NCBI GenBank assembly: GCA_030390025.1
Contig: CM059432.1
Location: 48,610,001 to 48,674,000 of the forward strand
DNA: 64,000 nucleotides
Source of the DNA: Squalus acanthias
Lineage: Eukaryota
Reading direction: 5' to 3'
The notes beneath the pieces are model-generated. The model did no database searches. It saw only the letters and a list, made by a program, of their open reading frames with translations, and was not told where the DNA came from. How positions within the stretch are numbered: the stretch's first letter is position 1; each line of letters starts with the position of its first letter. Position numbers and translations under genes: made by a program. Shown piece after piece: positions 1-64,000 of the stretch.

Positions 1-841
1 CCTTGCTGCTTCTTTCCTCCTCCTGCTCGTGGCTTGTGGCTTGTGGTGTCTTGCTGGAACCTGCTGCAACTCACTTTCTTGGGGGATTAGGCCCCCAATT
101 ATACTGTTCAGGCCCTTTGTCTTTTTCGCGCCCAAAACCCCTTTACTAAATCGGTTTTGTGTTGGAGTGATTTAGGTTTCAGCTGAGGTCTGTTCATTCC
201 ATTGTCTTAGGTTTTGGCGGGCTTGTTAAGTTTTGATGACTTTAACTTGGTGTTAAATTGTCCTGATGGCTTCCGATGTCTCCCATTTAGGCAGGGCCTT
301 TATCTACGCGCCAAATCTTGTCCCTTTTATCTTAGGTTTTTGGCGGGCTTGTTAATCTGTCCCTGTAGATACTTGGCTGATTGGTTTTTGATGAAGTAAT
401 GGGTGTACTAGATGTTTTATTGTTTTCAGGCTTCTGGCATCCTGTTTGGGCCTGGGAATTTCAAAAGGGGTCTTGGATTATTCATATTTGGATGTGTATG
501 TGAGGTTTTGGGTTTGTCTCTTCCTCCTTGGTTGGATTGCAGTGCAAACAATTCCCAGACAGCTTGACTGGGCCCCAATACCCAAAGCTGTCCACTGCCT
601 TGCCATACCTCTCCGCAGCCTGTCTTGTGTCTGTGAAAGGTGTCTTTCCCAACAGTAAGATCCAAAAGTCATTTTCCTCAGGGTTTTTCTTCCCTGATCT
701 TTAAAATGTCCAAAACTGAGGGTTTTTTTTTACCTCAAATCACTTCACTTAGGTCCCAACGTCCCAAATTTGTATGAAAAATCCAAAAATCACCCCCTTT
801 AGGGTTCTGTTCGAGTTTCTGGGGGATTTTGCGAAGCCTAC

Positions 842-1075
842 AGGCCCTTCAAGCCTGCTCCACTATTCAATAAAATCATGGCTGATCTTTGAACTCAACT
901 CCACTTTCCCGCCCGATCCCCATATCCCTGATTCCTAGAGTCAATAAATCTATCTATCTCAGCCTTGAATAAACTCAATGACTCAGCATCCACAGCCCTT
1001 TCGGGTAGAGAATTCCAAAGATTCACAACCCTCAGAGTGAAGAAATTCCTCCTCATCTCGGCCTTAAATGGCCGA
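842..1075 (-). mobile_element. CR1 LINE 3' fragment
   Basis: Minus strand encodes the CR1 ORF2 C-terminal motif (EMRRNFFTLRVVNLWNSLP) followed by the 3'UTR shared with other CR1 copies in the window. Confidence 0.85.
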
Positions 1076-1337
1076 CAGTGAGAGTTAGAAACAATACAGA
1101 GTCAGGTAGGATCATAGAAAATACAGAGGTCTAAGTTAGGTTTGGAGTTCTTAGTAATTAGGTATCCAAAATATATGTGACTATGCGAATAATACTGTAC
1201 TTAGATGATTGTATTAGAACTTAAGACAAAAAGCCTCTTCAGACTGTTGTTAGAATAATTGGATAGATGCTTAGAATTTGCTTATGTTCTTGGTTCCCTG
1301 TGGATGTTATAACATTCTGCACCGTGGCGGTGAACTT

Positions 1338-2105
1338 GGGCTGGATTTTATCAATGGGGACGCGTTGGGGGCGGAACTGCTGGTTGTCGGGTTTCAGTCC
1401 AGCCCCCAACGACGTCCTGCCAACCCACGCTATTTTCCCTTGATTGACCTTGTTAAGCCTGCCCTGCGGACTTAGCAGGCCAATTAAGGGAAAGCTGGTG
1501 ACAGAGGACGTCAGCGTATGACGTTTCATCTGTCAAAAATTTTGTTGTCTCACCAAACCTCTTTCCTCAGCAGAAATCAGATGGCTGCTGCATCAGAGAA
1601 TGCAGCAGCCATTCTGTCATCTCTGCCGTGGAGATGAGGAGCCTCCGGATCCCCATGGGTTGAAGCCTGCAGGAAGAAGCAAAGGTAAGTAAACTTTTTC
1701 TAACACTTTTCACTCACCTCCCATACTTACCTCTCCACACTTGCACCCATCACTCACCTCCACAGTGGACTTTTCGACCCCTCTCACCCCCGCAGACCCA
1801 CTGCTCGCCTCGCTGACCCTGGCGAGGTTCGCAGCCATCGGGAAGCCCGCACTCGTGTAGGTAAAATGGGGATAAGCTGCAAAACTGCCTGTTAACTACC
1901 TGTTAACAGACAGTTAATTGGCTGTAATCCCCTTCCCGCCTCGAGGAGACGGGTCCCAGCAGCGAGTCGGGGACCCGCCTCCCGGGAAGATGGCATGGAG
2001 GCGGGTTGGGAGCGGGTTTGATATCCGCTCCCAGTTTCTGCCATTTTCCCAGCAGTCCATACCCGCCTCCATACCCGCCTCCCCAGGGCTGGCAAAATTC
2101 CCCCC
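1338..2105. mobile_element. Non-autonomous Harbinger-type MITE, family A, copy 1
   Basis: Termini GGGCTGGATTTT...AAAATTCCCCCC; 3-bp TSD CTT (1335-1337/2106-2108); colinear with 13947-14774. Confidence 0.85.
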
Positions 2106-2879
2106 CTTGTTTCCAGACTAGCTGTCTGCTGTGTGTGTGCTAGAAAGGTTGTTGACTGTATCTTTGATTTGGCCAACCGAGGCCCAACGCCTATGTTTCT
2201 TCCATTATTTCTAATAACCATATTATAATGCTAAGTTAGGATTTTGACTTTGTTTAACAAAGCTGCTTTAAAATGCATAAGTTAATTAAGTATAACGACA
2301 TAGAATAGAAGATATCTTTGGGAATTTAATTATTCATTCCATGGTACAATAGTTGCATGAACAGCATGAACATAAATAACTGATAACAAGCAGTTACGAA
2401 CATCTGATGGCCGAGAATGGCATGTCTGACTCCAAACTAGGGAGGATAGGGACAAGGGAGATAAGAGAAATTCCGATGGGTAGGCCTTCAAAACAAATAA
2501 ACAATAAAGCATGTCTAATGATTGTGAAGACCCCTCTGGAGGGAGGATCTTCATCTCGAAGTTGAGACAAAGAACTCGACGTGCCATTGGGCACCTTGGT
2601 TTAGGAAGAACCCTTGCAGGTCAGATAGCCCTGTCCATATCCTACTTTAGGCCCACCCCTAAAAAGAGAATAAAAGAAAGACCTAGGGAGCTTTTTCACA
2701 GAGATGGTAAAGGGGTCTGGTACTAGCTGCTTGTCACGGTCGTATGTTTTTGCTGTATAACTATTGTGTTATATTCCATCTTAAACTCTGATTAAACACA
2801 ATATTCCCACAATATTGGTTTGCAGTCGATCTTGATTATTTGAAAGACTAGAGATAAGCTAATATCAACAAATTGGCTA

Positions 2880-4215
2880 ATCTAACAGAGTGCATGTGTG
2901 TAAATGCACAAAGTGTGGTTAATAAGGTTGGTGAGCTGAAGGTGCAAATAGCCACGTGGGAATATGATGCAGTGGTTATAACTGAGACCTGGCTCATAAA
3001 AGGAGAGGATTGGATGCTTAATATTCCTGGGTTCAAGGTATTCAGGAAAGATAGGGAAGGAAAAAAAGGAAGGGTATCAGTTTTGATTAAGGAAAATATC
3101 ACAGTACTAGAAAGAGTAAATGTCCTTGAGGGATCAATGACAGAATCTACTTAGTTGGAGTTGAGAAACAATAGAGGAGCTTTTACGCTATTTGGTGTAT
3201 TTTATAGGCTACCGAATAATGAGAAGGTGATGCAGGAGCAGATTTGCAAGGAAATTACAGAGTGGTGCATGAGCTATAAAGTAGTGATAATGGGAGACTT
3301 TAACTACCCCAATATTGAATGGGGCAGTGATTGTGTTAAAGGCAGAGAAGGGGAAGAATTTCTGAAGTGTGTTGAGGAGAATTTTCTTGATCAGTATGTT
3401 TCCTGCCCAACGAGGAAGGAGGCATTGCTGGATCTAGTCCTAGGGAATAAAGTGGGTCAAGTGGAGATTGTCACAGTGGGGGAGCATCTCGGGAATAGTG
3501 ATCATAATATCGTAACGTTTAGATTAGTTATGGAGAAGGACAAGGAGTAATCTAGACTAAAAATACTTAACTGGAGGAGGGCTAATTTCAGCCAATTGAG
3601 GAAGGATCTGGCCCGGGTAAATTGGAGGCAAAGACTGGCAGGCAGAAATATAATGGAGCAATGGCAGCCTTTAAAGAGGAGATGGTTTGGGTATAGACTA
3701 AGTACATTCCCACAAGGAGGAAAGGGAGGGCAACCAAAGTCAGAGCTCCGTGAATGACGAAAGAGTTAGAGAGTAGGATGAAGCTGAAAAAGAGGGTGTA
3801 GGACAGATGTCAGCATGATAATACAAGGGAGAATCAGGCTGAATTTAAAAAGTACAGAGGAGAAGCGGAAAAAGGAATAAAAGGGGCAAAGAGACAGTAT
3901 GAGATTAGATTGGCGGCTAACATAAAAGGGAATCCAAAGGTCTTCAATAGGCATATTAACAGTAAATGGGTTGTCAGAGGAGCGGTGGGGCTGACTAGAG
4001 ATCAAAATGGAGATCTATTGGTAGAGGCAGAAGGCATGACTGAGGTACTAAATGAATACTTTGCATTCGTTTTTACCAAGGAAGAGCATTTGGCAAAGCT
4101 ACAGAAAACGAGGAGGGTGTTGGGATACTGGATGAGATAAAAATAGATAAAGAGGAGATGCTAGAAAGGCTGGCAGTACTTAAAGTGGATACGTCACCCG
4201 GTCTGGATGGGATGC
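2880..4215 (+). mobile_element. CR1 LINE ORF2 remnant (AP endonuclease plus linker), with stops and frameshifts
   Basis: Motifs NAQSVVNK, ITETW, YRLPN, MGDFNYP, LLDLVL, NSDHN, ending at SPGLDG. Confidence 0.9.
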
Positions 4216-4778
4216 TGTAGGAATTATTTATGACTTTCACACCTCCCACATTAGGGCTGCGATTTTGCCGGTGTTCAGAGGGCGGGTTTGGAGGCGGGTC
4301 AGGAGTTAAATCCAAGATGATTGACGGCGGGTTGCGAACCCGCCTCCACACGACTTTCCAAGGTGTCATGTCTGCGACTCCTGATCAGACCCGACACCAA
4401 GCGGTGGGAGAGGCAGTTAAGGTAGTTAATGTTAACTACCTGTTTAATCCTATTTTGAGAGGGCTTTTCAATTTTGCAACATTTTCAGCGTGTTCCACGG
4501 CGTTCCAGGAACACGCCAGCTGATTGTGTCTGGTGTTCCAACAAGCTGAATAGTTCACAGCTGCAAGTGCAGCATTAAAGCTAACCTGCCACATCAGTTG
4601 AATTTCAAAAGCCAGAACTTTCTGATTGCAGGATGTTGAAGACATTTTTCAGGTGTTTTGAAGTTGTAAGTGTGTGTTGTGAGATCTATATACACTGTGA
4701 GCTCCTTGGAATAACCTCTCTCCACTTTGACTGAGCACTTATAATCTTTCATCATCAAGTGACATTTTCACCAGCATA

Positions 4779-6002
4779 TTGGAAACCATTTATACTCTCT
4801 CATCATGGTCCTCAGATTCGGAGGACGAGCTGCCGTGGCTGCAGCAGAACCAGGCACACCAGCAGCACCGACAACAAGAGCGCCAACCTTCTCCTGAGCC
4901 ACCTGATGCTGCACAGGGCAGAGGCTGTCAGCGCAGGGCTGCACAGCGCCGCAGGAGATACCCCCAACACAGGGTTTACAGGCAGAGGATGAGCTTCCTC
5001 AACATGACTGAGCAGCAGTGCCAAAGAAGGCTGAGACTTTAGCAAGAGGTGGTCGCTGACATCTGCACAATGTTGCACCAAGACCTGCAGTCCAGAGGAG
5101 CGGGTGGTCACTCCTTACCAGTGGCTGTCAAAGTCACCACTGCACTCAACTTCTTTGCATCAGGGTCCTTCCAGGGATCATCTGCAGACATCAGCAGCAT
5201 CTCCCAGTCGGCCGCACACAGATGCATAATGCAGGTTACCGATGCCCTGTTTGGCAAGTCGGCTAATTACATCCCCTTCTCCACGGATGAAGCAAGTGTA
5301 ACCGCATGGGCGGTTGGGTTTGCCAATATGGCAGGCTTCCCAAGGGTGCAGGGTGTCATCGACTGCACACATGTGGCCATCAGGGCACCCCATCACAACC
5401 CAGCTGTATTTGTGAACCGCAAGGGCTTCCACTCCCTTAACGTGCAGCTGGTGTGTAACCACAGGAAGAACATTATGCATGTGTGCGCAAAGTTCCCTGG
5501 CAGCTGCCATGACTCGTACATCCTGCGGCAGTCCACTGTGCCTCAGCTCTTCAATCCAGCAACCCAACTTTCTGGATGGCTACTTGGAGACAAGGGCTAT
5601 CACCTGAAGACGTGACTAATGGGGAGGCTATCAAACGAAGCTGAGGAGCGCTACAATGAGAGCCACATTTCCACCAGAAGCATCATAGAGCAAACCATAG
5701 GATTGCTCAAAATGCACTTCAGATGCCTGGACAGATCTGGTGGAGCCCTACAGTATTCACCAGCCAGGGTGTCCAGAATCATCGTGGTCTGCTGTGCCCT
5801 GCACAACATCGCACAACAGCGTGGCTTACCGCTGTCTGAGGAACAAGTGGCTCAGTGGCCAACCTCCTCAGAGGAGGAAGAGCTGAAGGAGGCTGCAGAT
5901 GATGAACACCTGGCGGAGGTGGCTGTCCCAGTGCTACCAGCATGTGACCTCATTGCTGGCCGTCAGGCAAGGGATGGACTAATCCATGCCAGATTCGCAT
6001 AA
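4779..6002 (+). pseudogene. Harbinger DDE transposase (HARBI1-like), two in-frame stops
   Basis: [57 protein letters not shown] in one frame; stops at 5040-5042 and 5613-5615. Confidence 0.93.
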
Positions 6003-6288
6003 CTTTACGCTGTACATACATGTGGCTGGCACATGCACATGAGGGTTGGCAGGATCTCCATTCCACACAATACAGCATCTGAACAATGAACTATTCATTC
6101 CTATCACTCTCCCCACCATCACTGCAGATGAAAGGCACCCTCACCCCTCACTGTGACAATTCCAATTCTGAGCACACATAGGGCAATGCATTGAATCATT
6201 CACATCGCATAACTTTAATACACTAGAAATAAACATCACAAACGTAAATTGGTATACTATGAAATCACCCAAGTGTCTACCCTTGTGA

Positions 6289-8133
6289 CTATTTGTGCTT
6301 TAGCTTTCTCTTATGTGTGCTTCTACGTGGTGCTTCCCCTGTGGCTTCAGCAGATGTAGAGGCAGTGTGCTCACTTCACTGCTGTGCCTGCCTAGACGCC
6401 TTTGGCAGTCATCCTCTGGGTTTGGAAGCCTTGGAGGGCTCCACAACAGTCTGCTCCTCCTGCGTGCAGTTGAGTGAGGCATCTGGGGCTTTGACCAAGG
6501 GCTCCACAGTGGCATGGGAGTGTGAGCGCTTGGAGAGGAGCCCTCACTTCCTTGTTGTCGACCACCACCATCCCTCTCATGGGTCACCCACACTTCACTG
6601 CTAGCAAGTAGCTGGAGAGCACCTTGCTGCACATCAGTGGGGCCATGAGGACCCATTTCTGTGCTGACATTCCTCATAACAAGGACGTCCATGAACCTCT
6701 GTTTTCGCTCCTTAATAGATGCCTATCTATCCACCATAGATGATCATCTATTTAGAAGTGTTACCATGTTCTCCTGAGTCTGGCGATTTATGTCTTCCAT
6801 GGAGGTTGCCATCCTTTCCACGGCATTGCTCATGTTTAACATGGACTCCCTCATTCTCTGCACACTTGCAGTTACCATGGTTGCAAACCCAGTCAGAGCC
6901 TCCTGCACTTGTTCCTGAAGCGCCAGCACCGCTCTCTTTCTGGATGGCCCCAGAGGCACAGCGTCTACATGCAGCTGAGCAGAGCTAGGAGCGCCTTGCG
7001 GCCTCCGATGAGGACTCTCCACTGCTGTCCCTGTCTCCACCATCTGCTCATGCTCACTTGTGAGATGTGATACACCAGGTGACAATGTACTCTATCTTGC
7101 AAACGACCCACCGAGGTGTGCGTTTCTGCGCTGGTGCTGGATGCGCTCGTTTCTGCTGACGCTGCTCCTTCAGAGGCTGCAGGTTCCTCTGAGGAGTCGT
7201 CCAGCTCTTCCTCCTGGACAGTGGGGAGGGGGGCTCTCGATGGTCCTGTGGGGGAGTAAAGGCATGAGTTAGACATGTTATATTTACGTAGCAGACACAT
7301 CCCATTGTGAAGATGATCATAACTATATTTCTATGAGCATCAGATGCCATATCAGTCACTCATGAAAACAAAATGATAGGGTTGCAAATCAATTCTGTCA
7401 CCAGCTTGCTGTACTGTGCCAGTCTCTCTGTCCCCTACTTCCAGCTCCTCTGCACCTCCCACGAGCTCCAGAGCTGCCTCCTCAGCATTTTTTATATGCA
7501 CCAGGGATGGTGGGCCTCCTCCTGTCCTCCCTCTCTCCCTCTTATTGTGGGCTCTCTTTTCCTGCAATGAGGGACACAAGTGGAGTTTCAGTGAGAATGA
7601 TGGAGTCAGTGTTAAAAATGGATAACATAGATGTTTAGAGGGAGACAAACATGGAGTGAGGTGGCAATACCAAGATCCCTCCCTGTGCGCTGTTAGTTAT
7701 TGTCATAACATAACAGTGAGATCGAGTGTGAGGGGTGCATAGTAGAATGGTGAAGTAATTCTGTACATAGAGAGGGATGGGTGAGGGTGCAAGGGATGTT
7801 AGGAGTAGGTTGGGATGTGCAGGACTAGGTTGCCAATGCAGAGTGATGGGGATGAGAAGAGATGGGAAGCAGACTGAAGATAAGAGTGATGTTATACTCA
7901 CTTTTGCTGAGCGCATCAGATCATTTTCTGCTCTGCACCCAGGTGCGTCTACACACAGACCGAGCACTTACGTCCTCAGCAATTTGCAGCCAGGCTGCCT
8001 TTGTGTGCTGAGGAGGCTTCCTCCGTCCATCGGATGGGAAGAGGAACTCCTTTCGTCCTCTTACTCCCTCCACAAGAGCACTGAGGGAGTCATCTTTGAA
8101 ACAGGGAGCAGCCTTGGACCGTTGAGCTGCCAT
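6289..8133 (-). pseudogene. Harbinger Myb/SANT-like DNA-binding gene, 3 exons (approx. 8133-7902, 7561-7402, 7245-6289), frameshifted
   Basis: AAPCFKDDSLSALV...AWLQIAEDVSARSVCRRTWVQ; EKRAHNKRERGRTGGG; GTGAGT and GTGACAG donors, TTGCAG and CACAG acceptors conserved in other copies. Confidence 0.8.
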
Positions 8134-8887
8134 TCCTGCAGCAACCAGCATTCAGAAGCAGAAGAAAGCAAGTGAAAAGCAAAGGGGACATGGCCCCCTT
8201 AAATATCCAGGCTCCTAGCGCGTCATCAAGCACGAGCAGCCGACCTGCACCCACCGATTGGGCCGGCTAGCGCGCACATCGGCCTTAATGAGGCCAATCT
8301 AGGGAAAATCTTTAATGGAGGGCGGGACCGGAATCCGCTGAAGACTGAACCCGCCACCATCCCGCCTCCAGGCAGAATATCCAGCCCCTATAGGTGTTAG
8401 AATGGAGTTCATAGACCCAAATCCACCTTTAACAGAAAACCACACAGATACACTATCTCCCAGGGATCTTTTATTTAACCATTAAGACACAGATTAAATA
8501 AGAACCCAACTTAACCTGTCCAGGAGTCTTCAGGTGCCCAGTGGTCAAACCGACGATCACTTGAAGTCTGTTGAAATCTTTAGATATCTTCTCTTCGTTA
8601 GATCAGGATGCATTTATCCTGGCCGACTGCAGTAAAAAACTAGGTATTGTGCCAGTTCTTATATTTTTTTGTGTTTAGACTTTCTCGAGGCTCTCATGTG
8701 TACACCTCAATGATTGGCTCATTCAAGCATGGCTTTTCCCCTTGTTGTTCATGGCTGGTTCAAAGTTCAGTTATGTTACTTCATCATGCATGTCACTTGT
8801 TGCATTTTAATGAGGGTCTTATCTCTGTCACAGCCTATGTTGTTAATCAAAGCCTACACGACCACTGTTACTTTGACAAATTGAGGT

Positions 8888-10855
8888 ACATAAGAACATA
8901 AGAAATATGAGCAGGAGTAGGCCATATGGCCCATCTAGCCTTTTCTGCCATTCAATAAGATCATGGCTGAACTTCTATATCAACTCCACTTTCCCGCCCG
9001 ATCCCCATATCTCTTGATTTCCTGAGTGCCCAAAAATCTATCAATCTGAGTCTTAAATATGTTCATCGACTGAGCATCCACAGCCCTCTGAGGCAGAGAA
9101 TTCCAAAGATTCACCACCCTCTGAGTGAAGAAATTTCTCTTCATCTCGGTCCTAAATGGACAACCACTTATTCTAAGACTATGACCCCTAGTTCTAGATT
9201 CTCCAGTGAGGGGAAACAGCCTCAGCACTCTGTCAAGCCCGCTAAGAATTTTATATGTTTCAATGAGATCACCTCTCATTCTTCTAAACTCCAGAGAACA
9301 TAGGCCCATTCTACTCAATCTCTCCTCGTAGGACAGCCCTCTCATCCCATGAATCAATCTACTGAACCTTCATTGCACCCCCTCTAAGGCAAGTATATCC
9401 TTCCTTGGATACGGAGACCATAACTGTACACAGTACTCCAGGTGTGGTCTCACCAAAGCCCTATATATTTGCAGCAAGACTTCCTTACTCTTATACTAGG
9501 GGGCATAATCTTAGAATAAGGGGCTGCTCTTTCAAAACTGAGATGAGGAGAAACTTCTTCACTCAGAGGGTAGTAGGTCTGTGGAATTTGCTGCCCCAGG
9601 AAGCCGTGGAAGCTACATCATTAAATAAATTTAAAACAGAAATAGACAGTTTCCTAGAAGTAAAGGGAATTAGGGGTTACGGGGAGCGGGCAGGAAATTG
9701 GACATGAGGCTGAGTTCGGATCGGTCAAGGCCCTGTGGGTGGCGGAGCGGGCCCAGGGGCTGAGTGGCCGGGTCCTGCTCCTACTTCTTGTGTTCTTTAG
9801 ATTTGAGGTTAGGATCAGATCAGCCATGATCTTATTGAATGGCGGAGCAGGCTCGAGGGGCCGATTGGCCTACTCCTGCTCCTATTTCTTATGTTCTTAT
9901 TTTCTTATACTCTAACCCCCTTGCAATAAAGACTAACATACCATTTGCCTTCCTAATTGCTTACTGTACCTGCATGTTAACTTTCTGTGATTTGTGTACA
10001 AGGACACCCAAATCCCTCTGAATACCAACATTTACTAGTCTATCACCGTTTAAAAAAATATACTGCTTTTCCATTCTTCCTACCAAAGTGGATAATTTCA
10101 CACTTCCCCACATAATACTCCATCTGCCACCTTCTTGCACAATCACTTAACCGGTTTATATCCCTTTGCAGTCTCTTTGTGTCCTCCTCACAGCTTACTT
10201 TCCTACCTAGCTTTGTATCATAAGCAAACTTGGATATATTACACTTGGTCCCTTCATCTAAGTCATTGATATAGATTGTAAATACCTGAGGCCCAAGCCC
10301 TGATCCTTGTGGCACCCCATTAGTTACACCCTGCCTTCCTGAAAATGACCCGTTTATTCCTACTCTCTGTTTTTTATCCATTAACCAATCCTTAATCTAT
10401 GCTAATATATTACCCGCAATCCCATGAGCCTTAATCTTGTGCGGCACCTTATCGAATGTCTTCTGAAAATCCAAATATACTACATCCACTGGTCCCCCTT
10501 TATCTAGCCTGCTAGTTATACCCTCAAAAAACTCTAATAAATTTGTCAAACACGATTTCCCTTTCATAACACTGTGTTGACTCTGCTTAATCATTTGTGA
10601 TTTTTTCCAAGTGCCCTGTTACAATGTCCTTAATAATAGATTCTAGCATTTCCCCTACTATTATGTCCGGCTAATTGGCCTTTCCTTCCCTGTTTTCTCT
10701 CTCCCTCCTTTCTTGAACAGCAGGGTTACATTTGCTATCTTCCAATCCATGGGGACTGTTCTAGAATCTAGGGAATTCTGGAAGATCAAAACCAATGCAT
10801 CCACTATCTCTGCAGCCACCTCTTTTAAAACCCTAGGGTGTAGGCCATCAGGTCC
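8888..10855 (-). mobile_element. CR1 LINE (RT to 3' tail), interrupted by a nested CR1
   Basis: KSCLTNLLEF, YLDFQKTFDKVPH, GVPQGS, FAYDTK, RNFFTQRVVNLWNSLP; short tail repeat at ~8888. Confidence 0.9.
9498..9900 (+). mobile_element. Nested CR1 3' fragment with tandemly duplicated 3'UTR
   Basis: RGHNLRI...MRRNFFTQRVV; flanked by probable TSD TCTTATACT; two 3'UTR copies. Confidence 0.85.
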
Positions 10856-10904
10856 AAGTGTAAGGTGGCAGCTGGAGTATAATGTAGGGAAATGTGAGGT
10901 TATT

Positions 10905-11880
10905 CACATTAAGTGAGTGGTAGTCTTTGCGGTTAAGGAATATCTCAGGATTGGTATGCATGTCCTCAAAGCCACGGGTGTGCAGTCGATGGCCTCCTAC
11001 ACCATGGAGAAGCCCGATATCCTGGCAAAGCCACATGCGCATTCCTCCTGCTTCTCTCTGTTTAGAGAGAAGACAATGAAGTCCCTTCTCCTGGATTACA
11101 GAGCCTCTGTGACCTCCTGGATGCAGTGATGGACGGCGAACAAGGAGATGTTAGCTATGTCTTTTGCTCCAGCCTAGAAGGATCTGGTGGCGAAAAAATT
11201 GAGGACCACAGTGACATTGAGGGCCACTGGAAGAGCTGTCGTCATCCTGCTCTGAGGCTGCAGGTCTGGTTCCAGGAGGTGGCAGAGTTCTGTGACCACC
11301 TCCTTGGTGAAGCAGAGCCTCCTAATACACTTCTCCTCGCTTTAGTGCAGGTAGGAGAAGTGCTCTCGGAAGAGCCTAGGTGGGTAAGACCTCCTGTTGC
11401 GAGCCCTCCTTCTGCTCCCTCTGTGGGCATCTTGTCCTCTTTTTCGCTGCCTCGTTCCATCTCCCTGTCATACTCCAGCGTGAATGGAGCAAGTGGTGTG
11501 AGCAGAACCCTTTAAATGAGAAGCAAGGCGTTTTCCACTTGCAGCACCACTCCCTGTCACCTTTAAATAACTGTAGAAAGCTTCAAACAGTTGCACAAAC
11601 TTACACAGAGCCAGTAAAAATCAAAAAGCAAGTCAGCTGGTCGTGATTAGGGAGGACGTTAAATGGACATCCAAAATGGCAACACATGCGTCAAATCATG
11701 ACATCACAATCTGCCTCATTTCCACTTCTGCAGCAAGCGCAGGCAACAACTGCGCTGCCGATCTGCCCAAAATGGGAGCTGCTGTGGGACCCGTCAGACG
11801 CATGTGGAAGCGAAGCGTCTGCCATTTTTTCTTCCAAACTGGCTTAACAGCTGGCGCTATCGGCTCCAATTTCGCAGCCT
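10905..11880 (-). mobile_element. Old Harbinger remnant (transposase N-terminal half and subterminal region)
   Basis: IFLNRKDYHSLNV and the preceding degenerate transposase sequence on the minus strand; truncated at the CR1. Confidence 0.7.
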
Positions 11881-13946
11881 CTTTCCATTCCTGACACAAT
11901 CTGCTTGATTTTACCCAAATAGCTACTCTGCTCTACAGCCTTGACTTTTCTCTCCAGACATAAATTTACCCTCCCACCCTCTTATTAGATTTTTAATCTA
12001 AAAGTCGGAAAAAGATAAGTGACATCTGGGTTTCAACATATCAACCAGCCATTACTTCCCCAAATGCTTCTTCAACAGGCTTTCCCTCCTTCCAACCTCT
12101 ACTCCTCTCGCAGTTCACAGAGGCACTCTCTCCCTTCCAATCTCCAGTTCATGTTGGTACTCTTCTCCCTTCCTCCACTCTTTTCCTAGAGCTTTAGTTC
12201 AACTGCACATTCATTCTCCCTCACCTCCACCCCCCACCATGCCAGTAAATGCTTACATTCTCCTTTGTCCCCCTGTCCAAGCTGCCAGTCCTCTCAATTT
12301 CACCCCCTCCCCATTTCAGCACGGCTTCTGTTTTTTCATTGGGGGCCAGAGGGAGGAAGAAGGAATCCTCAGATCAGTGCAAAATACAAACAAATAATTC
12401 TTTAGTGCTCTACTCCATCCCACCGCTCTTTCCCATATCTAATTTTGTTGCTTAGTAGCAACAGATTATTTGTACTTCTTTAAACAATTTGAAAATGCAT
12501 TGAGCAATATTCAAATATAACTTTTTTGTTGTGTGCATTTTATTCTCATTCATAAAGTTATTAAAATTTCATATTTTATAAATAGTTTTGCAGGTTGGAG
12601 AGCAATATTCTAATTTGAAAATATAGATAATAAAGATGGATAGATTTCATTTAGAATAGAATATGAAATACAGTATTAAAGTTCATATGAGTTCCAAATC
12701 TTGCCTGCAATTTGCAAGAATGACCTCTTATATCCACCATCCTTACACCCCTGGCTTTAAGCATTATGATAATCCATCAGTTCAATTCTCATAACAATTT
12801 TTTCCTTTGCACAATAGTCAGATTACATTATTAATGTCACCTGGTAGCATTTCAAGTGCTTATTCTAGCCTAGGGATATTTTTTATGTAGAAATTATGCC
12901 TTTGTCAGTGAGAATTTTTAAAGCAGTTCTTCTACCTGCAATATAATTGAATGCATTCCATATGCCTACAGTCCTTTATAAAAGGCTTCTCCAATCTGAG
13001 ACGCATTGGGGAGCAATCCACATTGGAATGCATTTGCCAAATTCTCTGGCCGGGATTTTCCTTACCTTGGCGGTGCCGGGGCGGGCGATGTCAGTGGCGG
13101 GTCACGGCCCTGCTGCTGGCTCCATCCCGCTGTCTAAAATGAATTTACGCTGATAGGGCTTGTTAAGCCCACCCAGCGCGTTTATGGCCCAATTAGAGGA
13201 AGTGTGTCTGGTGATGTGATTCATGCTGCATCATCAGCCGGATTCCTTAAAGGGACCATGGCCAACTTTCTTTTAACATTTGTGCTGTCAGTGTGCTACA
13301 GCATTGAAGTGCTGCAAACACTGACAATGACTGCACAGAGGTGCAGGGCTGCACCCAGGTTCTCCCATGACTCCCCCATATGCTTATGAAGGGAGTCAGA
13401 GCAAGTAGGGAGGTCTTCTTCCCTTCCCATGGGCAGAAGACACCTCCCCAGGAGACCAACACAGCCTGGTTGCACATTGCAGAGGAGGGCACAAGCAGGG
13501 ATGTTGTCAGGAGGACCAGGCTGCAGTGGCACAAACCTTTCAATTATCTCATTAGATCAGGAAACGTTAGTACAAAGCCACACTCATCTTCATCCTGCTG
13601 TGCCTCTCATCACATCCCCATCACTCTGCCTTCCCTACCCTACTCCTGCACATCCTTACTCACACCAACTTACCTTGCACCTCCATCCATCCCTCTCCCT
13701 CTATCTACATTATCACATCCTCATCTCACTAGCCACCTCTCACACTCACCCTCATCCTAGTGCAATCATACCAACTAACAACACACAAGAGTAGGCACTT
13801 GGGTGTTTTATCCAATGTTCATGTAAAGTTTCTGTTAATGTGGTGTCAAACATTGAAACCTTTATTTTCAACACTCTGTTCTTGGACAGATTTGTGTGCA
13901 CCTTTGGAAGTGGCTTAGTGATTTGCAGTGAATGGTGAGACATAAT

Positions 13947-14774
13947 GGGCTGGATTTTCTCAATGGAGATGTGCTGGAGACGGGACCTCTGGTTTCCGGG
14001 TTTCAGTCCCGCCTCCAGTGACGTCTGACCAACCCACGCTATTTTCCCTTGATAGGCCTTGTTAAGCCCGCCCTCTGGGCTTACTGGCCAATTAAGGGAA
14101 AGCCGGTGTCAGATGATGTATGACGCTTCATCTGTCGAAAAAATTTTGACAGATGAATTGTCAGCACTTGACAGCTTTGAGAAGCTGTCAAACACTGACA
14201 ATCACTGTTCTAAGGTGAGCCCTTGAACACAGGCGCACCAAGACCTCTCTCCTCAGCAGAAAGCAGATGGCTGCTGGATCTGAGAATGTAGCAGACATTC
14301 TGTCATCTCTACCGTTGAGATGAGGCACCTCCGGATCCTCAAAGGTTGAAGCCTGCAGAAAGAAGCAAAGGTAAGGAAACATTTTTCCAACACTTTACAC
14401 TCACCTCTCATACTTACCTGTCCACACTTGCACCCATCACTTACCTCTATAGCTGACACTTCGACCCCTCTCACCCCCGCAGACCCACTGCTCGCCTCAC
14501 TGGCCCTGGCGAGGTTCGCAGCCGTCGGGAAGCCTGTAATTGCAGGCGTAAAAAGGGGAAAAGCCTCAAAACTACCTGTTACCTACCTGTTAACAGGCAG
14601 TTAATTGGCTCTAATCCCCTGCCCGCCTTGAGGAGACGGGTCCCTGCACGACTCGGGGACCCGCCTCCCGGGAAGATGGCACAGAGGTGGGTTGGGAGCA
14701 GGGTTGGTACCCACTCCCAGTTTCTGCCATTTTCCTGGCAGACCCGCCTCCCCAGGGCTGGGAAAATTCCCCCC
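13947..14774. mobile_element. Harbinger-type MITE, family A, copy 2 (nested)
   Basis: Same termini as 1338-2105; TSD AAT; empty site visible in the paralog near 25660-25670. Confidence 0.9.
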
Positions 14775-15162
14775 AATGGTATCCCCACAATGGTGGTGAG
14801 TGTGAAAGGAATGGCTTGGACATTGTAGGGATGCTTTATTGTGTTGGTGTGGGGTGGTGCCAACCTGGCGTATCATGTGGCAGCCAGACTATACAGTGTA
14901 AAGTGAAGTAAATCTGGCCATGGTGAGGCCATCCCTGGCCTCCCGGGCAGCAATGTGCTTGTGTGCTGATGCCCTCTGTCCTGTGCAGCACCAGGTGATT
15001 GCGGAAAAGGTGGATGTTGTTGTTGGTGCTGCTGGTGTTGGGGCTGATCGTGGTCGGATACTGAGGACCAAGGTGAGACAGTATAAAGGGCACCCATGTT
15101 GATGGAATAGACAGGTGAAGTACAGATGACAGAAGCATTCTGTCAGTGGTGAGAGAGTTTTT

Positions 15163-15781
15163 CATAGAAACATAGAAAAATAGGAGCAGGAGTAGGCCAT
15201 TCGGCCCTTCGAGCCTGCTCCGCCATTCAATATTACCATGACTGATTCTCTATCTCAATGCCATATTCCCGCTCTCTCCCCATACCCCTTGATGCCTTTT
15301 GTGTCTAGAAATCTATCTATTTCCTTCTTAAATATATTCAGTGACTTGGCCTCCACAGCCTTCTGTGGTAGAGAATTCCACAGGTTCACCACCCTCTGAG
15401 TGAAGAAATTTCTCCTCAACTCAATCTTAAATGTCCTACCCCGCATCCTGAGACTGTGACCCTCGTTCTAGACCCCCCAGCCAGGGGAAACATCCTCCCT
15501 GCATCCAGTCTGTCTAGCCCTGTCAGAATTTTATACGTTTCAATGAGATCCCCTCTCATTCTTCTAAACTCTAGTGAATACAGGCCTAGTCGACCCAATC
15601 TCTCCTCTTACGACAGTCCTGCCATCCCAGGAATCAGTCTGGTGAACCCTCGCTGCACTCCCTCTATGGAAAGTATATCCTTTCTTAGGTAAGGAGACCA
15701 AAACTGCACACAATACTCCAGGTGTGGTCTCACCAAGGCCCTGTATAACTGTAGTAAGACATCCTTGCTCCTGTACTCATA
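15163..15781 (-). mobile_element. CR1 3' fragment nested in the Harbinger derivative
   Basis: [30 protein letters not shown] and tail repeat; absent from the paralog 24795-26543. Confidence 0.9.
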
Positions 15782-17689
15782 TTTTCCAATGAGGTAAGAG
15801 TGAATGGAGAGTGGAAAGTAGAAAGCCTGCAGAATCTGTGCTGGATATGGACTGAGAAACAACTTGTGGCTGAGGAAAGTGATAATCTGTCAGGTGGGAG
15901 CTTTTACTGTACATTTGAAGCTGTCAAGTAATCAGCTGGAGCAATGGCCATTGAACCCCCACCTCAGGTTGACAGCCATGGTCCCTGAACGGCATGGTTC
16001 CCATGGCCATTAAGTTAAAGTGAAAAGGTAAGTTAAAAAAGCCTGTTAATGATCTGTCAACTAGACGTTAATGAGATTAATTGGGACGCCCGCCGTTGCG
16101 TGTCGGGTCTGCTCAGCGCTGACAGACCCGACATTGGGAAAGGCGCTTTGCGGCGGATTGACAGCGGGGTCCTGACCCGCCATCAAAAAAATTAAATTTT
16201 CCACCCGACCCGCCACCGATCCCGGAAAATTCCGGCCTCTGTTTTTCCCATTGTGAGAAGAACCACTCCTCCAAGGCCGATGATGGCCAGAGCTAACATT
16301 TTTAGCACTACGAATATAATCTGTACTCTTGTGGCCCACTTCACGCTCAGGCAGTTCAAGATACCCAGGACCAGAATAGCAACCAAAGCTACAGTCTTCT
16401 TGATTCAGGTGGTGCACAGCCAGAGTAGAACGGTTGGACAACATATTCAGCAAAAAGTCAGTGCTTTGGCAGCAGAAGCTGCTGGTCTGATAAAGATGAT
16501 CGTAATCCACGGGAGAAGGAAAGCAAGGATTGAGCCCAGTGGCCTCTTCACATAAAGATATTCTCCTCCAGCTGATGGCAAGGCAGCTCCTAATTCAGCA
16601 TAACACAGGGCACCCAATGTGCAGAGGATCCCACACCATAACCATACCATCAGTGCTACTCCAATATTAAGCTGGGAATACCTCAGCATCCCTCCTGGAG
16701 AGACAAAGATTACAGATCCTATTATTCTACCTACTATAAAATTAACCCCATTAAACTATCCAATTGTCCGCTTAAGGTGTACACCTCCATCGTTTTGTTT
16801 TCACTTTCCTTTGCTTGACTGTCATTCACTTCCATATCTTGATATTTATTATTTGTCTCTATTAATCAGATCTAACATCCACCAGCTACGTACATGTACT
16901 CAGCTGGTGTAGCAGGTTGAACTGATCAAGGTTAAATTGCACCATATTTGTGCTACTGTACCTTTTAATTCTGTGTACTTTGCCCCATTTTGTTAATATT
17001 TTATAAAGTAACAGTAAATGAACCTAGCTCAATTAATATCCAGTCTAAATGTTTGAGATAAGGGAGATAGGCAATGAAGCAGGGATATGGAAGTTTTTTT
17101 TCCTCACACAGAATACTTTAGAATCCAGGAATGGGTTTATTTCATGGGAAGAAAAACTCTTGTGATTAATGTAATCACATTTTTTTGCTTTCTTTGGAAA
17201 CTATTTTTCTTCATTCAGTGTAGTTTTCAATCTCAAACAGAGAGATTTGAACCAGAGGATGGAAATAAACCTAATGTAGAAGTTAAAAATGTTTACAATG
17301 GTTAGAAAAAAATTGAGGGTAAGGATAGTGTTAGAATTTCTCATAAGGGTAGGTTTGAAAATAATGGAAAGAATGGACTTTGAATGAGGTTAATTTTGGC
17401 GGAAATCTATGACAAAATGGAAATAAAATTATGTTTTTTATTTTCTTCAAGGAAGGCATTGATTCCTTGCAAGGGTACTTTCAGATGTCTGCACAAAGGT
17501 GAGGGTATGGAATAATTTAAACAAGTAAAACATTCACCAGGAAAAGGGAGGACAACGATTAAGTTGATATTAAACTATCGTGAAGTGAAGGTAATGCACA
17601 GAGTTATCTTATATCTAATTGTGAGCTTGTGGAAAATGTTGATGTATGGGAGTACTTCAGCTCTAGTGGGAGTAAGAGAACTATAGGAC

Positions 17690-18025
17690 CAAAGAAGTTT
17701 ACAGCACAGAAGGAGGCCATTCAGCCCATTGTATCTGTGCTAGCACTTTGCTAGAGCGATCCTATACTAATTTCACTGCCCAGCTCTCTCCCAATTGCCC
17801 TGTATCTTTCTCTGCTTCAAAAATGTATCCAGTTGTCTTAAAAGATGCAACAGTCTCTGTCTCAACCATTCCCCATGGCAAAGCATTCCATCCTCCAACA
17901 ACCCTCTGTGTAAAGAAATTTTTCCTAACCTCCCTCTTCATTCTCTTAGTGGTAACTTTAAATGAATGACCTTTCATCATTGACTGCCCAACCAAAGGAA
18001 ATAGTCTTTCCCTATTCACTCTAAC
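17690..18025 (-). mobile_element. Old CR1 3' fragment
   Basis: RKNFFTQRVVGGWNALP. Confidence 0.75.
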
Positions 18026-21000
18026 GGCATAACATACTGGGGTGTGGGTAGATGCCAGTAATAATAAAGTGAAAGACCAGATTCCAGAAGGAAACTTCAT
18101 TGAACCTAAGAGGGTTGAATTGTGGAGGTTAAATGAGGAAATAATAGCGGAGGTGAAAAACACTAAACAAAAATGGCTATTTTCAGGAGAGATTAATATC
18201 AAAATCTGAACCTAAATGGTTACAAAGGCAGGTTAAAAAAGCACAAAGGAAATTAGAAATGTTTTAAACAATTCAAAATGAAATGGCAATGAATGAAAAA
18301 TGGAAAATACTTACATCTAAGGCCAAAGCTGTTAAAATGATAATTGGAGATAAAATGAGAAATTAAACATTATAGGACATTAGGGGAAATGAAAAAATTT
18401 CTTGTGTGGTATCATGGGGTATCATCGGAGGATCCAGATCAGAGAGATGAGCTAGCCACATAAAAATGTTTTCAACTATAGAATACATTTTCAGTATTCC
18501 CGTTATGGTAATTGTAAGCATGGGGATTTATACAAATTCAGAGAAAAAAATAGCGATCAATAATGCTGATTTAAAAAGTTCTTGAATTTTCATAAGGCAT
18601 CAGTAATTCATGGAATCCATCCAGGAATATTTAAGAAAATGAGGGTAGAAATAGGAACAGCTGTGCCAGATATATTTTGCAGCTCAATAAGTACAGGATT
18701 AGTCCCCAAAGATTAGTTGCTACTCTTCTGACTTTTAAACATCAGAATTATGATTATGGGAATTGTAGACCTGTTAACTTGACATCTACAGAGAGGAAAA
18801 TATCACTATGGATGAAGCAATTCAAGATCATTTAACTCAATAGGCACTCTGAAATTTTCTTTCTAAACCCATGCAACCTACTGTATTTCATCCCATATTC
18901 AAAAGCCTCTTCAAAACCTACCCCTTTGAACAGTCACTTCCCCTAGCCTTCTCTTTATTCCTACTTGGTGTTTGATTGTCTCCTTTGTGAAGCACCTTGG
19001 GCTGTTGCACTATGTTAAAGGCATTATATATGTCTAATTTGTTGATAATTTCGAGCCAACCAGGATAATGAAAAGGAGGTATAATAAACGTATTGGAATT
19101 CTTTGAGGATTTATCAGAATTACTGGTTGCTAGTGCTGCATTAGGGTTAGAGTACACTTGACACAGTACTCAAGGTGAGGTCGAATCAGAGAACTGTACT
19201 GTTTTAGCATGAATTCCTTGGTTTGTATTCTATTGTTTTGACTATAAAGTTCAGTGTTCTGTTTGCTTTGTTGATTACTGCTTCACGGCGAGTGGGCATA
19301 TTAAGCAGCAAGTACACTAATACCCTCTAGATATAGTCACCGTATTTATGAAAACATTAGAGGCAGTGCTAAGGGATTGTTCCCTATGGGAAGAGAGTTG
19401 GACTCAATGGCCCAGAATTTGCGGTCAGCAGCGAAGCACAATCCCTGTGTCGAGAACTTTGGGATTTCCGACCTACAATTGAATTCAATGGAACTTAATG
19501 GGGAGCCGCTTGTTTGAACTGCTGTGATGTCAACAGGCTGACTAAGCAGCCAATCAAAAGGCAGAATTCTCACAGACAGCGAACAAAGAAGTGAGTAAGC
19601 CCTTAAAATTCTAAGGCCTAGAAATTCGTGGCCGCCACGGGAGTTGCCGGTGTCACCGCGGCCTCAGGTTAACAGCCGCTGAAAATGGTCGCTGCGGCAG
19701 AAGAGAAAAATTTGCACCGGGGAATAACATTTTTTAGCCCAGCATTAACGCACCGTGTAACACCTTCCTGGTGGTGTTAGTGCAGGCATCGGTAGCGAAG
19801 TTGGTGTCCTGAAGCAGTGCTCCATCTTCCAACAGCCTCTGGAAGTGAGGCAATGAGTTCGCTAGGCATTGTGGGACATTAAAGGGCAATGCATTAAAAT
19901 ACAAATGTCTTCTGAAATAAATAAAAATAAAAATGAATAAAAAATGCAGTTTTCAGCCCTTACTGCCCTTTTAAAAAAGAAATAACATTAAAAAGAAGTC
20001 CCAAATGGGAGTCTTCAGCTATTAAAGCTGAATTCCATTCCACACCTCAAAAAATGGGAAAAGTGCTTCAGCACTAAAACAAATGGCTCAGCAAGCCAGT
20101 GAAGGGGCACCCAGGGTCTCGCACGCAGCACTCCAGCTTTTTGCAGGGGGTCAACACTGCAAGAGAGGTCCTCTACCCATAGGGGCCAGGAGGCCCTCCA
20201 GAAAGAAGGATGTGGGACCAGATTACTGAGGCCGTCACTGCCAGCAGTGTCACCCCCACGACCTGGCTCCAGTGCCCAAAGAAGTTTCATGACCTCAGGC
20301 CAGTGGTCAAGGTCAGTGAATGCATCTTCAAAAGCCGTCTCCTACCAACTGCATCACTAGCCTCACACACTTCTCAATGCACAACTCTCCTCCACCGCCC
20401 CCACCACCCCAAATCACTCACCTACTAGCAATCTGTACCAATCATGAGGCACACCTCCAATTCCTAGCCTCACCTCACCCCCTTGGAGGAGATGGTGTAG
20501 GCCATTCTTGGCCCGGGCATGGCTGAGCCATTGGCCAGCGGTGGGACAGAAAGGATACAAGATTCTGGTACCCTCATAAGTTATCCTCCTTCTCGCATGC
20601 ACCTCTTGCCATCCCGCCCTCTAATCACACTCCACCTTCATGCCTTCCTTGCTAGGAGGAATATCAACGTTGACATGGATCCTCATGGCCCCACTGATGT
20701 GCAGCCAGGTGCTCTCCAGCTACTTGCTAGCAGAGAAGTGTGGGTGACTCATGAGAGGGATGATGGTGGGAGGGCACATGCAAGTGGGGGCTCCTCTCCA
20801 AGTATTCACACTTCAAGCCCCTTGCCTACCCCTCAGTCAGAGCCCCAGATGCCTCCACGGACAGCGATGGCCGAGTCTGCCACTGCCCACACAGGCTCCA
20901 AAACCCAGAGGACAACCGCCAAAGGCGTCTAAGCAGATGCAGCAGGGAAGTGAGCAGGCTGCCTCTACCTCTGCTGAAGCCACAGGGGTTGCACCACGTA

Positions 21001-21309
21001 GAAGCACTCGGAAAAGAAAGATGCCACACAAATAGAGTCACAAGGGTAGTCACTTGGGTGTTTCTTTCAATGTTATTGACAAGTTTCTGTTGAAGTGATT
21101 TTGTCCATTAAATCTTTACATGCGTGAACTTTGTGGTTCTTCGCAAATGTGTGTTGACACTTGGAAGTGGCAGAGTGGATGGTATGGGCTATTTTAATCT
21201 CCATCAATGGTGGTGACATTGAAAAGATAGGACTGGTCATTGTAGGGATGGTTAATGGTGTTGATGTGGGCTGATGCCAATGTGGCAGCCACATGTCTGT
21301 TTTGCGAAC

Positions 21310-22575
21310 TTAACTAAATCTGGCCATGATGAGGTGATTCCTGGCCTCACGTGCAGCAATGTGGTCGTGTAATGGTGACATTGGTACCGGCGGCAGCTCA
21401 AGGTCTTCATGATCCTCGTGCTCAAACTCATGCTCCTCCTCCTCGTCCTCCTCCTCCGAAGTGGCTGTGCGCTCTGCACCTTCTTCCTCCTGCAGCGCTA
21501 ATCCTCGCTGCTGTGCTATGTTGTGCAGGGCGCAGCAGACCACAACGATTCTGGAGACCCTGGCTGGTGCGTACTGCAGGGCTCCTCCCTATCATTCCAG
21601 GCATCTAAGCGCGTTTTCAGCATGCCTATTGTTTGCTCTGTGACACTTGTGGTGGAGATGAGGCTTTAATTGTCATGTTCCTCAGTCTCGTTTGTTGTCC
21701 TCCTCAAAGGTGTCATCAGCCACGTCTTTAGTGGATAGCCCTTGTCACCAAGCAGCCTGTTTGGAGGTGTGGAGCCTGTAAGACTGTTTGGAGGTGTGAA
21801 GAGCTGAGGAACGGTGGATTGGCGCAGGATGTAGGCGTCATGGCAGCTCCCAGGGAACTTGGCGCACACATGGACAATGATCTTCCTATGGTTGCAGACA
21901 AGCTGCACATTGAGGGAGTGGAAGCCCTTGCGGTTGATAAACACTGCTGGGTTATGATGGGGTGCCCTGATGGCCACATGTGTGCAGTTGATTATGCTCT
22001 GCACCCGTGGGAATCCAGCCAGAGCCGCAAAGCCAACCGCGCGCTCAGCAGCACTGGCTTCATCAGTTGCAAAGTTTATATAATTTGCTGACTTGTCAAA
22101 TAGGGCATCGGTCACCTGCGTAATGCATCTGTGTGCAGCCGACTGCGAGATGTCGCAAATGTCTGCTGCAGATGCCTGGAAGGAGCCTGAGGTGAAGAAG
22201 TTGAGGGCAAGGGTGACTTTCACAGCAGCTGGTAAGGGGTGTCCACCCAATCTTCTGGGCTGCAGCTCTTGTTCCAGCAATCTGCAAATGTCCGCCACGG
22301 CCTGGCGCGATAGCCTAAGCCTCCGTTGGCACTGCTGCTCAGTCATGTTAAGGAAGCTCATCCTCTGCCTGTAAACCCTGTGCTGGGGGTAGCACCTCCG
22401 GCAAAAACCAGCCCTGTGCTGATGCCCTCTGCCCTGTGCAGCATCAGGTGGGTGAGGAGAAGGTTGGCGCTCTTGCTGTTGTTGTAGCTGCTGGGGTGCC
22501 TGGTTCTGCTAGTGTTGGGGCTCATCGTGGTCAGATTCTGAGGACCAAGGTGAGAGAGTGTAAAACGTATCCATT
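21310..22575 (-). pseudogene. Harbinger DDE transposase, frameshifted
   Basis: 231-aa ORF with [14 protein letters not shown] (first catalytic D replaced by N), [19 protein letters not shown]-terminal CCALHN in another frame. Confidence 0.9.
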
Positions 22576-22707
22576 CTGATGTAATAGATGGCAGGCGACG
22601 GAGAGATTATAGAGGCAAATCCGTCAATGGTGAGAGAGGTTGTTCCAATGAGGTGCCACTGGATAGAGAGTTGGCTCTAAACACTTGCAAGCTACAGAAA
22701 GCTCTAT

Positions 22708-23550
22708 GGGGGAAAAATTCAGTTGGTTGCGCTTCCCGTTAGCGTCTTAAGAGGGCGCTAATGGGGCGCAAAGCAACTAGCGCCCGGGCGCGGCGATGTT
22801 TGCGCCGCTTGCGAAATTAACTAGACATTTTGCGGTGGCGCTAAACACTACTGCCACGATCTCCTGCGCCGGCAGATCGTGACATTAGTCGAGTGCGTAG
22901 CGCCCCGGAGTGGATATTGAGTGGCACCCCCTAGCAACGACAGGTTGAGGGGAGCGTTTTGCAGTCAGGGACTGGGGGAGCGCTATTTAAAGGCTACCGC
23001 TTCCTGCCTTTTTTTGTTGGTGACATTTTTGAACCACACATTCTGAGAGAGAGAGAGAGAGAGAGACTTCTGGAGAGATTCAACGCTGTGTGAAGGAGTT
23101 TTGGGTACTGAGCAGCACTTTGCAGGTTCATTTTGATTTGCCCTTCCTTGTATTGATTTAGAAGAGACTGTGGGGGCTGCACTCTGAGCTCTTTCCCTGG
23201 TACTCTCCATTGTTCTTTCCAGTAGATTTGATGTACAGGTCTCTCCAGGCCGAGATTCAAGGCTGCAATGAGCAGGATGTGGATGGAAAGCAAGATCAAC
23301 CCTCCCCTTTAAGAATTGTTCCATTGCTGACTGACATCACATGAGCTTCGCCAGCACTCTGAGTTAGCGCCTCGCTTCTCGGCCTTTGCGCCTTAAGACA
23401 GATGTGTAGCGCCTGATTTAGCGCTCCAATCACCTCCAGCGGCGATAAAAGTCAAGTTTGCAGTCGGAGGCGATAATTAGCGCCAGGCGCTAATCCTTGC
23501 GCCCGGCTGATAATTGCGCCCCAAATGGGGCGATACTGAATTTCTCCCCC
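22708..23550. mobile_element. Harbinger-type MITE, family B, copy 1
   Basis: 16-bp TIR GGGGGAAAAATTCAGT / ACTGAATTTCTCCCCC; TSD TAT; highly similar to 43863-44757 in reverse. Confidence 0.92.
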
Positions 23551-23980
23551 TATATGTCTTACAAATGCAGTAACCAACAGTTTCTGAGCTCTGAGACTGA
23601 ACAGCTGCAACATGGTATCCTTTATACCACTTCTGCAGCTGTCAGATTATCAGATAAATTAAAGCAGACTCAACTCACGACAGGGTGAGCTGGCGTGTTC
23701 CCCGAGCAGTGGGTAACCCGTGGGGGAGCACGTAAAATTACAAATTAGGCTCAAAATAGCATTAAATTGGCTGTTAACAAGCCATTTAATGATATAAATT
23801 GTCTCCCCCGCCGCTTGGTGTCGGGTCAGACAAACCCGACACCTGGGAGACTCGCGTGGAGGCGGGTTGACAGTGGGTTTCCTACCCGCTGTCAATCTTT
23901 GCTATTTTGACAGCGGACCCGCCTCCAAACCCGCACTCGGAGCGCTGGCAAAATCCAGCCCTTTGTGTCTAACTTTCAGT

Positions 23981-24297
23981 GGGGAATTTAACAGCGTATT
24001 TACTGCGCAAGAGCTGAAATTTTCATCAGTTTCAATGATTTTCAAAATTTTGCTGATTGCCGGCTCCGTGGTGGGGGTGGTGGTGGGGGAGGGGGTGGTG
24101 GGGGTGGGGGTGGTGGGGGCGGGGTGGTGGTGAGGGGGGGATGGGGGAGATGGGCACAGTGCAGCCAGTTTCAGAGCTGTCTTTGACAGACTGCAACTTC
24201 GGGATTTCCGCATGTGCCTGCGCCAAATCCTGAGGTTGCAGTCAGTTTCAAAGGTGGAATGACGGCGAACCATCATCCCGACTGCAAATTCCAGCCT
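23981..24297. mobile_element. Small MITE-like element with G-rich core
   Basis: Ends GGGGAATTT...AAATTCCAGCC resemble the other Harbinger-type termini; no clear TSD. Confidence 0.4.
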
Positions 24298-24794
24298 ATT
24301 ATTTTGTCACTACACACAAATACACAATATAGGAGATTTTCCTGGATTTGCACACAGGCGCACTGGATCATGGGTGCAGTAAATATTGGAAAATTGTGTG
24401 TGTCTGTAAAGGAGTCGGTCCGATTTTCCACCCCTTGGTGTTGACCTTCTTTGTTTTCCCACTGGAGTCTGCTCTGCTTTACCAGCGCTTGTGTTTCCAT
24501 ATCGAACTGTCTTAAGCACCAGCCCCCATCCCCCGCCCACCACCTCAACTATTCACATATTCTCTGTCTCTCATGTATAATTTATTTCATTATGCCTCCT
24601 ATTATCTCATATTAATATAATTTCAGACATTTAACCAATTCCTGAGCACTTTACAGATCATTATATTTCTTCTCTCATTTGTGTTTGAGTGTTTGTGTTG
24701 TTTTCTCTCCCCCTTCCTTATGTTCTGGTCCTTTTTAAATACTATTCGTTTGTAATATCTTCAGTTCTGTTGAAGGTTCCCCACCTGAAACCTT

Positions 24795-26543
24795 GGCCGG
24801 AATTTTCCAGGGGGTCAGCGGGCAGGATTGGTGGTGGGTCGGGTGGGAAATTTGATTTTTTTGACAGCGGGTCAGGAATCTGCTGTCAAGCCGCCGCAAG
24901 GCGCCTTTCACAATGGCGCGTGTGCGATCTCCGAACCGATCCGCAGAGGCAGGCGACCCAATTAAACCAATTATTGGGTTGTTGACAGACCCTTAATAAC
25001 GCTTTTAACCTTTCCTTTTAACTTTCACTGCTTGCCCACAGGGTCCACACTGCTCAGGGACCACGTCTGTGAACCTGAGGCGGGAGTTGAATGGCCATTG
25101 CTCCAACTGATTATTTGACAGCTTCAAATGTACAGTAAAAGCTCCCACCTGACAGATCATCACTTTCCTCAGCCACAAGCTGTTTCTCAGTCCATTTCCA
25201 GCACAGATTCTGCAGGCTTTCCACTTTCCACTCTCCATCCACTCTCAACTCATTGGAAGAACTCTCTCACCATTGACAGAATGCTTCTGTCATCTCTACT
25301 TCACCTGCCATCTATTCCATCAACATGGGTGGCCTTTTTACTGTCTCATCTTGGTCCTCAGAATCCAACCACGATCAGCCCCAACACCAGCAGCACCAGG
25401 CACACCAGCAGCACCAACAACACCACCCTTCTCCGTAATCACCTGATGCTGCACAGGACAGAGGGCATCAGCACCCGAGCACATTGCTGCCCGGGAGGTC
25501 AGGATTGGCCTCACCATGGACAGATTTACTTCACTTGACTCTGTATACCCTGGCTGTCACATGGCACGCCAGGTTGGCACCACCCCACCGCAGCACCATA
25601 AAGCATCCCTACAATGTCCAAGCCATTACTTTCACACTCACAACCATTGCGGGGGGTACCCTTATGTCTCATCATTCACTGCAACTCACTAAGCCATTTT
25701 CAAATGTGCACACAAATCTGGCCAAGAACGCAAAGTGTTGAAAATAAAGGTTTCAATGTTTGACAGCACATTAACAGAAACTTTACATGAACATTGGCTA
25801 AAACACCCAAGTGGCTACCCTTGTGTGTTGTTAGTTGGTATGATTGCACTAGGATGAGGGTGAGTGTGAGAGGTGGCTAGTGAGATGAGGATGTGATAAT
25901 GTAGATAGAGGGAGAGGGATGGATGGAGGTGCAAGGTAAGTTGGTGTGAGTAAGGATGTGCAGGAGTAGGGTAGGGAAGGCAGAGTGATGGGGAGGATGA
26001 AGGTGAATGTAGCATTGTACTAATGTTTCATGATCTAATGAGATAATTGAAAGGTTTGCGCCACTGCACCCAGGTCCTCCTGACAACATCCCTGCTTGTG
26101 ACCTCCTCTGCAATGAGCAACCAGACTGTTTTGGTCTGCTGGGGAGGTCTCTTCCGCCCATGGGAAGGGAAGGGGACCTCCCTACATGCTCTGACTCCTT
26201 CCATAAGCATATGGAGGGAGTCATGGGAGAACCTGGGTGCAGCCCTGCATCTCTGTGCAATGATTGTCAGTGTTTACAGCACTTCAATGCTGTAGAACAC
26301 TGACAGCACAAATGTCAAAGAAAGTTGGCCATGATCCCTTTAAGGAAACCAGCTGATGACGCGTCATGAATGACACCATCAGACCCGCTTCCTCCAATTG
26401 GCCCGTGAAACTCGCTGGGCGGGCTTAACAAGTCCTATCAACATAAATTCATTTTCTAGAGCGGGATGGAGTCAGCAGCGGGGCCTCAATCCACCACCGA
26501 CATCGCCCGCCCCAAACCCGCTGAGATGAGGAAAATCCCGGCC
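24795..26543. mobile_element. Internally deleted Harbinger element (paralog of 13048-16237, reversed)
   Basis: TIRs GGCCGGAATTTTCC / GGAAAATCCCGGCC; near-TSD CTT/TTT; Myb exon 1 on the minus strand (KTVWLLIAEEVTSRDVVRRTWVQWRKPFN). Confidence 0.9.
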
Positions 26544-29500
26544 TTTAATTCATTCATTGTGTCATCACTGAAGGATTCAGCACCCCCAGCACAACTTTTT
26601 CAACTTACTGAGATATTCCCTATAATAATTTTAAATTATTTTGCCTTGCCATTTTAATATTGGCCTCTCATCAATGTGAAGTGGTTCAGATGTGCACTTA
26701 CCTGAAAGCAGTGGTGTGACTTGGGAGTTAGTTCAATGACCTGATTCCCAAGTGCACTAAGGACAAGAGGTGTGAGAGGTAAGTTGACTTGTACTGCATA
26801 GGCTTTGCACCAGGTATAGTACAAATCAACCAAGTTGAGAAAGCAGGCTACAAAAGTTCCCAGAGCCATAAGGCTCAGAAGCATTTAAAGAAAATCGGGC
26901 AGGGCGTTTAACGAGCAGCCAATCCGTTACTGCCAGTTTTGTGATCTTGCCGAAGTTGAATTTTATCCCCAATATTTTAAATGTTAGAAGAAAGCCTTTA
27001 CTGCTGCCGATATCTTGCAACTGAAATGTAACCAGCTAGACATGCTTCTTTACTGCTGGAAAGAGTGCAATATGACGCCAAAAGTGTGATTTGGGAACTC
27101 AGGTTTGTTGGCTCTGCATTGCATTGTATAGATATTAGTGTGAAACCAATACATGCAGCAGAAGGTCCCTCTCAGTGCCACAAATGAATGTAGATTTCAG
27201 ACTACTATTTTGTGATGGGATCAACCTATTCCATTGATTAAACTTTCTAATTTATTTCCCTGTACGTTTCTCCTGGCTCAGCCAGCCATATATTTTCTGC
27301 CCCTTCCTAAATCTCTGTCACGGCTCTTCAAACCTTTGCGTTCCTCTCTCTCTCTCCCTATCTTTGGTATCAATTGGAAGAATCCAATCACAGCTTACAA
27401 TCCAAAATGCGCCCTACAAAAACCATTGGCACTTTCCTGCTGAAATAGTATCATTCATTTTGAGTGAATATTAATGACAAATGTCATGCTGCTTGTGTTA
27501 TCCTGATTTTCGTGTCCAGTGGTGCAGTCTGTTATTCCTGGAGGTGCTGAACAGAAACAGGTAAGCTGTCATTTATTAAATTCTACGCTATGTTAAATTT
27601 ATATCAATAAAGGTATAATGCAATAGATTCTATTCATGTTCTTTTATTTAATACTCTGTCCTTATCAATACAAAAGTTCAGATGTTTAAAAACTGTGGGA
27701 ACAGATCGAAGAGCCAACAAATTGAAGAATATCCTGAAGGGTTCCTCAATCATTAACCATAAGCCAAGCTTTTTTTTTGAATGGCCAAAAAGCAAGTTAG
27801 CACTAGTTTTCAATGATCATAAAATTATCTCAATCTCTTTTAATACAACAAATGTTTCAGCTAAACAATCATATATTTTATCCACAAACATATAGAAATT
27901 TAAATCACAAGAAATGAGAATTTGTACACTGTGATTACAGGAATTTCTTAAAGAAATGTTTGCTGATTTATTGGAAAGCTAGTAGAAGCACTTGTCTTCA
28001 AACAGAACTTACACAGGAGCAACCCACAGGTTAAAGCATTTCTATTCATGCAACCACAGGCAGAATAAACTAAAACACTGCAATGTCTTTTTAATCATTT
28101 TTGTGAGCTCCATTTCTGAGGTAGATCTGGAGAACCTGGCAGAAAGGCAATGCCCATCTTAGGTGTCCTTGTCTCAAATCTTTTGCTAATTATTGTACAG
28201 CGAGACGTTTAGAATTAATTTGTGTTAAGCTGCACCAGTGCTGGCCAAGAGTGAGGCATTTTCTCTGTCTTTCTCTACAGGGTAGAAATTACTCTTGCTG
28301 CTGTTATTGTAAGAATACTTAAAGTGTTTGTGTTAAATTCCATTCTATGCTGTTTAAATGGAGGCATTAACCTGGTTGTTTTAAGTGGGTTAATGCCTTC
28401 ATTATAATAGTGGAGAGAGAATTGGAAAAACTTCCCAAATCGTAGCAGGATCAACCCTGTGCGAATATATGGGATGCTTTTCTCTTTTCATCGTTGTTTT
28501 TAATTTTTTAGCCTGTCACTATTTTCTCTGCCATTTCCTAGCTCCATCCCCATTATCAAGAGCATGGGCCATATCTGAAAAACATACATTGTGAATGCAG
28601 AATAAGTGAAAGCAAGGTAATAGAATGGAATGTTATATCCTGCTTGTGCAAGGGACCTAAGTGCCATTGTAGTTTTGCTTACTATTACTGTATTGTGAGT
28701 TATTTATGGCTCACCTTATACAGTATTAACATATCATTCTATTTTTCTTAAGTTTAAAAGTTTTAAAAAGTTTGAGTTTCCAAGCTATCACATGAAAACA
28801 ATAGCTACTATCATAATATCTGTTGTAGGTCAAGAACAGACAATGTTGAAAACAAAACATCATGTAGATGATTATCTGAATGAGAAAGATAGTCCGATAT
28901 TTCATCAGAAGAGTAACCCAACTTTTTCTTCAAATGCTGATCAACCTGCTACACATTGCCAGCACTTTCGAACTTCCATCTTTCACATTCTTATCATTTC
29001 AAGAGTATAGTAAAGCATTGCTTAATGGGAAAATTCCCATATCAGCAGGAACAAAGCAATCTCCATTCTAATGTTCTTTTTGCAGCCTGGTGGACAATTT
29101 CATCACCAACTAAAAAGAGCACCAGCTGCAGATGAAGGTTTATTAATTATTGGCTAGCAGCTAGGGTTTTTGCTGCGGGATTTATATCGTAATTTATATA
29201 CATTTTTTCATGAAGTAAATGAATCATCATAAGCAATGGTAAATCTACTGCACATCAGAAAACCTGGGGCCATATTCAGAACAGGCTTAGGCAGCATCTG
29301 TGGAGAGAGAAACAGAGTTAATGGCGGAATCTTTACCTGAGCGTTGGGGCGGGTGCGTACGGGCTGCCATCGCAAACTTTTTAACAACGCGTTCTGCACC
29401 GTGCGTTTAACTTAATTACATCAATTGAAACATGTGGGTTTCCTGGCCGAATTAAATGGAGCGGGTCTGCTGATGTCACCGATGACTCGTTTTCAGCTCG

Positions 29501-29609
29501 GACATTTAAAGCAGCCTTGCACACATCCCAGTTGAAGGTTGTTGGAGGAGAGATAAAGGTGGTTGGGAGAGGTGGAAATTGCTGGCAATCACAGAGATTT
29601 GTGTGGGTC

Positions 29610-31224
29610 ATGGAGTCACACTGACAGAAGGCTGCGCCCAGATTCACTTGATGCCTCCCTGGAAGTCCCTGTCCAGGGAGTCAGAGCACGCAGGGAGGTC
29701 CTGTTCTCTGGGGATGGGTGAAAAAGAGCAGCCAGAGACACCAAGAAGGCATGGCTGGAGATCATAGGAACATAAGAACAGGAGTAGGCCATTGAGCCCC
29801 TCGAGCCTGTTCCGCCATTCAATGAGATCATGGCTGCTCCGTGACCTAACTCCAAATACCCGCCTTTGGCCCATATCCCTTAATACCTTTGGTTAACAAA
29901 AAGCTATCAATCTCAGATTTAAAATTAACAATTGATCTAGCATCATTTGCCGTTTGCGGAAGAAAGTTCCAAACTTCTACCACCCTTTGATCGTGGAGGT
30001 CAGCAGCAGGGATGTTGTAAGGCGGTCCTGGATCCAGTGCCGGAAAAGATTTAATGATCTCATGAGGTCAGGAAAGGTGAGTGCAATGCCACATTCAACT
30101 ACATCCTAATGTGCGTGCCACCCCAACCCCATCACTCTGCCTTCCCAAGCTTACTCCTGTACTCACATCCCCATCTGACTAACCACCACTGACACTCACC
30201 CTCATCTTAATGCAATCATAGGAAGTAACGCCACAGAAGAAAGCCATTTGGAAATGTCATGCCACTCCCTCATTGTGACCCTCTACAGATGTAGCCCATC
30301 CATTCCTTACACTCATTCCATCACTCTCACTCAAAGTTCTCTTCTTTTCATCCTTGCAGGAGAAGAGAGTCCAGACCAACAGGGAGAGACAAAAAACTGG
30401 AGGTGGCCCTCCAATGTTCACCAACTTGAGTCCAGCAGAGGAGGAGGTGCTTCAAATCACCAGAGTTGCGAAGCTGCTGGCGGTGGGAGATGGAGAAAGG
30501 GGGACCTCCCAGCAACCTGGTGACAGAATTAAATCTCATAAACCCACATGGCATACAACAGTCACTCATGGTGACTTGATGTCAGCAGCCAGTGAAATGC
30601 CATCATTTACATAATGGTAACATTACACATTCTTATCATAAGACTTCTAAGTCATGTCTTTACCCTCCCACAGGTCCATCAAGTACCCCCCCCCACCCAC
30701 CACTGTCCAGCCTGAGGAGGAAGATGACTCATCAGAGGAAGCTCCACTCTGAGGGTGCACTGTCACCAAACCCATACGCACCCAGCACCATCGCAGATAC
30801 ACGCACCTCGGTGGGTCCAGCGAGACATAGAGTAGTGTTGTCACCTGGTGTCTCACAGTTCACAAGCTAGCAAGAGCAGATGGTGGAGACAGGGACAGCA
30901 GTGGAGACTCCTCGCCGGAGGGCGCAGGACGCTGCCAGCTCTGCTCAGCTGCATGTAGACGCTGAACCTCGGGAGCCATCGAGAAAGAGGGTGATCTTGG
31001 AGAAGCAGCAACAAATGCACGAGGCTCTGGCAGCTTTTGCAGCCACGATGTGTGTGAGTGTACAGAGAATGGAGGAGTCCATCTCCAACATGAGCATCAC
31101 CATCTCGCAGGCGATGGCGACGATGTGCTGTTCCATGGAAAGCTTGGCCACCTGCATGGAGCAGCAAATGCGCCAGTCGAACGAGAACATGCCTGCTGTG
31201 GACAAGATTGTAGACACTCATTGA
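29610..31224 (+). pseudogene. Harbinger Myb/SANT-like gene, 3 exons, interrupted by CR1
   Basis: AAPRF; WIQCRKRFNDLMRSGK then GTGAGT; TTGCAG then EKRVQTNRERQKTGGG; GTGACAG donor; third exon similar to element 1. Confidence 0.8.
29762..29988 (-). mobile_element. CR1 3' tail fragment
   Basis: CR1 3'UTR and tail repeat, flanked by GATC(A/G)T. Confidence 0.8.
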
Positions 31225-31269
31225 CCTCATCTTGACGAGGGATACCAACTGCTCCTCAGCTCCTTGCTA

Positions 31270-32461
31270 GCAAGGAAGTACGGGTGGCCCATGGGAAGGA
31301 TATGCAATGTGCACCGCTGCTGGTGCCATCTCCATCTCAGGTTTCTCCTCCTCTTCCTCCTCGTGTTCCACCTGTTCCTCCTCCTCCTCCAAAGAGGCTG
31401 TGTGTTCTGCGCTTTGCTCCTCCTGCAGCTCCAATCCTCGCTGCTGCGCTCTGTTGTGAAGCTCGCAGCATACGACGATGATTCTGGAGACCCTGGCTGG
31501 TCCGTATTGTAGGGCTCCTCCAGATCTGTCAAGGCATCTGAAGCGCATCTTCAGCATGTCGATTGCTTGCTCTATGACACATCTGATGGACATGTGGCTG
31601 TCATTATAGTGCTCCTCGACCTCATTGCTTGGCCTCCTCAACGGTGTCATCAACCACGTCTTCAGTGGATAGCCCTTGTCTCCAAGGAACCATCCAGTAA
31701 GTCTGTTTGGAGGTGCGAAGAGCTGAGGGAGGGTGGACTGGTGCAGCATGAAAGAGTCATGACAGCTGCCAGGGAATCTGGCACACACATGCATGATAAT
31801 CTTTTTATGGGTGCAGCATTGAGGGAGTGAAAGCCCTTGTGGTTCACAAACACTCCTGGGTGATGTGGGGGTGCCTTGATGGCCACATGTGTGCAGTCAA
31901 TGATGCCCTGCACCTGTGGGAAGCCAGCCAGAGCTGCAAAGCCGAGCGCCTGCTTAGTAACACTGGCTTCATCAGTGGCAAAGTTTACATAATTGGCTGA
32001 CATGTGAAACATGGCATCAGTCACCTGGGTGATACATCTGTGGGTGGCCGACTGAGAGATCCAGCAAATGTCTGCTGCAGATCCCTGGAAGGAGCCTGAG
32101 GTGAAGAAGTTGAGGTCGGTGATGACTTTGACAGCCACTGGTAAGGCATGTCCACCAGGTCCTCTGGGCAGCAGGTCTTGCTCCAGCAATCTGCAAATGT
32201 CTGCGATGACCTGACGCGATAGCCTGAGCCTCCTGAAGCACTGCTGCTCCGTCATGTTGAGGAAGCTGATCCTCTGCCTGTATACCCTGTGTTGGGAGTA
32301 TTGCCTCTGGCGCAGTGCACCCCTGTGCTGACCCCCTCTCTCCTGTGGAGCATCAGGTCAGTGAGGAGAAGGCTGCTGCTGCTGCTGCTGGTGTGGCTGG
32401 TGCTGAGGCTCATCTTAGTCCCATTCTGAGGTCCAAGGTGAGACAGCATAAGCGGCACCCA
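31270..32461 (-). pseudogene. Harbinger DDE transposase, frameshifted
   Basis: [52 protein letters not shown]. Confidence 0.92.
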
Positions 32462-32951
32462 TGCTAATCTAATAGATGCCAGGAGATCAGAGGCACAATC
32501 CTCCAATGTACTGGGAGTGACTAGCAATGTGGTGAGAGTGGCTTCATAGGTTCCAGAAATCACCTGCAAACTCCTGAAAGCTAAATCTCTGCACCAAATG
32601 GTGTCAGCAAGAGCCTTTCCATTAGGCGAGGAAGCAGGGGTAAGGTGTGAATATTTATGTGCTTTTTCCAGCTGTCACTTAATGAACTCGCACAATGGCC
32701 ACTGAGCTTCCGCCTCCCCTTCACAACCAGTTAAAGTTCAAACCTTACGTTAAAAAGGCAGTTAAGGGTCTGTAAATGAGCAGTTACGTACCTCAATGAG
32801 GTCGCCCGTGTCTCCTGAGCCTCAAAATGCGCCCGAGTTAAAGACAGAAGTCGACGGGATGACGGCAGGTTACCGACGCGGTCAAATTCTGCGCTTTTAA
32901 CCGCCGACCCGTCCCCAAACCCACACACTCTCCAATGTGAAAATTCCGGCC

Positions 32952-33078
32952 AATGTTTCAGGTCCAAAGGTCATCGACCTGAAACGTTAACTCTGTTTCT
33001 CTCTCCACAGATACTGAGTATTTCCAGCATTTTCTGTTTTTATTTCAGATTTCCAGCACCCGCAGTGTTTTGCTTTTG
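32952..33078 (+). repeat. Penelope-like short repeat; inverted partner at 29290-29322 plus 32955-32964
   Basis: AGGTCATCGACCTGAAACGTTAACTCTGTTTCTCTCTCCACAGA...; same family as 60590-60924. Confidence 0.75.
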
Positions 33079-34138
33079 TGCTAAACAAGCTTTTATGATT
33101 AAAACCAAATAAGTACTTTTGGTTCAGATGGATTTTTTTGTTCAATAATTTTTTTCTCAAAACACATCATTAGCTAAAAGTGTTTTTTATTTAGATTGTG
33201 AAATACCACATAATGATAATTTAAAACATTTTACAGCACCTTGCAATGATTTGGGGAATTCAGTTACTAATTGATGTCTCAAAGCCTATTTTTAAAAATA
33301 GGTCATTTGTGTCTTTATTTTGTTATTCTTTCACATAGAGCCTACATGAATCTCTGAAGGCAACAGACAATGACTGACATTGCTGAGAGTGAGAGATGGA
33401 AGATTTGCTTTATATGGTTGAGCTTTCTTTCTACTTTATCATCAATTTAAACTGGTTAAAAATATCACTGAAAATTGCAACATTTTTATATTTGAAACAA
33501 TTTATTTTTCTCACACTATTGAAGGCTACTTTCCAAAAGGTTTTATGTGGTTAAGATAAAATGAAATAAAAGCAAAACTGAATGTTAGCATAAATCACTT
33601 TAAATCCTGTCTGTAATATATTCCTTCCTCGGTACTCAGCCTCTGCAAATATGTGCTCACTGGATGCACTTAACAGGCATGGCAACGTTTGGGAGCTGGC
33701 CTCGTGGGTAGGGGAGGGAAATAGATGTGATTACCACCACAGTATAGTGTGGTAATCTCCTGCATTGTCTAGTGCAATCATTCACTATTATAAACTGCAC
33801 TAGGCAAGTCAACCCTTTCATTTTTTAACATATCCTCTGTCTTGCTTGATGCCAAGAATGCAATGAGATTCAGCATTGCTAAGGTATTCATGACAGGAAA
33901 CATGTTGGACGATGTCTTCCTTTTATTACCCTGTAACTTTCATACATATTTACCGCCCACCATTATCTCGAAGGACAAAAGTGGTGGGAGGCATTGAGGA
34001 GCCAGTGAAATGGCTCCCTGCCACAATTCCTGCTCCCGCCCATTCCAAAACTGCCCCAAAATTGGTGTAAATACAGAAGAAAATCTGGGTCAATATCTCA
34101 AGACAGAATTTATTTGTCAGACTTTTGCGTGAATTTTT

Positions 34139-34325
34139 CGGAGCAAATTAACCTAACCCGTCCGTTGGGAAATTGACGGGATCGGGTGCAACGCTGGTTT
34201 TACACCCTGCCCGGTTTTACTCTCCATTGAAGTCAATGGATAGTAATATTGGGAAGGGTGTAAAACTAGCATTCCCCCTGATCCCATGGGTTTCCTGATG
34301 GGCGGATAAGGTTAAAACTACCCCC
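34139..34325. mobile_element. Palindromic (fold-back) MITE
   Basis: Imperfect whole-length inverted repeat centred on CCATTGAAGTCAATGG, with arms such as GTTTTACACCCT / AGGGTGTAAAAC. Confidence 0.7.
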
Positions 34326-36432
34326 AATCTTTAAAGTCAGTAATAACATTATTTCAAGAATATGACCCCTGGATTTCCCCGTTATTCTTTGTTAATGCAA
34401 ACATAAACTTTTAATATAACCCATATTTCCCATTCAAGAAACAAAGATTATAATTAGGTGTAGTTTGTGCATGATCGGTCAGATCACGCAATTACTCTAA
34501 CACACTTAAAGCCAAGACCACATTACAACTTCAAACATCACTCAAACCTGAAAACAAGGTTTGACAATTAATCAACATGCTGATATCAAAATAACTTTAT
34601 CTCATTACTATACGAGTATAATTTTTGTTAAGATTCCTTTACAGAGCCATGTTAATTTATCATAGGCTACATGTAAAAGAGATACATGTGTTTTTGTCAC
34701 ATTTAAAATACTGAGAATATATGTTTAAAAAAAATTCCTCCACAGTTATGGCTATGGAAATCCAATAAGCATACAAACTGGACAGAATTTAAACCTGATG
34801 AAAGTTTCTCCCTTGCAGGTCACAAATGTAATCTCCAACAAAGATGAAGTAACTCCCATGTAGGATTGACTATCAGTCTTAATATTTGTTACATCTTTTC
34901 TTCAGTTGTTGCTCAAGGTGATACCTTATTCCAGATGTCACCCGTTCCATCCTCATCAACCACTATGTCTCCTTCAGTTTGTTTTAACTGCAAAATACCA
35001 ATGAGACAAATGAGTGCTTGTTTTAGTCAGGGCACCACATAATTCAACAAAAGCACAAACACACAAAAATTCACAGGTTTCAATGAAAACCTTTCAAACA
35101 GTTTGACAGCACTGCTTTCAAAAAGAAATGCTTGGTCCAATGAAAAATTGCAGCCAAACATTTTAAACAAAATAAATCAGTGGCAGCCACAATCCCTTGT
35201 TATAAATATTTAGCCCTTAATGTTTGCTTCCAAATCTGAAAAAATCACTACATCTGATTTCAGACAGACTGTCTGTTGATGGAGGGAAGCTGTTGTAGGT
35301 AGCTATTTTCCTTCAGTTAAATTATTTTTTAATCCCTTGTCCTGACAGCTATCCATTTTCTAGGCTCAGAAGCTCAGCAAATGATCAAGCTAAGCATTAA
35401 AGTTCTTCTTGTTGTTTCCAACCTATACTTCATCATTTGAAATGGGATAACATCTTAATCTTCATATCTGGACATCTGAGGGCTGAAATTCCACAGCCCG
35501 GGGTGGGTGGTGGGGGGCACCATTATCTGGACAGGTGGGGGAAGAATTTGGGGCAGGACCTGTGTACATTGAGTCCATGCCCTTTTTGACCCATCAGAAA
35601 TTCTGCAAGTTTTAGGAGCAGGCACATAATACACCAGCTCACAAATGGGCAGGTGTGTTGTGACGCGTATTTCTCTCAGTTAGGCCTTAATACATACTGG
35701 GTGCAAGAGACACCTGTACATCATTGAAGTCCAGCGTTGCTTAGGGTTTGGGGGGATTTAAAGCTCAAGGTGAATTTTCTGTAAAGCAATCGATTGCAGA
35801 GCAAAGTGACACAGTGAAATCCCTCCCCCACCTCAGGCTGGCACCCCAATTGCAGGAAGAATGGAGCAGGCGGTCTTCAGAATTACCAAGTGGAGTGATG
35901 ATCGGTGCAGCTGATCTACCAATTCAGTCAGTCATCATAGCCAGCCTGGTCATAATACCATAAGACCTTGCCATTATTCTTACTCTGTGGCAGCTTCCAC
36001 AGCTCTAAGGTGCAAGTTCATCGAGGTGACGTTAAGTCGGCGTGTGATGTTACCCACTCTTAATTTACAGTTCCAGGGCCAACGCATCTGTCGCCGAGTC
36101 CCGCGCCAGATCGCACGAAAACTCGTGACAGTAAGTGGGCCAATTTCTAGGCCATAAGCTGCAATCAACAGAGCCACTATTATTTCAGGGAATATCGATG
36201 GACAATTAGGGATGGGAAATAAATGCAGCTTTTCCAGTGCCAGCCAGACAAGAAAATTTTTTTTAAAAAATTAATGGCCAGACGGAGAACTAGACTGGAC
36301 TAGGGTTCCAGAGATACCGTCTTGATTCATCACTTATATTATCAGTCTAAAATCCAGGAGTCACAGCTCAAAACAATATAATGAGGCACAACTTCTTCCA
36401 GTTCTGTAGAAAGGTCATCAACCTGAAACATT

Positions 36433-36974
36433 GGCCCTGATATTGACAGGGATGAGTTTTGTAAGTGGGGCGGGTGAGGTCATTCGGTCGGGAGACCTGG
36501 AAGTCCGGGTTTCGCCGCATGCTGTGGCGTTTTAACCGACCCCGAGTTGGGTCCAATCCCAAGGGGAGGGGGTCCGGGACCCCGGGGGTGGGGGGAACTC
36601 TGATCTCCGGGGAGCGTTGGCAGGGAAGAAGGTAAGCATGGGCGGCGGGCGGTGGGGGGGGAAGTATTCCTGCTCCTCCTCGCCCACAAGCAGTGCTGTA
36701 AAGCCATTTACCTTTTCCCCAAAGTTGTTCTCGCCTCCCTTGAGCTGCAGGGTTAAAGCTGTAAGACAGGTTAAATGTGAGGCTCGCAGCCTCATTATAT
36801 TTAAATGGCCAACCTGTCCCCTGAGAGCGGTTTGGCTGCTCGCCCCCTGTCCCGCCTCCGTTAAACCCGGAATGGGCGGGTTGGAGGCGGGTTGGGATCA
36901 GGCTTGAGATTTAAAAAATTTTAACATCTCACCCGACCCCAACCCACCGGTTTTTGGGGGTTAAAATGACTCCC
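36433..36974. mobile_element. Harbinger-type MITE inserted in a Penelope-like repeat
   Basis: Termini GGCCCTGATATT...TTAAAATGACTCCC; near-TSD ATT/GTT; host repeat continuous across it; similar to 57804-58719. Confidence 0.8.
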
Positions 36975-37067
36975 GTTAACTCTGTTTCTTTCCCCACAGA
37001 TGCTGCCGGACCTGATTTTCTCTTTTTATTTCAGATTTCCAGCATCTGCAGTATTTTGCTTTTGCTT

Positions 37068-37235
37068 AAATGAGTCACAGGCCTGTGTAAGGATAGAGCA
37101 TACCATTGGCAAGCTGACGCAACGATTTTGCTCTTTGGACATGTCGGAGGGAGTTCTATCATACAGCCTCGCAAAGGTATCCAAAATGATAGTAATGCGC
37201 TGCGTACGACACAATTATGCTCTCAGAAGATTGCA
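37068..37235 (+). pseudogene. Old Harbinger transposase C-terminal fragment
   Basis: IEHTIGKLTQRFCSLD...CVRHNYA, homologous to the IEQTIGLLK...CCALHN region. Confidence 0.65.
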
Positions 37236-39197
37236 TTGCTCTGCACAGTGCACATCAGAGTAGACAATAGGCCTTTGTGCCCAATCACAGTTTGGTGCAA
37301 AGCACAGCAGCAATTCAGGTACCTCTGTCTACACTATCAGCTCCATAATAGCAGTACTGAATATAACTTGTTTCTGTAGTCGTAGATATTTACAGTTAGA
37401 AACTGCTGGAATGTGATATGCCATGAAAAAATGGGTTAATTTCACTCTTCTGGTCCTCACTCCTCTCTACAATGGTGTGGTGTAATTTTCACATCACCTC
37501 ACATCAATGTAGGAAATGCAGCATAGCTTCGGTTTGAAGTTGCCAATCTGAGATTGACAAACTGATTTAAAGGCAGCATATATTGCCATGTAATACTGAA
37601 GGCTAATTGGACAGTACCTCTGGAGTTGCGTTGTTCACATTCTTATCCCGATAGCATTTTGGAATGAAGTTGATATTGAAATCAGAGTTTCAGCCAAATT
37701 AACCAGTGAAGATTTATACTGATTCTACTCAGGAATGACAGCAGTTGCAGGAAGAATTATGGTTATCCACCTATACCATGTTTACTTCAGAACAGAGGAC
37801 ATAGCGGAAACAGGGCTACGGTCGGTTTTCCTATCACTTATTGCAGGTTAGCTTTGCCTCGTCTACCGTGTTGTCGTTCCAATTGCTATGATTAAGTAGC
37901 ACTGTATTTTTCATTTTATTTTTTTGCAGTTCAGATAATTAGGAAAATGATCTGGTCAGTAATAGCATGACTCGGAAGGTGATTTGGAAAAGCTATAAAT
38001 GCAGTCAGATGTAAAACAGTAGCAGTAACGTGTACTTATACCTACAAAGATTGTTATGAATGCATCGTTCACCCAATTTATAGATTTTAATGCGTCGCAA
38101 ATTGCTGGAAGTGCGAATTGATAATAGCGTGGCGAGGTCAAGGGGCTAATGTTCCCCCTGATTTTTTGAGGGGTGTGCGACCCCTTTAACGGGCAGTACA
38201 GCCCATTCACAGTCCCTTTAAGATTGAAAAAGACATTCCTGGGCTGCGCGGGACCGGCAGACAGCTGGGCGGCTGCGTAGCTTGGAGGGAACGTTGCAAG
38301 GGGCATCTGGAACCTCCTGAATGTCGGGTCCAGTGAAGGATAGAGAAAGAAACAGATTTTAAATATCTAGGATGAATTTACTACCTGCAGGAGCGAGACT
38401 CCACAGTTTCATTGTTCCTTTTCTGGGCCTCCAAGGTTGAGTTTCATGTCAGAACCATAAATCACGCCAGTAACAGGGTGCTTACGATGTGAAATAGCAG
38501 CTCTAAATATCAGTGGCGAGCGTCATTTGTATTTATGCCACAAATCTAGCAATTTCTTTAAACCCACAGGGATGTTGACGGCGAGCTCCCATTTTTGTGA
38601 GGCTAATGGGGGAGTAGCGCAAATCATCCAACAATTTGTGGTGATTTGCAACTCACGGGGTATCTCTTCCTCGCCACAAATCGCTGGGCTTTTTACGCAT
38701 TAATAAATGTGGGGGCCGTGAACGTGCCATTATTTTTCCAGCAACTTTTGGCCCAATATAACTGTGGGAATATGTCAACTGCAGCACTGCGCACAAAGGC
38801 TGCTTACGAGAACATGAAATTGGAATTGATTTCTGACTGGTCTATAAACTTCGGCAACCGGAGTAACCATGCTTTAACATCAAATTCATGCCAGGTTTAG
38901 TGAAGGAACAGTCCAGGCATGCAAAGCTCACTGATGCAGGAAATCCCAAAGTTCATTATTGCGGCTACACATTGTTTCACGCCACATAACATCAGTTAAT
39001 GATATTTACAATCAGATCTCTCAGTTCATAAGGAGACAAATTTTATATTGTCACATTCCTGGGAATTGAATTGCTCGTGCCGGACTGCTGACATCAAACT
39101 TTGAGAAAACTCACTATCACTGGGGCAGAAATTCATTCTGTTCGCACTGCCGCAAAATTGCATTTGCTGTAGATTTTGCGGCATGACCACCTCTAAG

Positions 39198-42100
39198 CGG
39201 GAACGGTAGTGTAGCGGTAATATCACTGGGCTAATAATCCAGAGGCCTGGACTAATGATCCAGAGACGTGAGTTCAAATCCCACCACGGCAGCTGGGGAA
39301 TTTAAATTCAGTTAATTAAATAAATCTGGAATAAAAAGCTAGTATCAGTAATGGTGACCACGAAACTATCGGATTGTCGTAAAAACCCATCTGTTTCACT
39401 AATGTCTTTTAGGGAAGGAAATCTGCTGTCCTTACCTGGTCTGGCCTATATGTGACTCCAGACCCACAGCAATGTGGTTGACTCTTAACTGCCCACTGAA
39501 ATGGCCTAGCAAGTCACTCAGTTGTAACAAACCGCAACAAAACAAAATAATAAGAATGAAACCAGACGGACCACCTGGCATTGACCTTGGCACTGGCAAC
39601 GGCACACCCAGCCCAGTCGACCCTACAAAATCCTCTGGGGACTTGTCCCACAGACTAGTCAAGCAACAGCTTACAGAATCATACCTTTCAGCCAATATCC
39701 CGAACTCCTCCATCATCATCCTTGGGTATGTCCTGTCCCACTGGCAGGACAGACCCACCAGGGGTGGTGGCACAGTGGTATATAGTCGGGAAGGAGTGGC
39801 CCTGGGAGTCCTCAACATTGACTCTGGACCCCATGAAGTCTCATGGCTTCAAGTCAAGCATAGGCAAGGAAACCTCCTGCTGATTACCACCTACTGCCCT
39901 CCCTCAGCTGATGAATCAGTACTCCTCCATGTTGAACACCACTTGAAAGAAGCACTGAGAGTAGCAAGGGCACAGAATGTACTCTGGGTGGGGGACTTCA
40001 ATGTCCATCACCAAGAGTGGCTCGGTAACACTACTACTGGCCGAGTCCTGAAGGACATAACTGCCAGTCTGGGCCTGCGACAGGTGGTGAGGGAAGCAAC
40101 ACGAGGGAAAAACCTACTTGACCTCGTCCTCACCAATCTACCTGTCACAGATGCATCTGTCCATGACAGCATTGGCAGCAGTGACCATTGTACAGTCATT
40201 GTGGAGACGAAGTCCCGTCATCACACTGAGGACACCCTCCATCGTGTTGTGTGGCACTACCACTGTGCTAAATGGGATAGATTCAGAACAGATCGAGCAG
40301 CTCAAAACTGGGCATCCATGAGGAGCTGTGGGGCAGCAGCAGAATTGTATTCCACCACAATCTGTAACCTCATGGCCCGGCATATCCCTCACTCTACTAT
40401 TACCACCAACCCCGGTTCAACAATGAGTGTACAGGAGCAGCACCAGGCTTACCTAAAAATGAGGTGCCAACCTGGGGAAGCTGCAACACAGGACTAGCAG
40501 CATGCTATAAACAGGGCTAAGCGATCCCACAATCAACGGATCAGATCAAAGCTCTGCAGTCCTGCCACATTCAGTCGTGAATGGTGGTGGACCATTAAAC
40601 AACTAACAGGAGGAGGAGGCTCCATGAATATCCCCATCCTCAATGATGGTGGAGCCCAGCACATGAGTGCAAAAGACAAGGCTGAAGTGTTTGCAGCCAG
40701 AAGTGCCAAGTGGATGATCCATATCGGCCTACTCCCGAGGTCCGCACCATCACAGAAGCCATTCTTCAGCCAATTTGATTCACTCCACGTGATATTAAGA
40801 AATGGCTGAGCGCCCTGGAAACAGCAAAGGCTATGGGCCCTGACAACATCCCGGCTATCGTGCTGAAGACTTGTGCTCCAGAACTAGCCTTGCTTCTAGC
40901 CAAGCTGTTCCAGTACAGCTACAACACTGGCATCTATCCGACAATGTGGAAAACTGCCCAGGTATGTCCTGTCCACAGAAAGCAGGACAAATCCAACCCG
41001 CCCAATTACCGCCCCATCAGTCTACTCTCAATCATCAGCAAAGTGATGGAAGGTGTCATCGACAGTGCTATCAAGCAGCACTTACTCACCAATAACCTGC
41101 TCACTGATGCCCAGTTTGGGTTCTGCCAAGACCACTCGGCTCCTGACCTCATTACAGCCTTGGTCCAAACATGGACAAAGGAGCTGAATTCCAGAGGTGA
41201 GGTGAGAGTGACTGTGCTTGACATCAAGGCAGCATTTGACCGAGTCTGGCATCAAGGAGCCCTTGTAAAACTGAAGTCAATGGGAATCAGGGAGAAAACG
41301 CTCCACTGGCTGGAGTCATACCTAGCACAAAGGAAGATGGATGTGGTGGTTGAAGGTCAATCATCACAGCCCCAGGACATCGCTGCAGGAGTTCCTCAGG
41401 GCAGTGTCCTAGGCCCAGTCGTCTTCAGCTGCTTCATCAATGACCTTCCCTCCAACATAAGGTCAGAAATGGGAATGTTTGCTGATGACTGCACAGTGTT
41501 CAGTGCTATTCGCAACTCCACAGATAATGAAGCAGTCCATGCCCGCATGCAGCAAGACCTGGATGATGTTCAGGCTTGGGCTGATAAGTGGCAGGTAACA
41601 TTTGCGCCACAGAAGTGCCAGGCAATGACTATTTCCAACAAGCGTGAGCCTAACCACCTCCCCTTGACATTCAATGGCATTACCATCGCCGAATCCCCCA
41701 CTATCAACATCCTGGGGGTCACCATTAACCAGAAACTTAACTGGACCAGCCACATAAATACTGTGGCAACAAGAGCAGGTCAGAGGCTAGGTATTCTGCA
41801 GCGAGTGTCTCACCTCCTGACCCCCCAAAGCCTTTCCACCATCTACAAGGCACAAGTATGGAGTGTGATGGAATACTCTCCACTTGCCTGGATGAGTGCA
41901 GCTCCAACAACACTCAAGAAGCTCGACACCATCCAGGACAAAGCAGCCCGCTTGATTGGCACCCCATCCACCACCTTAAACATTCACTCCCTCCACCACC
42001 GGCGTACCGTGGCTGCAGTGTGTACCATCTACAAGATGCACTGCAGCAACTCGCCAAGGCTTCTTCAGCAGCACCTCCCAAACCCGTGACCTCTTCCACC

Positions 42101-42384
42101 TAGAAGGACATGGGCAGCAGGCGCATGGGAACACCACCACCTCCAAGTTCCCCTCCAAGTCACATACCATCCTGACTTAGAAGTATATCGCCGATCCTTC
42201 ATCGTCGCTGGGTCAAAATCCTGGAATTCCCTACCTAACAGCACTGTGGGAGTACCATCACCACACGGACTGCAGCGGTTCAAGAAGGCGGCTCACCACC
42301 ACCTTCTCAAGGGCAACTAGGGATGGGCAATAAATGCTGGCTTTGCCAGCGATGCCCTGATCCCATAAACGAATAAAAAAAAAA
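39198..42384 (+). mobile_element. CR1-group LINE with tRNA-derived SINE-like 5' head, single APE-RT ORF remnant and A-rich tail
   Basis: A-box-like TAGTGTAGCGG (~39207) and B-box GTTCAAATCC (~39272), ~330-bp head and body, then the ORF, then the tail ...GGGATGGGCAATAAATGCTGG...GAATAAAAAAAAAA. Confidence 0.88.
39556..42089 (+). pseudogene. Endonuclease-reverse transcriptase ORF with frameshifts and a stop
   Basis: EN motifs RGGGTVVY, GDFNVHH, LDLVLTN, SDH; RT motifs YRPISLLS, QFGF, LDIKAAFDRVWH, GVPQGSVLGP, FADD. Confidence 0.92.
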
Positions 42385-43462
42385 TCATTAGTTTCTACCG
42401 CCACCCCCCACCTCCCATGGCATACGTTGTATTGCTATGGAGAAGCAGCTGCTGTTAGTGCAGCATGTGGGTCACTTGCCTTTCCCTAATTTTTAGTTTC
42501 CATTTATGCTTGAGCACTGGGACAAACACAATTCCGCAAGCATCCATGTGGTGAATAATTGTGTTCCCAAGAGCCTTATTGCTGTTTCCTTTAATTACAT
42601 GAATAAAAATGATGCTGTCCTTCATATCCTTTGATCTGATTGGGAAAATTAATCACCAGTTGTTACATGGTGAGAGGTAGGTGCCTAAATTGGGCTGTGC
42701 AGCACCCAATTTTGGGTGCTACGTGGCCACATAAGGATCAAAATAGGGTCCGAGATGCGCGCACACACTTCTGGCGGGAAGTGCGCACGACGCCACCTTG
42801 GTAAAAGGGTTTGTGCGCGCGCGTAACAACCGCCAGCAACATGTAGAGCAGTGAGATGATGATGCCAATCAGTGTGCAACGCTGATTTGACGGCATTGCT
42901 GCCATTTTCAAATGCCACCCTTCAGCCTACACCCTGCCTTAATGTAGCAAAGGTGAACACAACGGAATGAAGAACCACCACCCTCCCCCCTGCCCCCACC
43001 ACCACCAGCGCTATTTAAGGGGATCATGAACTACTAAAGATTAGTTGCTGGATTATTTCTTCTGACTGCTGGTGCAATTGTATGGGTTTTTGGAGCTTTC
43101 CTATACTTATCTAAAGTTTGAATACTCTGCAGGGTGATGTTGAACTCGTTTTTCATCATTTAAAAGCTTGTGCTGAAACAAGTTGCTTCCAGACATGGGT
43201 GGCTTGGTAAGTCTTCCTCTTGGAATTGAGCATGACTGGGAGAATGAAGAGAGGACACACAGAGCAGGACACGCTGGTAGAGGAGGGAGGAGGAGGAGAG
43301 GAGATGGGCTCTCAGGAAGAGGCCATATCCGCCAAGGGTCTTCAAGGAGAAATTCTCTTACCTCAACTTCAGCGAGTACTAATCCATGAGGCATCTTCGC
43401 TTCACAAAAGAGGTTGTGACTGAAATCTGCCAACTGCTGCAGCCACAATTGCAACTTCAAAG

Positions 43463-43862
43463 TTGTTTTCCTTAGAGCAGAGAAGGCTGAGGGGGGACCT
43501 GATTGAGGGGTACAAAATTATGAGGGGCATAGATAGGGTAGATAGAAAGGAACTTTTCCCCTTAGTAGAGGGGTCAATAACCAGGGGGCATAGTTTCAAG
43601 GTAAGGGGCAAGAGGTTTAGAGGGGATTTGAGGAAAAACTTTTTCACCCAGAGGGTGGTTGGAATCTGGAACTCACTGCCTGAAAGGGTGGTAGAGGCAG
43701 GAACCCTCAACATTCAAGAAGCATTTAGATGAGCACTTGAAACGCCATAGCATACAAGGCTACGGACCAAGTGCTGGAAAATGGGATCAGAATAGACAGG
43801 GCTTGATGGCCGGCGCGGACATGATGGGCCGAAGGGCATCTTTCTGTGCTGTATAACTCTAT
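43463..43862 (+). mobile_element. CR1 3' fragment; tail continues at 44761-44766
   Basis: LEQRRLRGDLIE...RKNFFTQRVV; AAAG flanks. Confidence 0.9.
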
Positions 43863-44757
43863 GGGGGAGAAATTCAGTATCGCCCCATTTGGGGCGCAAT
43901 TATCGGCCGGGCGCAAAGATTAGCGCCTGGCGCTAATTATCGCCACCGACTGCAAACTTGACTTTTATCGCCCCTGGAGGTGATTGGAGCGCTAAATCAG
44001 GCGCTTCACACCTGTCTTAAGGTGCAAAGGCCGAGGAGCGAGGCGCTACCTCAGAGCGCTGGCGAAGCTCATGTGATGTCAGTCAGCAATGGAACACACA
44101 CACAATGGCACCAGCCAGTTCTTAAAGGGGATGGTTGATCTTGCTTTCCATCCACATCCTGCTCATTGCAGCCTTGAATCTCTGCCTGGAGTGACCTGCA
44201 CATCAAATCTGCTGGAAAGAACAATGGAGAGTACCAGGGAAAGAGCTTAGAGTGCAGCCCCCACAGTCTCTTCTAAATCGATACAAGGAATGGCAAATCA
44301 AAATGAACCTGCAAAGTGCTGCTCAGTACCCAAAACTCCTTCACACAGCGTTGAATCTCTCCAAAAGTCTCCCTCTCTCTCTCTCTCAGAATGCGTGGTT
44401 CAAAAATGGCACCAACGATAAAAGGCAGGAAGCGGTCGCCTTTAAATAGCGCTCCCCCAGTCCCTTCATGACTGCAATTCGCTCCCCTCAACCTGTCGTT
44501 GCTAGCGTCAGGCGGTAAGGCAGGGGGCGCCACTCAATATCTGCTCCGGGGCGATACCGGGGCGTTGCGCACTCGACTGACGTCACGATCTGCCGGCGCA
44601 GGAGATCGTGGCGGTAGTGTTTAGCGCCGCCGCAAAATGTCTAGTTAATTTCGCGAGCGGCGCAAACATCGCCGCGCCTGGGCGCTGGAAGCTTTGCGCC
44701 CCATTAGCGCCCTCTTAAGGCGCTAACGGGAGGCGCAACCAACTGAATTTTTCCCCC
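43863..44757. mobile_element. Harbinger-type MITE, family B, copy 2
   Basis: TIR GGGGGAGAAATTCAGT / ACTGAATTTTTCCCCC; TSD TAT; sits inside the CR1 tail repeat. Confidence 0.92.
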
Positions 44758-47700
44758 TATGACTCTAAAGCAGGGCAAGGACAGCATTGCCTGTGGCTGT
44801 CAAGGTGACTGTGGCTCTTAACATTTCTGCATCTGGCTCCTTCCAGGCTGCTGCTGAAGATGTAAGCAACGACTTGCAGTCTGCAGCGCTCTGCTGCATA
44901 AGGGAGATCGCTAAGGCTCTCTATACACAGAGAAACAGTTTAATCTCATTCCCTCTTGCCAGAGACATGCAGGCGGAGCGACCACGAGGGTTTGCTGTAT
45001 GTGTGCCTCGTGTGAACTTGGCCATTTTCATGAACCGATGGGATTTCACTCCCTCAATGTGCAGCTGGTGTACGACCACAGGCTGCGTAACATGCAGGTG
45101 AATGCCCATTATCCCAGCAGCAGCCACAATTATTTCATTCTGCAGCAGTCCTCTGTGCCACCTGTATTTGACCCACTATGGTAAGGCAAAGGCTGGCTAC
45201 TGGGCGACAAGGGTTAGCCACTCATGACATGGCTCATGACTCCAGTCCGGAACCCACGCACACGTGCACAATAGACCTACAATGAGAGCCATGCTGCCAC
45301 AAGGAACATTATAAAGCACACCATCGGCATCCTCAAGCAACGCTTCCGCTGCTTGGAGCGCTCTGGAGGAGCCCTGCAGTACTCAGCTGAGTGGGTATCA
45401 AGATTTGTAATAGTGTGCTGTATGCTGCACAACCTCGCCGTTATGAGGGAACAGCCTTTTCCACCATCTGTCAGGCAAGAAGCTGAGGAGCAGGAGCACA
45501 AGGAAGAGGAGGCATTGAGGAGGAAGAGGAAGTGGCAGATGTGCAACAGGATGTGGAGAAACAGGAAGAGGAAGGGAGGCTACAGCATACGTCATCAGAT
45601 TATTCATGAGCGATACCAGTAACCTCAACCACACCTTCCATTCACCAACAGTCCCACACTCCTTACCTTTCCCATATCACTGTCACATCGACCTCTTTCC
45701 AACAACACAAAAATAAAAACCACCAGAAAGTGCACATACCTAGTGGGCCCGACTTCAGACAGCACCATCTCAGCATGGGTGGCAGCAGTCTGGGCTGGCT
45801 GGCTGATAGGCAACAGCAAGGGCACTGCCAGAGCGGCAGAGATAGGAGCAAGAATGCTGTCTTCTTGAGAGAGGACAGCAGATTAGTGTTCCATAGAGCC
45901 ACTGCAACTATCCTGGGGCGGTGCCTCAGCAATCCGACTGATCTGTTGGAGAACAAATTGATGGACTGCTGTGATAACCTGGAAGCCCCTTTGAACAATA
46001 GTATCCAGAGCCACAATGGCAGCTGTCTAGGCTTCCACTGCAGCACTCAGACCTTTGTTGGAAGCTGCCTGTGTTGCAATGGAAGCTGTGATATCAGCAA
46101 TCAGATGCTGTATCATGGTGGGTTCCACAGGTGTGCTGATGGAGGTGGCCACCTGTTCCATGTTTGAAAGGATGGGCTCCAAGCTCTGCGCAAAGCCCTG
46201 TGCCAAGTTGGTGCTGGACTCCTCCATGCTCCTTGACATGTGCGCAGGCTTTCTGACAGGCTTTCTAGTGCACCAATCATTTGGTTGTGTACACCCATCA
46301 GACCTCTTCTGTAGCCTGGTCCATCAAAGTCCTCACCCGACCTCTGCCCTCAGTCCTCTGCAGCAGAACTCGTGTGTGACTTCGCCCTCCGGCGAGCTGG
46401 CACCTGCGCTATCCTTTCCCCCTCCCCTGGCTCCTGCGCACCTGTGCCCAGTGTCTCACCATGTGAAGATCCCTCTTCTAAACTAGCCTCTAAAATAAAT
46501 GTAGTGTCAGTCTCTGAGCTGGAGGCTGAGAGTGTAAGATCGAATGACGGTGTCTCTTCATCTTCGCTGTCTTCTTTCTCTTCCTCTACTGACTGAGAAA
46601 GCTCCAGTTCTTAGGTATCTGAAATAAAAAAGGGACAAGGTTTGGGTTGTGGTGAGGGGAGAGGAGAAAGTTAGAAGTACGTGCTTACACCATCTGTAGC
46701 TTGTGAGTCCGAATATATTGTGGAATGAGGGAGAAGTGGGATGAGAGAAGGAGGATTAAGTATGCAGATATCCTCATCATCGATCCCTCCAACTCCCCCC
46801 CCCCCCCCGTGGCCACGGCCTCAGTGATAGCCCTTCCCATGATGGCCAGCAGTGACTCCTCCATGGGGATCAAAACATGCAGGCATGCTTGCCCTCCTCC
46901 AGTTCTTTGCTGCTGCCTGCTGTTATGCGCCACCTTCTTCTACAAGAAAGAGGGAAATGTGTCAGTGAGTGTCCTGCAATATGTTTGGGTGATGTGGCTG
47001 CCATGGTTGAATAGCTGCCTGTGAGTGCGATCTGTGTGTTGTGGGTGCGCGGCTTGCAACAGTGTAAAGTGAGGGTGAGGTAAAGCATATGAATTGAAGG
47101 ATTGAGTAGTGATTGATAGAGATTGTTGGTAGATGGGTGATGGAGTGTAGTGAATTTAGCAGTGGATGAGGCTAGTGGTGCAGTAGGTAGGAGATGCCAT
47201 TTGAAGATGAACTCACTCACCTTGACAACTCGTGTCAGATTGTTAAACTTCTTCCTGTTCTTGGAGTTACAGTCCTGGCATTGACCTCTGCCGCTATTTC
47301 GTCCTACTGCCTCCTGAGCATCTGTCTGGAGGACCTCCTGCGCCCGCACCCCCCACCCCCCTGCGGATACAGGACGTCTCTCCTTCTCTCCATGTCTTGC
47401 ACTAAGACCTCCAGTGCAGTGTCTGAAAACCTTGGTGCTCGCTCCCTCACATGTTCAGCCATTGCTTAAAGTATCACAACACAGATTCACTTTTCAAAGG
47501 ATTCCCACCACTTCTTGCCGCCACAAAGCACAGCCCCTTTAAGAGGTGAAGGCTGCCTTTAAGTAGCGCTAGCCACTCGCGATATCAGGCCCCCTGCTGA
47601 TGCATACAGCCAATGAACAGTGTGGGCTGCACGCAGCAATCATTTAAAACAGCAGGCAGAATTTATCCGATAAAAACCCCATACTGTTTGTGAGAAATAA

Positions 47701-48144
47701 CAGAATTCTTATTTTTATGGCATCTTATGAAGCTATTTCCTTCTTTGCAGTCTCAAAAACCCGATGCATGCTAATATTAAATAGAAGTGGAGATGATTGA
47801 ACTGTGCTCAGGGATATTAATTCAATGGAGTGAAATGATGATTTGTGTCAATGAATATAGGTGAATTTAGTGACTAATGGTGCACAGAAATGCACAGCAT
47901 ATGCGTATTTCATAGTAGGATTACTTAAGTCACAAGTCAGGTACCTAAACCCAATGTGCAATCTTCACCTATATTGGAAATCTTTAAGGCCATTTTTGTT
48001 GTTACTGTGAATCTCATAGCACATGATACCAGTTAATTGCATTTTTTGATTAGAACTTTCACAGACAAATTTCAAATAATCATGTTTCTGAGAATTATTC
48101 ATGGTGCACCGTTTTATATTATAGCTTGACAAAATTCAAACACG

Positions 48145-48978
48145 GGGCTGATTTTTGTCTGTTTTCGGAAAGGAATGGAACGGTAGCACAAGGAAGGTTG
48201 AAGCGCAGAACTTATCGCCCCCGTTCTTGCTGATGGCTGGATCTCCGCCATGTTGGCTAGGGCCTTGAAGTGGGTGGCCTAGATGCCCGTTGCAATGTGG
48301 GACCGTTATAAGCCAATGGAAATAGGGGTCCCCATGATGTCAATAGAGCCTCAATGCAATTTTAAAGTACCAATGGGTGTAGCATGCCCAGCCCTCTGCA
48401 ACCCTCCAGCAGCATCGCCTTCCTCACCCCCCCCTAACTTCGGGTTGGCATTTTAAATATTATAATGAGGCTTCGTGCCTCATTTTGAATCTCCATTTTA
48501 AATTTAATTCTGGGTGGCCGGGTTTCCTGGGCCTCGGGGAACCCGGCAGCTAAAGGGAGGTGAGGACTGCTGGATCCAGGAGTTAAGTGTCTTTCCAGTT
48601 ACCTGCTGGATCCAGCGCCCCTGCCTTCCCAACCCCCCGCTATCGGACACCCCCGACCCTTCCGATCCCCCCCCGACCTCCCACCTGACCACCCTCCTGC
48701 CCACCGATCCCGGATTTCTGACCCCCCTCCCCCCGATCACGGCCTTGCGCCTCCCCTCCCCCGATCCCGGCCTCCGACCACTCCCTCCCTCCTCTCTGCT
48801 GCGTCCTGGTGCCGCAGACCTCTCAATCTGGCTGGCTGCGGGTGGATAACAGAAACAAAGTGTTAATCACGCCCTGCCGTTAAATTCATCAGGGCCTGAG
48901 GGAAACCTGTTCTCCCGGGTTTCCCGACCGCAATCTAGCCCCCCGCTCCTTACTTGCCTCCAAGTTAAAATCCTGCCC
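48145..48978. mobile_element. Harbinger-type MITE(s)
   Basis: Ends GGGCTGATTTTT...TTAAAATCCTGCCC; internal motifs shared with the 36433 and 57804 elements. Confidence 0.55.
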
Positions 48979-49084
48979 TTTGTCTCAGCAGATTGTTAGG
49001 CTGGTGAAATGTGGCAATGTACAAAAATAAAAGCATGTTATGTAGTTCATACATCTTTCATCAAAAATATACTTAAAAAAAATA

Positions 49085-49850
49085 TTTATTCTTGGGATGT
49101 GGGCAATGCCAGCAAGGCAGTAATTATTGCCCATCCCTTTTTTGGAGAGGAGATTAAGGGGGAAAAATTGGGTCGCGCCCCCTTTGGGGCGCTAACTTCG
49201 CTGGGGCGCTACTTTAGTGCCCCGAAAAAATTAGCGCCCCCACGGCCGAAATTGAATGGGGCGCTGCGAGGGAATATCGCAGCGCTACGTGCCGCTGCGC
49301 CACACACTGCGGCACATCGCACCACGGTATTGCAGGCCATCCACCCCTTCTTAAAGGGGAGGGGCCTTGCGCAGTGCGACCCGGAGCCCAGCTGGGCCAC
49401 CAGGGATCGGATTGCCGGCAAAAGAGCCCGGCACTCAAGAGAAATGCCAGGCTCATGGAGCGCAGCCGGCACTCCGCGGGGGGTGGGGTGTGCTCAGGAG
49501 GCCAGGGCCGGCGGCGGAGGCAGGCGCTGACAGGCGGCCAGCAACAAAAATGGCCGCCCGGCACCTCACCTTTAAATTGCGCCACCCCGGCCGCAGGTAG
49601 GTCCCCCTGACCCCGTCGGACATAGCGTCCGGTGGTAAGTCAGGGGGCGCTACCGAAGATCGCGGCCGGGGTGAGAGCCTCTTAGGGCGCTAACGGGAGG
49701 CACAAAGCAACCGAATTTTTCCACCTAAGAGTCAACCGTGTAGTACGGGACTGAAGTCCCATGTAGGCCAGACCGGGTAGGGATGGCAGGTTCCCTTCCC
49801 TGAAGGACACTAGTGAACCAGTTGGGTTTTACAACAATCCGGCAGCTTTT
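49085..49850 (-). mobile_element. SINE sharing body and tail with the 39198-42384 LINE, interrupted by a MITE
   Basis: Reverse complement shows ...GGTCTGGCCTACATG...GGTTGACTCTTA joined almost directly to GGGATGGGCAATAA...CCCACATCCC. Confidence 0.75.
49158..49725. mobile_element. Harbinger-type MITE related to family B
   Basis: TIR GGGGGAAAAATT / AATTTTTCCACC; TSD TAA. Confidence 0.85.
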
Positions 49851-50127
49851 TTCTGGTGCCAGCCCACAAATAAATCTGGTCACTTGTGGTCTTTTGCTTG
49901 TTGAAAGGGTTCAGTTGCAATTCTGGCTTCTCTTCCTGCCTAAGTGGTTGATTTTCTATTTGATTTAAAAAAAACTTTTATTAATATATTTGAAAAAAAA
50001 ACCATGATTTATGTTGGCTGTTGCTGTAATGTTAACTTATATAAAAAGTTTGGAGCAGTTTGAAAACCTTCAAAAGTGATGCATTTTCTTATTAATAGGC
50101 AACTCTACATTCCAGTTTTACATTGAT

Positions 50128-50810
50128 TCATTTAAGGGGAAACGAGATAAAGTCATGAGGGATGGGAAGAGGCTCATGTGGAGCATAAACATCGGCATAG
50201 ACCTGTTGGGCTGAATGGCCTGTTTCTGTGCTGTACATTCTATGTAATTCTATGTAGACTGTAGTTGAATATAACAAGTAAAACATGATTCCACTCTTCT
50301 GATAATGATGTAGTTGCATCAGATTTAATCTTTCAAGCGAGGTGAACAGTACTGCTGGGAACATTATTGTCTAGCTACAATCTTGTTTTAAAAAAAAAAT
50401 GAAAACTAGAGTTACATTTTAAAATGTTAATGACTTGTGCCCTGTTTACAGGACCTTCCCAAACATTTCTGTCTTGAAACACCTCCTTTTGTCTAAACAG
50501 TCAGCACTGTAGTTGAGTCTTGCTGCATTGGATCTATTAGTTACTTTAAAAAACCCGGCAGCCTCTGCAAGAATGAATGCACTTCTTTACCCAGAGAGTG
50601 GTGAGAATGTGGAACTCGCTACCACAGGGAGTGGCCGAGGCGGATAGTATAGATGCACTTAAGGGGAAGCTAGATAAGCACATGAGGGAGAAAGGAATAG
50701 AAGGATATGGTGCTAGGGTGAGATGAAGTGTGGTGGGAGGAGGCTCGTGTGGAGAATAAACGCTTGCACAGACCTGTTGGGCTGAATAGCCTGTTTCTTT
50801 GCTGTAAATT
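50128..50810 (+). mobile_element. Two CR1 3' fragments (about 50128-50255 and 50570-50810)
   Basis: FFTQRVVRMWNSLP motif in the second fragment; shared 3'UTR. Confidence 0.75.
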
Positions 50811-51965
50811 CAATGGAAGTAATACTCCCTCGAATTTCCTTTCTTTGAAGTTGTTCTGAATTAATGTAAATAATAGCACAGAGCCCCTGAGCTGTTTTTC
50901 CAATTTCACAATAGTTGATGGGCACAAGTGATACTGTGTAGAGAGAGGCATGCCTCAGGAATTACAGAGGGCACATTCATCTCAGAGACGAGACTGACAC
51001 TCTGCTTTCAGGGAATTAGATTTAATAAGCGAATCCTTTGTGACCTATGTGAGAAAAGATTTAGTATTTGAAGCTCATGTAATTTAAATTCTCTAGATGC
51101 ATGTGAAAGTGTTTCTATATTAGCAATGTCTCTCAGAATCTGGCTGATGCAACCATAACCAGAATTCAGCACTGCATTTTCTGTCTGCCTCAGATCATTC
51201 TACATTATGCAAATATCTTTCTGCTTTTTCCCAGACTTTAGAGGGTGATTGAGACTTAGCTTTGGCGGATGGAAAATTCCAGAAATTACACTTGATTTCG
51301 AACTTCAGTTAGCCACGCCAAGTAAGTCCTGCTATGAATGACTTGAATTCTGAATGAGTAAAATTAACTTTGAATTTTCTTGAAGCATTGCCATTACTGC
51401 TGCCAGGTATTTTGGAACTGAATTACCTTCTGAGGGGCCCCAAAGCTGATTCTTCTTTGTATCACACATGTCATAGGAATAAATAACGGCTATTTTCTAC
51501 TCCATTTGCAGTGAGAGGAGGCAAACAATCGCCACACCAGCAAATTAAATACTCCAAATGATTTGAAAAGTAGATTTCTATTTAAGTCTTCCAGGACCCT
51601 GCATGTATCCCAGTGTACACCAAAGATAAGTATAATAGAATTTAATCAATTACTTATCACCACACAACAAAAATGTAATGTAGTAACAGTAAAGTATGTT
51701 ACAATCAGAAACTGGTCTTGAGGTGCTGCAGAATTACACGACCTTGGTTATGATATTTAGCATGAAAACTTGGCATGTGTTAAGTGTTCAGAACAATTAG
51801 GCATACAGTTAATTTAACTGAGTTTTCTTTGCCTCACCTTATGAATTAACAGCATAGTGCTTAAGTTGTTGACTTCACAAATCTCAGGGCTGGTTGATGC
51901 ACAATCCACAGGCCGCTTGCAATGGAGCTTGTTCAGTCTTAGACAATACACTAGGCAAGACACTA

Positions 51966-54133
51966 GGGGCTAAAAACTCGTGGCCGCTACGAGAGTTGCC
52001 GGTGTCACCGCGGCCTTGGGTTAATGGCCGCTGAAAGTGGACAAAGTGCTACCAGAGATATATTCGCATCTGGAGCTAAAGGTTTTTAGCCCAGCGCTAA
52101 CTTACCGTGTAACGCCCTCCTGGTGGCGTTAGTTCAGGCATGAGAGTCGAAGTTCCCGTCCAGGAGCGGCGTTCCAGCTTCCAAACAGACTCTGAAGCGA
52201 GGCAACAGAGTTTGCTAGGCATTGTGGGAAATTAAAAGAGCAATGCCTTCTGAACCAATAAAAATAAAAATGAAGTGAAAAAATGCAGTTTTCAGGCCTT
52301 ACTGCCTTAAAAAAATTGACACTAAAAAGAAGTCCCAAATGGGAAGCTTCAGCTCTTAAAGCTAAATTCCCTTCTGAGCCTTAAAAAATGGGAAAAGTGC
52401 TTCAGCACTAACACAAATAGCTCAGCAAGCCAGGGTAGGTGCACCCAGGGTCTCGCACGCAGCACTCCAGCTTTATGCAGGGGGTCAACAGGAGGCCCTC
52501 CAGAAAGAAGGATGTGGGACCAGATCACTGAGGCCGTCTCTGTCAGCAGTGTCACCCCCACCACCTGGCTCTAGTGCCCAAAGAAGCTTCATGACCTCAG
52601 ACCACTGGTCAAGGTCAGTGAAAGCCATCTCCTACCAACTGCACCACTAGCCTCACACACTGCTCAATGCATGACTACCACCCCCCCAACCCTGTCAATC
52701 ACTCACCGACCAACAATTTGTACCAATCACAAGGCACATCTCCCATTCCTAGCCTCACCTCACCCCCTTGGAAGAGACGGTGCAGGCCATCCTTGGCAGG
52801 GGCATGGCTGAGCCCTTGGCCAGCGGCGGGGCATAATGGATAGAAGATTCTGGTATTTTCATACGTTAGCCTCCTTCTGGCCCTTTCCCGCCTCTCTTCA
52901 GCACAACTCCACCCTTGTGCCTTCCTAGCCAGTGGTTGGCCAAGAGGAGGGAGAGGAGAGTGAAGAAGAAGAAGTAGAAACACAGTCACTTGAATTGACA
53001 ATCCCAGCCACCAGCTCCTCAAGGTCAACCAGCAAGACCATCTCCAGTGTCCCCCACTGAAAGTCAGCAGCCTTCCACCAGCCATGCTGCAGCCACTGGG
53101 GTAGCACTGCGTGACATCAGTGGGATAGGCAAAGGCACACACAAGACAGGTACTAAGAGAATGCATAAGGGTAATAAGTTGATTTCTTGATGCCATATTG
53201 GATGGATAGATGTATAAAGTTGGATTGGAAAGTTTGCTTTGTGGTGGTTTTTATTTCAGCGTCGTGGCCAAGAATGATGGTCAGTAACAGAGGGAAGGTA
53301 AGGTGTGGGACTAATGTTGAAAGGGGAATTGGGGTTCTGGTCACTGGTACTGCAGGCGGATGATTCCATCCCAGATATCCCGACCAGAAAGGGGGTTGTC
53401 TGGGTTGCATCTTTCCTTCTGCTTCCTCCTCTTCGGCTCTCTTCTTTTCGACTTCTTCCTCGTCTGTTTCTTCCTCTTCTGCTTCTTCCTCCTCCCACTG
53501 CAAGCAGCTGCTGTAAATCTGAATTGACAGCATAAAATGCTAGAAATACTCAGCAGGTCAGGCAGCATCTTGACCTGAGAAGTGAACTCTGTTTCTCTCT
53601 CCATGGATGTTGCCTAACCTGCTGAGTATTTGCAGCATTTTCTGACTTTTCAGAGGCCTTCCTTTATCATCCGAGGCCTTGCAAGTATTCAGCAGCACTC
53701 CCTACACACTTAAAAAACTTTTAACATCTATTGCAGCAAGCCACTACTTCAATAAAATCAAAAAACCCAATCCAAAAGCTTAAATGCAAACTTACGTGAA
53801 AGATATGTGTGTCTTTTTAAGAGGTGTTGACAGCGCCTCTGTCAGTCTGCTGCATGCTGGGTTTACTTGGCGAGCTTAGGACCCAGGGCTGAATTCAGCG
53901 CAAAGGTCCAAGTTTGCCGTGGTGACGTTAAGTTGCCGTTGCACGCTGACTGACGTCACCTCTCCCTCATTTTACTTTGCTGGGCGACGGATGCGACCGG
54001 CATTGCTGCTGGGCCTGGGAAAATGGAGGATGCCGGGGGGACCCGCCACCAGCTGGCAAGAGCAGCGGCCGCCCTCTTAACGCAACTTTTTGCCGGTAAC
54101 ATGTAGCGTTTAGTCCCCCAAATTTTTAGCGCT
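51966..54133. mobile_element. Deleted Harbinger derivative, family C
   Basis: GGGGCTAAAAA start and TTTTTAGCGC end; Myb exon-1 remnant; first ~950 bp match 19615-20650. Confidence 0.7.
53526..53645. repeat. Inverted pair of Penelope-like repeat fragments
   Basis: AAATGC...ATACTCAGCAGGTCAGGCAGCATC pairs with GATGTTGCCTAACCTGCTGAGTATTTGCAGCATTT. Confidence 0.7.
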
Positions 54134-54519
54134 AAAACTGGAGAACTGGGGCATCTCAGCTATGACGCAAGCTACTTAAGTGAGCCTGTTCTTGTCCTCA
54201 CTCGATATTCACATGTGCCCAGTTTCAGCAGCGATTGCTGGATAGAGATCAGGATCCAATTTTCTCCTCTCCAACCAGAGACACTAAATCCAATTACATT
54301 TACCCGACCCTCTCTCCAGCTGAGATCAGCTGACTCGGCACCGACTAGGGATTGAATCTAGTACTTTCCCAGCTATTCACTGGCTAAAATCACTAAGTCC
54401 CTGTTCTCCAATCTGACAGTTTTGAGCAGCAGAGCTCACAAGGAAAAGAGAGAGTTAAGAAAAAAACATTTTTAAAGAAAAATATAGCAAATCAAAAAAA
54501 TATTGCTGAAAGCATTGAA

Positions 54520-54725
54520 CTAAAACAGAAAATGTGGAAATATAGACCAAGTTGTTCAGCATCAGAAAGAGAAAGAAAGGTTGTTTTCAAATGCAGCTCT
54601 TTATCAGAACTGGCAGTCCTGGGTTCTGATGACGGGTCCCACCCATAACATTAACTTATTTTTCTCTTTCAGACTCTGACTGATCTGTGTATTTTCAGCT
54701 ATTTCTGATTCTGCTTTAGTTTTGC
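54520..54725. repeat. Older inverted Penelope-like repeat pair with degenerate hammerhead motif
   Basis: TTCTGATGACGGGTCCCACCCATAACATTAACT at ~54624-54656; diverged inverted arm upstream. Confidence 0.5.
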
Positions 54726-55171
54726 ACGTTTCATACATTTTATCTCTGTTGAGACTGCTATTTTGGAATATTTCACTGACAGAATTTTAAATAACTGTAA
54801 GGGCATTCCAAATGAGGAGCAGCTCTGGCAAGCGATGCAGGTCGCCAAATCACAGGCCCACAGGCACATGAATTCCCATCATTTATGGGTTGCATGTTGG
54901 TAATTTGATGACCTGGGCTCTGTGTAGATACCGTTCCTAACTGGGAGGGCCTGATTGTGGAATCAGCAGTGTGGTACCAATTATATCGCCAACCCACATT
55001 TTCAGTGCGTTTCTTTTTGAAATGGGATGCAGATTTTTTTTCCTCCACAAGGTTAAAGTACATCTTTTATGGACTAGAGGGTATTTATAAATGTCAACAG
55101 ATATATTTTTCTCTTTACTGCCAGTTAGGAGCGGCATCGGGGTCAGCAAATTACCAACATGCAACCCATAA

Positions 55172-57425
55172 ATGAAGCTTTTAGAATCAATAATCAGGGA
55201 CAAAATTAACAGTCACTTGGACAAGTGTGGATTAATTAAGGAAAGCCAGCACGGATTTGTTAAAGGCAAATCATGTTTAACTAAATTGATTGAGTTCTTT
55301 GATGAGGTAACAGAGAGGGTTGATGAGGGTAATGCAGTTGACGTAGTGTACATGGATTTCCAAAAGGCGTTCGACAAAGTGCCGCATAATAGGCTTGCCA
55401 GCAAAGTTGAAGCCCATGGAATAAAAGGGACAGTGGCAGCATGGATACGGAATTGGCTAAGTGATAGGAAACAGAGAGTAGTGGTGAATGGTTGTTTTTT
55501 GGACTGGAGGAAGGTATACAGTGGTGTTCCCCAGGGGTCGGTTCTAGGACCACTGCTTTTTCTTGATATATATTAATGACTTGGATGTGGGCATACAGGG
55601 CACAATTTCAAAATTTGCAGATGACACAAAAGTTGGAAGTATAGTGAACAGTGAGGAGGAGAGTGATAGACTTCAGGAAGACACAGACAGAGTGGTGAAA
55701 TGGGCAGACACGTGGCAGATGAAATTTAACGCAGAAAAGTGTGAAGTGATACATTTTGGTAGAAAGAATGAGGAGAGGGCGTATAAACTAAATGGTACAA
55801 TCCTGAAGGGGGTGCACGAACAGAGAGACCTGGGGCTATGTGTGCACAAATCGGTGAAGGTTGCAGGGCAGGTTGAGAAAGCTGTTAAAAAGGTTTACGG
55901 GAACCTGGGCTTCATGAACAGAGGTATAGAGTACAAAAGTGTGGAAATTATGATACATAGATACATAGATACATAGAAGATAGGAGCAGGAGTAGGCCAT
56001 CCGGCCCTTCGAGCCTGCTCCGCCATTTAATGAGATCATGGCTGATCCTCCAATTCAGTATCCCGTCCCCGCCTTCTCTCCGTAACCCTTAACCCCTTTT
56101 GCCTGTAGAAATATATCTAATTCCCTCTTAAATATATTTAATGAGCTGGCGTACACTGCCCTCTGTGGCAATGAGTTCCACAGGTTCACCACCCTCTGAG
56201 TGAAGAAATTCCCCCTCATTTCTGTCCTAAATGGTTTAGCCCTTATCCTTAAATTATGTCCTCTAGTTCTGTTCTCACCCGCCAAGGGAAACATTCCTTC
56301 TGCATCTAGTCTGTCTAGACCTGTCAGAATTTTATACACTTCTATGAGGTCCCCTCTCAATCTTCTAAACTCCAGTGTGTACATCCCTAAACTACATAGT
56401 CTCTCCTCATAGGTCAATCCCGCCATTCCTGGTATCAGCCTGGTGAATCGCCGCTGCACCCCCTCCATGGCAAGAACATCTTTCCTCAGATGAGGCGACC
56501 AAAACTGTACACAGTACTCGAGGTGTGGTCTCACCAGTGCCCTGTACAGCTGCAGCAAGGTATCCCTGTTCCTGTATTCCAACCCTTTTGCTATGAAGGC
56601 CAGCATACCGTTTGCCTTCTTGACCACCTGTTGCACCTGCATGCTCGCCTTCAGTGACTGGTGTACAAGAACACCCAGGTCTCTCTGTACTTCCCCCTCT
56701 CCCAATTTATTGCCATTTAAATAATAATTTGCCCTCCCGTTCCTGCACCCAAGGTGGATAACTTCGCACTTGTCCACATTATAGTGCATCTGCCATTTAT
56801 CCGCCCAATCACCCAGTCTGTCCAAATCGCTCTGGATGATGAACCTGTATAAAACACTAGTTCGGCCCCAACTGGAGTATTCTGTCCAATTCTGGGCACC
56901 ACACTTTAGGAAGGATTTGAAGGCCTTAGAGAGGGTGCAGAAAAGATTTACGAGAATGATTCCAGGAATGAGGGACTTCAGTTACGTTGATAGATTGGAG
57001 AAGCTGGGGTTGTTCTCCTTGGGGCAGAGAAGAGTGAGAGGAGATTTGATAGAGGTGTTCAAAATCATGAGGGGTCTGGACAGAGTAGATAGAGGGCAAC
57101 TGTTCCCATTGGCAGAAGGGTCGAGAACCAGAGGACACAGATTTAAGGTGATCGGCAAAAGAACCAAAGGCGATGTAAGAAAAAAACTTTTTAATGCAGC
57201 GAGTGGTTAAGATCTGGAATGCACTGGCTGAAAGGGTGGTGGAGGCAGATTCAATTGTGGCTTTCAAAAGGGAATTGGATAAGTACCTGAAGGAAAGAAA
57301 TTTGCAGGGCTACGGGGAAAGGGCAGATATGTGGGACTAGTTGAAGTGCTCTTGTAGAGAGCTGGCGTGGGCTCGACGGGCTGAATGGCCTTCTTCCGTG
57401 CTGTAACCATTCTATGATTCTATGA
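55172..57425 (+). mobile_element. CR1 LINE (RT to 3' tail), interrupted by a nested CR1
   Basis: QHGF, YMDFQKAFDKVPH, GVPQGSVLGP, FADDTK, RPQLEYSVQFW; ATTCTATG tail repeat. Confidence 0.92.
55954..56833 (-). mobile_element. Young CR1 3' fragment nested antisense in CR1
   Basis: Uninterrupted 256-codon ORF2 C-terminus; (TATCTATG)n tail; ATGAT flanks. Confidence 0.92.
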
Positions 57426-57803
57426 TTGCTAAATGCAAACAGGCTGTGAAAAAAAATCTCCCATAAACATCAGTGACATCTCATTTGCACAACCATTTGT
57501 CTTTGCTGCATTGCACACTGTCGGTTAAAGGTTTGGCTACTGAAATATGTGCCTCTTTCTGCATGCAGACAAGTGACTATAGAATAGAAGTAAAACCCAC
57601 TAAAGAACTTGACTGACTGATTGAATTGATATTATTTTTCCTTGAGGGGAAGGGAGTGAGAGATCAGCAAAATGGCATTTAGCAGGAATTGGCTTCATGC
57701 TCCATGGCATCCAATAAATTAAGATGTCAGCACTACAAAAAGCTCCATTACACTAGATCTACGGTTTGCTGGTAACCAGCTGGCTGAAAAATCTAGAAAT
57801 AAT

Positions 57804-58719
57804 GGCCCCGATATTTACTCGGGACCGGAAAGAGAGTGGGGGCAGGATTTTCAGACGGGAAACCTGAAAGTATGGGTTTCCCGGACATCCTGCAAAAATT
57901 AAATACAGGACGCCTTTTAAATTTTCTCAACAGGTTTCCTGCCTGACAGCCAGCCTGCTTGACAGGCTGGTCACCTGTAGGGTGGGAAAGCTGCTGGGGA
58001 GTGGATGCCAGGCAAGTAGGAGATCGTGGTGGGAAGGTGGTAGGGGACGATCGCAAGGGTAGTCGGACATTGCGGGGGGTGAGCAGTCGCAGATCACAGA
58101 GGGTGGGGGGGTCAGAGATCGTGGGAGGTGGGGGGAGTCAGAGATCGTGGGGAGAGTCAGAGATCGAGGGGAGGTGGGGAGTGTCGGAGATCGAGGGGCG
58201 AGTCAGAGATTGAGGGGAGAGTCGGAGGTCGAGGGGCGAGTCAGAGATCGAGGGGAGAGTCGGAGATCGAGGGGAGAGTCGGAGATCGAGGGGAGAGTCG
58301 GAGATCGCGGGGAGGTTGAGAGGAGTTGGACATTGTGGGGTCCGATCGCGGGTTCTGTAAAGAGATTAGCTTGGGGGGGGGGGCGGGGGGGTGGTGAAAC
58401 ACTCCTGCTGTTTCAGGCCAACAAGCAGTGCTGTAAATGCACTGAGCTCACTGATCCGACCCTTCTCGCCTCCTTTTACCTGTCGGCCTCCATGGGTTAA
58501 AAATAAAAATCCTGTAAAAATGGAGGCACGCAGCATCCTTAAAGCTTTTACCAACCTACTTGCCTCCTGAGAGCGGATTGATTGCCTGCCTCCCGACTCA
58601 CCTCTGTTAAAACCGGAAGTGGGCGGTTTGGAGGCAAGTTGGGGTCGGGTTTCAGAATTTTAAAATTTTTACCTCCCACCAGACCCGAACCCACTTGTCC
58701 TTGGGGTTAAAATTCCCCC
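57804..58719. mobile_element. Harbinger-type MITE with internal minisatellite
   Basis: Termini GGCCCCGATATTTA / TAAAATTCCCCC; TSD AAT. Confidence 0.85.
58135..58312 (+). repeat. ~19-bp minisatellite (GGAGAGTCGGAGATCGAGG)n, about 9 units
   Basis: Tandem units read directly from the sequence. Confidence 0.9.
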
Positions 58720-60589
58720 AATGTTTCAGTGCCATTGTGTAAGGTATTATTCTCCCCTATACTGCCACTAAATTGGATCTGAATGGTCTGCTTCAATATA
58801 AAAGAGCAGAATTACAATGAGAAATTAAATCGTGACACAAATGCTTAGCTTTGCCCTTGATCATTGGCATAGAGAACGAAAATCCCCTAAAGGTAAGATT
58901 AACTTAAAGAGAAGTCTCACTATCAGTAACTCATTCAAAGTTCAAGCAAGTACAAAGAATTGTGATGAGTTTTAATGTCCATTTGTTTTGCATATTTTTG
59001 CTTCAGCACCGAACATGAAGATGGAGTGGGCTCAGAGGAGCGAGGTTATCAGGAACCAAATTAATACACACACTGGGAAGGACAAGGTTGTTGAAGCACT
59101 TTTGCTTAAAGATAATGGCTAACCCCTGAAAAGGGGCGTGGCGATCGCGGTGCGTGATTAACCTGCGCCCGTTCATTGTGATGCAGGGTTAGGGTTACCT
59201 GTGCTGTTCTTTGGCTGCACGCATCAGCAGGGGGTCCGACAGCGTGAGAGGCGAGAGCTACTTAAAGAGGAGGTGCATTGTGGCAGCAAGAAGTGGTGAG
59301 AGTTTTTCTGGGTTGTGATACTTTGAGCAATGGCTAAACATGCACCAAGGTTTTCTGACAATGCACTGGAGGTCTTGGTGCAAGACGTGGAGAGAAGGAG
59401 AGACATCCTGTATCCGCAGGGAGACAGGAGGACTTCCAGACAGATGCTCAGGAAGAAGTAGCGGTGGAGGTCAATGCCAGGAGTGTTGCTCCTAGAACAT
59501 GGATGCAGTGCAGGAAGAAGTTTAACGGTCTGACACGAGTTGTCAGGGTGAATGAGTTCATCTTCAAATGGCATATCCTACCAACTGCACCACTAGCCTC
59601 ATCCACTGCTCAATTCACTGCATCCCCGCCATCCATCTACCAACAATCTCTATCAATCAGTACTCAACCCTTCAATTCATATGCTTTAGCTCATCCTCAC
59701 ACACTTCACTCTGTTGCAAGCCTCTCAACCACAACACACAGATTGCACACACTGGCAGCTATTCAACCATGACAGCCACATCACTCAAACATATTGCAGG
59801 ACACTCACTGACACACTTTCCTCTTTCATTCAGGAGAAGGTGGCACATAACAGGAGGCAGCAGGAAAGAACTGGAGGAGGACAAGCACGCCTGCATGTTT
59901 TAACCCCCATGGAGGAGGTAGTGCTGGCCATCATGGGAAGGGGCATTGCTGAGGCTGTGGCCACTGGTGGGCCTGGAGGGATCTATGATGAGGGTATCTG
60001 CATATATAATCCTCCTTCTCTCATCCCACTTCTCCCTCATTCTCTGTTCTGACTGACAAGCTACAGACGGTGTAAGCACACACTTCTTACTTTCTCCTTT
60101 CCCCTCACCACAAACCAATCCTGAAACCTTCCCAGTCAGAGGAGGACGAGGAAAATGACAGTAAAGATGAAGAGACACCGTCACTCGATCTTACACTCGC
60201 AGCCATCAGCTCAGAGACTGACACTGCACATCATTTATAGGATGGGATAGTGGAGGGATCAGCACGTGGTGAGACACTGGGCACAAGTGCGAAGGAGTCA
60301 GGGTAGGGGGAAAGGATGGCGTAGGTGCCAGCTCGCCAGAGGGTGAAGTTGCACACTAGTTCTGCTGCAAAGGAGTCAGATGAGGACTTCGATGAGCCAG
60401 GCTATAGAAGAAGGCTGATGGGTGTACATAACCAAATGCTTGGTGCACTGGAAAGCCTGGCGGAAAGCCTGTGCACAATGTCAAGGAGCATGGAGGAGTC
60501 CAGAGCTTTGTGCAGAGCTTGGAGCCCATCCTTTCCAACATGGAACGGGTGGTCACCTTCATCAGCACACCTGTGGAACCCACCATGAT

Positions 60590-60924
60590 TCAGAGCCATC
60601 TTTCGTTCCTTAACTTGTCCCATTACCATCTCCTTTTGCCTTGCACCATCTCTTAATCTCTCTTAATGTCTCTTAATCTCTCCTGCCTTCCATCCTATCA
60701 CAGACCTTCCCTTTTGTTCTTTCCACCCCTCCCCCCTTTCCCTGCCTCTGTACTTGCTTAAAAACCTGTTACATCTCTAACGTTTTCCAGTTCTGACAAA
60801 GGGTCATCGACCTGAAACGTTAACTCTGTTTCTCTCTCCACAGATGCTGCCTGACCTGCTGAGTATTTCCAGTATTTTCTGTTTTTATTTCAGATTTCCA
60901 GCATCCGCAGTATTTTGCTTTTGT
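60590..60924 (+). mobile_element. Penelope-like short retroelement with minimal hammerhead motif
   Basis: TSD ATGAT (60585-60589/60925-60929); absent from the homologous position of element 4. Confidence 0.78.
60789..60825 (+). ncRNA. Minimal type I hammerhead ribozyme-like motif (one core mismatch)
   Basis: AGUU-CUGACAA-AGGGUC/AUC/GACCU-GAAAC-GUU-AACU: stem I AGUU/AACU, stem II, palindromic AACGUU in place of stem III; CUGACAA rather than CUGANGA. Confidence 0.65.
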
Positions 60925-61623
60925 ATGATGCAGTGTCTGATGGCCGATGTCACAGTTTGCATTGCAGCACAAACAGCTTCCATCAAAGGTCTGAGTGCTG
61001 CAGTGGAATCTCAGACTGCTGCCATCATAGCTCTGGATACAAAGGGGTTTCCAGGGCATCAGAGTTGTCCATCAATCTGTTCTCCAACAGATCAGTAAGA
61101 TTGCTGAGGCACTGCCCCAGAGCGTGGCAATGGCGAACCTGCTTTCTTCTCTCAGGATGACAGCATTTGTGCTCCCGCCCCTGCCACTCCGCCAGTGCCC
61201 TTGCTGTTGCCTGTCAACCAGCCAGCCCAGACTGCTGCCGCCCATGCCGAAATGTTCCAGTCTGAAGCCGGGCCTTATTTGCCCAGAGCTGTTTGAGGTT
61301 GCCGACCAAGGCCATTTGCAGTCTCTACAATTGAAGGTCAGCAGCCATCCACCACCCATGCTGCAGCCACTGGGGAAGCACCTCGTAGGAGCACTGAGAG
61401 AGGCAAAGGCACACGGAAGACAGGCACTAAGGGAATGTGCAAGGGTGATTAGTTTATTTTTGTATGCATTATGCAATGATTGAATTTATAAAATTGGATT
61501 GGAATGTGCATTTTCTGGTGGTTTTTATTTTTGTGTAGTCGGAAAGAGGACAATGTGACGGTCAGTGATAGAGGAAAGGTAAGGAGCATGGGACTGTTGG
61601 TAAATGTGGAAGTGTGGTTGAGG

Positions 61624-62788
61624 TTACTGATATGGCTCATGAACTATTTGATTTCGTAGAGCCCGGGCAGAAAGGAGCTGTCTATGTTGTAGCCTCCCGT
61701 CCTCTTCCTGTTCTACTTCCTCCTCCTCCTCCTCTTCCTCGCGTTCCTGCTCCTCAGCTTCTTGACTGATAGATGGTGGCAAGGGCAGTCGCCTCATCAT
61801 GGCATGGTTGTGCAGCATGCAGCATACCACCACAAATCTTCAGACCCGCTCAGCTGAGTACTACAGGACTCCTCCAGAGCAGTCCAGGCAGCGGAAGCGT
61901 TGCTTGAGGACGCTGATGGTGTGCTCTATAATGCTCCTTGTGGCAGAATGGCACTTATTGTAGGCCTGCTGTGCATGTTTGTCTGGGTTTTGGACCAGAG
62001 TCATGAACAATGTCATGAGTGGATAACCCTTGTTGCCCAGTAGCCAGCCTTTGACTAGCTTGACATGGTGGGTCAAGTACAGGTGGCACAGAGGACTGCC
62101 GCAGAATGAAGGAATCGTGACTGCTGCCAGGATAATTGGCCTGCATGATGAGCTGCCTGTGGTCGCACACCAGCTGCACATTGAGGGAGTGGAACCCCTT
62201 TCGGTTCATGAAAATGGCCAAGGTCACAATGTGCCTGCAGTCAATGGCACCCTGCACCATGGGGAAGCCTTCAATCCATGCAAACCCTTGTGCTCGCTCT
62301 GCCTGCTTGTCTCTGGAAAGAGGGAGTGAGATTAAACTGTTTCTCTGTGTATAGAGAGCCTCAGTGACATTGTTTATGCAGCAGTGTACTGCAAACTGCA
62401 TGATGTTGCTCATATCTCCAGCAGCAGCCTGGAAGGAGCCAGATGCATAAATGTTAAGAACCACGATCAGCTTGACAGCCACAGGCAATGCTGTCCTTAC
62501 CCTGCTTTGAGTGCAAACATGCGCAGCATGCCTACAGTTATGGCTGCAGCAGTTGGCAGATTTCAGTCACGACCTCTTTAGTGAAGCAAGATGTCCCATG
62601 TATTTGTCTTCGCTGAAGTTCGCTGAGTAAGAGAATTGCTCCCTAAAGACCCTGGGTGGATATGGCCTCCTGCTGAGAGCCCTTCTCCCCCTCCTCCCTC
62701 TTCTCACAGCATGTCCTGCTCTGCGTGGCCTCTTTTCATTTTCCCAGTCATGCTGAATTCCAAGAGGAAGGCCTACCAGGCCACCCAT
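61624..62788 (-). pseudogene. Harbinger DDE transposase, frameshifted
   Basis: [58 protein letters not shown]. Confidence 0.9.
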
Positions 62789-62964
62789 GTCTAGAAGCAA
62801 CTTGGTTCAGCACAAGATTTTAAATGAACAAAAAAGTATTTCAGCACCAACCAGACCACTTCCTGTAGACTATTGAAACTTTAGACAAGTATTGGAAAGC
62901 TCCAAAAACACACAGAATTGCACCAACAGCCAGAAGAAATAATCCAGCAACTAACCTGTAAGTA

Positions 62965-63167
62965 TGAGAAGTCGCACAACACCAGGTTATAATCCAACAG
63001 CTTTATTTGAAATCACAAGCTTTCGGAGCGCTGCTCCTTCGTCAGCAGCACTCCGAAAGCTTGTGATTTCAAATAAAGCTGTTGGACTATAACCTGGTGT
63101 TGTGCGACTTCTCACATTTGTCCACCCCAGTCCAACACCGGCATCTCCACATCATGGCTACTATCGA
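62965..63167. mobile_element. Penelope-like insertion with inverted pseudo-LTR (150-bp hairpin)
   Basis: Arms of ~71 bp with 2 mismatches over 62965-63114; 12-bp TSD AACCT(G/A)TAAGTA (62953-62964/63168-63179). Confidence 0.82.
63017..63045 (-). ncRNA. Minimal hammerhead core; stem I disrupted by the inversion junction
   Basis: Minus strand reads CUGACGA-A-GGAGC/AGC/GCUCC-GAAAG-CUU; palindromic AAGCUU. Confidence 0.7.
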
Positions 63168-64000
63168 AACCTATAAGTAGTTCATGATCCCCTTAAGTAG
63201 CGCTACTTGGGGGGGCGGGGGGGGGGGGGGGTTCTTCATGCCGTTGAACGTATGTTCAGCTGTGCGAGGTTAAGAGATGGCATCGGCTGGAGTGTGGTGT
63301 TCTAAAATGGCAGCACTGGCGTCAAATCAGTGTTGCACACTGATTGACATCATAATCTAACTGCTCTGCGTGCTGTTGGCAGTCGTTAGGTGTGTGGGCA
63401 CAAACTACTGTACCAAGATGGCGTCTGGCATACTACCCGTCAGAAGTGTGCATGCGCATCTAGGCCCCGATGTATGACCTTTAGGAGGCTGATTAGTGTC
63501 TAATACTTGGGTGCTACAGAGCCCAATTTAGCCCCCAATCTCTGCTGATGATAGTTCAGCTCTGTCATGGTGTTTGGCTCACAAACTCCTTCAAGCCAGT
63601 TGCTACAAAGGAATCAGCATTCCTGGCTTTAAATCAGTAGGAATAGCTAAACCAAAAGAAAATTAAAGTCATTCAGAATTCTTTTCAACTGATTTCAAAG
63701 AGGAATGACGATACAGTTATGCAGTTGTGGACGGTTCTTTCATCTCCTGGCGTCCAGAACTTTCCAGCAGGAATCAGCACCTAGTGATCAGGAACAGGAA
63801 ATCTTGTTGACTTTTCCCCTCCCTAACCAGGGGACACCAAGGTCAATTATTTTGGCCCTATTGCCAACCTGTTTAAGATCCGCTGACCCAGCACAGACCA
63901 GACCTGCTCTATTTAGTTCAATATTACACCTTATGGAGCATTTATACACGGAGCCATCAGGCAATCTTTTATTATTGTCTCTATGCTTAGCAGCTGCTAT

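What the first reader, a model, noticed from the sequence alone, without database searches (positions are those of the whole stretch)
24760..36990. Three different Harbinger elements inserted at the identical nucleotide: the hammerhead cleavage triplet of a Penelope-like repeat
Seen: the intact repeat reads GACCTGAAAC-GTT-AACTC (60809-60826, also ~32976-32993). Three copies are split with exactly this triplet as the TSD or near-TSD: CACCTGAAAC-CTT|24795-26543|TTT-AATTC; GAGTT-AAT|29323-32951|AAT-GTTTCAGGTC (minus strand); AACCTGAAAC-ATT|36433-36974|GTT-AACTC. The three inserts differ in size and content and have different flanks, so they look independent. Established: Harbingers make 3-bp TSDs and some have strong target preference; the triplet after GAAAC is the NUH site of a hammerhead. 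Inference: these DNA transposons use an abundant ribozyme-bearing retroelement as a site-specific landing pad and destroy its catalytic site. I do not know of this having been described.
Basis: partly seen in the sequence, partly recalled or inferred. Interest (0 to 1): 0.85.

Follow-up and report, generated by a model that had tools for sequence, protein, structure and literature searches.

The report
Harbinger hot spot in Penelope repeat
Cut-and-paste Harbinger-type transposons repeatedly land on the same three bases of a very abundant retroelement tail, mostly because that spot resembles the short target sequence these transposons prefer everywhere, so it is a real but largely ordinary hot spot.

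Summary
Three independent Harbinger-type insertions sit at the triplet after GAAAC in three different copies of one repeat. It also holds genome-wide. There are about 2,500 such junctions from at least six kinds of terminal repeat, against 84,145 intact sites.

The repeat is the 3' tail of a Penelope-like retroelement. Longer copies carry reverse transcriptase, then a GIY-YIG nuclease, upstream of the tail. Its motif fits the published "minimal hammerhead" description, but no Rfam model matches it.

The "site-specific landing pad" reading is only partly supported:
- Only about 1.6-4% of each family's insertions are at this site.
- The families share a generic 15-bp target, ARASWC|WNW|GWSTYT. 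Its half-site is the one published for zebrafish Harbinger3_DR.
- A weight matrix trained on 98 insertions away from that junction ranks this triplet first in the repeat unit scanned.
- The matrix accounts for about 280-fold of the roughly 1,700-fold enrichment. A residue of 3-12-fold stays unexplained.
- CpG-decayed ATT copies are hit far more often per site than canonical GTT copies.
- An unrelated repeat has an even hotter site.

The scan had already noted this hot spot on another piece of the same genome.

The parts
24760..24794 (+). Left part of an old, diverged Penelope-like tail copy. It ends in ...CACCTGAAAC plus the left duplication CTT (24792-24794).
   Evidence: My hand alignment to consensus-like copies gives about 25 of 34 bases. 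One search gives 28 of 43 over the left 45 bases.
24795..26543 (+). Insert 1. A 1.75-kb non-autonomous Harbinger-type element with ends GGCCGGAATTTTCC and GGCCGGGATTTTCC.
   Evidence: It is 83-89% identical along its length to the element at 13048-16237.
26544..26551 (+). Right duplication TTT followed by AATTC. The rest of the tail is barely recognisable.
29272..29322 (-). 3' part of the host tail copy of insert 2, including the duplication AAT at 29320-29322.
   Evidence: 29272-29321 matches the repeat at 90%.
29323..32951 (-). Insert 2. A 3.6-kb decayed autonomous-type Harbinger element. Its transposase is on the minus strand, split over two reading frames.
   Evidence: DDE_Tnp_4 E 6.9e-26 for 31267-31896 on the minus strand. 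Ends are GGCGGAATCTTTAC and GGCCGGAATTTTCA.
32952..32964 (-). Duplication AAT plus the 5'-truncated start (GGACCTGAAAC) of the host copy of insert 2. It lies head-to-head with the next copy.
32965..33079 (+). Intact tail copy. GAAAC is at 32981-32985 and GTT at 32986-32988.
36390..36432 (+). Left part of the host copy of insert 3, with the duplication ATT at 36430-36432.
36433..36974 (+). Insert 3. A 542-bp miniature element of another family, with ends GGCCCTGATATTGAC and GGGAGTCATTTTAACCCCC.
   Evidence: It shows no DNA match to the other inserts. Its right-end type recurs genome-wide with the same flanking motif.
36975..37064 (+). Right duplication GTT plus the rest of the host tail copy.
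60592..60924 (+). Uninterrupted, 5'-truncated Penelope-like tail copy. The hammerhead-like core is at about 60792-60821 and GTT at 60819-60821.
13048..16237 (+). Control case. An element of the same family inserted outside the repeat, with duplication TCT.

Best explanation
Several Harbinger-type (PHIS superfamily) transposon families in this genome choose targets by a shared 15-bp sequence preference. It has six flanking bases on each side, roughly A-R-A-S-W-C, around a 3-bp W-N-W duplication.

The 3' tail of a young, very abundant Penelope-like retroelement carries GAAAC, the conserved part of its hammerhead-like core. GAAAC is a near-perfect left half-site. The tail also has an acceptable right half-site (AGAGTT, read on the other strand). 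So the three bases after GAAAC are the best-scoring target in the repeat unit scanned. In a loop-less minimal hammerhead those same three bases are the cleavage triplet.

Multiplied by about 84,000 copies, this one position collects a few percent of all insertions. The hit separates the core from the 3' strand of helix I, but that is a by-product and not a targeting of the ribozyme. The three hits in this window are independent old events. They form a tail case of that general process, in a stretch that is rich in such elements.

Shown here: the junctions, the genome-wide recurrence, the generic motif, its ranking of the site, and the Penelope-like context. Inferred: that sequence preference alone is the cause, and that the motif is a working ribozyme.
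For: Recurrence across families:
- The pattern CCTGAAAYNTTGG plus 20 free bases gave 2,653 matches against 319 for the backwards control. By my reading, 72 of the first 100 continue with Harbinger-like ends of at least six kinds.
- Window family: 77 ends abut CTGAAAY-NNN, of which 58 have NTT. A further 33 ends abut CAGAGTT-NNN, of which 28 have AAN. Controls gave 0. The exact end sequence occurs 2,706 times.
- Largest family: 927 left ends and 790 right ends, out of roughly 76,000-80,000 ends.
- Intact sites number 84,145.

Generic motif:
- 98 of 100 sampled ends of the window family do not abut the GAAAC triplet. They give -9 A/G, -8 G/A, -7 A, -6 S, -5 A/T, -4 C, then W-N-W.
- This is the half-site of the published Harbinger3_DR target AAACACCWGGTCTTT (passage in PMC3016246). 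Extended 9-15-bp preferences are stated to be a general PIF/Harbinger trait (PMC2836001).
- The third family shows the same flanks.

The model finds the site:
- The matrix ranks the triplet first in a 635-bp copy of the repeat, with weight 212.
- It ranks fourth a neighbouring site that is in fact used.
- It predicts 0.64% of insertions here (bootstrap 0.24-1.34%). A uniform model predicts 0.0023%, and 3.9% is observed.

The decayed variant is preferred:
- Of 22 largest-family elements on contig C1 with both junctions listed, 11 have ATT/ATT, 7 have GTT/GTT and 4 are discordant. I paired these by eye.
- ATT makes up only 9 of the first 100 intact sites.
- That is about 16-fold per site. The matrix predicts 6.5-fold.

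The site is not unique:
- In an unrelated repeat, 11 of the first 100 copies carry a Harbinger-like end at one fixed position.
Against: - The matrix under-predicts the site. The shortfall is about 6-fold for the window family and about 2.5-fold for the largest family.
- Within the repeat, the triplet is used 10-13 times as often as the rank-4 site. The prediction is 4.1 times.
- The rank-2 site has 1 end in 8,048 copies, where about 4.6 would be expected.
- Occupied copies look older. About 14 of 69 have GAAAT, against 6 of 100 intact sites. The pool of targets at the time may therefore have been smaller, and the true excess could be up to about 12-fold.
- The matrix rests on only 98 half-sites and assumes that positions act independently.
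- The matrix fails badly on the other repeat. Its weight there is 54, yet 3 of the 100 sampled ends lie there. So the matrix cannot exclude an extra factor.
- The window itself has 3 of 6 credible elements at this site, far above the genome-wide rate.
Confidence: 0.7

Rival explanations
1. The repeat attracts Harbinger integration by something beyond the 15-bp motif. Candidates are the overlapping palindromes AACGTT and GTTAAC, the head-to-head tail pairs, an open or unmethylated chromatin state of young Penelope-like copies, or tethering by the element's DNA-binding protein. On this reading it is a true preferred landing pad.
For: - There is a residual 3-12-fold excess over the matrix.
- The window family is asymmetric. 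It has 58 ends on the GAAAC side and 28 on the other side, while the largest family is symmetric at about 640 and 608.
- 7 head-to-head pairs within 65 bp occur among the first 100 intact sites.
- 3 of 6 credible elements in the window are at this site.
Against: - The site is the top prediction of a model trained on ends away from that junction.
- Only 1.6-4% of insertions are at this site.
- ATT variants are preferred, as the generic model predicts.
- An unrelated repeat is hit even more often per copy. So excess over the matrix is not special to this repeat.
Confidence: 0.17
2. Most junctions descend from a few composite copies (a tail that already carried an insert) which were later amplified by retrotransposition or segmental duplication.
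For: Some flanks in the largest family recur many times. One flank appears about 17 times in the first 100 listed ends, including three places spaced 4,247 bp apart. So composite amplification does occur in this genome.
Against: - At this site there are at least six kinds of element end and several sub-terminal sequences.
- The duplications vary: GTT, ATT, TTT, CTT.
- The junctions are spread over many contigs.
- The three window hosts differ in extent and in sequence.
Confidence: 0.04
3. Retention bias. Insertions are roughly motif-driven everywhere, but those inside dead repeat copies are kept while others are removed by selection or by precise excision.
For: Two abundant repeats both show high occupancy. 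Precise excision of PIF/Harbinger elements is described in print (PMC2836001).
Against: Most of a 3.7-Gb genome is presumably neutral, so selection could give only a small factor. Retention bias also does not explain a single-nucleotide peak within the repeat.
Confidence: 0.05

Closest known systems
Harbinger3_DR of zebrafish (reconstructed element; target AAACACCWGGTCTTT). I know it from a passage in PMC3016246. The original paper, PMC2290759, is not held.
   Same: It has a two-part 15-bp target with a 3-bp duplication in the middle. Its half-sites AAACAC and AAAGAC equal the A-R-A-S-W-C found here. It is a vertebrate host.
   Different: Its duplication is CWG. Here it is W-N-W, flanked by C and G. 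It is described as highly specialised for its target, whereas the families here use many sites.
PIF, Ping/Pong and mPing of plants, with a 9-bp extended insertion preference (PMC2836001, passages).
   Same: A preference that reaches beyond the 3-bp duplication, and the same superfamily.
   Different: They have a TTA/TWA duplication and a shorter motif, and they are plant elements.
The Nuwa and Pangu groups of the PHIS superfamily (PMC4482050, passages).
   Same: Element ends start with GG or GGG. Duplications are ANT, or TNA flanked by C and G. A Myb/SANT second gene is described for the Nuwa groups.
   Different: I built no transposase tree, so the group is not assigned. The duplications here mix the ANT and TNA types.
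Minimal hammerhead motifs in the terminal repeats of Penelope-like elements (Cervera and De la Pena 2014, PMC4209133, passages).
   Same: CUGAYGA, an unpaired base, a 5-bp helix II, GAAA, a palindromic ACGU with no loop, and a short helix I. Motifs are widespread as truncated copies and as pairs on opposite strands.
   Different: The 10.1-11.1 pair is A-U or G-U here, not G-C. No activity data exist, and no shark or ray example is mentioned in the passages I saw.
Nested insertion preference of miniature transposons in maize and rice (Jiang and Wessler 2001). I saw it only as a reference-list entry in PMC2836001. PMC139471 is not held.
   Same: By its title only: insertion preference read from elements nested in other elements.
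   Different: Plants. I did not read the content.

Membership tests
PIF/Harbinger (PHIS) DNA transposons | DDE transposase of the DDE_Tnp_4 type | tested here: met
   Insert 2, 31267-31896 on the minus strand: PF13359 at E 6.9e-26, 91.2 bits, against a cut-off of 24.8. The gene is split over two reading frames.
PIF/Harbinger (PHIS) DNA transposons | 3-bp target-site duplication and terminal inverted repeats | tested here: met
   AAT/AAT, TCT/TCT, CTT/TTT and ATT/GTT, with ends GGCCGGRATTTTCC.
PIF/Harbinger (PHIS) DNA transposons | Second gene for a Myb/SANT-like DNA-binding protein | tested here: inconclusive
   Pfam found no such family for the plus-strand frames of insert 2; the only match was a sub-threshold Tsi1 hit. 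A frame at 29629-29763 has an in-frame stop. The resemblance is from my recall only.
PIF/Harbinger (PHIS) DNA transposons | Classical TWA duplication | tested here: not met
   The duplications are W-N-W flanked by C and G. By duplication type they are closer to the Nuwa or Pangu groups (PMC4482050).
Site-specific (homing) transposon | Most insertions of the family lie at one defined site | tested here: not met
   106 of 2,706 ends (3.9%) in the window family. About 1,250 of about 78,000 (1.6%) in the largest family. 2-3 of 100 listed ends in the third family.
Penelope-like retroelement | Reverse transcriptase followed by a GIY-YIG endonuclease | tested here: met
   In L014, upstream of the tail: RVT_1 at E 3e-6 (27.6 bits, cut-off 29.6; the domain is cut by the end of the locus), then GIY-YIG at E 2.4e-4 (21.8 bits, cut-off 22.6). 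Both fall just under Pfam's cut-offs. The linker is 30% identical (E 3e-10) to the frame that precedes an above-cut-off GIY-YIG match in L009.
Penelope-like retroelement | Variable 5' truncation and inverted partial copies | tested here: met
   Copies start at different points and share one 3' end. Head-to-head pairs are seen.
Hammerhead ribozyme (minimal, Penelope-type) | Core CUGANGA ... GAAA ... UH, helix II, an unpaired base after position 9, and palindromic 15.2-16.2 | tested here: met
   7 of 7 aligned copies keep the GAAACGTTAAC part, and 6 of them read CTGACGA-A-GGGTCATCGACCT-GAAAC-GTT. The window copy has CTGACAA. A subfamily has CTGATGA-A-AGGTC, where the first helix II pair changes from G-U to A-U. 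Helix II appears in the minimum-energy fold.
Hammerhead ribozyme (minimal, Penelope-type) | Match to a curated model, or a fold better than chance | tested here: not met
   There was no hammerhead match in Rfam at gathering score or at E up to 10. The fold z-score is -0.67, and in the minimum-energy fold the core bases pair otherwise.
Hammerhead ribozyme (minimal, Penelope-type) | Self-cleavage after the triplet | not testable with these tools
   All listed sequencing runs are kept as contigs only.

The most novel reading that the evidence does not exclude
The ribozyme core must stay GAAAC, so the Penelope-like element cannot mutate away from the Harbinger half-site. That would make its tail an evolutionarily fixed landing pad for these transposons. 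On this reading the 3-12-fold excess over the sequence model and the strand asymmetry of one family reflect a real extra attraction, such as the overlapping palindromes, chromatin state or tethering. It should then recur in other vertebrates that hold both kinds of element.
Probability: 0.13. Interest if true: 0.55.

Novelty: new member of a known kind. Interest (0 to 1): 0.3.

Why it matters
The case shows how a modest, generic target preference multiplied by repeat copy number produces what looks like single-nucleotide homing. That is a useful caution for reading nested transposons. It also gives a natural data set for modelling Harbinger target choice: thousands of events at one site, with GTT and ATT variants side by side. 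It ties the abundant tail repeat of this genome to a Penelope-like element that carries a hammerhead-like motif. If the unexplained residue proved real, it would point to a second layer of target selection in this superfamily.

Tried and rejected
- Rfam found no hammerhead. I searched the whole window at gathering score, and one window copy and one consensus-like copy at E up to 10.
- ARAGORN on L012 found no tRNA-like head.
- A GIY-YIG search of the genome returned one place, L009. Its element has no hammerhead-like motif and no copy of the tail, so it did not link the tail to a Penelope-like element. L014 and L015 did.
- Pfam and NCBIfam on the frameshifted L015 frames gave no match.
- RNA evidence for cleavage: no RNA holder was listed. 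All 24 runs are kept as contigs, which cannot show RNA ends.
Partner ends and two-sided sites are therefore missing for 72 of the 100 sampled ends, and the model is built from half-sites.
- Papers not held: PMC2290759 and PMC139471.
- A library search for Harbinger + hammerhead + Penelope gave 2 papers. Neither is on this topic, judging by title and abstract start. Harbinger + shark + transposon + target site gave 8, none on this topic judging by titles.
- Chance coincidence in the window is rejected (and the genome-wide counts).
- Recent local hopping among the window's elements is rejected. The two closest elements are only 83-89% identical.


Full report
**What is in the window.**
The three junctions are as described.
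- Insert 1 (24795-26543) has ends GGCCGGAATTTTCC and GGCCGGGATTTTCC. It lies between ...CACCTGAAAC-CTT and TTT-AATTC.
- Insert 2 (29323-32951) lies in a minus-strand copy with a perfect AAT/AAT duplication.
- Insert 3 (36433-36974) has different ends and lies between ...AACCTGAAAC-ATT and GTT-AACTC.
- Uninterrupted copies read GAAAC-GTT-AACTC, with GTT at 32986-32988 and 60819-60821.

The core pattern is over-represented in the window. It gave 9 matches against a shuffle mean of 1.61, and 0 of 100 shuffles reached 9.

The host copies differ. One is old and diverged. One is a 5'-truncated stub lying head-to-head with another copy. One carries an internal deletion.

The inserts differ too. Insert 1 and insert 2 share only patches at 78-81% identity (one 33-base patch at 91%), and insert 3 shares nothing with them. 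So these are three separate events.

A fourth element at 13048-16237 is 83-89% identical to insert 1. It sits outside the repeat with duplication TCT. My scan for inverted-end pairs adds two more credible miniature elements, at 22708-23550 and 43863-44757, both with duplication TAT. In all, 3 of 6 credible elements in the window are at the triplet.

**What the parts are.**
Insert 2 carries a decayed transposase with a DDE_Tnp_4 match at E 6.9e-26. With the 3-bp duplications and inverted ends, this places the elements in the PIF/Harbinger (PHIS) superfamily. Pfam did not confirm a second, Myb-like gene.

The repeat is the 3' end of a retroelement whose copies are truncated at variable points on the 5' side. 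Longer copies carry, upstream of the tail and in this order:
- a reverse transcriptase fragment (RVT_1, E 3e-6),
- a linker, and
- a GIY-YIG nuclease (E 2.4e-4).

Both matches fall just under Pfam's cut-offs. The reading frame ends about 330 bp before the motif, and the element ends about 115 bp after it. That is the Penelope-like architecture.

Six of the seven aligned copies read CTGACGA-A-GGGTCATCGACCT-GAAAC-GTT-AACT; the window copy has CTGACAA. A subfamily has CTGATGA-A-AGGTC, which changes the first helix II pair from G-U to A-U.

This fits the features that Cervera and De la Pena list for minimal hammerheads of Penelope-like elements (PMC4209133, passages):
- no helix III loop,
- palindromic 15.2-16.2,
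- an unpaired base after position 9,
- a short helix I,
- opposite-strand pairs.

On that reading GUU is positions 16.2, 16.1 and 17, so cleavage would follow it and the duplicated triplet is the cleavage triplet.

That remains an inference. Rfam gives no hammerhead match, even at E up to 10. The fold is no better than shuffles, with z -0.67.

**Genome-wide recurrence.**
The window's genome (3.71 Gb) can be searched by pattern.
- Intact sites matching CTGAAAYNTTAACTC number 84,145, against a control of 61.
- The left junction followed by GG occurs 2,653 times in a three-quarters sample, against a control of 319. By my reading, 72 of the first 100 continue with Harbinger-like ends of at least six kinds. 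That is roughly 2,500 occupied copies, or about 3%.
- Window family: the exact end sequence occurs 2,706 times. With the end written GGCCGGRATTTTCC, 77 ends abut CTGAAAY-NNN. Of these, 58 have NTT: 28 GTT, 23 ATT, 6 TTT and 1 CTT. A further 33 ends abut CAGAGTT-NNN, 28 of them with AAN.
- Largest family (end GGGCTGGATTTT): it has about 76,000-80,000 ends. Of these, 927 are left ends and 790 are right ends, with 69 and 77 of the first 100 showing the expected triplet. That is about 1.6% of its ends.
- Family of insert 3: 2-3 of 100 listed ends are at the site.

So the peak is real, but it holds only a few percent of each family's insertions.

**The generic preference.**
I fetched the flanks of the first 100 exact ends of the window family on contig C1. 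Two of them are at the hammerhead site.

The other 98 give a clear half-site: -9 A/G, -8 G/A, -7 A, -6 G/C/A, -5 A/T, -4 C, followed by a W-N-W duplication. This equals the half-sites of the zebrafish Harbinger3_DR target AAACAC|CWG|GTCTTT (passage in PMC3016246). It also fits the statement that the superfamily has extended 9-15-bp preferences (PMC2836001). The other two families show the same flanks in the listings.

A weight matrix from these 98 ends ranks the hammerhead triplet first in a 635-bp copy of the repeat, with weight 212. It ranks fourth a site eight bases downstream. That fourth site is in fact used, in L024 and in the counts.

The expected share of insertions at the 84,145 sites is 0.64%, with a bootstrap range of 0.24-1.34%. 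A uniform model gives 0.0023%, and 3.9% of ends is observed. The matrix therefore accounts for about 280-fold of a roughly 1,700-fold enrichment.

**Tests that separate sequence preference from ribozyme targeting.**
First, I looked at largest-family elements on contig C1 for which both junctions are listed. I paired them by eye.
- 11 of 22 have ATT on both sides.
- 7 have GTT on both sides.
- 4 are discordant.

ATT makes up only 9 of the first 100 intact sites. Concordant ATT means the copy had already lost the CpG before it was hit. Per site, ATT is favoured about 16-fold, in the direction the matrix predicts (6.5-fold). The preferred target is thus the variant in which the 15.2-16.2 pair is broken, and not the canonical triplet.

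Second, an unrelated repeat is hit at one fixed position in 11 of its first 100 listed copies, by several kinds of element end. Its matrix weight is only 54. So the Penelope-like tail is one of several repeat-borne hot spots.

**What is left unexplained.**
- The site is used more than the matrix predicts: about 6-fold for the window family and about 2.5-fold for the largest family.
- Inside the repeat, the triplet is used 10-13 times as often as the rank-4 site, where 4.1 is predicted.
- The rank-2 site has 1 end in 8,048 copies, where about 4.6 would be expected.
- Occupied copies look older. About 14 of 69 have GAAAT, against 6 of 100 intact sites. The pool of targets at the time was therefore probably smaller, which could raise the excess to about 12-fold.
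- The window family shows 58 ends on the GAAAC side against 28 on the other side. The largest family is symmetric. I have no tested explanation for this.
- The matrix rests on 98 half-sites and assumes independent positions. It misses the other repeat by a far larger factor. So I read the residue as being within model error, and an extra attraction is not excluded.

**Comparison and novelty.**
The mechanism is the known extended target preference of this superfamily. The specific coincidence has a structural reason: the conserved GAAAC of a loop-less hammerhead is itself a good half-site, so the duplicated triplet equals the cleavage triplet.

I did not find this coincidence in print with the searches. 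The original Harbinger3_DR paper could not be read.

The scan had already noted the same hot spot on another piece of this genome and reached the same reading (e1-7805368). Related notes describe the shared flanking motif (e1-7807215) and a satellite site (e1-7790025). I treated these as leads only. The counts here are my own.

**Verdict.**
It is a new example of a known kind of behaviour, of low to moderate interest.

Noticed in passing
L045, L060, L092 (left flank) and L041 (right flank); genome-wide: A second, unrelated repeat is hit at one fixed position (...AATAGAGGC|ATA|GAGTACAAAAG...). Several kinds of Harbinger-like end occupy it in 11 of its first 100 listed copies, although the target matrix gives it a weight of only 54.
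   Followed up: partly
Genome-wide counts: The window's family has about twice as many ends on the GAAAC side of the site as on the other side (58 against 28). The largest family is symmetric (about 640 against 608). This may be an orientation bias relative to the asymmetric target.
   Followed up: partly
window 32952-33079 and 53509-53644; listing: Penelope-like tails often lie as head-to-head inverted pairs. There are 7 pairs within 65 bp among the first 100 intact sites. This resembles the opposite-strand pairs reported for minimal hammerheads.
   Followed up: no
window 13048-44757: Six credible Harbinger-type elements lie within about 32 kb. By my rough estimate the genome-wide density is about one per 50 kb. 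The closest pair is only 83-89% identical, so these are old elements and not recent local hops.
   Followed up: partly
G000 contig C1, listing: One flank (TTATGTAGTGATCTTATCTTA) precedes the largest family's end in about 17 of the first 100 listed places. Three of those places are spaced 4,247 bp apart. This looks like a composite unit that was amplified after the insertion.
   Followed up: no
window about 29763-29990: A stretch inside insert 2 seems to interrupt the plus-strand frame that looks Myb-like from my recall. It may be a nested fragment of another repeat. I did not check this.
   Followed up: no
The 335-base tail copy is held, in part or nearly whole, by runs filed under ten coded organism labels. 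So the Penelope-like family seems to be shared by several related species.
   Followed up: no

Follow-up and report, generated by a model that had tools for sequence, protein, structure and literature searches.

The window, i.e. the whole 64-kb stretch of shark DNA that was analyzed, is repeat-rich vertebrate DNA in which remnants of Harbinger-type transposase, of Myb and of LINEs occur together with one piece of a transporter gene of the SLC7 type. Apart from three weak matches that are unrelated, Pfam and motif regular expression searches of 300 window frames yielded nothing beyond Harbinger, LINE and a single transporter. The LINE remnants (RVT_1 and endonuclease matches in Pfam) lie at 3.2, 10, 39-42 and 55 kb. 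The LINE endonuclease/RT region at 39403-42086 is closely preceded, on its upstream side, by a tRNA-like segment that has a B-box at 39272 and scores 22.8 bits with the Rfam tRNA model, less than the cut-off; together they occupy 39205-42100. The transporter piece, at 16195-16755 on the minus strand, encodes part of the light chain of an SLC7-type amino acid transporter (matched by Pfam AA_permease in two different frames), with best solved matches to xCT, LAT1 and LAT2 (E about 1e-22 to 1e-23); it is the only piece of a host gene found in the window.

At 60594-60924, on the plus strand, lies a 331-bp insertion that appears to be the 5'-truncated end of a probable Penelope-like element (PLE), with a pLTR-like part, a hammerhead and a tail. 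It is flanked by a 9-bp target-site duplication, the left copy of which (60585-60593) is identical to the right copy (60925-60933) at 8/9 positions. The host is a decayed Harbinger-type DNA transposon (59204-62512; ~79% match to 44762-47620) with a DDE_Tnp_4 domain at 61864-62566 and a weak Myb_DNA-bind_5 match at 59359-59769 (Pfam). A paralogous Harbinger-type repeat (46108-47620 plus 45746-46116, ~79% match to the flanks) lacks the 331-bp insert, and this empty site holds a single copy of the 9 bp, at 46108-46116 on the minus strand.

The upstream part of the insertion (60594-60788) is pyrimidine-rich and contains an internal tandem of a 10-bp unit (x3.4) at 60649-60682. The hammerhead motif follows at 60789-60825, and the remaining ~100 nt (60826-60924) form a tail that is the commonest part of the family and ends at a common 3' end. 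A stop-free frame of 48 codons (60781-60924, plus strand) spans the hammerhead and the tail; its ATG at 60844 stands directly after a pyrimidine tract and CAG resembling a splice acceptor, and a second pyrimidine tract lies near 60880-60895. The NCBI shark gene model P0023, a translated relative of the repeat from the horn shark (Heterodontus francisci), includes the 48-aa peptide, probably through mis-splicing or mis-annotation.

The minimal hammerhead motif

Numbered according to Cervera and De la Pena (2014, PMC4209133), the motif opens with the 5' strand of helix I (60789-60792) and the core C3-A9 (60793-60799), which reads CUGACAA here, position 8 (60798) being A where the family majority has G. 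There follow, in 60800-60813, an extra nucleotide (A60800) and helix II (60801-60805 with 60809-60813, closed by a 3-nt loop). The segment 60814-60821 holds G12-A15.1 (GAAA, 60814-60817), C15.2-G16.2, U16.1 and U17, with a loopless, palindromic half of helix III; the 3' strand of helix I (60822-60825) completes the motif. Cleavage is predicted to occur after 60821 (U17). The sequence agrees with the earlier sequence-only reading, which had described CUGACAA, stem II, GAAAC-GUU and a 4-bp stem I at 60789-60825; the absence of a stem III loop and the presence of the palindrome AACGUU, which it had also reported, are confirmed.

We searched the window with a descriptor modeled on the published minimal hammerhead ribozyme (min-HHR), which allowed at most one core mismatch and required stems I and II of at least 4 bp, a Watson-Crick 15.2/16.2 pair and an NUH triplet. 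With one core mismatch allowed, 60789-60825 was the sole match on both strands of the 64 kb, and among block-wise dinucleotide shuffles 1/200 gave any match (mean 0.005). The sole core mismatch is the replacement of G8 by A. When no core mismatch was allowed and stem I was held at 4 bp or more, the descriptor found no match in the 64-kb window, and the 60789-60825 copy is therefore not an intact ribozyme. C3-G8 is described as a required base pair of the active hammerhead core, covarying to U3-A8 (PMC3088659); as this copy retains C3 opposite A8, the pair is broken.

Apart from the core, which departs from CUGANGA by the A at 60798, the copy has the features of a min-HHR: a helix I of 4 bp, a helix II of 5 bp, the extra A60800 after A9, and at 60814-60821 GAAA followed by a palindromic 15.2-16.2 pair and an NUH triplet with no helix III loop. 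Its 10.1-11.1 closing pair is G-U, unlike the usual, though not universal, G-C. An Rfam search of the window with E up to 10 gave 18 matches, none of them a hammerhead, and the 37-mer folds no better than its shuffles (z -0.47). In ViennaRNA, a model that ignores tertiary contacts, helix I did not form in the monomer, and an imposed double hammerhead scored -8.5 kcal/mol, weaker than the -17.5 of the free dimer and the -12.8 of two monomers. The poor stability of the imposed dimer nevertheless fits weak activity. To judge from its sequence, the 60789-60825 copy is most likely a dead relic.

The family in public sequencing runs and in the window

Contigs of four public runs out of 22 listed, X3, X18, X6 and X20, were mapped on 60570-60950 (381 bp) at 80% likeness; X3 and X6 are DNA-like, and X18 and X20 are guessed to be RNA runs. 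The sequence-only reading had called the repeat abundant, as is borne out by the 59,831 (X3) and 101,598 (X6) contigs mapped, with a further 5,383 (X18) and 4,614 (X20), none of these figures being a copy number. Expressed as shares of summed contig depth, which are likewise not copy counts, G at 60798 accounts for 0.84 (X3), 0.96 (X18), 0.87 (X6) and 0.95 (X20), where the reference has A. With G in 84-96% of depth, the family majority core is an intact CUGACGA, and the consensus of the run contigs lacks neither CUGANGA nor GAAA, the boxes whose loss the sequence-only reading had named as fatal to its proposal.

The remaining variation in the motif is concentrated at few positions. U stands at N7 in 16-29% of family depth in the four runs, and 60801 G to A, in 47-63%, turns the 10.1-11.1 closing pair from G-U into A-U with pairing kept. 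The loop base 60806 is changed in 8-14%, and departures at the CpG 60818/60819 amount to 2-10% at 60818 and 2-13% at 60819. Among the 40 difference rows listed (25 further rows lie beyond these), the changes above 5% within the motif were those at N7, the G-U/A-U swap, the loop and the second CpG, and there was no changed row at the other core bases.

In the two guessed-RNA runs few letters break the core (non-G at position 8, 4-5%; changes at 15.2/16.2, 2-4%), fewer than in the DNA-like runs, and the harmless N7 C to U is common (20-29%). In the DNA-like runs both sides of the C7-G8 CpG change about equally, i.e. 18 vs 16% and 16 vs 13%. Young copies dominating a few contigs would give the same pattern of a low core-breaking share in the guessed-RNA runs.

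Family cover in the runs starts near 60596 and stops at 60922-60926, where each DNA run has hundreds of unlike loose ends, i.e. a common 3' end with differing flanks. Two copies in the window terminate at the same text as the 60924 end, at 33079 and 37064. In X3 the depth is 6e5 at the 5' end and reaches 1.4e7 at the motif, and over the runs the motif exceeds the upstream part of the insertion in depth by ~7-fold or more. Opposite-strand joints near 60808/60842 were present in 4/4 runs, and a back-joint at the cut site was absent among the 15 of 247 contig joints listed.

Copies in the window begin at many different points. The sequence-only reading had cited related copies at ~24763, ~32967, ~36410 and ~54624; relatives are indeed present at all four places, but none has the whole core. 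In those at ~24763 and ~36410 the 5' box is damaged, and a Harbinger-type insertion cuts each of them: the first is an older copy (24758-24794, plus strand) split at the triplet by the insertion 24795-26543, and the second (36390-37064, plus strand), which has an 11-bp candidate target duplication, is split at the triplet by a 0.54-kb insertion (36433-36973). The ~32967 copy is without the 5' core box and begins at an inversion junction within helix II. It belongs to a back-to-back pair (29272-33079) comprising a plus arm at 32966-33079 and a minus arm at 32965-32952 plus 29321-29272, the latter interrupted at the triplet by a Harbinger of 3.6 kb (29322-32951). The ~54624 copy does keep CUGAUGA, at 54626 on the plus strand, but has lost the GAAA box; it lies in an old back-to-back pair of diverged relatives (54522-54700). 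A further back-to-back (fold-back) pair, of tail fragments, occupies 53509-53644, and its junction corresponds to 60842/60809 of the focal copy.

In an alignment of 8 hand-picked window rows, which mix two families and take their structure from the focal row, 83% of 47 stem cells were paired. Apparent covariation in the same rows was 0.242 vs 0.129 when shuffled (a value reached by 0/500 shuffles, with slid controls no higher than 0.103), some of the double changes coming from poorly aligned decayed rows. A second hammerhead family, at 62953-63179, has intact CUGACGA and GAAAG-CUU boxes at 63045 on the minus strand and a helix II of 5 bp, and its helix I partner is absent. It lies within the loop of a near-perfect fold-back of ~150 bp inside a Harbinger copy, with a 12-bp duplication (11/12); an Rfam MIR396 match at 62985-63095 was rejected as spurious, being caused by this fold-back repeat. 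Exact-pattern scans for the motif gave no match in viral contigs, metagenome contigs or prokaryote genomes.

The three Harbinger-type insertions at 24795-26543, 29322-32951 and 36433-36973 are separate events at the same base of the repeat, and each duplicates the 3-bp cleavage triplet; they affect 3/8 of the copies containing the site, counted by eye. For comparison we assembled a set of other Harbinger ends, i.e. 22 candidates minus 4 at hammerhead sites, minus 4 that looked internal, plus 1 (n=15). Seven of these 15 hand-picked Harbinger-like ends follow RAVAY, against a background of 1.4-1.5%, the motif having been drawn from the same ends. This makes a general Harbinger target preference likely, one that GAAAC fits, and we read the hot spot on the cleavage triplet as plain target preference, a curiosity.

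Origin of the insertion

We consider it probable that 60594-60924 represents the 3' end of a Penelope-like retrotransposon, truncated on its 5' side and derived from a source with an intact min-HHR, and that the copy has since decayed. The family combines 5' truncation, a common 3' end with a tail and adjacent inverted copies; PLE insertions are described as being truncated at the 5' end, accompanied by an inverted neighboring copy and tailed at the 3' end (PMC8557442; PMC11167929). The sequence-only reading had also linked the motif to the minimal type I hammerheads of PLEs. This assignment is supported by the descriptor match and by the fit to the published min-HHR consensus (PMC4209133), its sequence features being present at the family level; from it we infer the PLE origin of the carrier.

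Under the PLE reading, target-primed reverse transcription would have placed 60594-60924 into an older Harbinger relic, leaving the 9-bp duplication. The source PLE would have carried an intact loopless minimal hammerhead, and two tandem copies in the source RNA could have paired through the self-complementary A15.1-C-G-U16.1 to form an intermolecular helix III, each dimer core combining the enzyme strand of one copy with the GUU site of the other. Such a dimer might cut weakly after U17, perhaps aided by the element's protein. Published min-HHRs are reported to have no activity as monomers and low activity as dimers (PMC4209133), and the hammerhead of an Anolis PLE to cut only with the element's protein, to be abolished by G8C and not to be needed for insertion in vitro (PMC11167929). 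Reverse transcription from a fixed point in the tail, stopping early, would yield short dispersed copies. After insertion the focal copy would have lost G8 through CpG decay, G8A being the change expected from CpG deamination, and with that loss it would most likely have become inert. In the literature searched we found a test of G8C and no direct test of G8A in a hammerhead.

Searches for a link to PLE proteins were negative, and the window contains no full-length PLE copy of this family. GIY-YIG gave 0 Pfam matches in 300/300 window frames of at least 70 aa, which likewise held no RT linked to the insert, and three homolog searches for a PLE protein link were empty or returned only the query itself. 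The 48-aa frame over the motif had no longer homolog by word index. It gave 27 HMMER matches, of which 26 look like incidental translations of diverged copies and one, P0013, is an unrelated repeat protein; RT or GIY-YIG was found in 0/27. At the residue over N7-G8-A9, Met was aligned in 9 of the 26 translated relatives and Thr in 6; as Met fixes U7-G8, this is a weak second sign of G8 in the family. One other candidate was P0027, the N-terminal stretch of which we took to resemble a PLE endonuclease C-terminus; searches gave no confirmation and it was rejected.

Counting against the PLE reading are the lack of an RT/GIY-YIG link, the lack of an Rfam hammerhead, the energies and the closing pair other than G-C. 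That no ORF was found linked to 60594-60924 also favors a dedicated non-autonomous mini-element of ~330 nt (pLTR plus tail), transcribed alone and mobilized in trans by PLE proteins, with the hammerhead kept because the source RNAs need it; the sequence-only reading, a non-autonomous Penelope derivative, comes near to this. PLE-derived non-autonomous units (bioRxiv 10.64898/2026.07.22.740005) and non-autonomous elements of Chlamys (PMC8557442) have been described, and the family cover reaches the 5' boundary of the insert with a steep rise at 60596-60621, which is compatible with a fixed 5' end. However, the reference turns to flank DNA from 60593 upstream, hiding any continuation, so a truncation and a fixed 5' end look alike. 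The varied starting points of the window copies and the greater depth at the motif are as for 5' truncation, and the insert has no Pol III B box and the window no tandem. On balance we find such a mini-element unlikely. A more far-reaching version, for which the scarcity of core-breaking letters in the guessed-RNA runs is a weak hint, appears distinctly improbable: a very abundant, PLE-dependent and separately transcribed mini-element whose intact copies would cleave as dimers in vivo, including within host transcripts, and would be switched off copy by copy through CpG decay (C7-G8, C15.2-G16.2) and Harbinger insertion at the triplet.

Target duplication, 5' truncation and inversion also happen with LINEs, and this, together with the missing PLE protein link, leaves some room for the hammerhead unit being the 3' end of another retroelement (e.g. 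a LINE) or belonging to a non-PLE carrier. This seems very unlikely to us, since none of the LINE remnants in the window terminates in this unit, 60594-60924 has no poly(A) or simple-repeat 3' end, and loopless min-HHRs were described from the ends of PLEs (PMC4209133). We give even less credence to the idea that the focal copy still works, or has been co-opted, as a ribozyme with a host transcript as its target: both helices, I and II, are without a mismatch and some natural core variants stay active (PMC3088659), but the C3-A8 mismatch has no compensating U3, the descriptor found no whole-core partner copy in the window, and the copy is embedded in a transposon relic, the only host coding exon found being ~44 kb away and on the other strand. 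Finally, the Rfam result and the folding z-score could be taken to mean that a repeat resembles a hammerhead by chance. This idea is largely refuted and its likelihood is negligible, given the rarity of descriptor matches in shuffles, a family majority that repairs exactly the single core mismatch in the run contigs, and a second family in the window that shares these boxes but differs in helix II, which is fully paired, and in the 15.2-16.2 pair, which is swapped.

The sequence-only reading had further labeled the repeat SINE-like and a retrozyme derivative, and neither label fits, as there is no tRNA-SINE head and no tandem array. None of the five exact matches to the Pol III B-box consensus in the window lies in 60594-60924, and Rfam and tRNA searches gave no tRNA-like match there. 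TRF found no tandem of the repeat unit in the 64-kb window, only the window loci having been examined.

Comparison with known systems

The preference of the Harbinger-type elements has a precedent in Harbinger3_DR, which is described as having a strict AAAC-containing target (PMC3016246). Like that element, the Harbinger-type ends in the window follow a GAAAC-like half-site and duplicate 3 bp; unlike it, their preferred site coincides with the G12-C15.2 box of a hammerhead, and the duplicated 3 bp are therefore the cleavage triplet.

Non-LTR retrozymes are by definition tandem repeats, every unit of which carries a hammerhead (PMC7229834; bioRxiv 10.64898/2026.07.22.740005). The shark repeat is like them in being ~330 nt long, non-coding and PLE-related with a type I hammerhead, and differs in that the focal copy and its relatives in the window are single or back-to-back and not in tandem units. 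Li et al. (2026, bioRxiv 10.64898/2026.07.22.740005) report retrozymes in the genome of one chondrichthyan, and the focal copy could conceivably be a solo monomer of a retrozyme-type family.

PAc, the Poseidon-type PLE of Anolis carolinensis, has its hammerhead at the pLTR/ORF junction (Frangieh et al. 2024, PMC11167929). In PAc as in the shark family, the sequence after the hammerhead makes up the 3' end of genomic copies, which terminate at fixed points. The PAc ORF begins within stem II, whereas in the shark an open frame crosses the motif and has its ATG at 60844. Cleavage of PAc was assayed, and was protein-assisted (PMC11167929), whereas the shark family is known here from its sequence.

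The shark family resembles the min-HHRs described in 2014 in the pLTRs of metazoan PLEs (PMC4209133). No printed shark PLE hammerhead was found in the literature, with Repbase/Dfam, some supplements and most subscription papers outside the scope of the search, and no shark example was found in the searched part of the supplement of PMC4209133. At the family level the motif is, like the published examples, of type I, with CUGANGA and an extra nucleotide, a loopless helix III, a palindromic C15.2-G16.2, a 4-bp helix I, an NUH triplet and copies that are mostly single and dispersed; U17 and 10.1-11.1 pairs other than G-C also occur among the examples listed there. It differs in its helix II of 5 bp with a 3-nt loop and, in the focal copy, in G8A. 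The repeat is thus one further family, of a shark type, in a class known since 2014, and an ordinary example of it. The flagged copy is itself probably dead, and the very large family to which it belongs, whose majority core is intact and which includes many natural variants at single bases, offers material for testing the function of PLE hammerheads.
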